From: Yuukianura sp. NJ FZ-2021 | Lineage: Eukaryota | DNA length: 64,000 nucleotides | Direction: 5' to 3' | NCBI GenBank assembly: GCA_046563655.1 | Contig: CM102285.1 | Location: 5,580,001 to 5,644,000, forward strand | Shown: positions 1 to 64,000 of the stretch, piece after piece | Layout: every line of letters begins with the position of its first letter | Position numbering within the stretch: position 1 is the first letter of the stretch | Notes under the pieces: model-generated | Databases searched by the model: none | Seen by the model: only the letters and a program-made list of their open reading frames with translations | Told to the model about the DNA's origin: nothing | Made by a program: the position numbers and the translations under genes

Positions 1-98
1 TTCAACGGGTTTGTGGACAGCTGGTCTAAAGGTCGTATCAATTGCCAACTCCCTCCAGAAGATCTATGCTCAACCCTTGAGCATTCCCCTACCTTGTT
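1..98 (+). mobile_element. 3' end of a HINE/DINE-1-like non-autonomous Helentron, same family as 6403-7340
   Basis: Ends ctccagaagatct-atgctcaacccttgagcat (stem-loop)-tcccctaccttgtt, closely matching the reverse complement of 6401-6480. It interrupts the Gypsy ORF. Confidence 0.75.
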
Positions 99-510
99 CT
101 TCTCCTTTCGAAAATGTTTGGACCCAAACGCGTTGACCAATGGTGAACTGACGCTGTTTTGACTTTTGGTCAAACTTTTCCTTTTGTTTAAGTTGGGAGT
201 TGGAGACTGAGGGTTGGACGTCAGGACGAACAAAATCCAACAAGCATTTCAACTTCCTTCCCTGCAATAGTTCGCATGGTGCTACTCCAGTAGTCGAATG
301 AGGGGTGATACGGTAGTTGAAAAGAAAACGTTGGAGAAAGAGTTCTGCATCTCCTGTGGATTTCTTCAAACTTTCCTTGAAGATACGGACGAAGCGTTCC
401 GCTTCCCCATTGGAACGGGGCTGGTAGGCGGAGCTTGTGGAATGACGTATTCCATTCGAAGAACAGAATGTTTTGAATTCGCCAGACGTAAATTGACTTC
501 CGTTGTCGCA
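99..510 (-). pseudogene. Ty3/Gypsy retrotransposon integrase fragment
   Basis: Minus frame reads CDNGSQFTSGEFKTFCSSNGIRHSTSSAYQPRSNGEAERFV...FLFNYRITPHSTTGVAPCELLQGRKL, covering the DNG and GxAER catalytic motifs and a GPY/F-like tail. Cut by satellite A on one side and the HINE on the other. Confidence 0.88.
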
Positions 511-517
511 CGGGTTT

Positions 518-3500
518 TATGTTACAAAGCATTTGAACGAATAGAGTTGTAAAAATTAACAAGGACGTTCCGTCGTGTGACAACATGCAGTTTGATAAGA
601 AATTGTCAAACCAAGTTGGAAATCCGGTGAAACCTCGCTTAACGAATACATTCATCTTGAGACCCAGGGCTATCGCCCCTCGGTAACAATGAATTTTTTT
701 TTCGGCTGAAATTTCTGATGTTGCATAGAGTTGTATATATCATTGAAAAAAATTCCGCTAGAACGTATGTTACAAAGCATTTGAACGAATAGAGTTGTAA
801 AAATTAACAAGGACGTTCCGTCGTGTGACGACATGAAGTTTGGTAAAAAAAAATAGTGAAACCAAGTTGGAGATCTGGTGAAACCTCGCTTAACGAATAC
901 AATCATTTTGAGACCTAGGGCAATCGCCCCTCGGTAACAGTGAATTTTTTTCCGGCTGAAATTTCTGATGTTGCAAAGACTTGTATATATCATTGAAAAA
1001 AATTCCGCTAGAACGTATGTTACAAAGCATTTGAACAAATAGAGTTGTAAAAATTAACAAGGACGTTCCGTCGTGTGACAACATGCAGTTTGATAAGAAA
1101 TTGTCAAAGCAAGTTGGAAATCCGGTGAAACCTCGCTTAACGAATACAATCATCTTGAGACCCAGGGCTATCGCCCCTCGGTAACAATGAATTTTTTTTG
1201 CGGCTGAAATTTCTGATGTTGCATAGAGTTGTATATATCATTGAAAAAAATTCCGCTAGAACGTATGTTACAAAGCATTTGAACGAATAGAGTTGTAAAA
1301 ATTAACAAGGACGTTCCGTCGTGTGACGACATGAAGTTTGGTAAAAAAAAATAGTGAAACCAAGTTGGAGATCTGGTGAAACCTCGCTTAACGAATACAA
1401 TCATTTTGAGACCTAGGGCAATCGCCCCTCGGTAACAGTGAATTTTTTTTCCGGCTGAAATTTCTGATGTTGTATAGAGTTGTATATATCATTGACAAAA
1501 ATTCCGCTAAAACGTATGTTACAAAGCATTTGAACGAATAGAGTTGTAAAAATTAACAAGGACGTTCCGTCGTGTGACAACATGCAGTTTGATAAGAAAT
1601 TGTCAAAGCAAGTTGGAAATCCGGTGAAACCTCGCTTAACGAATACAATCATCTTGAGACCCAGGGCTATCGCCCCTCGGTAACAATGAATTTTTTCTCC
1701 GGCTGAAATTTCTGATGTTGCAAAGAGTTGTATATATCATTGAAAAAAATTCCGCTAGAACGTATGTTAGAAAGCATTTGAACAAATAGAGTTGTAAAAA
1801 TTAACAAGGACGTTCCGTCGTGTGACAACATGCAGTTTGATAAGAAATTGTCAAACCAAGTTGGAAATCCGGTGAAACCTCGCTTAACGAATACAATCAT
1901 CTTGAGACCCAGGGCTATTGCCCCTCGGTAACAATGAATTTTTTTTCCGGCTGAAATTTCTGATGTTGTATAGAGTTGTATATATCATTGAAAAAAATTC
2001 CGCTAGAACGTATGTTACAAAGCATTTGAACAAATAGAGTTGTAAAAATTAACAAGGACGTTCCGTCGTGTGACAACATGCAGTTTGATAAGAAATTGTC
2101 AAACCAAGTTGGAAATCCGGTGAAACCTCGCTTAACGAATACAATCATCTTGAGACCCAGGGCTATCGCCCCTCGGTAACAATGAATTTTTTTCCGGCTG
2201 AAATTTCTGATGTTGTATAGAGTTGTATATATCATTGAAAAAATTCCGCTAGAACGTATGTTACAAAGCATTTGAACGAATAGAGTTGTAAAAATTAACA
2301 AGGACGTTCCGTCGTGTGACAACATGCAGTTTGATAAGAAATTGTCAAAGCAAGTTGGAAATCCGGTGAAACCTCGCTTAACGAATACAATCATCTTGAG
2401 ACCCAGGGCTATCGCCCCTCGGTAACAATGAATTTTTTTTCCGGCTGAAATTTCTGATGTTGCATAGAGTTGTATATATCATTGAAAAAAATTCCGCTAG
2501 AACGTATGTTACAAAGCATTTGAACGAATAGAGTTGTAAAAATTAACAAGGACGTTCCGTCGTGTGACGACATGCAGTTTGGTAAGGAATTGTGAAACCA
2601 AGTTGGAAATCTGGTGAAACCTCGCTTAACGAATACTATCATCTTGAGACCCAGGGCAATCGCCCCTCGCTTAAAGTGAATTTTTTTTCCGGCTGAAATT
2701 TCTGATGTTGTATAGAGTTGTATATATCATTGAAAAAATTCCGCTACAACGTATGTTACAAAGCATTTGAACGAATAGAGTTGTACAAATTAACAAGGAC
2801 GTTCTGTTGTGACAACATGCAGTTTGATAAGAAATTGTCAAAGCAAGTTGGAAATCCGGTGAAACCTCGCTTAACGAATACAATCATCTTGAGACCCAGG
2901 GCTATCGCCCCTCGGTAACAATGAATATTTTCTCCGGCTGAAATTTCTGATGTTGTATAGAGTTGTATATATCATTGACAAAAATTCCGCTAAAACGTAT
3001 GTTACAAAGCATTTGAACGAATAGAGTTGTAAAAATTAACAAGGACGTTCCGTCGTGTGACGACATGCAGTTTGGTAAGGAATTGTGAAACCAAGTTGGA
3101 AATCTGGTGAAACCTCGCTTAACGAATACTATCATCTTGAGACCCAGGGCTATCGCCCCTCGCTTAAAGTGAATTTTTTTCCGGCTGAAATTTCTGATGT
3201 TGTATAGAGTTGTATATATCATTGAAAAAATTCCGCTACAACGTATGTTACAAAGCATTTGAACGAATAGAGTTGTAAAAATTAACAAGGACGTTCCGTT
3301 GTGTGACAACATGCAGTTTGATAAGAAATTGTCAAAGCAAGTTGGAAATCCGGTGAAACCTCGCTTAACGAATACAATCATCTTGAGACCCAGGGCTATC
3401 GCCCCTCGGTAACAATGAATTTTTTCTCCGGCTGAAATTTCTGATGTTGTATAGAGTTGTATATATCATTGACAAAAATTCCGCTAAAACGTATGTTACA

Positions 3501-5632
3501 AAGCATTTGAACGAATAGAGTTGTAAAAATTAACAAGGACGTTCCGTCGTGTGACGACATGCAGTTTGGTAAGGAATTGTGAAACCAAGTTGGAAATCTG
3601 GTGAAACCTCGCTTAACGAATACTATCATCTTGAGACCCAGGGCTATCGCCCCTCGCTTAAAGTGAATTTTTTTTCCGGCTGAAATTTCTGATGTTGTAT
3701 AGAGTTGTATATATCATTGAAAAAATTCCGCTACAACGTATGTTACAAAGCATTTGAACGAATAGAGTTGTAAAAATTAACAAGGACGTTCCGTCGTGTG
3801 ACAACATGCAGTTTGATAAGAAATTGTCAAAGCAAGTTGGAAATCCGGTGAAACCTCGCTTAACGAATACAATCATCTTGAGACCCAGGGCTATCGCCCC
3901 TAGGTAACAATGAATTTTTTTTCCGGCTGAAATTTCTGATGTTGCAAAGAGTTGTATATATCATTGAAAAAAATTCCGCTAGAACGTATGTTACAAAGCA
4001 TTTGAACGAATAGAGTTGTAAAAATTAGCAAGGACGTTCCGTCGTGTGACGACATGAAGTTTGGTAAAAAAAAATAGTGAAACCAAGTTGGAGATCTGGT
4101 GAAACCTCGCTTAACGAATACAATCATTTTGAGACCTAGGGCAATCGCCCCTCGGTAACAGTGAATTTTTTTCCGGCTGAAATTTCTGATGTTGTATAGA
4201 GTTGTATATATCATTGACAAAAATTCCGCTAAAACGTATGTTACAAAGCATTTGAACGAATAGAGTTGTAAAAATTAACAAGGACGTTCCGTCGTGTGAC
4301 GACATGCAGTTTGGTAAGGAATTGTGAAACCAAGTTGGAAATCTGGTGAAACCTCGCTTAACGAATACTATCATCTTGAGACCCAGGGCAATCGCCCCTC
4401 GCTTAAAGTGAATTTTTTTTCCGGCTGAAATTTCTGATGTTGTATAGAGTTGTATATATCATTGAAAAAATTCCGCTACAACGTATGTTACAAAGCATTT
4501 GAACGAATAGAGTTGTACAAATTAACAAGGACGTTCCGTTGTGTGACAACATGCAGTTTGATAAGAAATTGTCAAAGCAAGTTGGAAATCCGGTGAAACC
4601 TCGCTTAACGAATACAATCATCTTGAGACCCAGGGCTATCGCCCCTCGGTAACAATGAATTTTTTCTCCGGCTGAAATTTCTGATGTTGTATAGAGTTGT
4701 ATATATCATTGACAAAAATTCCGCTAAAACGTATGTTACAAAGCATTTGAACGAATAGAGTTGTAAAAATTAACAAGGACGTTCCGTCGTGTGACGACAT
4801 GCAGTTTGGTAAGGAATTGTGAAACCAAGTTGGAAATCTGGTGAAACCTCGCTTAACGAATACTATCATCTTGAGACCCAGGGCTATCGCCCCTCGCTTA
4901 AAGTGAATTTTTTTTCCGGCTGAAATTTCTGATGTTGTATAGAGCTGTATATATCATTGAAAAAATTCCGCTACAACGTATGTTACAAAGCATTTGAACG
5001 AATAGAGTTGTAAAAATTAACAAGGACGTTCCGTCGTGTGACGACATGCAGTTTGGTAAGAAATTGTCAAAGCAAGTTGGAAATCCGGTGAAACCTCGCT
5101 TAACGAATACAATCATCTTGAGACCCAGGGCTATCGCCCCTCGGTAACAATGAATTTTTTTTCCGGCTGAAATTTCTGATGTTGCATAGAGTTGTATATA
5201 TCATTGACAAAAATTCCGCTAAAACGTATGTTACAAAGCATTTGAACGAATAGAGTTGTAAAAATTAACAAGGACGTTCCGTCGTGTGACGACATGCAGT
5301 TTGGTAAGGAATTGTGAAACCAAGTTGGAAATCTGGTGAAACCTCGCTTAACGAATACTATCATCTTGAGACCCAGGGCAATCGCCCCTCGCTTAAAGTG
5401 AATTTTTTTTCCGGCTGAAATTTTTGATGTTGTATAGAGTTGCATATATCATTGAAAAAAATTCCGCTAGAACGTCTGTTACAAAGCATTTGAACGAATA
5501 GAGTTGTAAAAATTAACAAGGACGTTCCGTCGTGTGACGACATGCAGTTTGGTCAGAAATTGTGAAACCAAGTTGGAAATCCGGTGAAACCTCGCTTAAC
5601 GAATACAATCATCTTGAGACCCAGGGCTATCG
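518..5632. repeat. Satellite A, ~248-bp monomer, ~21 copies, partly dimeric higher-order pattern
   Basis: The motif gaccc/tagggc(t/a)atcgcccctc recurs every ~246-251 bp; variant monomers alternate. Confidence 0.97.
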
Positions 5633-5637
5633 AAAAA

Positions 5638-6302
5638 GTCGCTGTGCGAAAATATTTTTAAGTACAATGATTCCAACGCGTGGCACAAAAGTCTAAAAGT
5701 TTTGAAGTTTTATATATAAGTTCTCCTGCTGCGTAAAATATTGGGTATGGTGTGCGAACGCTTTACGATGTCACTGTACGAAAATATTTTCAAGTACAAT
5801 GATTCCAACGCGTGGCACAAAAGTCTAAATGTTTTGAAGGCTTTTATATAAGTTCTCCTGCTGCGTAAAATATTGGGTACGGTATGCGAACGCTTTACGA
5901 TGTCGTTGTGCGAAAATATTTTTAACTACAATGATTCCAACGCGTGGCACAAAAATCTAAAAGTTTTGAAGGCTTTTATATAGTGAGGGGCAATAAAAAG
6001 TAGACACCCGGAAGTTGTTGCTACTGGCAACAAAGCAAACTGTCGTACATACTGGGGGGGAGTTTTTGTCAAACTAATTTTGTTTCAATGGCAACCTTGA
6101 GTTCAAAAGTTTTTTTTCGTGCAATTTGTCGTTAAGTTTCCCCAAGAAACTGAAGAATAAACAGAATGTTATTTTTTTCGGGTGTCTACTTTTTATTGCC
6201 CATCACTGTATAAGTTCTCCTGCTGCGTAAAATATTGGGTATGGCATTCGTAAAATATTGGGTATGGTATGCGAACGCTTTACGATGTCACTGTACGAAA
6301 AT
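5638..6302. repeat. Satellite B (132-bp monomer plus captured MITE), left of the Polinton
   Basis: tggcacaaaa at 5681, 5813 and 5945 gives a period of 132. Confidence 0.95.
5981..6208. mobile_element. Tc1/mariner-type MITE (representative copy; ~29 copies in satellite B)
   Basis: ~30-bp TIRs (c/t)agtgaggggcaataaaaagtagacacccg / cgggtgtctactttttattgcccatcactg, flanked by TA. Empty monomers read ttttatataagttc. Confidence 0.88.
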
Positions 6303-6402
6303 AGTAGAGTGTAGGGTAGGAATTTTGCTCCACTTATTTTTAGCTCAGCTGCAGGGGCTAGTCGGGCGCAATATTGGGGAGTGGAAAACCCTCAAAATCT
6401 AA
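6303..6402 (+). repeat. Polinton left TIR, outer 100 bp (continues at ~7341-7379 after the HINE)
   Basis: Exact reverse complement of 15828-15927. Confidence 0.95.
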
Positions 6403-7340
6403 CAAGGTAGGGCGATACTCAAGGGTTGAGCATAGGTCTTCTGGAGGGAGCTGACAATTGATACGACATTTAGACCGCCCTACCGCAAAACTGTGGACGA
6501 ACTGAGAAACTGTTTTCATGGGATTGAAGCCCTAAAACGTCGCTGAACATTTTCAGTGCGAATATGAAATCCTATTTTGTGCATGAGTTGCTCCAAAATT
6601 GTCTTGGCAATTCTACCGTTTAATTGAACCAAAATCATGTTAACGTTTTGAGGCCCAAAATATCTGCACTGAATTGATGTTGTTAATTTAGTGTGCACAA
6701 AATTGAACGTTTAGGAGAAGGAGTCCAATATCGTTCGTGATTGATGTTCTTAATTTGTTGAGGAAGATGCACATAATGTATTGTCGATGTTGCCATGGCA
6801 ATGCTCAAGGTAGTTCTCAAACCTGGACAAACCGTCAATTGTGTGCATCATGCACAAAATTGTACGTTGTAGGGTAGGGGTCGAATATCGTTTCTTTAAA
6901 ATCAAAATTATAAAAATTTCTTGTGAATGCAAATTTCAACCCTCCCGTTCGATGATTACGTGTTACGAATTTAAACCGGATTTTGAGCCCTCTCATCAGT
7001 CCCAAATTAACAACGTAAATAAACGTACTACCAGAAAATGACCAGATCAAAACTCCGTTGTTTAAAAATATTTTGAGTGCAATCGAAACTAAAACATTTC
7101 GGCGAGCCACGATACTGCGGGTACGTAAAGTAGCCGCCTGCTTCTACGTTGTTAATGTACGAGGTTGAGTGCAATGTAGACCTACTGGAAACTCTTGAGC
7201 CATACATAACCCCCCGACTGCGATGGGGCTAATGTTTCAGTGCAAAAGATCTTAAAAAGTGTGACGGACGGACAGACGGACAGACAAAGTCGTATCAATA
7301 GTCTTCTTCAGCATGTCGTAGACATGCGTCTCCAGAAGAC
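6403..7340 (-). mobile_element. HINE/DINE-1-like non-autonomous Helentron inserted in the Polinton left TIR
   Basis: Subterminal IRs gtcttctggag / ctccagaagac, GTCT/GTCC microsatellite at ~7263-7285, 3' stem-loop followed by cttgtt, inserted in a T-run. The right TIR shows the empty site. Confidence 0.82.
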
Positions 7341-7670
7341 TAAAAACGACAAAACATTGACAAAAATATCAACATCAAAAATATCAACAACAAAAATGTC
7401 AACGACAAATAGGTCAAACCCACAAAACAATAATAATTCAGCCCTTTTCTTGGAAAACACTCGTTTCTGTTGAAAAACGTTTTTGAGTTGTCCGTTTAAT
7501 CCTTTTTTCCAAGGAAATTTAAGTCGTTGGAATTGCTAAAAATAGAAAAAGGGTCAAACTTCTACCTGAAAATTTGAGATAAAAAGGCTGCTAAAATGCT
7601 CAGCAAACCATCAGTCTCATCTCGGCTTCACTTGAAACTTCTACTAAAAAACTACTCCTCAAGTACTACA

Positions 7671-8096
7671 ATGGTTGAAGCATACGCCGCAGGATTCGTA
7701 AGCAAGACTCTTGAAGACCGGGTCAAATGCTGGTGGAAGCTAGAAGATGGAGAATACAAAGTCTTCATCAAGAAGGATCGCTACTACACTACAATCGAAA
7801 TGAAGGAAATTCCGTTCTTCGTTTCGAAGCTGATTCTCTTCTACCTCTCTACGGGTCATCCAATGAGTGAGCTGCCAAACTTTGAACTATTGCTGTTGGA
7901 TTGCAAGGAGCGTTATGCGGAAAAGGGTCAACCGTCAAAGAAGCCGAAAATGGACATTGTGGCTGAAGCGATGAGTAAAGCTGTCTGGAACCGAAAATCG
8001 CCGTCACTCAAGTCTCGTCTGAATTCTATTCCCGAAGAAGAAGACTATGACGAAGTCGATACACAAAAATACTGGATTGAAGACACGAAATTTTAA
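7671..8096 (+). CDS. Polinton ORF of unknown function (alternative start at 7596)
   Basis: Open frame inside the element, preceded by gataaaa and TCAGT and followed by aataaa. No recognisable motif. Confidence 0.55.
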   Translation: MVEAYAAGFVSKTLEDRVKCWWKLEDGEYKVFIKKDRYYTTIEMKEIPFFVSKLILFYLSTGHPMSELPNFELLLLDCKERYAEKGQPSKKPKMDIVAEAMSKAVWNRKSPSLKSRLNSIPEEEDYDEVDTQKYWIEDTKF

Positions 8097-8264
8097 GCCC
8101 TTTTAGAAAGACATTTTGAACGCTATTTATACTTTAGAAATATTTCAAATTTTTTGCAAATTTTTTTAGTTTTAAGAATTGTAAAAATAAATTTTTGACT
8201 AAAACCGAAATGGTATTTACACGCTCGTCCTTCATTCTAAACGTTTAGTCTAAATCTAGCCGCC

Positions 8265-8969
8265 ATGGGAGACTTTTACGTGACTCTCCAGAGTGATTCT
8301 TCCTCAAATCATTATAAAGAAAACACAATTACAAATTTTAGAAATCATTTCGCTGAGACAATTCGATTAGAGGGTGTAAAATACGAGGTGGCGTTAGTAG
8401 AGTGTACATATGTTCATCACGAGTATATGCTGCACAAGGAAGGGTGGCTTCGACAAGTTGGTAGCGGGTCAATGTTTGATTTGCTCAGCATTTCCTCCGA
8501 AGACGCTGCATTGGTTCGGACAGCAGACGATCTTGCAAAACGTGTATCAGATAATATCGTACAAATTGAAATTAGAAATTCGAGAGCCAGATTTGTCAAG
8601 AAACCTGCTAAATCCTTTGTAAGGTTTAACGAAGAGGCTACTAAAATTCTTGGATACGATGAAGGAAAACAGAGTTTCGACTATGAAGTTTTTGAGCCTA
8701 GTGGACATACACAACTTTTCATCTACTGCAGTATAATTGAAAACCAACGTGTTGGAGGTGACCTTGCCCCACTGTTGAGGAAAATTTCAAATACTGGTGA
8801 CCACAAAAAGGTTGTGACCCGATCGTTTCAACATCTCCAATACATAGACGTTGTATTTGACGATATTGATCATATATGGATGTACATCATGACGGAATCT
8901 GGTGATCCACCAGCATTTACAGTCGGAACTTTTTCGGCAACTCTCCACTTTCGACGGAAGCGATACTGA
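8265..8969 (+). CDS. Polinton minor capsid (penton-like) protein
   Basis: N-terminal FYVTLQSDSS..Y..NTITNF...L.G..YEVALVE and C-terminal LFIYCSIIE.Q.VG...APLLR...LHFRR motifs. Confidence 0.82.
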   Translation: MGDFYVTLQSDSSSNHYKENTITNFRNHFAETIRLEGVKYEVALVECTYVHHEYMLHKEGWLRQVGSGSMFDLLSISSEDAALVRTADDLAKRVSDNIVQIEIRNSRARFVKKPAKSFVRFNEEATKILGYDEGKQSFDYEVFEPSGHTQLFIYCSIIENQRVGGDLAPLLRKISNTGDHKKVVTRSFQHLQYIDVVFDDIDHIWMYIMTESGDPPAFTVGTFSATLHFRRKRY

Positions 8970-9035
8970 CGAGTATAAAACCAGCTCTCTCAAAAAATTT
9001 GCAATCATTAACTCTTCAAACGTCAAACTGGCAAC

Positions 9036-10415
9036 ATGTACAAATGCAACTTGAGCGAGGAAGATTTTTTCAGAATATACAATCCCCAGAGAGGAGGGGC
9101 TGTGGGATCAGACGGAGCCGTTTTCTTCAAAGCCAATCAGTTTTCAATGAGAAGTGAAACTGACATTTTCAGTGAACCCGAAATGGACGTTAGTCTGCAA
9201 AGTAGTGGAATGTTTGAGTATCATCCACTGTCAACGCTAAGTGAAAATGGAGGCCCAATTTCTTTTCAAGTGAAGGGCAATGACGTTCACTATGTGGATC
9301 TTAGTGAAACTTTGTTATATGTTCGCTGTAAAATTTTAAAAGCAAATCAAGATCCACTCGATGATAGAGCTACAATGCGAATTGCTCCAGTCAACAACTT
9401 TTTACATTCCTTGTTTCAGCAGTGCTCTGTGTTTCTAAATGAAACACAAATTACCCCCACAATGTCGCTCTATCCTTATCGAGCATACATTGAGACTGTG
9501 CTTGCTTATGGTGGAGACTACAAAGATACACAAGCAGTTACAGCTCTTTATTTGAGAGAAGAAGACAATTTGACTGACACTGACGCTTCCCACAAAAAGA
9601 GACAAGAATTGGCAACCAAGGGGTTGGATATGATTGGACGACCGTTTGCAGACATCTTTGCACAAACTCGATACTTGCTTCCTGGAATTGACATTAGAGT
9701 TACTTTCAACCGCTCCACTGAAGAATTTGCACTCCACTCTCAGGCAGACAATACAAATCGCTACAAAATCAGCATGACTGAAGCAAGACTTTTAGTTAAA
9801 AAACACACACTGCTGCCGAATATTTTGAATTGTCATTTGAAAATGTGGACAAATGGACAGCCAGCATGCTATCCAATGCGACGGATTGAGATGAAAACGT
9901 ACAGTCTACCCCTTGGAACTCTGTCAAATGTCAATGAAAACTTGATTAGTGGACTACTCCCCGACAGAATTATACTTTGTCTGGTTCAAAGTGAAAAAAT
10001 GAACGGAACTCTAACTACAAATCCATTTGACTTTAAACCGCCAGAGTTGAGACAAATTTCTGTGACAGCAAATGGAGAACAACTTTACCATCAAGTTTAC
10101 CAATACAGCAGTGATGGAGACGTTCGCGTTTCTGAAGCATACTATGGCATGTTTAATGGACTTGGACTGAGCGCTAGCAATGAAGGACCTGCCATTAGCC
10201 TTTCCGAGTTTACAAATGGAAAAGCTTTTTTCATTTTTAACCTCAGAAACATGAATCAAGGCTACTGTCCTCCAAGACATGGGAGTATAAAAATCGTTGT
10301 TCAGTTTGCAAAGGGGATCACTGAAGCCTGGAACGTCATTTGTCACGCTGACTTTCAATCGACGCTCTACATAGACGAAGGAAAGAACGTGTTCTTCAAG
10401 GATTATTCTCACTAA
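9036..10415 (+). CDS. Polinton major capsid protein (double jelly-roll), 459 aa
   Basis: SETDIF...EYHP...GPISF...YVDLSETLLYVRCKI...PVNNFLHSLF...YPYRAYIETVL...TNPFDF motifs. Confidence 0.88.
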   Translation: MYKCNLSEEDFFRIYNPQRGGAVGSDGAVFFKANQFSMRSETDIFSEPEMDVSLQSSGMFEYHPLSTLSENGGPISFQVKGNDVHYVDLSETLLYVRCKILKANQDPLDDRATMRIAPVNNFLHSLFQQCSVFLNETQITPTMSLYPYRAYIETVLAYGGDYKDTQAVTALYLREEDNLTDTDASHKKRQELATKGLDMIGRPFADIFAQTRYLLPGIDIRVTFNRSTEEFALHSQADNTNRYKISMTEARLLVKKHTLLPNILNCHLKMWTNGQPACYPMRRIEMKTYSLPLGTLSNVNENLISGLLPDRIILCLVQSEKMNGTLTTNPFDFKPPELRQISVTANGEQLYHQVYQYSSDGDVRVSEAYYGMFNGLGLSASNEGPAISLSEFTNGKAFFIFNLRNMNQGYCPPRHGSIKIVVQFAKGITEAWNVICHADFQSTLYIDEGKNVFFKDYSH

Positions 10416-10939
10416 TGGACACTACTCAAATTTACCAATTTCTATCAAATATGACTCGTGGAACAAGAGCATATTTCAATGTAATTCCATGCGACCTGCT
10501 GGCAAAGCTAACAATTGCTCGCTTTCCAGCCTTCCTGGTTGTAAACAACAAGCCTTCAAATCATCCTGGGGAACATTGGGTGGCAATCTACATTGGAGGC
10601 AGGACTGGACCAATCATCTTCTTTTGCTCTTATGGACTTGGACTGGACTTTTACCCTGACGATTTTAGAAATTTTGTAAATAAGTTTTCATGTAAAATTT
10701 TGGAAAACACTAGACCATTGCAAGCTATTGATTCTGATGTTTGCGGACAATATGCAATTTATTTTTTGTATAAAATGATGCATGGCTGTTGTATTTTATC
10801 TACTTATTGTCACTTTTCTCCCAATAGAAATTTAAATGATAAAAAAGTACGAAAATTTGTTACATTGAAAAATCATTTATTGAATTCAAATTGTAAATTT
10901 AAACACAAAATAATAAATCAGTGTTGTATAAAATTGTAA
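10415..10939 (+). CDS. Adenain-like cysteine maturation protease
   Basis: GEHWVAIY (His) and LQ...SDVCGQYAIYFL (Gln, Cys). Start overlaps the capsid stop (TAATG). Confidence 0.88.
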   Translation: MDTTQIYQFLSNMTRGTRAYFNVIPCDLLAKLTIARFPAFLVVNNKPSNHPGEHWVAIYIGGRTGPIIFFCSYGLGLDFYPDDFRNFVNKFSCKILENTRPLQAIDSDVCGQYAIYFLYKMMHGCCILSTYCHFSPNRNLNDKKVRKFVTLKNHLLNSNCKFKHKIINQCCIKL

Positions 10940-10959
10940 ATTTTTTGTTGTCTTCAAAT

Positions 10960-11616
10960 TTATTCCCAATTGGCTGGAGGTATCCATTCTTCTAGAAAGG
11001 TGTAATCCAATCGAGGCCGTTTCCTAGGGGAGCTTTTTCGAGTTTTTCCAGGAGTGTCGGAGTCGTCTTCATTAAAGTGGTGAAGATGTGTTTTTGGCAG
11101 AAGAGACAATGGAAATCCTTTTGAGATTAAAAAGCATTTGATTGGCTCGAGTTCAGTCTTTGAAATTTTGCATCTTCCATTTGACAGTTTCTTTAGAATT
11201 GAATCAAATGTTGAAAGTGGTAGCGATCCACCGTCAAACGACACAACGCCTGAAGCTAGTGTCGCTCCATTGTCAATAAAAAACTGTAAAAGATGAACTC
11301 CAACTCTAGTACGACCGCCAAAGTCAAATTTCTCTTCTGGAGGTGGTTTTGCTGGAACATCTGCTGGAGTACCCACTGATGAAATTTCTACATGCGGCTC
11401 TTGTATTGGTTTGACATCTGGCTTTTCACGTTTTTTCTTGTCTGCCAATCGTCGTAAAACGTCTTGAAGTAATATGTTTTGAATTTCTTCCGAATCTTTT
11501 AGGTTCAGCAGCTGATTCTTTTCATTTTCCAGTCGTCCCACTTCAGTTGGTTTAGAAGATTGAGATATTAGACGCTCAAAGTCTGCCTCAGTAATAACCT
11601 TCAATTTTGTGGGCAT
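10960..11616 (-). CDS. Polinton hypothetical protein, 218 aa
   Basis: ATG-initiated ORF directly downstream of the QxGGFL gene, with a charged, helical-looking N-terminus. Confidence 0.65.
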   Translation of the reverse strand: MPTKLKVITEADFERLISQSSKPTEVGRLENEKNQLLNLKDSEEIQNILLQDVLRRLADKKKREKPDVKPIQEPHVEISSVGTPADVPAKPPPEEKFDFGGRTRVGVHLLQFFIDNGATLASGVVSFDGGSLPLSTFDSILKKLSNGRCKISKTELEPIKCFLISKGFPLSLLPKTHLHHFNEDDSDTPGKTRKSSPRKRPRLDYTFLEEWIPPANWE

Positions 11617-11618
11617 GT

Positions 11619-11954
11619 TTAAAACAGTTCGCCTAGAAGCTCTCCTATAACTGGAATTGCTGCACCAAGTAACAACGGTAGGAATCCGCCTTGTTGAACA
11701 AGAAGACGACGCTTGTGATCTGCTCTTCCTCTGTGTGATATCAGACGTCTGATGTGTTCCTAATGAGGAACAAGGCGTTTTATAGCTTTGGCTGGGATCT
11801 CCAAGCGGCCGTTGTATACATTGTTAACACACTCACAAATTGCCCCAATTTGCTCAGGGCTTGCACTATGCAAATGTAAAGCCCGTTTCTTTTCAGAACG
11901 AGAATTCAAGTTTTTTAGAAAACTGAGATGCTAGTCGATTTTGCTTCTGACCAT
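11619..11954 (-). pseudogene. Small conserved Polinton protein (ICECxxN...QxGGFLP), two nonsense codons
   Basis: Translates MVRSKID*HLSFLKNL...IGAICECVNNVYNG...PH*EHIRRL...KRRLLVQQGGFLPLLLGAAIPVIGELLGELF. TAG at 11931-11933 and 11760-11762. Missing from the ORF track. Confidence 0.78.
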
Positions 11955-12019
11955 TTTGATTGCTGGAAACTGAATGATATAAATTGCACTGTGCGGTGCC
12001 CTTTTATATCACTTACACA

Positions 12020-12940
12020 ATGGATCTGAAACAACGATGGCAGGACACCTCACTGCCTGGAGGCTTCTCTGGAGCTGCTGGGTTTCAAAAAGATTCAAAA
12101 ACGAAAGCCTCTCTTCACAGAGTGAAGAAAATTTTGAAACAAATTCCAAGTTATCAGCTCCATCATCCAGTTCGATATAGATTCCCACGCCGTCGGGTAT
12201 ATGTGGGAGGTATGCATGAACAGTACTGTGCAGACTTGAAAGACATTCAAAGCATGTCAGGAGCTAATAATAAGAAGAGGTACCTGCTGGTGGTGATTGA
12301 CGCATTTTCAAAACAAGCCTGGATCGAAGCAATTCCAAACAAGACGGGGCCAGTAACTCTTGCAGCATTTGAAAAAATTTTACAACGGAGTGGTGGAAAA
12401 CCTAGATGTTTGCAAGTAGATGAAGGTTCAGAATTTTTAAATAGACACATGAAAGCTTATTTGAAGCGTGAAGATATCAAACTCTTCTGGACACATTCTC
12501 CACTAAAATGTGTTATTGTGGAGCGTTTCATTCGAACACTATTTATGAAAATTCAGCGCTACTTGACACACTACAAAACAAAAAAGTTTGTTGATAAGTT
12601 GTCAGATTTTGAGAATCTGTACAATCATGCTTATCATCGAAGTATCAAGATGGCGCCATGTGAAGTGACTAAGGGAAATGAGGATAAAGTACGCCAAAAC
12701 TTGTATCCAGAAGTAGCAGTGGACTATAAAAAGCCAAAACTCAAACCAAACGATCTCGTGCTTGTTGCCAGAATTAAAAAAACTTTTGAAAAGGGCTACT
12801 CGACAAACTATATTGACGAAGTTTATCGCATCGTAAGGATTAAAGCGACTAAACCATACGTTTACAAGTTAGAAGATCTCGAGGGCACCCCTATTCTGGG
12901 TAGTTTTTATGACAAGCCACTACTGAAATTGGACCAGTAG
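12020..12940 (+). CDS. Polinton retroviral-like (RVE) DDE integrase
   Basis: CADLKD, YLLVVIDAFSK, LQVDEGSEF, IVERFIRT, YNHAYHRSIKMAP and FEKGY motifs; no chromodomain tail. Confidence 0.93.
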   Translation: MDLKQRWQDTSLPGGFSGAAGFQKDSKTKASLHRVKKILKQIPSYQLHHPVRYRFPRRRVYVGGMHEQYCADLKDIQSMSGANNKKRYLLVVIDAFSKQAWIEAIPNKTGPVTLAAFEKILQRSGGKPRCLQVDEGSEFLNRHMKAYLKREDIKLFWTHSPLKCVIVERFIRTLFMKIQRYLTHYKTKKFVDKLSDFENLYNHAYHRSIKMAPCEVTKGNEDKVRQNLYPEVAVDYKKPKLKPNDLVLVARIKKTFEKGYSTNYIDEVYRIVRIKATKPYVYKLEDLEGTPILGSFYDKPLLKLDQ

Positions 12941-13202
12941 CTCCACAGAACTCTGCCAGAAAACATGTGTTTTTTCAAAGTTTGCGAGTACTTTTTGACC
13001 AAGATGTTTGGAAGCAAGGAAGATCCCACCATTTCCGTTTGCGACGAGAACAAGATTAGCTGCATGTGCTGCTCAACGACTGCAAGACGAGGCTCAACCA
13101 AACAACGTACTGTTTTAGTTACTGAATTGTAAAATACATTTAATTCAAGAATTTCTGAATAAATCAATTCAAAAAGCGCAAAATTTTTGTTTTAAATTTT
13201 AT

Positions 13203-14132
13203 TTAGTCGTTGACATAAACATAACAATTTTCGGGAAAAATGCTACTTCGAATTCGATAGTCGTCCTTTTGTGATTGAGTTAAATCAATGAAAAGATAGC
13301 CATAGTGTTTCGCCATGCTTTCCTTGTATGCCAGATCCATTGTCGCGTTCTTCTTTCCTCCATTTATTTGTCTTCCAAGGCAGGAAACAAAAGCCGAGTC
13401 TCGTGGATTTTTCATTAGCACCAAGTATTGGCAGTTGAGCGTGATTTCTCTCAAATTTTTGTGAAAAAAATTTTGAACCAAAATAATCAGCGACACGTTG
13501 CGGTGATGAGAAGTTCTGGTAAAGGCAGCTCCAACATCTCCCTTCTTTCCAGCTTCATGCATCAAGTCATCCAGAATCATGATCGAAGGTCGATCTGTTC
13601 CGTCATGCCACTTCTCGGGCAGCCCTTGAACAAACTGAATGCCTGGAATTTTGGTTTTTAATTCTCCAAAGAGAGCAGACTGCCATTCCGTGTAACAATA
13701 AGTTACATTCGCAATTCCGCTCGAAGTTTTTACAATTTCGTTTCTTCGAATCAGAATTTCTTTGACGAGAGTGCTCTTGCCCGTGTTTGTCATTCCACTG
13801 ACACACATTGTAAAAGGAGCCACAAGTTGCAAGTCAATATCATCACCAGACCTTGGATGCTGAAGTAAGGTGGTGGTGGTGGTGGTGGAATCCCAAGGCA
13901 TTGTGGTGGTGGTGGTGGTGGTGGAATCCCAAGGCATTGTGGTGGTGGTGGTGGTGGAATCCCAAGGCATTGTGGTGGTGGTGGTGGGGGTGGCGGCGGT
14001 GGTGGCGGCGGCGGCGGTGGTGGTGGAGTCCAACAGTAGCGCAGCAGAAAGACATTTCGAACAAGTCTTTTCGTGACGCTTTGCAGCATCTATACGTGAA
14101 AATAAGTTTCCGCAACGAGAGTAGATCCGCAT
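13203..14132 (-). CDS. A32/FtsK-like genome packaging ATPase with Thr-rich N-terminal extension
   Basis: Walker A GMTNTGKS, Walker B IMILDDLM, SHHRNVSLIILVQN, MKNPRD and YGYLFIDL motifs. Confidence 0.9.
   Translation of the reverse strand: MRIYSRCGNLFSRIDAAKRHEKTCSKCLSAALLLDSTTTAAAATTAATPTTTTTMPWDSTTTTTTMPWDSTTTTTTTMPWDSTTTTTTLLQHPRSGDDIDLQLVAPFTMCVSGMTNTGKSTLVKEILIRRNEIVKTSSGIANVTYCYTEWQSALFGELKTKIPGIQFVQGLPEKWHDGTDRPSIMILDDLMHEAGKKGDVGAAFTRTSHHRNVSLIILVQNFFHKNLREITLNCQYLVLMKNPRDSAFVSCLGRQINGGKKNATMDLAYKESMAKHYGYLFIDLTQSQKDDYRIRSSIFPENCYVYVND
13869..14028. repeat. (GGT)n microsatellite with an embedded gaatcccaaggcatt minisatellite x3, in frame in the ATPase
   Basis: Encodes (T)nMPWDS repeats. 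Confidence 0.9.
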
Positions 14133-14314
14133 GATTCAAAGAGTAAATGACGACTAAACTCGATTTTAAAATTTTCTTGATTTATATACGAATATTTGAA
14201 TTTTAAATAATACAATTAAATTTTAGTACTAATTAAATTAAAAAATAAATAAATAAATAAATAAATAAATAAAATAAAGTCAATAAATTAAATTAAAAAA
14301 TAAAATTAACTTAA

Positions 14315-14895
14315 GGACGTGTGGTATGCGTCTAATAAACAATAATCGTTAAATTTAGTAACCACGATAACCGAGTTTTTGCAGTTAGTAAAAGATGCAG
14401 ACATCGACAAAAAGAAACACCATCGTGAGTGGTGAAAAAGGATCAGTGCAAAGATGATCAAAAAAAGTATGCACTTTCAAACAAACAAAATACTGACACA
14501 AGTTCGGTTGCCGTCGTCTGGGTTTTGTCAACAATTTTTCTGAGGCTGCGACATTGAAATTGAAAAACGGTCTGGGTCAGCGTAGGAATGTCATGCAGTG
14601 ACCCACAATGTATCAAACTTTAGGAAAAGATTTGATCTAGTTTCTCGCTAAAAAAAAATTACAAAATTTTAGTTGTAACTGTAAAAAAGATGGACCCAAA
14701 CATTCCACCTCCATATTTACATAGATCGAACTAAAACTTTGTAATTTTTTTTAGCGAGAAACTAGATCAAGTCTTTTCCTAAAGTTTGATATATTGTGGG
14801 TCACTGTATGACATTCCTACGATGTCCTAGATCATTTTTCATTTTATGTGCTACAGCGGCATTTTGACCCCTAGTTTCCAGGGTGTCCGCACACC
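14315..14895. mobile_element. TTAA-flanked non-autonomous element (Kolobok-like) nested in the Polinton
   Basis: TTAA|GG...CC|TTAA; internal ~94-bp inverted repeat (14581-14674 / 14729-14821); related copy at 36701-37214. Confidence 0.7.
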
Positions 14896-14980
14896 TTAAA
14901 CAATTAAATATTAAATAAAATAAAGTAAAATTAACTTTGAAAAATTAAATAAAATAAAAACAAAAACAATTACAATTGTA

Positions 14981-15792
14981 TTAGGCTGGAATATCTTTAT
15001 GTCCAAAAGCTAAAGTGTTTACATTATCTACAGCGTATCTCTTGGTGTCCAATCCGGTGAGAGCCTTCTTCATGGTTACTTCTGTAAAAATTCGGTGTTC
15101 GACGCTTCTGAAACCACGCATGGTAACCATAGTCTGCACATTCTCCTTGAGAACTCGCTCATAGTCTTCATACTTGACCTGGCCGTTAACAGCTGTTTTT
15201 GTGATCCCCTTTGCCTTCTTGGTATACTCATCCTTCAACAGCCATTCACCATCCGGCTTCTTTTGAAATTCTCCTCCGACTTGAGCCACCTTTAAGGATC
15301 GGATAGTGTACATTTTGGGGCGGGGACAATAGACATGAGTGATCACAGCTCCAGCGGCTTCATCCTTGAATTTTCCAAGGACTTTTTTGTTTGACGGGTT
15401 ATGGAACTTTCCAAATTGTGGATGATTCTCTGGGTATTCACTCATATCGTAGAGATCCTTGCGTTCTAGCATGTCCTGATAGATGTGAGGCCACGGGTTC
15501 GATTCCCGTCTGAGCCCCCACATGTGAGGAAGCAAAAGTAAGGTTGGCAGTGTTGTCCACTGCACCATGGCTACCTCCTGGCCCACTAGAGGCGAACAAC
15601 CAGACTTTGCTTCCTCCGTGTGACTGGCCTAGCCACACACCCCACATAGACGTCATCCGTTTGAATCTGATAGATGAAGGAATCAGTATCAGTGTAAATC
15701 AGCCGGCACTTGTCGCCATATTGTGCTTGCATTCCGGCGCTGTGATGTCGGTACATGATACTCTTAGCCAAGTCCAAGATGGTGACTCCTGT
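14981..15792 (-). pseudogene. polB: Protein-primed family B DNA polymerase, C-terminal remnant
   Basis: TGVTILDLAKSIMY...LIYTDTDSF...VLGKFKDE...RPKMY...KKAKGI...DTKRY...TLAFGH. Interrupted at 15484-15646; N-terminal part absent. Confidence 0.93.
15484..15646. mobile_element. 163-bp TGT...ACA insertion, probable solo LTR, with tRNA-like B-box
   Basis: TAGA duplicated at 15480-15483 and 15647-15650. Removing it restores QTDDVYQDMLER in pPolB. Confidence 0.8.
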
Positions 15793-15927
15793 TTGATGTT
15801 GATATTTTTGTCAATGTTTTGTCGTTTTTAGATTTTGAGGGTTTTCCACTCCCCAATATTGCGCCCGACTAGCCCCTGCAGCTGAGCTAAAAATAAGTGG
15901 AGCAAAATTCCTACCCTACACTCTACT
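15792..15927 (-). repeat. Polinton right TIR (136 bp remaining)
   Basis: Matches 6303-6402 plus ~7341-7379. Confidence 0.93.
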
Positions 15928-18900
15928 AAAATATTTTTAAGTACAATGATTCCAACGCGTGGCACAAAAGTCTAAAAGTTTTGAAGGCTTTTATATAAGT
16001 TCTCCTGCTGCGTAAAATATTGGGTATGGTGTGCGAACGCTTTACGATGTCGCTGTGCTAAAATATTTTTAAGTACAATGATTCCAACGCGTGGCACAAA
16101 AGTCTAAATGTTTTGAAGGCTTTTATATAAGTTCTGCTGCTGCGTAAAATATTGGGTATGGTGTGCGAACGCTTTACGATGTCGCTGTGCTAAAATATTT
16201 TTAAGTACAATGATTCCAACGCGTGGCACAAAAGTCTAAATGTTTTGAAGGCTTTTATATAAGTTCCCCTGCTGCGTAAAATATTGGGTATGGTATGCGA
16301 ACGCTTTACGATGTCGTTGTGCGAAAATATTTTTAACTACAATGATTCCAACGCGTGGCCCAAAAATCTAAAAGTTTTGAAGGCTTTTATATAGTGAGGG
16401 GCAATAAAAAGTAGACACCCGGAAGTTGTTGCTACTGGCAACAAAGCAAACTGTCGTACATACTAGGGGGGAGTTTTTGTCAAACTAGTTTTGTTTCAAT
16501 GGCAATCTTGAGTTCAAAAGTTTTTTTTCGTGCAATTTGTCGTTAAATTTCCCCAAGAAACTGAAGAATAAACAGAATGTTATTTTTTTCGGGTGTCTAC
16601 TTTTTATTGCCCATCACTGTATAAGTTCCCCTGCTGCGTAAAATATTGGGTATGGCATTCGTAAAATATTGGGTATGGTATGCGAACGCTTTACGATGTC
16701 ACTGTACGAAAATATTTTTAAGTACAATGATTCCAACGCGTGGCACAAAAGTCTAAAAGTTTTGAAGGCTTTTATATAAGTTCTCCTGCTGCGTAAAATA
16801 TTGGGTATGGTGTGCGAACGCTTTACGATGTCGCTGTGCTAAAATATTTTTAAGTACAATGATTCCAACGCGTGGCACAAAAGTCTAAATGTTTTGAAGG
16901 CTTTTATATAAGTTCTCCTGCTGCGTAAAATATTGGGTATGGTATGCGAACGCTTTACGATGTCGTTGTGCGAAAATATTTTTAACTACAATGATTCCAA
17001 GGCGTGGCACAAAAATCTAAAAGTTTCGAAGGCTTTTATACAGTGAGGGGCAATAAAAAGTAGACACCCGGAAGTTGTTGCTACTGGCAACAAAGCAAAC
17101 TGTCGTACATACTGGGGGGAAGTTCTTGTCAAACTCAATCACAATTTTGTTTCAATGGCAATCTTGAGTTCAAAAGTTTTTTTTCGTGCAATTTGTCGTT
17201 AAGTTTCCCCCAGAAACTGAAGAATAAACAGAATGTTATTTTTTCGGGTGTCTACTTTTTATTGCCCATCACTGTATAAGTTCTCCTGCTGCGTAAAATA
17301 TTGGGTATGGCATTCGTAAAATATTGGGTATGGTATGCGAACGCTTTACGATGTCACTGTACGAAAATATTTTTAAGTACAATGATTCCAACGCGTGGCA
17401 CAAAAGTCTAAAAGTTTTGAAGGCTTTTATATAAGTTCTCCTGCTGCGTAAAATATTGGGTATGGTATGCGAACGCTTTACGATGTCACTGTACGAAAAT
17501 ATTTTTAAGTACAATGATTCCAACGCGTGGCACAAAAGTCTAAAAGTTTTGAAGGCTTTTATATAAGTTCTCCTGCTGCGTAAAATATTGGGTATGGTGT
17601 GCGAACACTTTACGATGTCGCTGTGCTAAAATATTTTTGAGTACAATGATTCCAACGCGTGGCACAAAAGTCTAAATGTTTTGAAGGCTTTTATATAAGT
17701 TCTGCTGCTGCGTAAAATATTGGGTATGGTGTGCGAACGCTTTACGATGTCGCTGTGCGAAAATATTTTTAAGTACAATGCTTCCAACGCGTGGCACAAA
17801 AGTCTAAAAGCTTTGAAGGCTTTTATATAAGTTCTCCTGCTGCGTAAAATATTGGGTATGGTATGCGAACGCTTTACGATGTCGTTGTGCGAAAATATTT
17901 TTAACTACAATGATTCCAAGGCGTGGCACAAAAATCTAAAAGTTTTGAAGGCTTTTATATAGTGAGGGGCAATAAAAAGTAGACACCCGGAAGTTGTTGC
18001 TACTGGCAACAAAGCAAACTGTCGTACATACTGGGGGGGAGTTTTGTCAAACTAATTTTGTTTCAATGGCAATCTTGAGTTCAAAAGTTTTTTTCGTGCA
18101 ATTTGTCGTTAAATTTCCCCAAGAAACTGAAGAATAAACAGAATGTTATTTTTTTCGGGTGTCTACTTTTTATTGCCCATCACTGTATAAGTTCCCCTGC
18201 TGCGTAAAATATTGGGTATGGCATTCGTAAAATATTGGGTATGGTATGCGAACGCTTTACGATGTCACTGTACGAAAATATTTTTAAGTACAATGATTCC
18301 AACGCGTGGCACAAAAGTCTAAAAGTTTTGAAGGCTTTTATATAAGTTCTCCTGCTGCGTAAAATATTGGGTATGGTGTGCGAACGCTTTACGATGTCGC
18401 TGTGCGAAAATATTTTTAAGTACAATGATTCCAACGCGTGGCACAAAAGTCTAAATGTTTTGAAGGCTTTTATATAAGTTCTCCTGCTGCGTAAAATATT
18501 GGGTATGGTATGCGAACGCTTTACGATGTCGTTGTGCGAAAATATTTTTAACTACAATGATTCCAACGCGTGGCACAAAAATCTAAAAGTTTTGAAGGCT
18601 TTTATATAGTGAGGGGCAATAAAAAGTAGACACGCGGAAGTTGTTGCTACTGGCAGCAAAGCAAACTGTCGTACATACTGGGGGGGAGTTTTTGTCAAAC
18701 TAATTTTGTTTCAATGGCAATCTTGAGTTCAAAAGTTTTTTTTCGTGCAATTTGTCGTTAAATTTCCCCAAGAAACTGAAGAATAAACAGAATGTTATTT
18801 TTTTCGGGTGTCTACTTTTTATTGCCCATCACTGTATAAGTTCTCCTGCTGCGTAAAATATTGGGTATGGCATTCGTAAAATATTGGGTATGGTATGCGA

Positions 18901-21900
18901 ACGCTTTACGATGTCACTGTACGAAAATATTTTTAAGTACAATGATTCCAACGCGTGGCACAAAAGTCTAAATGTTTTGAAGGCTTTTATATAAGTTCTC
19001 CTGCTGCGTAAAATATTGGGTATGGTATGCGAACGCTTTACGATGTCGTTGTGCGAAAATATTTTTAACTACAATGATTCCAACGCGTGGCACAAAAATC
19101 TAAAAGTTTTGAAGGCTTTTATATAGTGAGGGGCAATAAAAAGTAGACACCCGGAAGTTGTTGCTACTTGCAACAAAGCAAACTGTCGTACATACTGGGG
19201 GGGAGTTTTTGTCAAACTAATTTTGTTTCAATGGCAATCTTGAGTTCAAAAGTTTTTTCGTGCAATTTGTCGTTAAATTTCCCCAAGAAACTGAAGAATA
19301 AACAGAATGTTATTTTTTTCGGGTGTCTACTTTTTATTGCCCATCACTGTATAAGTTCTCCTGCTGCGTAAAATATTGGGTATGGCATTCGTAAAATATT
19401 GGGTATGGTATGCGAACGCTTTACGATGTCGCTGTGCGAAAATATTTTTAAGTACAATGAGTCAAACGCGTGGCACAAAAATCTCAAAATTTTCAAGGCT
19501 TTTATATAAGTTCCCCTGCTGCGTAAAATATTGGGTATGGTATGCGAACGCTTTACGATGTCGTTGTGCGAAAATATTTTTAACTACAATGATTCCAAGG
19601 CGTGGCACAAAAATCTAAAAGTTTCGAAGGCTTTTATACAGTGAGGGGCAATAAAAAGTAGACACCCGGAAGTTGTTGCTACTGGCAGCAAGGCAAACTG
19701 TCGTACATACTGGGGGGAAGTTCTTGTCAAACTCAATCACAATTTTGTTTCAATGGCAATCTTGAGTTCAAAAGTTTTTTTCGTGCAATTTGTCGTTAAG
19801 TTTCCCCGAAACTGAAGAATAAACAGAATGTTATTTTTTCGGGTGTCTACTTTTTATTGCCCATCACTGTATAAGTTCTCCTGCTGCGTAAAATATTGGG
19901 TATGGTATGCGTAAAATATTGGGTATGGTACGCGAACGCTTTACGATGTCACTGTACGAAAATATTTTTAAGTACAATGAGTCAAACGCGTGGCACAAAA
20001 ATCTCAAAATTTTCAAGGCTTTTACATAAGTTCCCCTGCTGCGTAAAATATTGGGTATGGTATGCGAACGCTTTACGATGTCGTTGTGCGAAAATATTTT
20101 TAACTACAATGATTCCAACGCGTGGCACAAAAATCTAAAAGTTTTGAAGGCTTTTATATAGTGAGGGCAATAAAAAGTAGACACCCGGAAGTTGTTGCTA
20201 CCGGCAACAAAGCAAACTGTCGTACATACTGGGGGGAAGTTTTTGTCAAACTCAATCACAATTTTGTTTCAATGGCAATCTTGAGTTCAAAAGTTTTTTT
20301 TCGTGCAATTTGTCGTTAAGTTTCCCCAAGAAACTGAAGAATAAACAGAATGTTATTTTTTCGGGTGTCTACTTTTTATTGCCCATCACTGTATAAGTTC
20401 TCCTGCTGCGTAAAATATTGGGTGTGGTATGCGTAAAATATTGGGTATGGTATGCGAACGCTTAACGATGTCACTGTACGAAAATATTTTTAAGTACAAT
20501 GCTTCCAACGCGTGGCACAAAAGTCTAAAAGCTTTGAAGGCTTTTATAGAAGTTCTCCTGCTGCGTAAAATATTGGGTATGGTATGCGAACGCTTTACGA
20601 TGTCGTTGTGCGAAAATATTTTTAACTACAATGATTCCAAGGCGTGGCACAAAAATCTAAAAGTTTCGAAGGCTTTTATACAGTGAGGGGCAATAAAAAG
20701 TAGACACCCGGAAGTTGTTGCTACTGGCAGCAAGGCAAACTGTCGTACATACTGGGGGGAAGTTCTTGTCAAACTCAATCACAATTTTGTTTCAATGGCA
20801 ATCTTGAGTTCAAAAGTTTTTTCGTGCAATTTGTCGTTAAGTTCCCCCGAAACTGAAGAATAAACAGAATGTTATTTTTTCGGGTGTCTACTTTTTATTG
20901 CCCATCACTGTGTAAGTTCTCCTGCTGCGTAAAATATTGGGTATGGTATGCGTAAAATATTGGGTATGGTACGCGAACGCTTTACGATGTCACTGTACGA
21001 AAATATTTTTAAGTACAATGAGTCAAACGCGTGGCACAAAAATCTCAAAATTTTCAAGGCTTTTACATAAGTTCCCCTGCTGCGTAAAATATTGGGTATG
21101 GTATGCGAACGCTTTACGATGTCGTTGTGCGAAAATATTTTTAACTACAATGATTCCAACGCGTGGCACAAAAATCTAAAAGTTTTGAAGGCTTTTATAT
21201 AGTGAGGGGCAATAAAAAGTAGACACCCGGAAGTTGTTGCTACCGGCAACAAAGCAAACTGTCGTACATACTGGGGGGAAGTTTTTGTCAAACTCAATCA
21301 CAATTTTGTTTCAATGGCAATCTTGAGTTCAAAAGTTTTTTTTCGTGCAATTTGTCGTTAAGTTTCCCCAAGAAACTGAAGAATAAACAGAATGTTATTT
21401 TTTCGGGTGTCTACTTTTTATTGCCCATCACTGTATAAGTTCTCCTGCTGCGTAAAATATTGGGTGTGGTATGCGTAAAATATTGGGTATGGTATGCGTA
21501 AAATATTGGGTATGGTATGCGAACGCTTTACGATGTCACTGTACGAAAATATTGTTAAGTACAATGCTTCCAACGCGTGGCACAAAAGTCTAAAAGCTTT
21601 GAAGGCTTTTATATAAGTTCTCCTGCTGCGTAAAATATTGGGTATGGTATGCGAACGCTTTACGATGTCGTTGTGCGAAAATATTTTTAACTACAATGAT
21701 TCCAAGGCGTGGCACAAAAATCTAAAAGTTTCGAAGGCTTTTATACAGTGAGGGGCAATAAAAAGTAGACACCCGGAAGTTGTTGCTACTGGCAAAAAGC
21801 AAACTGTCGTACATACTGGGGGGAAGTTCTTGTCAAACTCAATCACAATTTTGTTTCAATGGCAATCTTGAGTTCAAAAGTTTTTTTTCGTGCAATTTGT

Positions 21901-24900
21901 CGTTAAGTTTCCCCCAGAAACTGAAGAATAAACAGAATGTTATTTTTTCGGGTGTCTACTTTTTATTGCCCATCACTGTATAAGTTCTCCTGCTGCGTAA
22001 AATATTGGGTATGGCATTCGTAAAATATTGGGTATGGTATGCGAACGCTTTACGATGTCACTGTACGAAAATATTTTTAAGTACAATGAGTCAAACGCGT
22101 GGCACAAAAATCTCAAAATTTTCAAGGCTTTTATATAAGTTCCCCTGCTGCGTAAAATATTGGGTATGGTATGCGAACGCTTTACGATGTCGTTGTGCGA
22201 AAATATTTTTAACTACAATGATTCCAAGGCGTGGCACAAAAATCTAAAAGTTTCGAAGGCTTTTATACAGTGAGGGGCAATAAAAAGTAGACACCCGGAA
22301 GTTGTTGCTACTGGCAGCAAGGCAAACTGTCGTACATACTGGGGGGAAGTTCTTGTCAAACTCAATCACAATTTTGTTTCAATGGCAATCTTGAGTTCAA
22401 AAGTTTTTTCGTGCAATTTGTCGTTAAGTTTCCCCGAAACTGAAGAATAAACAGAATGTTATTTTTTCGGGTGTCTACTTTTTATTGCCCATCACTGTAT
22501 AAGTTCTCCTGCTGCGTAAAATATTGGGTATGGTATGCGTAAAATATTGGGTATGGTACGCGAACGCTTTACGATGTCACTGTACGAAAATATTTTTAAG
22601 TACAATGAGTCAAACGCGTGGCACAAAAATCTCAAAATTTTCAAGGCTTTTACATAAGTTCCCCTGCTGCGTAAAATATTGGGTATGGTATGCGAACGCT
22701 TTACGATGTCGTTGTGCGAAAATATTTTTAACTACAATGATTCCAACGCGTGGCACAAAAATCTAAAAGTTTTGAAGGCTTTTATATAGTGAGGGCAATA
22801 AAAAGTAGACACCCGGAAGTTGTTGCTACCGGCAACAAAGCAAACTGTCGTACATACTGGGGGGAAGTTTTTGTCAAACTCAATCACAATTTTGTTTCAA
22901 TGGCAATCTTGAGTTCAAAAGTTTTTTCGTGCAATTTGTCGTTAAGTTTCCCCAAGAAACTGAAGAATAAACAGAATGTTATTTTTTCGGGTGTCTACTT
23001 TTTATTGCCCATCACTGTATAAGTTCTCCTGCTGCGTAAAATATTGGGTGTGGTATGCGTAAAATATTGGGTATGGTATGCGAACGCTTAACGATGTCAC
23101 TGTACGAAAATATTTTTAAGTACAATGCTTCCAACGCGTGGCACAAAAGTCTAAAAGCTTTGAAAGCTTTTATATAAGTTCTCCTGCTGCGTAAAATATT
23201 GGGTATGGTATGCGAACGCTTTACGATGTCGTTGTGCGAAAATATTTTTAACTACAATGATTCCAAGGCGTGGCACAAAAATCTAAAAGTTTCGAAGGCT
23301 TTTATACAGTGAGGGGCAATAAAAAGTAGACACCCGGAAGTTGTTGCTACTGGCAGCAAGGCAAACTGTCGTACATACTGGGGGGAAGTTCTTGTCAAAC
23401 TCAATCACAATTTTGTTTCAATGGCAATCTTGAGTTCAAAAGTTTTTTTCGTGCAATTTGTCGTTAAGTTTCCCCGAAACTGAAGAATAAACAGAATGTT
23501 ATTTTTTCGGGTGTCTACTTTTTATTGCCCATCACTGTGTAAGTTCTCCTGCTGCGTAAAATATTGGGTATGGTATGCGTAAAATATTGGGTATGGTACG
23601 CGAACGCTTTACGATGTCACTGTACGAAAATATTTTTAAGTACAATGAGTCAAACGCGTGGCACAAAAATCTCAAAATTTTCAAGGCTTTTACATAAGTT
23701 CCCCTGCTGCGTAAAATATTGGGTATGGTATGCGAACGCTTTACGATGTCGTTGTGCGAAAATATTTTTAACTACAATGATTCCAACGCGTGGCACAAAA
23801 ATCTAAAAGTTTCGAAGGCTTTTATATAGTGAAAGGCAATAAAAAGTAGACACCCGGAAGTTGTGGCTACTGGCAACAAAGCAAACTGTCGTACATACTG
23901 ATGGGAAGTTTTTGTCAAACTCAATCACAATTTTGTTTCAATGGCAATCTTGAGTTCAAAAGTTTTTTTCGTGCAATTTGTCGTTAAGTTTCCCCCGAAA
24001 CTGAAGAATAAACAGAATGTTATTTTTTCGGGTGTCTACTTTTTATTGCCCATCACTGTATAAGTTCTCCTGCTGCGTAAAATATTGGGTATGGTATGCG
24101 TAAAGTATTGGGTATGGTACGCGAACGCTTTACGATGTCACTGTACGAAAATATTTTTAGGTACAATGCTTCCAACGCGTGGCACAAAAGTCTAAAAGCT
24201 TTGAAGGCTTTTATATAAGTTCTCCTGCTGCGTAAAATATTGGGTATGGTATGCGAACGCTTTACGATGTCGTTGTGCGAAAATATTTTTAACTACAATG
24301 ATTCCAAGGCGTGGCACAAAAATCTAAAAGTTTCGAAGGCTTTTATACAGTGAGGGGCAATAAAAAGTAGACACCCGGAAGTTGTTGCTACTGGCAACAA
24401 AGCAAACTGTCGTACATACTGGGGGGAAGTTCTTGTCAAACTCAATCACAATTTTGTTTCAATGGCAATCTTGAGTTCAAAAGTTTTTTTTCGTGCAATT
24501 TGTCGTTAAGTTTCCCCCAGAAACTGAAGAATAAACAGAATGTTATTTTTTCGGGTGTCTACTTTTTATTGCCCATCACTGTATAAGTTCTCCTGCTGCG
24601 TAAAATATTGGGTATGGCATTCGTAAAATATTGGGTATGGTATGCGAACGCTTTACGATGTCACTGTACGAAAATATTTTTAAGTACAATGATTCCAACG
24701 CGTGGCACAAAAGTCTAAAAGTTTTGAAGGCTTTTATATAAGTTCTCCTGCTGCGTAAAATATTGGGTATGGTGTGCGAACGCTTTACGATGTCGCTGTG
24801 CGAAAATATTTTTAAGTACAATGATTCCAACGCGTGGCACAAAAGTCTAAATGTTTTGAAGGCTTTTATATAAGTTCTCCTGCTGCGTAAAATATTGGGT

Positions 24901-27900
24901 ATGGTATGCGAACGCTTTACGATGTCGTTGTGCGAAAATATTTTTAACTACAATGATTCCAACGCGTGGCACAAAAATCTAAAAGTTTTGAAGGCTTTTA
25001 TATAGTGAGGGGCAATAAAAAGTAGACACCCGGAAGTTGTTGCTACTGGCAACAAAGCAAACTGTCGTACATACTGGGGAGTTTTTGTCAAACTAATTTT
25101 GTTTCAATGGCAATCTTGAGTTCAAAAGTTTTTTTTCGTGCAATTTGTCGTTAAATTTCCCCAAGAAACTGAAGAATAAACAGAATGTTATTTTTTCGGG
25201 TGTCTACTTTTTATTGCCCATCACTGTATAAGTTCTCCTGCTGCGTAAAATATTGGGTATGGTATGCGTAAAATATTGGGTATGGTACGCGAACGCTTTA
25301 CGATGTCGTTGTGCGAAAATATTTTTAACTACAATGATTCCAAGGCGTGGCACAAAAATCTAAAAGTTTTGAAGGCTTTTATATAAGTTCTCCTGCTGCG
25401 TAAAATATTGGGTATGGTATGCGAACGCTTTACGATGTCGTTGTGCGAAAATATTTTTAACTACAATGATTCCAAGGCGTGGCACAAAAATCTAAAAGTT
25501 TTGAAGGCTTTTATATAAGTTCTCCTGCTGCGTAAAATATTGGGTATGGTATGCGAACGCTTTACGATGTCGTTGTGCGAAAATATTTTTAACTACAATG
25601 ATTCCAACGCGTGGCACAAAAATCTAAAAGTTTTGAAGGCTTTTATATAGTGAGGGGCAATAAAAAGTAGACACCCGGAAGTTGTTGCTACTGGCAACAA
25701 AGCAAACTGTCGTACATACTGGGGGGGAGTTTTTGTCAAACTAATTTTGTTTCAATGGCAATCTTGAGTTCAAAAGTTTTTTTTCGTGCAATTTGTCGTT
25801 AAATTTCCCCAAGAAACTGAAGAATAAACAGAATGTTATTTTTTTCGGGTGTCTACTTTTTATTGCCCATCACTGTATAAGTTCTCCTGCTGCGTAAAAT
25901 ATTGGGTATGGCATTCGTAAAATATTGGGTATGGTATGCGAACGCTTTACGATGTCACTGTACGAAAATATTTTTAAGTACAATGAGTCAAACGCGTGGC
26001 ACAAAAATCTCAAAATTTTCAAGGCTTTTATATAAGTTCCCCTGCTGCGTAAAATATTATGTATGGTATGCGAACGCTTTACGATGTCGTTGTGCGAAAA
26101 TATTTTTAACTACAATGATTCCAAGGCGTGGCACAAAAATCTAAAAGTTTCGAAGGCTGTTATACAGTGAGGGGCAATAAAAAGTAGACACCCGGAAGTT
26201 GTTGCTACTGGCAGCAAGGCAAACTGTCGTACATACTGGGGGGAAGTTCTTGTCAAACTCAATCACAATTTTGTTTCAATGGCAATCTTGAGTTCAAAAG
26301 TTTTTTTCGTGCAATTTGTCGTTAAGTTTCCCCCGAAACTGAAGAATAAACAGAATGTTATTTTTTCGGGTGTCTACTTTTTATTGCCCATCACTGTATA
26401 AGTTCTCCTGCTGCGTAAAATATTGGGTATGGTATGCGTAAAATATTGGGTATGGTACGCGAACGCTTTACGATGTCACTGTACGAAAATATTTTTAAGT
26501 ACAATGAGTCAAACGCGTGGCACAAAAATCTCAAAATTTTCAAGGCTTTTATATAAGTTCCCCTGCTGCGTAAAATATTGGGTATGGTATGCGAACGCTT
26601 TACGATGTCGTTGTGCGAAAATATTTTTAAGTACAATGATTCCAACGCGTGGCACAAAAGTCTAAATGTTTTGAAGGCTTTTATATAAGTTCTCCTGCTG
26701 CGTAAAATATTGGGTATGGTATGCGAACGCTTTACGATGTCGTTGTGCGAAAATATTTTTAACTACAATGATTCCAAGGCGTGGCACAAAAATCTAAAAG
26801 TTTCGAAGGCTTTTATACAGTGAGGGGCAATAAAAAGTAGACACCCGGAAGTTGTTGCTACTGGCAGCAAGGCAAACTGTCGTACATACTGGGGGGAAGT
26901 TCTTGTCAAACTCAATCACAATTTTGTTTCAATGGCAATCTTGAGTTCAAAAGTTTTTTTTCGTGCAATTTGTCGTTAAGTTTCCCCAAGAAACTGAAGA
27001 ATAAACAGAATGTTATTTTTTCGGGTGTCTACTTTTTATTGCCCATCACTGTATAAGTTCTCCTGCTGCGTAAAATATTGGGTGTGGTATGCGTAAAATA
27101 TTGGGTATGGTATGCGAACGCTTTACGATGTCACTGTACGAAAATATTTTTAAGTACAATGCTTCCAACGCGTGGCACAAAAGTCTAAAAGCTTTGAAGG
27201 CTTTTATATAAGTTCTCCTGCTGCGTAAAATATTGGGTATGGTATGCGAACGCTTTACGATGTCACTGTACGAAAACATTTTTAAGTACAATGAGTCAAA
27301 CGCGTGGCACAAAAATCTCAAAATTTTCAAGGCTTTTATATAAGTTCCCCTGCTGCGTAAAATATTGGGTATGGTATGCGAACGCTTTACGATGTCGTTG
27401 TGCGAAAATATTTTTAACTACAATGATTCCAACGCGTGGCACAAAAATCTAAAAGTTTCGAAGGCTTTTATACAGTGAGGGGCAATAAAAAGTAGACACC
27501 CGGAAGTTGTTGCCACTGGCAGCAAGGCAAACTGTCGTACATACTGGGGGGAAGTTCTTGTCAAACTCAATCACAATTTTGTTTCAATGGCAATCTTGAG
27601 TTCAAAAGTTTTTTTTCGTGCAATTTGTCGTTAAGTTTCCCCCAGAAACTGAAGAATAAACAGAATGTTATTTTTTCGGGTGTCTACTTTTTATTGCCCA
27701 TCACTGTATAAGTTCTCCTGCGTCGTAAAATATTGGGTATGGCATGCGTAAAATATTGGGTATGGTATGCGAACGCTTTACGATGTCACTGTACGAAAAC
27801 ATTTTTAAGTACAATGAGTCAAACGCGCGGCACAAAAATCTCAAAATTTTCAAGGCTTTTATATAAGTTCCCCTGCTGCGTAAAATATTGGGTATGGTAT

Positions 27901-30900
27901 GCGAACGCTTTACGATGTCGTTGTGCGAAAATATTTTTAACTACAATGATTCCAACGCGCGGCACAAAAATCTAAAAGTTTCGAAGGCTTTTATATAGTG
28001 AAAGGCAATAAAAAGTAGACACCCGGAAGTTGTGGCTACTGGCAACAAAGCAAACTGTCGTACATACTGATGGGAAGTTTTTGTCAAACTCAATCACAAT
28101 TTTGTTTCAATGGCAATCTTGAGTTCAAAAGTTTTTTTCGTGCAATTTGTCGTTAAGTTTCCCCGAAACTGAAGAATAAACAGAATGTTATTTTTTCGGG
28201 TGTCTACTTTTTATTGCCCATCACTGTATAAGTTCTCCTGCTGCGTAAAATATTGGGTATGGTATGCGTAAAATATTGGGTATAGTACGCGAACGCTTTA
28301 CGATGTCACTGTACGAAAATATTTTTAAGTACAATGCTTCCAACGCGTGGCACAAAAGTCTAAAAGCTTTGAAGGCTTTTATATAAGTTCTCCTGCTGCG
28401 TAAAATATTGGGTATGGTATGCGAACGCTTTACGATGTCGTTGTGCGAAAATATTTTTAACTACAATGATTCCAAGGCGTGGCACAAAAATCTAAAAGTT
28501 TCGAAGGCTTTTATACAGTGAGGGGCAATAAAAAGTAGACACCCGGAAGTTGTTGCTACTGGCAACAAAGCAAACTGTCGTACATACTGGGGGGAAGTTC
28601 TTGTCAAACTCAATCACAATTTTGTTTCAATGGCAATCTTGAGTTCAAAAGTTTTTTTTCGTGCAATTTGTCGTTAAGTTTCCCCCAGAAACTGAAGAAT
28701 AAACAGAATGTTATTTTTTCGGGTGTCTACTTTTTATTGCCCATCACTGTATAAGTTCTCCTGCTGCGTAAAATATTGGGTATGGCATGCGTAAAATATT
28801 GGGTATGGTATGCGAACGCTTTACGATGTCACTGTACGAAAACATTTTTAGTAAGTACAATGAGTCAAACGCGTGGCACAAAAATCTCAAAATTTTCAAG
28901 GCTTTTATATAAGTTCCCCTGCTGCGTAAAATATTGGGTATGGTATGCGAACGCTTTACGATGTCGTTGTGCGAAAATATTTTTAACTACAATGATTCCA
29001 ACGCGTGGCACAAAAATCTAAAAGTTTCGAAGGCTTTTATACAGTGAGGGGCAATAAAAAGTAGACACCCGGAAGTTGTTGCTACTGGCAACAAAGCAAA
29101 CTGTCGTACATACTGGGGGGAAGTTCTTGTCAAACTCAATCACAATTTTGTTTCAATGGCAATCTTGAGTTCAAAAGTTTTTTTTCGTGCAATTTATCGT
29201 TAAGTTTCCCCCAGAAACTGAAGAATAAACAGAATGTTATTTTTTCGGGTGTCTACTTTTTATTGCCCATCACTGTATAAGTTCTCCTGCGTCGTAAAAT
29301 ATTGGGTATGGCATGCGTAAAATATTGGGTATGGTATGCGAACGCTTTACGATGTCACTGTACGAAAACATTTTTAAGTACAATGAGTCAAACGCGTGGC
29401 ACAAAAGTCTAAAAGCTTTGAAGGCTTTTATATAAGTTCTCCTGCTGCGTAAAATATTGGGTATGGTATGCGAACGCTTTACGATGTCGTTGTGCGAAAA
29501 TATTTTTAACTACAATGATTCCAAGGCGTGGCACAAAAATCTAAAAGTTTCGAAGGCTTTTATACAGTGAGGGGCAATAAAAAGTAGACACCCGGAAGTT
29601 GTTGCTACTGGCAACAAAGCAAACTGTCGTACATACTGGGGGGAAGATCTTGTCAAACTCAATCACAATTTTGTTTCAATGGCAATCTTGAGTTCAAAAG
29701 TTTTTTTTCGTGCAATTTGTCGTTAAGTTTCCCCCAGAAACTGAAGAATAAACTGAATGTTATTTTTTCGGGTGTCTACTTTTTATTGCCCATCACTGTA
29801 TAAGTTCTCCTGCTGCGTAAAATATTGGGTATGGCATGCGTAAAATATTGGGTATGGTATGCGAACGCTTTACGATGTCACTGTACGAAAACATTTTTAA
29901 GTACAATGAGTCAAACGCGTGGCACAAAAATCTCAAAATTTTCAAGGCTTTTATATAAGTTCCCCTGCTGCGTAAAATATTGGGTATGGTATGCGAACGC
30001 TTTACGATGTCGTTGTGCGAAAATATTTTTAACTACAATGATTCCAACGCGTGGCACAAAAATCTAAAAGTTTCGAAGGCTTTTATACAGTGAGGGGCAA
30101 TAAAAAGTAGACACCCGGAAGTTGTTGCTACTGGCAACAAAGCAAACTGTCGTACATACTGGGGGGAAGTTCTTGTCAAACTCAATCACAATTTTGTTTC
30201 AATGGCAATCTTGAGTTCAAAAGTTTTTTTTCGTGCAATTTGTCGTTAAGTTTCCCCCAGAAACTGAAGAATAAACAGAATGTTATTTTTTCGGGTGTCT
30301 ACTTTTTATTGCCCATCACTGTATAAGTTCTCCTGCTGCGTAAAATATTGGGTATGGCATGCGTAAAATATTGGGTATGGTATGCGAACGCTTTACGATG
30401 TCACTGTACGAAAACATTTTTAAGTACAATGAGTCAAACGCGTGGCACAAAAGTCTAAAAGCTTTGAAGGCTTTTATATAAGTTCTCCTGCTGCGTAAAA
30501 TATTGGGTATGGTATGCGAACGCTTTACGATGTCGTTGTGCGAAAATATTTTTAACTACAATGATTCCAAGGCGTGGCACAAAAATCTAAAAGTTTCGAA
30601 GGCTTTTATACAGTGAGGGGCAATAAAAAGTAGACACCCGGAAGTTGTTGCTACTGGCAACAAAGCAAACTGTCGTACATACTGGGGGGAAGATCTTGTC
30701 AAACTCAATCACAATTTTGTTTCAATGGCAATCTTGAGTTCAAAAGTTTTTTTTCGTGCAATTTGTCGTTAAGTTTCCCCCAGAAACTGAAGAATAAACT
30801 GAATGTTATTTTTTCGGGTGTCTACTTTTTATTGCCCATCACTGTATAAGTTCTCCTGCTGCGTAAAATATTGGGTATGGCATGCGTAAAATATTGGGTA

Positions 30901-31817
30901 TGGTATGCGAACGCTTTACGATGTCACTGTACGAAAACATTTTTAAGTACAATGAGTCAAACGCGTGGCACAAAAATCTCAAAATTTTCAAGGCTTTTAT
31001 ATAAGTTCCCCTGCTGCGTAAAATATTGGGTATGGTATGCGAACGCTTTACGATGTCGTTGTGCGAAAATATTTTTAACTACAATGATTCCAACGCGTGG
31101 CACAAAAATCTAAAAGTTTCGAAGGCTTTTATACAGTGAGGGGCAATAAAAAGTAGACACCCGGAAGTTGTTGCTACTGGCAACAAAGCAAACTGTCGTA
31201 CATACTGGGGGGAAGTTCTTGTCAAACTCAATCACAATTTTGTTTCAATGGCAATCTTGAGTTCAAAAGTTTTTTTTCGTGCAATTTGTCGTTAAGTTTC
31301 CCCCAGAAACTGAAGAATAAACAGAATGTTATTTTTTCGGGTGTCTACTTTTTATTGCCCATCACTGTATAAGTTCTCCTGCTGCGTAAAATATTGGGTA
31401 TGGCATGCGTAAAATATTGGGTATGGTATGCGAACGCTTTACGATGTCACTGTACGAAAACATTTTTAAGTACAATGAGTCAAACGCGTGGCACAAAAGT
31501 CTAAAAGCTTTGAAGGCTTTTATATAAGTTCTCCTGCTGCGTAAAATATTGGGTATGGTATGCGAACGCTTTACGATGTCGTTGTGCGAAAATATTTTTA
31601 ACTACAATGATTCCAAGGCGTGGCACAAAAATCTAAAAGTTTCGAAGGCTTTTATACAGTGAGGGGCAATAAAAAGTAGACACCCGGAAGTTGTTGCTAC
31701 TGGCAACAAAGCAAACTGTCGTACATACTGGGGGGAAGTTCTTGTCAAACTCAATCACAATTTTGTTTCAATGGCAATCTTGAGTTCAAAAGTTTTTTTT
31801 CGTGCAATTTGTCGTTA
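15928..31817. repeat. Satellite B main array; higher-order unit ~520-523 bp (MITE + 21-bp duplication + usually two 132-bp monomers)
   Basis: Recurring MITE and monomers. Repeated ORF-track artefacts are spaced 520, ~1046 and ~2628 bp apart. Confidence 0.97.
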
Positions 31818-32798
31818 TTTGTGTCGTGTTACCAACCACTAGACCATGGTGCCTCCTGTACCAAATGAAGGCTCTACAGCTTATGTTATCCCACACAAAC
31901 AAGTGTTAACCTTGCATCAACCACACTTGACAAGAGCAATGTGAGATTTGCGGTAGCCAGTAGTACTTTTAAATAGAGCGCCCGGATCCGCCCTTTCTTA
32001 GTATAGTTCGCGTTAGCCGCCGGAATCAGCGGAACATATACCGTGAAACGACGCAGCCGTTTTATAATATTTGAATATCTTAATCAACTTTCAGGTGCTG
32101 AATCCGAATCTGCAATTAGTTTTCAAGGGTCACGTCTCTTTTGTATTTTAATTAATTATTGAATTACAGGACTTTGAGTACGTTTACTAAACCTAAAATC
32201 TAACCTTTTGTTTTTAAATGAAAACATCAAAACATCAACAGTCATCGAATCGCCCTATGCAACCAAACCTTACCGTGTTATCTCGTGCGTCCTGACGTGC
32301 CAATTAACTGTAATTAAATAATTAATTAAATATGAAAGAGGCGTGACATCCGAAAACTAATTGCAAATTCGAAATCTCAAAGTTTGTTAAGTTCGATGTT
32401 CGAAGGTCGTAAAAAAGCCTGCGCCGTTTTGCGATATATAAGCCTGGTCAGCTTTTTAGAAAGGCCCCAAAATCAGCTTACTTGACAAATTGAAATTGCA
32501 CTTCATATTTTGTACTTTGCTAATGGTCATAGTCTCTGTCGCTATTCTTACTATCACTTTTAATAGACTCAACATAATCGGAGATGACTAATTATTAGTT
32601 ACAAAGGAGTTACAAAGTTCAGGTTCCGGTATGAGTAATCAGCCTTGTAGTTTTAAACTTTGGAGAATCAGTGATGTTGCATTTCGTGAACTTCGTTGGA
32701 GAAGGACTTTCAAATAAGATTGAGGCATCCCGTTTTAACGAATATTGTGTACTTGGGGTAGGCTATCGTAATTAACTTAATATATAAATCACTTATTC

Positions 32799-35459
32799 AT
32801 GGGTCCTCAACAGTATAATGTATCGCGACGTCCACAAGTTGTTCCTGAAGACATCAGCCATCAGCTAGGAAGTGTACTTCGTAGTTTTCCTAACATTACG
32901 TATGCTGTTGCTTATGGTTCGGCAGTCTTTCCTCAAAAAAACCAGAAGAAGGGACAGGTAACCATATTTTCTAGAGGTAAAAAGGGCGGGCGGATTGAAC
33001 CAACTTTAACGCACTCGAAATATTCTACTTCCGACTCTATGCCCTTCCATGTATTGAAAAGTTCCTAAGTACTTTAGCGAAACCCGACCTCAGACAACAC
33101 CGAAAATGACCCTATTAAGGTTGCTCCGGGTCAAGGGGGGAATATTTTTTTGTCCTATAAAGTATGACCTTGTAACACTTCCCTGAGGTCACGGGTTATT
33201 ACCGTTGTTTTTAGGCCGACTTTGTGCCCCCTGGGAAAGGTCACGTGGTCAGACTTTATAGAAAAAAACAGGTTCCCCCACGGCAGGTGGGCCATTTGCT
33301 CCAAAAGTCTGGCCAAAACCCGGTTTCTTAATTCTGACCCATATTAAGTCAGAAGTTACTTGCTTGTATGAAATTCAAACGTGGTAAATTTCATTCGCCT
33401 GGGTCAACCGCTTGTTGACCCCGGGGTCAAAGGTCACAGTATGATGACATGATGACCCCATGCAAGTGATATGCCGTTGGAACGGGCTTGACCTACTGAT
33501 TCAGAAAATGTATACATGTTGATATTTCTGACCTACTGTTTGACCTCTAGACCCCAGCAAGTGTTGAGGTCATTCGTGTTATGACCCCTGTAGGTCAAAC
33601 AGTTGGTCAGACATATCAACATGTATACATTTTCTGCATCAGGAGTTCAAACCCGTTCCAACCGCAAATCACTTGCATGGGGTCATCATGTGATCATATG
33701 GTGACCTTTGACCCCACGTATCCCCTGACTTGTACAGCGGGGGCACCTGGTGGCAGCAGGAAAGACACTCCTCGTCCTGTAGAATGATAAATCAAAAAGA
33801 CCTTCGGTATGGGACAAAGGGATGGACGGGGATGGCTTACCAAATATAGTCCCGTATACTACAACGTACGTGCCCACTTTCCGTCGGCATAACTTTTTTT
33901 AAGGTTGACCAAATAACCCAAAACTTTGCTATGTTGTTGCCCATGATAATGCTAACTTTTCATGAAAAAATGGGTGCGAATTATGACTTCCGGTTTTGGC
34001 CACGAAAAAGTCAATTATGGCCCACCGTGCACGGCTGAAGCTATGCTTCGGAGAACATACAGCTGCCTTGAGATGGGTATCTGGTGGAGGAGCTGTGTAT
34101 AACTAGTTGTCCCTGCTCTGTGAAGAGAGGGAACCACTGGGCCGTTTTTGTGCAAAAAAAAACATTCTGTCAGGTTTCCACTTTCCCCTCCTCGAGTGCG
34201 GAGCCAAGCCTATGTTCTGGCATCGTGCGAGGGGAGGAAAGTGGAAACCTGACAGAATGTTTTTTTTACAACTAACCTAGTGATCGATTAGGTATAAAAT
34301 AAATCTATCATTAGTACTTACGAAGAAAAAATAACGTTTTCTCATGCGGTCTTTATTGCCCTTGTTTTATTACTACGGCAGTTACTTATTATTTCCTCAA
34401 CTAAATTATCTAACTTTTATAAACAGATGATTGACCTCATTTTTGTTGTTGACAATCCGCCGGAATGGCATGCCGCAAATTTACAACAAAATCCAGCACA
34501 CTACTCATTCTTGAAGTATATGGGACCGAAAACGATTGCTTCTATACAAGAGAATTTTGGTTGTGGCGTGTACTACAACACTTTCGCCAATATCGATAAT
34601 AAGGTCAAAATTCTTGTGACAGATGGTTTAATTAAAGGTCGTTGTTTAATAGGCATTATCTTTCGAAACAGATACTTAAATATGGAATAATAAGCACAGA
34701 CTGCCTACTGGATGATTTGATGAACTGGACACATGCATATATTCCAGGCAGACTTCACAAACCAGTACTGGAGCTTTGTCAAAATAATAATACAGATCTA
34801 GCGAAGTCCATACAATTGAATCACGAACATGCGCTAAGAACAAGTCTACTTCAGTTACCTAATACGTCGACCAAGTTTGAACTCTATTACGCGATAACAG
34901 AGCTCTCTTACATCGGTGATTCACGCATGAGTAAGGCACTTGCCCTAATTTGTGCACACCATTGCAAATTAATTTGCCACCTAACTTATGCTCGTTTGTA
35001 TTAGTAATGGGAGAACATCCAAATAAGGTCTACAACATCGTTGCCTCCAACGTGTCGGCTTTTGATAAAATTTATCTACCTTTAATCCGTTCCAAGATGA
35101 GTCAATATGTCTACCTCAAGCCAGATGACCAGATAATTCAAGACAAGAGCGTAGGATCTGTTACCGAACACCTACGAAGCCTCCCTTCAAATCTTCAGCA
35201 GCACATTGCGCACAAATACAAAGGGTGGGGAGTACTCTCCGTCGGTGTTTTCTTGGCCGATGATGATCTTTGCCTTATTATGTCAGAGCTGGCATCCGAC
35301 TCAACCGTCAACATTCCGAAGATTATCCGAGAAGCGATCGGACAATTAGTTTGGATATCAAGTCTCAGACAAACTGTCACTGGTTTTTTGAGTACAGGTG
35401 TATTTGGATCGCTGAAGTACGCTTTTGAAAAATTCAGAAAAGCGTTATTTTCGGGCTGA
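32799..35459 (+). CDS. TAMM41: Mitochondrial phosphatidate cytidylyltransferase Tam41; exons 32799-32957, 34427-34603, 34672-34930, 35005-35459
   Basis: AYGSAVFPQ, MIDLIFVVDN, N..HYSFL, VYYN, LKYG, GRLHKPV, LSY.GD.RM and GE.PNKV.NIV motifs; GT-AG introns in phase. Confidence 0.93.
33284..34029. mobile_element. Transib-like MITE in TAMM41 intron 1
   Basis: Ends caggtgggccat / atggcccaccgtg; CACGG duplicated at 33279-33283 and 34030-34034; internal ~130-bp inverted repeat. Confidence 0.62.
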
Positions 35460-36700
35460 GACGAGAAGAATTTCCAAGCAACGAGCATTTCGTATTTTGA
35501 TCATACTTTTAGTAATGTGCTATCTTTATGTCATCCTAACGCTTATGTATAGTATTTACGATATATAAACACAAAAAGTAGAGAACTTAAACTCACTGAG
35601 TATTCCACAAATGGTTTACGTACATTATTCGACAATCAAAATCAACCCACACACACTTAAAAAACATTTTGAACAAGTTTAGACTCATGTTGCTGGATAT
35701 CCACTATTTCGACATTTCATTCACAGTTGGATATGCAGTGGAAGAAAGGGATGATTGAAGGGTTTGAATTATTTGAAAACTATATCAACTGAAAAAAATT
35801 AAGGTGTAGTATAAAAAATTATACAAAGTAAAAGAAAAACAAACAAAATTGTGCTCAAACTCAAGTAGTTCGTTAATCTAAACAATGCTAGAAAAACGTT
35901 TTTTAATTATTTGTAATTTCTGATTTGAATTACCTATGTAGATTTTCACGCAGACATTATAATTCCGTCCATCCACCATCCAATAGGCGTGCGTTTCTTC
36001 CAGTGGATATACAGTTAAAGTTGGAATTAAGCCACTGGCCTTTTAAACATCCAGCAAAGCAACACTGTTTGTAACCTACACTTTTACGCTAATGTAACCT
36101 CTGTATTACCACTTACGAAAAAATTTGTGATATTACTACTTGGGTTCCATTCCAATAGTACAAATAGAATTGGTTATAAAAAAAAAATTGGTTACAGAAT
36201 TAGTTTTAAGCAACGCAACTAAACAAAAGGACCTCTTTCCAAGGTAGTCTCACGACCGGTTTTTCAATTTGTTCAGAAAATGTTTTTGAAACTGAAACAG
36301 AAAATGTTGGGAATATTAGCCGGTATTCAAGCAGACGAGAATTTTATAAAGATACATGTAAAGGTTCGGTGAAATAACGATGATATTTTACTTGTAACCA
36401 GTGTTCAGTATTTGGCGCAAAATCGGCAATTTGCCGTTGAGTTGTACTTAATTCTTTTAATCCATTTAACGATCCTCGCCAATCGAAACTAACGGCAGGT
36501 CCAATGACTGGTTACACTGGGTGGTTACAATGCATACATTTACTCCTTGCCTATGCATGAGGAATTGTCCTACAATTGGAAGAAGGAAAACGTTGGCAGA
36601 GAAAAGTTAGGTGAAAATGTTTCACAAAAAATTGAAAAACTGCTTGTGAGACAACTTCAGAAAGCGCATGTGTATTTTTGTGTAGTTATGTTGGGTTTAA

Positions 36701-37214
36701 GGACGAGTGCTATGCGCCCAATTAACAATAGTCGTTAACTCTAGCAACCACTAACTGAACTTATGCAGGTAATAAAAATTTGAAGACCCGCAAAAAGAAT
36801 AACAAAATAACGTGAATAAACGAAAAATGGTTACCGCAAAGTTGAGCAAAAAACAAATATTCTAACCAGCAAAGCACTGACTCAAGTTCGGTTGCCGTCG
36901 TTTGGGCGTTGTAAACGTGCCTGAGGTTCCGACGTTCCGACTAGGTCTTGTATTGTACAACAACGAAAAATTACGAACAAAAAACCGAAAAAACTGACCC
37001 AAATGTTCCATCTTTACTTTTTCATAGTTTTTCATTTCATAAGAACTGTTGTATCTTTTTTTCTTGTACAGTAATGGAAGATCAAGTTGTCCTAAAGCTA
37101 TATGGATGAGATGGCCACTGTACGACCCTCCTGCGCTTAGATAACCCACTTAAAAATTCATCGTTTACTACAGCGGAATATCGACTCCCTAGTTTGCAGA
37201 CTAAGCGCCTACCT
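36701..37214. mobile_element. TTAA-flanked Kolobok-like element, diverged relative of 14315-14895
   Basis: Shared blocks ttaaggacg.gtg.tatgcg, caagttcggttgccgtcgt.tggg and ctacagcgg...ccctagttt.cag. Confidence 0.65.
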
Positions 37215-38372
37215 TTAAACAGAGAAAAATGGTATAAACCATTGATACCAAAACAGCAAATTTTGTGCGGCTTGAGAATTCTTTTTCGTGGATTTGAATA
37301 CAAATTTGTCTCGGCTACCGTTTTGAGAAAGCTAAGATCTCGTGCGATAACGTTAACAATCACTGGGCTCTCAAATCGTGTTCCATCCAAAAGCGGAACA
37401 CGGAGGTCATGCTGTATTATATATGGCTTCTCGGAATTCAAGTGCAAAATATTTCAAATGCGGATGGAATGTCAATGTGATGCCAACGTGTCTTAAAATA
37501 ACTTAATGCTTCTTTGCCCATTCTAATAGTCTACCACCATAAAATCTTCACCCACATCCTGCAAATAATAAAAATTTACTTTTTTTTTTGTTATTTTGTA
37601 TTATCGGGAATTCTTGTTTACTTAAAAATTAGTCTGCAACGTAAGATCATAAATTAGCTAGCAATAATTCATTTCAAGTTGAACTCCTCTTAAAGAGTAA
37701 TGAGTGTTATAACTATTTTAAGAAGATACTGAAGGCGCCATGGACCATGGTTGCCAGTAAACTTAATCCATTTTATACTATCGCTAATTTTAAGAAAACG
37801 ATATCGTGCATCGTACAATTTTGCAACATGAAATAAATTTTTGGAGTATTTTGCATACCTATGCTCCTTCTGTGGGCATATGCATATTCGTGTGCATCTT
37901 ATCAAAATGTGCATATTGTGTGAACATTTTTATAGGAACATTTGCGCATATTTTCTGCGTATATGCACATTTTGCACGAATGGATTCTAGAAAATTTAAT
38001 TGATTTAAAGCTGACATGCATGGTGATTTTTTTTATTGAAACGTCTCATCTCGATTTAAATGTGTTGATTCAACGAGCTTTAAATCTAAAATCAGTATCT
38101 TCGTATGCTTGAGCCGATTGTAATGCCCGTGGTAGGTTAGTGTTTCGTGATATTCTTCATAAGTTGGGTATCACTACTTTTAGTAAGTTTTTCTTGTCAC
38201 TAGTTAGTTTTTTTAAATACTGTGCAAGGTGCAAACCCGAGTTGGAGCACTTTCTGCGTCGAGTGTTGTAATCGGAGTGCGGTTGTTTTCGTTTTTCAAT
38301 GTAAGAACGGACAGCAGCTAATTTCTTTTTTCTGAACATTACAACTATCTGTGATATATCGTGCTGACAACA

Positions 38373-38790
38373 CATCAACCCAAAAGACATCAACAATACA
38401 AACACATCAGCAATGGAAAGACATCAAAACAAAGCACATCAACAGAACAGAAATAAGGAGTTTTTTGAATTTCATTAATATAACTTAATTAATACGCCAA
38501 ACTTAAACAACAGAACCTACAGACGTAATCCTGATGGCCTACTTTTCCAAACCTAACGCCGCGCCTTAGGCGCGGTACCGCATGGTCAGCTAGCCACGTC
38601 ATCAGCATTGCTAACTGTGATAATATAGCCTGACTTACTTTAGCCTGACTTACTTTTTTTCAAAATTTAAAAAAAGATTTCGTCAAATTTCATAACCAGG
38701 TATAAAAAATAAAATTTCTGTTGATGTCTTTTGTTTTGATATCTTTCCGTTGCTGATGTGTTTGTATTGTTGATGTCTTTTCAGTTGATG
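38373..38790. repeat. Inverted repeat built from ~15-bp acatcaac subrepeats, probable MITE
   Basis: The arm at ~38373-38447 is the reverse complement of ~38716-38790. Confidence 0.55.
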
Positions 38791-39494
38791 CCTTTTTTTT
38801 ATGTATTGGCGTGCTTCAATTTTATATAAGGTATGCATCATATAGGGTCAGGGTGAATACTCTAGTTCCAATGAGTGTATCAGCCCGGCACAGTCAGACA
38901 CAGCATTAGAGTCCATTGCTAAAAGCGATACAAAAAATATTTAAGATTCATTCTATATGAAAGAAAAATAAATGTAAACAAGCACTTCAATTTACATTTA
39001 TAGTCCGAAGTAAGAGCTGTACTCCACTTTATTAGCAACAATTAGGTATAGCAATTAAGTTTTGCAATGCTATCTACAATGAACTGGACTTAACACAAGT
39101 TAAGAAATATTCATAAGTTATAGCAGGAAAAGCGTTTTGGCAGAAACACCTGCGTTTCCCGCGCTTTCTCAAATTCTTCGCTTTTTGGCGTCAAAAAGTT
39201 TCCCCTCTTTTCTCAGGGAAAGAAAATAGGGAGTTAGTAAAGTAATATTTCTTTATGGAAAACTAGCGCATGTAGATGCGAAGGTTTTATTACTGTTTCG
39301 TTATTTGATCAGACGAATAGGTTCGAATTGGATTCGCATGATAATTTTCTTTCTGCGATTATGACCAGGAATTGAAGACAACCCGGAAGTCCAATAAACC
39401 TAGTTGGATTTACTACAATACAAGTGCAGTAGAAAGTTCTTTGGTGTTAGTACACCATTACACTTCTTCTTTCGCACAAGTCCAATTGGCTACG

Positions 39495-41751
39495 ATGTAT
39501 TTTTTTACCTTGCTACAAATTCTCATCGCCATGAAAACTACATTTGGAATAGACCGGACGCGTTTCTTTGAGGGTACCACCGACACAGTTTTGACAAAGG
39601 ATGAGGCGTACGTAGACGCTCAACTGCCAAACTTTACGTTTTTCGGAAATACGTTCAACAGCATCTATATTGGAGATAATGGGATTCTTTCTTTCCGTGA
39701 AGGTAATTCTGATAACCTTTGCTTCGTCTTACCGTATCCAGTAAATGCTGACACTCCTTTTCCTTCCACAGGAATTGATTACTTCATTTTTAATTGCTAC
39801 GATATCCGTGGAAGCGTGGACGATTCAATGTTTATTGCTCCATTTTGGTCTGAAATAAACCCAGAAATGGGTGGGCTAGTTTCCTACTCCGTCAATTCTG
39901 GTTTGAAGAATCTTGAAAAAGCCAAGGCACAAGTGGAAGCGGCGTTTCCGAGCACTACACCATACAACATGCGTTGGGTATTTTTGGCAACATGGCTTGA
40001 CGTACACCCCAGGGGATATAGTAGAAGTAACACACACTGCAGCAATACCTTTCAGGCTATCCTAACTAGCGACGACACGGGCTCTTATGTCATCTTTTAC
40101 TACGGTACCGAGAATTTAAATAACGGAAGTTACATATAGATTTATTGGAGTCAATATATCAATTTCGTTCAAATCTTATACAATCTGTCATATCCCCACA
40201 TTAGCGCTGAATGCCTTGAGTAAGATTTGGTATTCACAGTGTAAAGTTTTTACCAATTCAAACTTTATTAGGAATGTGACGTCGAACGTTGCTCATTAGC
40301 GGCTTAGATAATGTTAGCGTTACGAATCGGAATTTTAGGCATAAAACTACAAAGGAGTCAATAGAATTGTGTAGCCGTTACTCCACAACGTTTTTGAGGT
40401 CAAATTTTGCCAATTCAAAATTTATCCCGAATGAGGCGTGGGCTCAACCGTATTTACCGTATGGTTGATAATGTTTATCAGGTTTTATTAACAAAAACTT
40501 GGCCGACATCTCGTTGATTAGACTACTACAGAAATATAGAGGCAACTTGAATCTTGGTTTTCTAGAAACGCTCAACTGGATTTCTGGTACCGACTTCGAT
40601 GGAAACTGCAGCAAACCGGCTCTTGGCTCAGCAACTTCGGGCTTCTATGCTGGACACGAAATTCACCGAGGTGAAATTCAACTTACTAGTCCTGCCTCGT
40701 GCACCAATCGTGCTCGAGAATTGGCTACAACAAGCAACGTCGGCGAAAACGGGGTTTGGGTGTATAAGGTTGATAAAGGTTTAGAAGTGCCGAATCAGCT
40801 GACTATTCGCAAACGTCGAAATCTCAAAGCGCAAAACGCAAAATACTTGCTCTCAACTGCCGCGGAATTCATTGGTCAATATGCATCAAGGTGTCCAAGC
40901 GATGGTAACACAGACAATACTCGACCCGTTGGCACATGCCCCAAGCCTAGTACGCCTTGTCGCAGCATTGTTGTCAATATCATCAGGCTTATTCTGAAAT
41001 TCATTGGAGACTTCTCACGGTTTTGTTGGAAAAAGAGAATCCGACACCAACTACACCTAAACCCACCATTACTGCGCCTCCAACCTCTCCGAGCTCAAAC
41101 ACCCAGGAACCCGAAACAACTGCGCCCCCAACCTCTGCCGAAGATCCTACCTTAACCACGAAGTCGCCACAAACCATTCCAGAGATATGTCATAAAATTA
41201 TGGATCTCGGAATTTTGCTAGATTCGTCTGCTAGCATCCGCCCTCCCCCTTATGAGATAGCAAAGGCATTTGTTGACAGATTGGCGTCAGCCTTTGTTCC
41301 ACAAAGCAGATTGATGTTTATTTACTACAGCTATGGCGCCACGTTAAGTATTGAACTCGATAACACTTTAACGCCTGAAGAAATTTCTGACGTCATCCGA
41401 GCAGCACCTTATGAAGAACGGAACACCGAAACTGGCAAAGCAATGACCATTGCAATAAAGGAAATGCAAGCGAAAAGACGACCTGATACTCCACAAAGCA
41501 TGGTGATTTTAACCGATGGCGTGCCCAGCACTCCATTGTTCGATATACCACAACAAGCGCAAGACGCGGGAATTAATGTGTTTGCTGTGGGAGTAGGCAA
41601 ACTCATCAATATGGAGAACCTCTTAGAGATGGCAATGCGGCCAGACCGGGTAACTTTCGTTGAGTATTATGAGTATTTGGAGTTCAGACTAAAAGAGGTC
41701 AGCAAAATAATATGTAATCGAACTGAACTGATGGAGCCTATGATTTCCTGA
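39495..41751 (+). CDS. Secreted NIDO-domain + Pro/Thr linker + VWA-domain protein (multi-exon; middle exon boundaries uncertain)
   Basis: Signal-like MYFFTLLQILIA; NIDO motifs NGILSF, FIAPFWS, ATW, NTFQAILTSD, TSNVGENGVWVYKVD; VWA MIDAS motif DSSAS and ILTDG. Intron 40105-40565. Confidence 0.8.
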
Positions 41752-44705
41752 GACCCAGAAATTATGTTACCGAAAACAGTCGAAACTTTAAGAACATGTC
41801 GTCTGTAGATTTTCCAATAATAATGAAATACTGGTATCGTTCAACTTACCAATTAAAGTTTGAAATTTTCGTTACAAAAATCAAGAGGTCTTTGAAACAA
41901 CCTAATTATAGGAGGATTTCAGCTACTATTAATAGTTTGAAAATATTTAAAGAATACTTAATAACTTTTCATTTGGAATTTTTTTTCGTTACTTTCTGTC
42001 TATAATGTTTGGGCAAAGTTTTCAAACACCTCTTGACCTCGATTACGGTTTCGTAAACACCCAATTCGTAAACAGAAGCCATAGGAAGTTCCACTAAAAT
42101 TTTCTTGGTAAGCATGGTGTAACTTTAGCGTGTACCCTTTAAGCTGGTCCGTCGGTCACTGTATAATGTCAATTATTTTGAAATATTTGAAATGGAGGGG
42201 GGTTCCTTTTTCAAGATTTTTAAAAATTCAGTCATTGAATAATCTATATCTATTGTAGGAATATAATTCGGTTGTCAAGGACCTTGACTAAATCTTAAAA
42301 AGGGAAAGACTGCGATTTAGAGGTTTGACTGACGAGTTCAACGAAGGTTTTTTGACAACCATTTAGTATTCTTTAACAGGTTGCGCAACACCTTGCTTGT
42401 TTACCAAAAAAATGAGAATAGGAAAAGAAACTTGAGTACCAAAAGTTCTAACTTCAAAAAATTAGAGTTTTAGGTACTAATTCGTATCTAACATTTTAAA
42501 TATTCGTTTATAATATTTTGATTACAGTAACCTGGAAAATAAATTTACTTTTTCGTAAAATCGAAAAAAAAACATGACTTTATTACGTAACCTATTAAAG
42601 AAAGTTCTAAACAAACCTTAGGGTTCAAGTTAGTAATTGATTTGATTATATTTTAGAGAATGAACACCTTTCTTGAAATTCTGACTCTCACGTTTTCATA
42701 CTCACGGGGGGAGGCATTCTATACATTGATTGGCGCGAAATTCTTTCAAAGTAGAGGGTTTATATCATTGGATAGGTTAGAGATTAAATGTTTTAACATG
42801 CGTGTGAAGTGGAGCTGCCAAAACCAAGCGCACAGAGACGGAAGAGAAGGAAATTAAAAAATCTATTACTATTTGTGTGATTGTGAGAGAATCACAATTC
42901 ACAAATCTGGGGTTTTATTTTTTTGTGATATAATTTCTATTCCGTCGTTTCAATTTCGTTTGTTTTTCATACACGAGCACATCACCTTCAAATAAACCAT
43001 TCACGGGTGAAAACTTAAAACAAATTGAAGTGACTTATCCCTTAGGCATATAACTCCAGCGTTCTCCAATTGAAATTGGGAAGGATTAGTTCACGCACAG
43101 TTTAGACTGAACTCCAACGGCGGGTCTTCTAATTCAAACGAGAGTTTCTATTCTTCAATTTGGGAAAAGTTAAGCGGAAATCCTTTTCAATTGCAATTCG
43201 AAGCTCCACCAACTTCAAAGTAAACTGTGACGCTGTACGGTTTTTTTATGCAGACCTTCCGATGACTCTTTCATTTGGAAAATCAAATTAATTCCATATT
43301 GTGTCCAATGATTAGTTCTCGATTTTAATTTCGGAATCCCCGGGCATTTGAATTGTTTAGGAAGACAAACAAAATACAATCCATTGATAAATTTCTTTTG
43401 TTGAAATTGTTTTCCTGGCTTTGATTTGAACCTTGTCAAGTATGAAAGAATAAAACTCACCATTTTATTACAACATCAATGCCTTATTTTATGTATTTTC
43501 TATTTAGTTTTTGCTGAATTTTTATTATTGTAATTTCTCAAAAATGTCATAACTCATAAATCTGCCGAATAAGTTCGATGATACTCTACTCAAAGTTCCT
43601 TGAGACGGTTTTGTTTTCCATAACGATAACGTGTTAGCTTAAGACTTACTAACATTTCATTCAAGAAACGTATGAACACGAAACACTGCGGTGAAAACCA
43701 GTATACCGAGCCATGTTTGAATTGCAGCAATTTTGAAACAAGGTTTCGAAATTTTTGGTAACATAAAGCGAACTTGGCTCATGAACTTTCATGAATTAAC
43801 AACGGAAGAAGAAACGCTATTGCTATGTCTGGTTACATTGAACTTAAATCTAAATAGTAAAACCTGGAGTGTATACAAATTCCGTCTACTTTCAGTTGTT
43901 TTGAACATTACTCAACCAAGGGCCTCAACTATCATCCTGTAAATTGTAAAAAAAGTAGATAAAGTAAACATCAGCACTTGCATTCTATTGGAGATGAGTA
44001 GCCAGAATGATACTTAGCTTGAGAAGTTCATACTCAAGAAATTTTGAAATAAAATTGTACCGAATTGTTTAAATTGGAGAGTAGACAAAGAGAAAAGATG
44101 CAGGAAGAAAATCCATTATTCGTTGAATTCTGAAGCTACTGTAATTCAATCTCAGATGCAAACAAAGGTCGTGGGGGGCCAGTAATACAACATGCGTGGA
44201 ACCCATTTATTGTTGACAAGGAGGTCAAATGAAGTTGAGGACCAGCGAAGTGTATTTATAGTCGTTATATTGTTGCTACAATGTAAACGATGACTAAAGG
44301 CTTTTACGACGTCCTTTTCTACATTTCCTTTGAAGTGTCGAGATACATAAATTCGTTCGAGCAGTTCAAAAGTACAAAGCACAACACCTAAAAGGTAAGT
44401 TTAACAACGCAATTAAATGAGAAATTGATCATGTTAGTTAAAAGTCAAAATGCTGTGGAGATTGTTGGTTCACCAAACTGCTCTGTTATTCACAGCAGTA
44501 GAAATCTCAAAAATTTTAACTTTCACAAAAATTTTGACTTCTACCCCAGGAGGTGATCCATTTATGTCTTGGTTGTACTCACTGAAGGCGTTTTTAATAC
44601 ATCGTTTGACACCTGTATGCATAGAATGGCGGAATCTGAAGTTGGGAAATAATGCTGACGGTGAAAGACTACTATTGAAATACAAATTCGCTCACATGTA
44701 ATGAA

Positions 44706-44902
44706 CAGACCTGCCAAAAATATTTAGTTCCTATGCCTGTAATGTAAATAAAATCAATATCTCGGGTCCTTTTGTTACTAAATATATATTTATTTACCCA
44801 TGCCCGTAATGGTAAGTTTGTAAATATCTCGAGCTTTTTCAGTAAATATTGTACTTATTTAAATATTTCGTTGGTTTTTAGTAAATATTTTTGGCAGGTC
44901 TG
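44706..44902. mobile_element. hAT-type MITE
   Basis: TIR cagacctgccaaaaatattta; 8-bp flanks gtaatgaa / gtaatcaa. Confidence 0.8.
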
Positions 44903-47413
44903 GTAATCAACAATGATTCATACCTTGAAGTAAAAAAACAATTTAAGCAGTAGTCCTATATATGTTCTTGTGTTTGGCTTCCGCGTTGTGTCTTGTGTGG
45001 ATTAAGCTATAAAAGAATGGAGAATGATGACGATTTTGTTTCTCCTAAAATAGTAGGATGACCGCGGCGGTGATCTTTAGGACAGACATCATCGTTGGAC
45101 GTTTGTAGTTGAAATGAGTAGAATCAAGTCGCTTTCATGCCTAGATTAAGGGACGTCACAAATGAAATAAAGTCATTACAATAGAGACTATAGAGGTGTC
45201 AGAATCAGGAGAGTGCTTAAGAGTTTTGATCCACTGTGACCGAATTTTAATCTTTCCACTCTTCGTGAGTTTTAAACAATACTGAATTTCCACATTTCGT
45301 TCAAACTGTGTAATTTTCTCTAAATGTGGATTGTCCTCTCAAACGCGTTTATTTCATAATTATTTTTTATTTTTTCTTTACACGGTTTCCTCAAAAATGT
45401 AGTATCTCAATAACCCTGTTTTTTTTTAAAGAAATTCACATTTAAAGATTTTTCAACGGCGACCTCTCATATGGCGGTTATAATGCGGAAACTCAAAATG
45501 GATTTGTCAATTTCGGGCAGTTGGAGTTTGAAAACTTTCAATTTTGTACGTTTTGTACTTTCGGTTTTTAACTCAAGAATGGAAAAATATATATGGCAAT
45601 AAAAATTGAAGAAATTTAAAATTTAGAAAGATAATTTTAGTTTATGATCGGTCAATTGAACTCATTAATAAAAATTATTAATCAACTGCTAAACTTTTTT
45701 TATTAAAGTTTTACTGTCAAATTCTACAAGTAAAAAAACCAAATACCAGTTAAGTTTATTTCTTTTAATTCTAACAATAAAACCGTTTTAGGCGTGTAAC
45801 ACAATAAGTAAAACGTTGTAGTAATTGCCATGTAACAGAGTTATAATGGGTAATTGTGTGAAGAAATGCAACAATAGTCCAAGCCATTGAAGCTGTAAGG
45901 GCAATATGTAATCATTGTTGGACAAACAAAGAGAACAAAACGGAAGGACTTGGCGTGGTTATCCATAGTCCATGAGAAACGGATTTGTAACCCTAGATGA
46001 GCTTTTCAAAACTTGAAGTATAATAATAAAAATGGTTTCGAAATAATTTCTTTTCTAAAGTAGTTAAGAACCGTTGTCTCTGAACAGTCTCCTGAAGCAG
46101 TGAGGGTGGTATTGAAAATAAATAGTAGCAATTGCGTCCAAGTGCTTTCCATTACCATTCTTTCCCTCGTATGCAAACGCAAACTCCTCCACAAGTACCT
46201 AGGCAGAAGTTCTTCATTTCAAATTCCCTAAACTGCAATTGTACCTCGATGAGTACCTCAACTAGGGTGCGTGATTAATTGATTAGATTTTTTGATCATC
46301 CAATATGCTACCATACAGATAGATGAAGCAGTTTGGAGGGAAGATGATAAATGAAAATGAACCCATAGAATTTAAATTAAACGCTTTCATTACTCCGGCC
46401 ACAAGATCAAAAGTAGGGGAGAAAGTTTCCTTTTGTTTAACCCTGCACGGCCTCTCATCCCCAATCCTTTTCATTTCCTCGGGTGGTTATGGGGACTGGT
46501 TCAACGTAACAAATTCACCCCTTGATCCATCCATTCTCTTTTATTCTTTCACGCTTTCCAATACATAGATACTGTCTGCAGCAGAAATCATTTAAAACTT
46601 CCATAGAATTCATTACATCAAAAACAAATGCCGAGAAACAGACAGATTCTCCAGCACCAGATGATACACACTAGGAAACGTTTTAATTATTAGTCCCGTT
46701 TGATTTCTGCAAAGTTTTGGGTTGTGATTTTGATTATTCGTTTTTATTCACCTAACAAAAGCAGTGATCGAGCAAACAAAATCACCGAAAGTCGCAAATT
46801 TTGCCTAAGAACGTATGACGAAACTACATAACATATTTGGCTACTTTTTCGGTATGTAATTATTTCCAGTTCCGTTTCCAATGCCTTTCCATATTAATTT
46901 ACTATCTCTTCAGTTTTACTTTACAATTCCTGCGACTATGGATAACGTGGAAGTACTACAAGAGAAAATGAAATGAAAACGGGTTTCTGTATAGCAAGAT
47001 TTTCTGTTATTTACAATAGTGTACTGGATCCAATAAACGTTGGACCACTAGCGAAACCTTACTCATAATTAAATCAAATCTCAGAATTTTTCAAGAAACA
47101 CTGGCAAATTCGTCCTCTGTTACTACAAATATGGAAGCATTGAAAAAGATTAAATAAATTTTTGAAACTTGAACAATTAAAAAATTGAATTACACAAGTC
47201 AATTTAAATTTAAAATTTAAATACGATAATGCTTCATGAAAAAATTAAACATTGGATGTAAAAAAGAACATAACGCCTTCACAATAACTGCGGGTTTACC
47301 TTGTTATTTAAAACCATATAGTCACATTTACACTAACGCCTGCTTTTTTACTACAGCGCCAACTTCAGGATCTAAGCAACAGCTATAACAGTCTTAAAAT
47401 AATGGTGCTTGAT

Positions 47414-55140
<7,727 letters not shown>

Positions 55141-57849
55141 TGTTGCTCAGATGCTCCCGAAGTTAGTCACGAGCACGAGTGTTGAATAAGGTAGACTTAG
55201 CACCCCTTTGCATGTGCTTGTGAGCTCAGGGAAAGCAACACTGACTGCCTCCCGAAAGATGAAAGAGTTTATCTTTACATCGGAATCGGATCTCACTGGA
55301 TGCGTCCTAGTCAAGGCAACTTTTGTAGCCTCCCATTGGACACACAAGAACCATAAGGATCCGAAACAACCGCCTTTCCAACACTTCCTAGCCAATCAAC
55401 ACTGGCCCAACTAAATACCACAATGTAATATTTCGAAGGCCTGTGTGCTGGCTGATGCGCTTCTTTTTTTTCTCAACGTTACAAAATGTATTACTGAACT
55501 GATAGTCTACAGTTTGATGGGTTTTGGTCATATTTTTCCTAAAATTATTTTCTCTTAAAAATTTATTTGAATTGTGACTTCTTTCATCAACGTAAATAGG
55601 GCTTATAAAGTATGAAACTTCGTCAGCTCGTTTTTCTTTCCGTATCAACCAGAAACTTTGTTCACAATTGTTTAACTCGCCAAACACACTTTCACTTATG
55701 ACATTTTTTGTCAAATATTGCCTTTAAGAATTAACAAGAATCTTGGCTGGCCTTTGGCCAGCCAAAGATTCTTGACTGTTGCGTACGTACCAGTTTGACG
55801 GATTAATTTTAAAACAAAAACGATATCCCAATCGTTAAATTAACAAAAAGATCGACCAACCAAATTGGGTACAATTAGTTAGTATTTAGTTTACTTTAAC
55901 CCTTGTGTTGTATATTAAAAGGAGTAAAATTGTCATGTGCACAGAGGGTAGATAGAAATCGGAGGAATCCGAGATCCGACCTTTAGCCAGACCTTGAGAA
56001 AGAGGACAGGAACACACGCAGACGGGTCTCTCCTTATAAAAGAGATTATATTAAATTAATTAATTTAATTAAACGGAACCGAGTGTAAAATATATGTCGA
56101 GGTAATTTATGTCTGCACTAATGTCTAATATGTGTTTTCATTCACTTGTACATCAGTTAGGTTGGAGTAAATTGACGAACTTTTTAACATTGACCAATTT
56201 GGGTAATGGTGTGCTAAATATTTTGACTGATATAATTATCGGTTTGATGTTTATATCCTGTTGTAATTGTCACTAATGAAAATGCTCTTGATGTAATTAT
56301 ATTAACTGATGCAGGATGGATCAGGGAAAGTCTGGCAAATGCGACACTGATGAGCAACCATCGACCATCGCTGGTCCCCGAGGCGATTTGTATGCAAAGA
56401 AATAAACCCGTTATCGTTTCTTAGGATTTGGGATATACTGATGTGACTGACCAATTACCAAACTATGACTGACCACAACACGGACAATCACGCATGCGCG
56501 GATTTACATAATTACGCTTTTCCTATCCGAACTCTGACGAAATGGCACTAACGTCATCATTCGAATCTTAACTAAAATGTCTCTAAAGTTTTATTTTTAT
56601 ATGAGCCTAGATGTAGCTAGAAATACATTAAACTATTACAACAATTAATAGTAATTTCGAACGCTCAGGTGAGTATCAGCGGTATTTTAGTGAAGTACTA
56701 GTAAATGAATAGATTCATTTACTTCTTATAACAAGTATAGTGAAGTATAAGTCACATTAGACAAAGTATATAAAGCTAGTATTTAGTATATAATAGTATA
56801 CAAAGTATATAAATTTTGACTTATTTTTTATGCGGAAAGTCTTTCACCGATGCTTTAAAAAAACTTATAAAGCAATTTATTACTACGTTGTTAATTCCAT
56901 GGTGTTTTTGCCATACTTGGTTATTTTCTGACTTATTTGCTGCCTGCTCCGCGACGTTTCAACCAATATATCTTGGTCTATTTTCTATTGTTCTATTTTA
57001 ATAACGTCGCAGGGGGGGGGGGGAGGCAGGACTATTGCAATAATAGAATTGAACGACAGCCTTTGAAATGCGAAATCCTATTGCCGCTGAAGTAATGAGT
57101 ATCAAAATGTAAAATAAATGACATAACCCAAATCCACCATTATTCTCTGGATTCCTTCCTGCCTACTCCTATTTCACTTTGTTGCCATAGACAACAAAAG
57201 AGCTTCTGAATGGGCCTTACTTACAGACTAAAAAAATGAATACAGAGTTTAGAACAAGTAAAATTGTTTGCCCTAGTACCTCCCAGCGGGATAGCAGCTC
57301 ATATCTGTTCTGTGCCCCTTGCTGTTCAATCTACTTTCGGATTCAAATACCAGTTGTTAAGCTGATTAAAACAAAATTTCGAACATCAGCAAAAATTAAC
57401 ATTGACTGATAGTTTTACGTCCCCAAAATCGCGTTATCAGGAAAAATTGTTGCTGATCAACAAGGATCGGATAAGTACGCTCCAAAAAAGGCGTTTTAAG
57501 CGCTTAAAAAGTTCTTAAAAATTGGTCAAAAAAGTTCTAAAACATGTACGAAAAGTCCCAAAAATTAAGAAATATCACTAATTTATTGCCCCCTTAAGTA
57601 ACGTGACAAGCTCAAAATTCAAAACCTTCAAAGTCTTCCACGGCAAAACGCTGTCGACGGTTACCTCATATTCTTTTTCTAATTATTTTTTCTGAAGCTG
57701 GACTAGTGTTTTCTCGTGATTTTTCCAGCCGAATTCCATCAAATTTGTCTGATTTTTTGAAAACTTTTGCTATTTGTGATGAAAAAATTGAGATTTTTTG
57801 ACATATTTAAGGAAAAAAGTCCTAAAAAAAGTCGAAAAAGTTTTTAAAA

Positions 57850-58070
57850 AGTCTTGAGAACATTCATTGATCAGCAGGGATCGGATAAGTACGTAAAAAC
57901 TTTTTCAGCACCCTTAGCACATTGCGGACTTGTAAATACTTAAAAAGTTTTAAAAACTTTTTCGACCATAAAAACTTTTTTAAGTATTTAAAAGTCCGCA
58001 AAGTGTTAAGTGCTAAAAAAAAGTTTTTATGTTATCCGATCCCTGCTGATCAATGAATGTTCGCAAGACT
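57850..58070. repeat. ~220-bp imperfect palindrome (foldback/MITE)
   Basis: gtcttgagaacattcattgatcagcagggatcggata ... tatccgatccctgctgatcaatgaatgttcgcaagac. Confidence 0.7.
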
Positions 58071-58253
58071 GCAACAAAAAGTTAAGGTTTGATTATCACT
58101 TCCATGCACTGCGCTACTTCTTGTAATTTTTCCTAATGTAAAGCATTCTCTACAGACATTGTCATCTCTCCTTTCGAATTTTGGAGTATAACATCACGAA
58201 TTTATAATTCAGGAATTTATAATCTGGTGCCTTACCGTACTTTTTTAGACAAC

Positions 58254-58457
58254 CAGACTTGCCAAAAATATTTACTAAAAACCAGCGAAATACATATTTA
58301 AATAAATACAATATTTACTGAAAAAGCTCGAGATATTTACGAGCTTAACATTACGGGCATGGGTAAATAAATATATATTTATGTAGTAACAAAAGGACCC
58401 GAGATATTGATTTTATTTACATTACTGGCATAGGAACTAACTAGTTTTGGCAGGTCT
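58254..58457. mobile_element. hAT-type MITE, inverted copy of 44706-44902
   Basis: Same internal sequence in reverse orientation; TSD not evident. Confidence 0.75.
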
Positions 58458-59167
58458 ACAAATTACGGGAAAATCAAATGCTCATTTTCTGGTAGTATGT
58501 TTACAGGTCACAAAATTGTTCAAAATCTGAAAAATAGTAAAGTTAGAGAAGACTCATAGAATAAAGTGTATTAGGCACGCCATACGAGACCTTGGTGTTA
58601 ATATTCCGCGTTTTTTATTGACTTGCAAGGACTACTTGAAATTTGCATCACAAATTTCAAAATCTGACAAACAATTTGAGAAGTGATCTAAATATTAGTA
58701 GGTCAATATTAAATCCAAAAATATAGACTGAACAAAAGTTAAACTTGAAGTTTTTTAGTTCCTAAACTTTCTTAATCAAAATTTTGTTAATTTCTCGTTG
58801 AACTTTTCAGATACAAGCTTCCACTGCAAGTACGGCAATAACTACCAAATGGGAATTAAATTCGAAAATGAAATTTAACTACATGCGCCTGCGCAACTGA
58901 CATTGAGGTTGTATTTGGCCTTGTTCAACTTTAATGTTCCCTTGGAGTTTCCAAAGAGCTTTAGCTTTAGCTTCAAAAACTGCATGCGTCGCATCACAAT
59001 GACAAAGGACCTTAAAAGTTCCCATCAGTTCTGACAGTATATAATTAAGTTTTCTAAAATTCCAATTTCCAGTGTATTTCTTGCTTTCGGCACGCAAAAG
59101 TTGCGTTTAAAGGTTGCAATAAGTGAACTTTCAAATCAAAAATTAGAAAACTACAAAAACTTCCAAA

Positions 59168-59934
59168 ATGAATCGCTTGATTTTTGCTACTTTCTGCGTT
59201 GCACTCGTTTTTGTACTTTTCGAAAATTCAAGCGGTGATTCTCCTAAAGGTAATCAATCAACTACCGTTGCCAATTTTCCCCCCGAACTCTAAAACTAAA
59301 TTTCTAAAACCTAACGCTATTTCTAATGTGCTAATTTCATATTTTTCTTCTAAATTTGAAATTTGGAATTTTTGAAATTTTTATTTCGAAGTTAAGGACG
59401 CATGTTTTTCGAAACCGTGTCCTCCTGGACAAACTTGTGTCAATGAGCCCAAACAATGCGTCACCACTCCATGCCTTCAGTACAAATGCAACCCACGGAC
59501 TGTCAGTAAGTCGTGTTATTGAAAAATTTGCAGTGTTGAAATAAAAAAAAAATCAAATCTGCCAAATGTCAAAAATTTATCTTCAATTCACGGAAACCTA
59601 ACCTAACTTACGTGGTCATGGAGTCTGAGCGATATAAACAATTCATCTAAAAATGGTTTTCATGTTTGGCTTGTTGTATTTAGGGCCTTGTGAAACAATG
59701 AAGTGTCGTGCTGGCTACCGTTGTGAAAATAATATCAAGTGCTCAGGTAAAGTGTGCGGGGAGGTAGGAGAGTGTGTTCCAGATCCAGATCAAGGAACGA
59801 CAGCCAAATGTCCATCTACGGAAGGAACGTTTTCAACCTGCGACATCGAGGATTGCACAGAAAGTGGATGTGGGAAGGGGTTGATGTGCTGCCCTAAAGC
59901 TTGCGGTGGATCATCCTGTGTGAATCCAGCTTAA
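59168..59934 (+). CDS. Small secreted Cys-rich protein with C-terminal WAP (four-disulfide core) domain, 3 exons
   Basis: Exon 1 MNRLIFATFCVALVFVLFENSSG (signal); exon 2 ACFSKPCPPGQTC...CVTTPCLQYKC; exon 3 KCP...C...C...CGKGLMCCPKACGGSSCVNP. Confidence 0.78.
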
Positions 59935-60501
59935 GTCAACTGAGGATGCAAAAAAAAAAAATCTAGGAAATAAATTTTGCTAGCGACTACTCTTTAGGTT
60001 GACTAGAATAACTTGAATCAGCCAACCTTATCTAACCTATAAAACATATAATAAATCTAACGTGGGTTCGGATTTTCAAACACAAAATCACGATTGAAAA
60101 AGAAAAACAACAAATTTTGGAAAATTTTGACCAAGAAGGACAATCTAATTAAATAGTTCTGCTAAGTTAGACAAGAAAATCGAAAAAAAAATATTTGAGA
60201 AAGAGTTCATTATACTATTTAATGCTGACAAAGGCTTCAGAGTCACTTCAAAGAATATGAGTTCTCTGATTTATTTTCGTCCTCATAAAACTCCAGCGGA
60301 ACTTGGTTTCGCAAGTTGAAATTAACATACTGGATTTCCTAAGGCATTAAACCAATGCAAAGAAAGTTAAACACAAAAAGTAAATAAAAAAAATCACTGA
60401 AATCCTACGTTACACAAACGTTCCCAATTGGAACAAAGCCTATGTTAGTCTTAAGACCAAAAACTATAAGAAAACGTTAAGATTTCACAATGACTCATAT
60501 T

Positions 60502-60698
60502 CAGACTTGCCAAAAATATTTAGTTCCTATGCCTGTGATGTTAAGAGAATCAATACTTCGGACCTTTCTGTTGGTAAATATTTATTTATTTACTCATGCC
60601 TTTACTGCTAAGTTTGGAAATATTTTGAACTTTGTCAGTAAATATTGCATTTATTTAAATACTTCGCTGGCTTTTAGTACATATTTTTGGCAATTCTG
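60502..60698. mobile_element. hAT-type MITE, third copy
   Basis: CAG...CTG ends with a perfect 8-bp TSD ctcatatt. Confidence 0.8.
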
Positions 60699-61044
60699 CT
60701 CATATTCTATAAACTGGTTCTGAATTCGCAGTGTGATGAAGATGCAATCTGAAACTGCTTATTCGAATGTTGTTGAAAACCTTGTTGTAGGTCATTTCAA
60801 AGTCATGTCGTCGAAAAGACGCTGTTCGATAGAGATGACGGGATAAGGTTAATATTCAAGGTGGAGAATGAATTCCCAATTCTCCGGAACAAAGAGACTA
60901 AATTCAGCGCTTGCTTTATTGAGCAGTTGGAGATTGGTAGAAGGAGAGTAAACAACGCTTAAGTTTCTGTTTTAGTTTCACAAGAAAGGAAATCGAAGTT
61001 TTTACACGGTTTTGCAAATCTTTTGCAAACGACGTAACAAAAAA

Positions 61045-62036
61045 ATGACGGCCAACTACCAATACGCCAGTCATGTCAAGTTTGTCGGAATTTTGGAAAT
61101 TGTGAGAACTTTAATTATATAAATGTATATATACATAATTCATAAAAAAAGGAATCAAACAACAATATTTCCTAGAAAGTTAAATGCAGAAACAACTTTT
61201 AAGAAAAAAAAGGTTCATTAAAAATCTGAAAACTCAAATATTTCTCTGATGTTAGACTTTCCATAAAATTTTCACAGATTTTTCAAGTTTTGTCGACGCT
61301 CGTAGTATTTGTTGCGGTGGTGATGGGAGCACTGGGAGCTGGTGCCATTTCTTCTGTAAAAAGTCGCAACCAGTACCCGTCAAACACAATTCACATTGAC
61401 GACACCGCAGCCCGTGATGCAGAAAATCAAGGTTGCTATAGCAACCAATCTACAAATAGTCTACAAGGTGTAGAATAAACAATTTGTTTTTTTTGTTTAC
61501 CCACCTTGCAGAAAATGCAGTTTCTGGAAATATGATTGCTGGTGTAGTCATTCTTGGTAAGCACGAAATCAGTTGAACAAATTTTGAAAAATTGTCAAAA
61601 ACTGGAAGTGTTAAATAACTTCTGTGTTCTACAGTTCTGGTGATGATTTTTCAAGCGTGGATGGTGCACTTGGTGTTCTCTGGCGGACAAAAGGTTAGGT
61701 TTGCAAAACACGAAATATTATGTGTTAACATGAACAACAACAATTGCACACAAAAATTAGAAAACCAAATATTTGTTTTTCCAAAAAATTTTTTTTTTGT
61801 TTTTCAAGCAAAATGCTGGCCGTCTCACGATTTGGTACATTATTCAGTCAGTCTTTACTGCTTTCAATGTCCTTGGCATGATTGGTGTCCTTATGTCTGA
61901 GTTGCCATGGTTTTGCAGCCTTATCGGCATCCTGCAACTTGCTTACCGAATCTACTCCATCCATGTCGTTCGCTACCATGCTGCCGAGATTAACGAGTAT
62001 GTCAACAGCCGTTTTTCTGTTCACAACCAAATTTAA
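61045..62036 (+). CDS. Small four-transmembrane protein of unknown function, 5 exons
   Basis: In-phase GT-AG exons give MTANYQYASHVKFVGILEI|IFQVLSTLVVFVAVV...|NMIAGVVIL|VLVMIFQAWMVHLVFSGGQK|QNAGRLTIWYII...YRIYSIHVVRYH. Confidence 0.68.
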
Positions 62037-63105
62037 AACATGTCATCCCTAACTGCACAATTGTAAATAACTGCACAAGTTTAATTGGGACAAGACTTTC
62101 TTTTTAATATTTTACTCTCTCAGTGTCTCAGTTAATTAAACTGAAAATGTTTGTTTCCTTATATTAAGTAGCGAAAGCTACTTGCTGGTATTGGCATTGT
62201 CTGTCTGTATAGTCTGGCCGTTCGTCAGCGGCGTTTATTTCGAAAACGGTTCAACATTTCTAGAATCTGATTTACATCTGAGCGTAAGGGACACGGAGGT
62301 GTTCAATATTGAGTTTCATCCCAGTGGTCAACTTACGGGTCAAAGGTCGAGGTCAAATGGTTTCATCCATGGCAACACGGGAAATGACCTCTACAAAACT
62401 TTTTCATCTCAACTTAATTGACATTAAGGAAGGATGATTTGGCACAATTTGACAAAACTCCGCTAGCTTTTTCGTTTGACCCGAGTATGACCTAGCGCTT
62501 CAAGTTAATTTCGTGATACGTAAGCATCACGGGTTTCTGGCTAGTTGAATAGAAAATGTATTGTAAAGGCTGGGATGCTTGGCCCCCCCCCCCCCCCTGC
62601 TTTTGAGTTGGGATGGAATTTTTGGAAATATGTGCTTGGAGGAGTAGGTGCACCCTATGATCCTCCACTCTTCCAAGCAGGGCGTTTTTTCTACATATAG
62701 TTTTCATTGCCATGCTATTAGCATGGTCAATTAGAGTATGATGAAACCCTTGATGGAGATATGCTGTCCCTCCAGTCGAAATTAGTGATGCTGACAAGGT
62801 TCCATCTATAATAGAAGTCTCAGTTTATAGTAAGCCCCATCCGTCCTCCCTCCCCCTACCAAAGGTTACGTAATCCAACAAACAGTTCCTACTTCTTGGA
62901 CTGTCACGGACGTATCCAGCAGCAAAGAAGTCAATCTTCATTCTTCAAGAAGTCAAGACTTACATTGTTGTTACATATTAATAATCGAAGTTGTTAGTTC
63001 AAAGTGTAGTTCTCTCACTCAATCAGTATGAGTGACACAAGACCACTAACCGGGCAGGTAAAGTGTTCCGCTGGAACGATGATGCAGTGTAACCGAGAGC
63101 CGGCG

Positions 63106-64000
63106 ATGTCAGTCACAAAATTTGAAAATTTTTTGAACCGGATTGGGCTGCAAGATTTCATCAAAGCGTTTGCCGGTAAGAAAGTGGGTACTGGGTTATC
63201 AGCATGAGGGAGGAAACCGCTAAATATTCCTCGACAAAATTTTAGCTGGATTTACATATCCAGCTCTGTGTATCCAGATATGTGTCAAATTCGACAGATC
63301 TAGAAATACACAAACACCACTAAAATTCAGGTTTTACTTCCCTCAGTGTACAACCAGCTGTCAATTTAGGCGCAATTGTAATTATTGGGTAGTAATGGAT
63401 TGAGTTGAAATTTCAATTGGATGTCCCGTACGATGTTACGGATACATCGTTGGTTTACTTCAAGCGAGTTTCCCCAAAACAAAATTCCAAGATTAGGTCT
63501 AACGTCTGTCTAACGTCTAGATTTCGAACGTTAGAAAAAGCATGTGAGATACGATTCAATTCGAGGCAGAATTTCTGTTCTACTTTTTGTTTCATGTCTC
63601 TTTCACGCATCAGGATTCCGTTTGTGTGCTTATGATTAGATACGTTTTTATTCCGACACATCTGGATTTCAGTTGTGTTCTAATTAGTTTTAGGCGTATC
63701 GAAGTTTCCGCATCAGGAAATCAGATTTTGTCAAGGAATATTGTAGATTTTCTCCCCTCATACATCTGCGATGAGAAATATAATTACTAATACTAATTAA
63801 GACTTCAATTTTAGTTAGTCAGTCGAGGGATATATTCACATAAACTCATTCGTTTATCTTTTCTGATTCTCATTAACAGATCAAGCCGTAGATATGGAAT
63901 CTCTTCTGGCCTTTACTAACGATGAATTGAAGGCGTTTGTCCCAAGAATCGGTTACTGGAGTAGACTCTGTACGGCACTAGAGCGATACAGGAATGGAAT
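63106..64000 (+). CDS. 5' part of a SAM-domain protein; exons 63106-63175 and 63880-window end
   Basis: Spliced MSVTKFENFLNRIGLQDFIKAFA|DQAVDMESLLAFTNDELKAFVPRIGYWSRLCTAL fits the SAM pattern. Confidence 0.7.

Follow-up and report, generated by a model that had tools for sequence, protein, structure and literature searches.

Animal Polintons, also called Mavericks and proposed as the Adintoviridae by Starrett et al. (2021, PMC8502044), are the closest described counterparts of the element found in the window, the 64-kb stretch of DNA analysed here. The element shares with them terminal inverted repeats (TIRs), an rve integrase and an adenain-like protease, together with a double-jelly-roll capsid protein and penton and an ATPase of the A32/IVa2-like type. 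Protein-primed PolB (pPolB) is present as a remnant, and there is a short target-site duplication (TSD), of 5 bp here. The order of the penton, capsid and protease genes is also that of its relatives. In contrast to animal Polintons, however, its polymerase is cut to the last ~15%.

Truncated and polB-lacking Polinton copies have already been published, and the window copy is one more of these ordinary defective copies, if a well-preserved one. In Pieris mannii, polinton-related variants without polB and with nested retroelements are reported among insertion/deletion variants (bioRxiv 10.1101/2025.02.07.637071). These resemble the window copy in being Polinton derivatives that have lost polB and carry nested elements but, as they are described in that report, differ from it in that the window shows a plain internal deletion with a C-terminal stub beside the TIR. 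In Caenorhabditis elegans, one species is described as carrying both incomplete and fuller copies of a Polinton family (PMC11414722); the remnants in that description retain the end with the polymerase but not the integrase, whereas the window copy is the reverse.

A full-length relative, L007, occurs on a metagenome contig (element at about 6015–21171) and is ~15.2 kb long, with TIRs of 173 nt (99% complementary). Like the window copy it has AGTAG...CTACT termini and a 5-bp duplication, both elements differing in the latter from the TSD of 6 bp that is cited for Polintons (PMC3014272). It also carries an integrase, penton, capsid, protease, minus-strand accessory ORF, ATPase and minus-strand polymerase, the proteins being 29–46% identical to those of the window. 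Unlike the window copy, it has a complete polymerase of 1314 aa, with ~3.5 kb of extra sequence separating the start of that gene from the TIR, and its integrase gene lies upstream of the penton gene rather than downstream of the protease gene.

Termini, insertion site and size

The interval 6303–15927 is an integrated, virus-like Polinton (Maverick/adintovirus-type) copy in an animal genome; it is replication-defective and belongs to a multi-copy family. The initial annotation had classified it as a Polinton that retains its ends and its morphogenesis and integration genes but has no usable polymerase, and the present analysis supports this. Its features, in window coordinates and with the strand where one applies, are:

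6298–6302, left TSD copy AAAAT, in a 132-bp satellite monomer
6303–15927, Polinton/Maverick-type provirus, within the 132-bp satellite
6303–6402 (+), outer 100 nt of the left TIR, beginning with AGTAG; its reverse complement matches 15828–15927 at 100%
6403–7339, nested 937-bp insertion, a very high-copy repeat, flanked by CTAA at 6399–6402 and 7340–7343 and splitting the left TIR
7340–7379 (+), left TIR, inner 40 nt including the second CTAA, 100% complementary to 15792–15831
7360–7417 (+), 15-nt subterminal tandem repeats, 3.3–3.9 copies; the right arm ends inside the array, at the deletion junction
7578–8096 (+), ORF of 172 aa
8241–8969 (+), penton (minor capsid, single jelly roll), Met at 8265, open, identified by fold match
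9012–10415 (+), major capsid protein (double jelly roll), open
10352–10939 (+), adenain-like (C5) cysteine protease, open, with Met at 10415; overlap of the ORF with the capsid 3' end
10960–11823 (−), accessory ORF of 287 aa, open, probable Met at residue 70
11978–12940 (+), rve (retrovirus-like, DDE) integrase, Met at 12020, open
13203–14135 (−), genome-packaging ATPase (FtsK/HerA superfamily, A32/IVa2-like), open
13870–13993 (−), tandem repeat within the ATPase ORF, 3.5 copies of 33–36 nt
14136–14980, AT-rich, repeat-filled spacer between the ATPase and the pPolB remnant
14557–14845, MITE-like 289-bp hairpin in the spacer, an inverted repeat with 101-nt arms (91%)
14981–15481 (−), pPolB remnant, 3' piece, 166 aa and stop
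15484–15645, tRNA-like, partly palindromic 162-bp insertion with a 5-bp duplication, TCTAT; it frameshifts the pPolB remnant
15646–15791 (−), pPolB remnant, 5' piece, 48 aa with the YTDTDS motif
15792–15927 (−), right TIR, 136 nt, unbroken, by repeat search and base-by-base comparison
15928–15932, right TSD copy AAAAT

The inverted-repeat search returned the TIR arms as two pairs, 6302–6405/15825–15928 (104 nt, 99%) and 7340–7379/15792–15831 (40 nt, 100%). A mismatch suggested at 6403 was rejected, the base-by-base comparison having shown that a nested insertion begins at that base. By the same comparison the TIRs are 136 nt each and match at 136/136 positions. The identity of the arms had been recognised previously; it is added here that the left one is split by the 937-bp insertion: the left TIR proper consists of 6303–6402 and 7344–7379, with CTAA doubled around the insert. 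The 18-nt terminus has exactly two occurrences in the window (≤2 mismatches) compared with none in 100 shuffles, and no second TIR end or second element copy was found within the 64 kb.

The TSD, AAAAT, is perfect, as had been stated, and its length is corrected here to 5 bp, the sixth base (A) being ambiguous (contig joint 6297->15928). The satellite around the element extends over >25 kb, and the earlier view that the insertion in it is clean holds, because the empty-site 30-mer (both flanks, with the duplication counted once) is present 17 times in the satellite of the window. Subtraction of 937, 167 and 289 bp for three inserts reduces the 9625 bp of the element to 8232 bp; the previous estimate of ~7.9 kb is approached if more of the repeat-rich spacer is taken out. 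The intact genes, ~5.3 kb in total, contain no stop and no frameshift, which, with the absence of any difference across the 136 nt of the TIR arms, points to a young copy.

Open genes

Open frames had been proposed for the penton, capsid, protease, integrase and ATPase. They are all open, and the list can be extended by two further open ORFs, 7578–8096 (+) and 10960–11823 (−). The first matches no Pfam family, and three of its four listed differences between copies are synonymous. The second matches nothing in Pfam or Atlas. Both L007 and L002 have an ORF in the corresponding place and orientation that it weakly resembles (E 2e-8 and 2e-4, respectively), by which it is a putative clade-specific accessory gene.

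The penton gene immediately precedes the capsid gene, as it does in relatives. Its product was modelled by AlphaFold with a pLDDT of 71, and the top Foldseek matches were to the mavirus penton (6g41/6g42, E 8e-7), the Sputnik penton and the adenovirus penton base, and to adintovirus and adomavirus LO5 proteins. For the major capsid protein 521 relatives were found, the best at 72% identity; the closest are 428–448 aa long, and the alignment of relatives with the window protein begins near residue 46. All 24 invariant alignment columns are kept. The capsid model (pLDDT 82.9) matched the capsid proteins of iridovirus, Sputnik, PBCV-1 and mavirus in Foldseek (E 2.9e-15 to 7e-12). The Pfam family DJR-like_dom was matched (E ≤ 0.01) by five of the 26 aligned capsid members, the window capsid itself not being among them.

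In profile searches the protease matched the adenovirus protease (4piq/1avp, E 1.3e-10 and 3.3e-9) and also ASFV S273R. His54, Gln103 and Cys110 fall in invariant columns and are present in the window protein, while the acidic position is occupied by Cys in the window and in the relatives L001 and L011. The integrase scores 43 bits with Pfam rve (5.9e-11; cut-off 32.6 bits) and keeps the D86, D148 and E182 columns. It has no chromodomain, as is also the case in L002, L007 and L068, and it lacks a C-terminal extension of ~45–55 aligned residues seen in more distant integrases; this extension, which no Pfam match names, we take to be the chromodomain.

The packaging ATPase has a lineage-specific N-terminal extension of ~90 aa, and its Walker A (G114...G119 K120) and Walker B (D189 D190) residues are present in invariant columns. 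With Pox_A32 the window protein scores 17.2 bits, under the cut-off of 22.8, but among seven relatives scanned three orthologues were above the cut-off for Pox_A32 and one for Adeno_IVa2; profile searches of the PDB gave generic P-loop matches only. The tandem repeat inside the ORF leaves the reading frame unbroken and is translated into a Thr-rich repeat.

Polymerase remnant and nested insertions

That only the C-terminal part of pPolB survives had been reported, and the comparison with relatives agrees: the two pieces correspond to residues 1205–1252 (5' piece) and 1252–1396 (3' piece) of a 1399-aa relative, so that the last ~195 of ~1300–1400 residues remain and ~85% of the gene is gone. 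Relatives' polymerases gave 121 matches at E ≤ 0.001, and the remnant begins at the position of residue 1113 in the polymerase of L007 (1314 aa). The 5' piece adjoins the right TIR, the boundary 15791/15792 being the deletion junction; the frame begins exactly at the inner TIR edge, with an in-frame stop just upstream, within the TIR. A single internal deletion extends from within the right subterminal repeats to about codon 1113–1205 of pPolB and takes everything upstream of the YTDTDS motif. The window copy itself thus lacks the protein-primed polymerase that is a feature of Polintons, although its descent from the family is clear by homology. Since no usable polymerase is left, the element is presumably unable to copy its own DNA.

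At least the 937-bp repeat is probably younger than the integration, because the right TIR does not have it. Its first ~75 nt are 91% like positions 23–98 of the window, and its summed contig depth is 22,000–179,000 compared with ~600–3,000 in the element interior, depth not being equal to copy number. The spacer between the ATPase and pPolB likewise has a contig depth, again not a copy number, of 18,000–25,000, and within it 14311–14532 is 74% like 36697–36916. None of the three clear nested insertions has hit an intact gene, for which the chance is ~0.046 if sites are uniform. It could be that the sparing of genes reflects selection filtering insertions in a lineage that still propagates, but a preference for AT-rich targets, combined with the choice of a copy for its open frames, could account for it equally well.

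Origin of the copy and state of its family

Contigs from four public DNA runs were placed on the window, their depths not being readable as copy numbers. In run X1 there were 2606 contigs on the stretch (633 at least 99% alike, 966 at 95–99% and 1007 at 90–95%), and the family is multi-copy. The missing part of pPolB is not in the reference of this comparison, to which full-length copies are therefore invisible. The best-supported 40 of 906 differences include 30 within ORFs; 20 of these 30 are synonymous (0.26 expected, p = 3e-6) and 23 are at codon position 3 (0.33 expected, p = 1e-6). Counted from the likely start codons, 19/27 differences are synonymous (p = 2e-6). With a multi-copy family whose listed differences are mostly synonymous, helpers may therefore exist, though none was seen.

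A one-off defective copy is the preferred explanation, with a probability of about 0.6, the one-off part being a guess based on priors. The element entered a satellite monomer by an insertion of the rve-integrase type, with a 5-bp duplication. The deletion may have been made in the round of replication that yielded this molecule, which would have been born defective and then integrated, or it may have occurred at this locus soon after integration. The initial annotation had offered two possibilities, a copy that decayed in place and a helper-dependent derivative; integration of an already deleted genome, a defective product of replication, adds a third, for which the junction would also be unique to the locus. 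The open frames would result from youth and not from selection acting on the window copy. With both ends kept, a full-length relative could in principle still replicate and move the element. Against a one-off origin it can be said, by order-of-magnitude reasoning, that a big in-place deletion in so young a copy would be a rare event.

A more tentative reading is that of a helper-dependent lineage, in which the polymerase was deleted once and the shortened form was then copied by the enzyme of full-length relatives and inserted time and again. It would behave as a parasite of its own family, much like a defective interfering virus, and would supply its own capsid, protease, ATPase and integrase. 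Consistent with this are the intact and identical ends, the integrity of every other gene, the position of the three clear nested insertions, the many contigs at least 99% alike, some of them several times deeper than exact-match ones (579 versus 64–120 in X1, as contig depths), and the polB-lacking polinton-related structural variants of a butterfly (bioRxiv 10.1101/2025.02.07.637071, as given in the legend of Fig. 4h-i). However, the 937-bp insert is in the left TIR only, which is unexpected had the molecule replicated after that insertion, and the TIR depth at 15841 (2836 in X1) shows no excess over the interior. Moreover, a derivative served in trans needs no intact genes of its own, so the open frames are not specific support. 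That a germline Polinton lineage of this defective-interfering-like kind is propagating, having shed only its polymerase, being copied by that of full-length relatives and keeping the genes for virion formation, packaging and integration, is regarded as unlikely. If true, such a lineage would stand to its own virus family as a 'satellite', one still capable of particle formation and integration.

An assembly artefact, with the TIR–polymerase join or the whole arrangement produced by a mis-join or collapse in repeat-rich satellite, is very improbable. The surroundings of >25 kb of satellite and the multi-copy family would favour such an error, and among the contig pieces listed none covers the whole stretch, but the duplication is precise, removal of the element restores the satellite monomer exactly, the TIR arms are identical, the polymerase frame begins exactly at the inner TIR edge, and hundreds of contigs match the stretch at 99% or more. 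Domestication of a capsid–integrase module, with frames kept open by host use and not by youth, is scarcely credible: in its favour, seven ORFs have stayed open although the polymerase is dead and the copy has taken up several nested insertions, but the satellite location and perfect TIRs and duplication fit a recent insertion, and the synonymous excess is among many paralogous copies, as a replicating family gives.

Under the preferred reading of a one-off defective copy, the value of the locus lies in the family that it marks, with many near-identical copies, a strong synonymous excess over the open genes pooled and very close relatives under a second organism label, and the host is a candidate for the study of a currently or recently active animal Polinton. 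Should several loci prove to carry the same polymerase-less form, trans-dependence within a self-synthesising element would be clearly exemplified, and there would be a means of sorting cis-acting from trans-acting functions.

Termini, target site and gene content

The element at 6303-15927 is a young, polymerase-truncated provirus in a multi-copy Polinton family, and the initial annotation of it holds as a whole, with small corrections. An inverted-repeat scan returned two pairs of arms, 6302-6405/15825-15928 (104 nt, 99%) and 7340-7379/15792-15831 (40 nt, 100%), which are a single terminal inverted repeat (TIR) of 136 nt. The right TIR (15792-15927) is unbroken; in the left, the outer 100 nt are followed by a 937-bp insertion (6403-7339) with CTAA duplicated on either side. 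Since this insertion begins with the base scored as the lone 'mismatch' (6403), the arms agree at 136 of 136 positions; they had been described as identical from the outset, to which the splitting of the left arm is a correction. With up to 2 mismatches allowed, the 18-nt TIR terminus is found at two places only in the 64-kb window and never in 100 shuffles. As an exact pattern it gave no match in the viral contig collection, and no close relative of the ends was present in the other collections searched.

AAAAT stands on each flank of the element, as expected from the perfect target duplication reported initially. A sixth duplicated base is ambiguous (contig joint 6297->15928, 'both 6'), and the length is read as 5 bp because an apparently complete relative on the metagenome contig L007 has the AGTAG...CTACT termini in common with the element and an unambiguous 5-bp duplication, CTAGT. 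That relative (6015-21171) has 173-nt TIRs (99%), and is about 15.2 kb long whereas the element is 9625 bp. The duplication of 5 bp in this clade differs from the 6 bp that the cited source gives as typical of Polintons (PMC3014272). When the flanks are joined with a single copy of the duplication, the resulting 30-mer is found 17 times in the surrounding 132-bp satellite, so the insertion is clean, in line with the original description.

Seven frames are open in the standard code: those for penton, capsid, protease, integrase and ATPase, all previously called open, and two additional ORFs.

Open frames of the element (window coordinates, strand where recorded)
8241-8969, Met 8265: penton; in relatives always directly upstream of the capsid gene
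9012-10415: capsid; the protein collection contains 521 relatives, up to 72% identical
10415-10939, Met 10415: protease; a profile including 16 relatives matches adenovirus protease (E 1.3e-10) and also ASFV S273R
Met 12020: integrase; Pfam rve at 5.9e-11, passing the cut-off, with the D, D and E columns kept
13203-14135, minus strand: ATPase; Walker A and Walker B motifs kept
287 aa, minus strand: accessory ORF; weak relatives, matching in position and strand, on L007 (E 2e-8) and at a second locus, L002 (E 2e-4)
172 aa, plus strand: accessory ORF

The gene set, gene order, ends and integration footprint are the ones described for animal Polintons/Mavericks, the proposed Adintoviridae (PMC8502044, PMC4028283). 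The closest relatives of the capsid protein are 428-448 aa long, some carrying the NCBI name 'F54H12.2-like', and each of the 24 columns that are invariant across a 26-sequence alignment is kept. The protein had no match in the phage collection, and its alignment none in a sequence-profile search of the PDB. Its structural model (pLDDT 82.9) matches the double-jelly-roll capsid proteins of iridovirus, Sputnik, PBCV-1 and mavirus (E 2.9e-15 to 7e-12). For the penton, the model (pLDDT 71, its beta core being confident) matches the pentons of mavirus and Sputnik and the adenovirus penton base, as well as the adintovirus and adomavirus LO5 proteins.

The protease retains its invariant His, Gln and Cys. 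At the 'FDS' motif in the alignment of protease relatives (A3), most relatives carry Asp, which we take to be the acidic residue of the adenain-type catalytic set, and the element and two of the related loci (L001 and L011) carry Cys. This replacement resembles a clade feature more than a sign of decay. Taken alone, the ATPase falls below the Pox_A32 cut-off, which three of seven scanned relatives pass, one of the seven passing Adeno_IVa2; a PDB profile search with the ATPase alignment gave generic P-loop matches only. Pfam searches with single proteins of the element gave nothing but rve and the sub-threshold Pox_A32. A 33-36-nt tandem repeat (13870-13993) lies within the ATPase ORF without breaking the frame and codes for a Thr-rich unit, part of an N-terminal extension absent from relatives. 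An Atlas search with the 287-aa ORF gave no usable match, and for the 172-aa ORF no Pfam family and no convincing relative were found.

The polymerase remnant and its junction

On the minus strand, a 48-aa piece of the protein-primed polymerase (pPolB) containing YTDTDS begins exactly where the right TIR ends on its inner side. It is followed by a 162-bp insertion (15484-15645), surrounded by a 5-bp duplication and shifting the frame, and then by a 166-aa piece that ends at a stop codon. In alignments with a 1399-aa relative, these pieces correspond to residues 1205-1252 and 1252-1396, and the remnant starts at residue 1113 of the 1314-aa polymerase of L007, in which Pfam found no family at E <= 0.01. 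Full-length polymerase relatives are mostly 1200-1400 aa long, and by alignment to them about 85% of pPolB is missing, including everything upstream of YTDTDS, which confirms that only the C-terminal part survives, as had been proposed. Immediately upstream of the remnant, within the TIR, there is a stop codon in frame. The 162-bp interruption starts with GT and has AG at its end, but its reading as an intron is less likely, since the 5-bp duplication and the alignment of relatives fit an insertion better.

Beyond the shared 136 nt, the left arm runs on with further copies of a 15-nt repeat, and the right arm ends 2 bases into the next unit. Because the right arm ends within a repeat unit, the outer breakpoint of the deletion probably lay inside a TIR that was once longer.

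Related copies and the history of the deletion

Contigs were taken from four public DNA runs, of which three represent a single sample of organism A and the fourth represents organism B. In the run X1, 2606 contigs lie on the stretch, of which 633 are at least 99% alike, 966 are 95-99% and 1007 are 90-95% alike, and the spreads of identity in the other runs are similar. Among the X1 pieces listed with 0-2 differences, depth is about 64-579, and the interior bins sum to about 600-3000, values that are not readable as copy numbers; summed depth is higher on the polymerase stub, and such part-to-part differences were left out of the interpretation. The contigs show a multi-copy Polinton family with very close members. 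In X4, the run from organism B, the pieces listed come mostly from the capsid module, and contigs 97-98% alike cover 8592-8969 (7 differences in 378 nt) and 12474-12820 (10 in 347 nt), reflecting either closely related hosts or recent transfer.

Of 906 differences between copies, the best-supported 40 were used, 30 of them in ORFs. In this subset, 20 of the 30 ORF differences are synonymous and 23 fall on the third base of a codon, against fractions of 0.26 and 0.33 expected for the same ORFs under the observed change spectrum (p = 3e-6 and 1e-6, respectively; rough ratio 0.17). When the best-supported ORF differences are counted from likely start codons only, 19 of 27 are synonymous (p = 2e-6). 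Such an excess indicates that divergence between copies has been mostly under purifying selection, as expected of a replicating virus-like family, a result that concerns the divergence of the family and has no direct bearing on selection at this copy. In comparisons with the closest relatives that have DNA, saturation of synonymous sites is to be expected, as protein identity is about 73% over a fragment at the locus L018 and at most 54% for the others.

Identical TIR arms, together with genes unbroken over about 5.3 kb, point to a young copy. The 937-bp repeat is present in one arm only, which argues that at least this insertion is later than the last replication. We favour, with a probability of roughly 0.6, a history in which the polymerase was lost either in place, after integration, or from the molecule before it integrated; in both cases the junction between TIR and polymerase would be unique to this locus. 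By order-of-magnitude reasoning, a copy this young is unlikely to have lost several kilobases in place, and this favours a molecule already deleted at integration, or a history of repeated copying, over loss in place. Repeated copying, in which a deleted lineage is copied and integrated again and again by means of a helper's polymerase and the element would be a virion-competent derivative, is a tentative alternative to a single deleted copy. A weak hint in its direction is that all three clear insertions lie outside intact genes (chance about 0.046 under uniform sites), but target preference, or the way in which the copy was picked, would explain their placement too. An assembly artefact is very improbable. 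Incomplete Polinton copies are already well documented, the cited accounts describing partial Polintons in C. elegans (PMC11414722) and degraded endogenous adintoviruses across animals (PMC8502044). Polinton-related structural variants lacking polB are described for the butterfly Pieris mannii (bioRxiv 10.1101/2025.02.07.637071). The open-access literature searched yielded no work that explicitly demonstrates amplification in trans of a Polinton lineage without polymerase. Repbase contains a few non-autonomous Polinton families.

Nested repeats and genomic surroundings

Subtracting the 937-bp and 167-bp interruptions and a 289-bp hairpin element (14557-14845) leaves 8232 bp. The net length of about 7.9 kb in the initial annotation is a fair estimate, as the remainder of the spacer 14136-14980 is likewise rich in repeats. 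Summed contig depth on the nested repeats is 18,000-179,000, so they are members of abundant repeat families. The hairpin is MITE-like, with 101-nt arms (91%); two plant miRNA families, matched there in an Rfam search of 6000-16300, are far below their gathering scores and are read as hairpin look-alikes. One X1 contig (depth 187) passes from position 12338, within the integrase gene, into the beginning of the 937-bp repeat (6401), and is read as a separate hit of this repeat family in the integrase gene of another Polinton copy. A second integrase fragment (73-516, minus strand; Pfam rve 1.3e-6 and rve_3, each below the cut-off) probably belongs to a retroelement at the edge of the window, and the adjoining 23-98 shows 91% similarity to the initial ~75 nt of the 937-bp repeat.

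The element lies inside a satellite array of a 132-bp unit (5638-31656), which from about 19.4 kb has a regular pattern of ~520 bp with a 23-bp sub-repeat. Another array (518-5632) has a 248/495-bp period, 20.6 copies and 93-96% identity. About 3 kb separate the end of the satellite from the first host exon, which is Tam41-like (34935-35456; 8e-22). Further along are NIDO and VWA domains (39345-41748; 7.5e-24 and 3.8e-23) and a DMRTA-like ORF (47417-48586; DMA motif 3.9e-8, Atlas match of 0.94 to a DMA cluster), and with these exons beside the satellite block the host is an animal.
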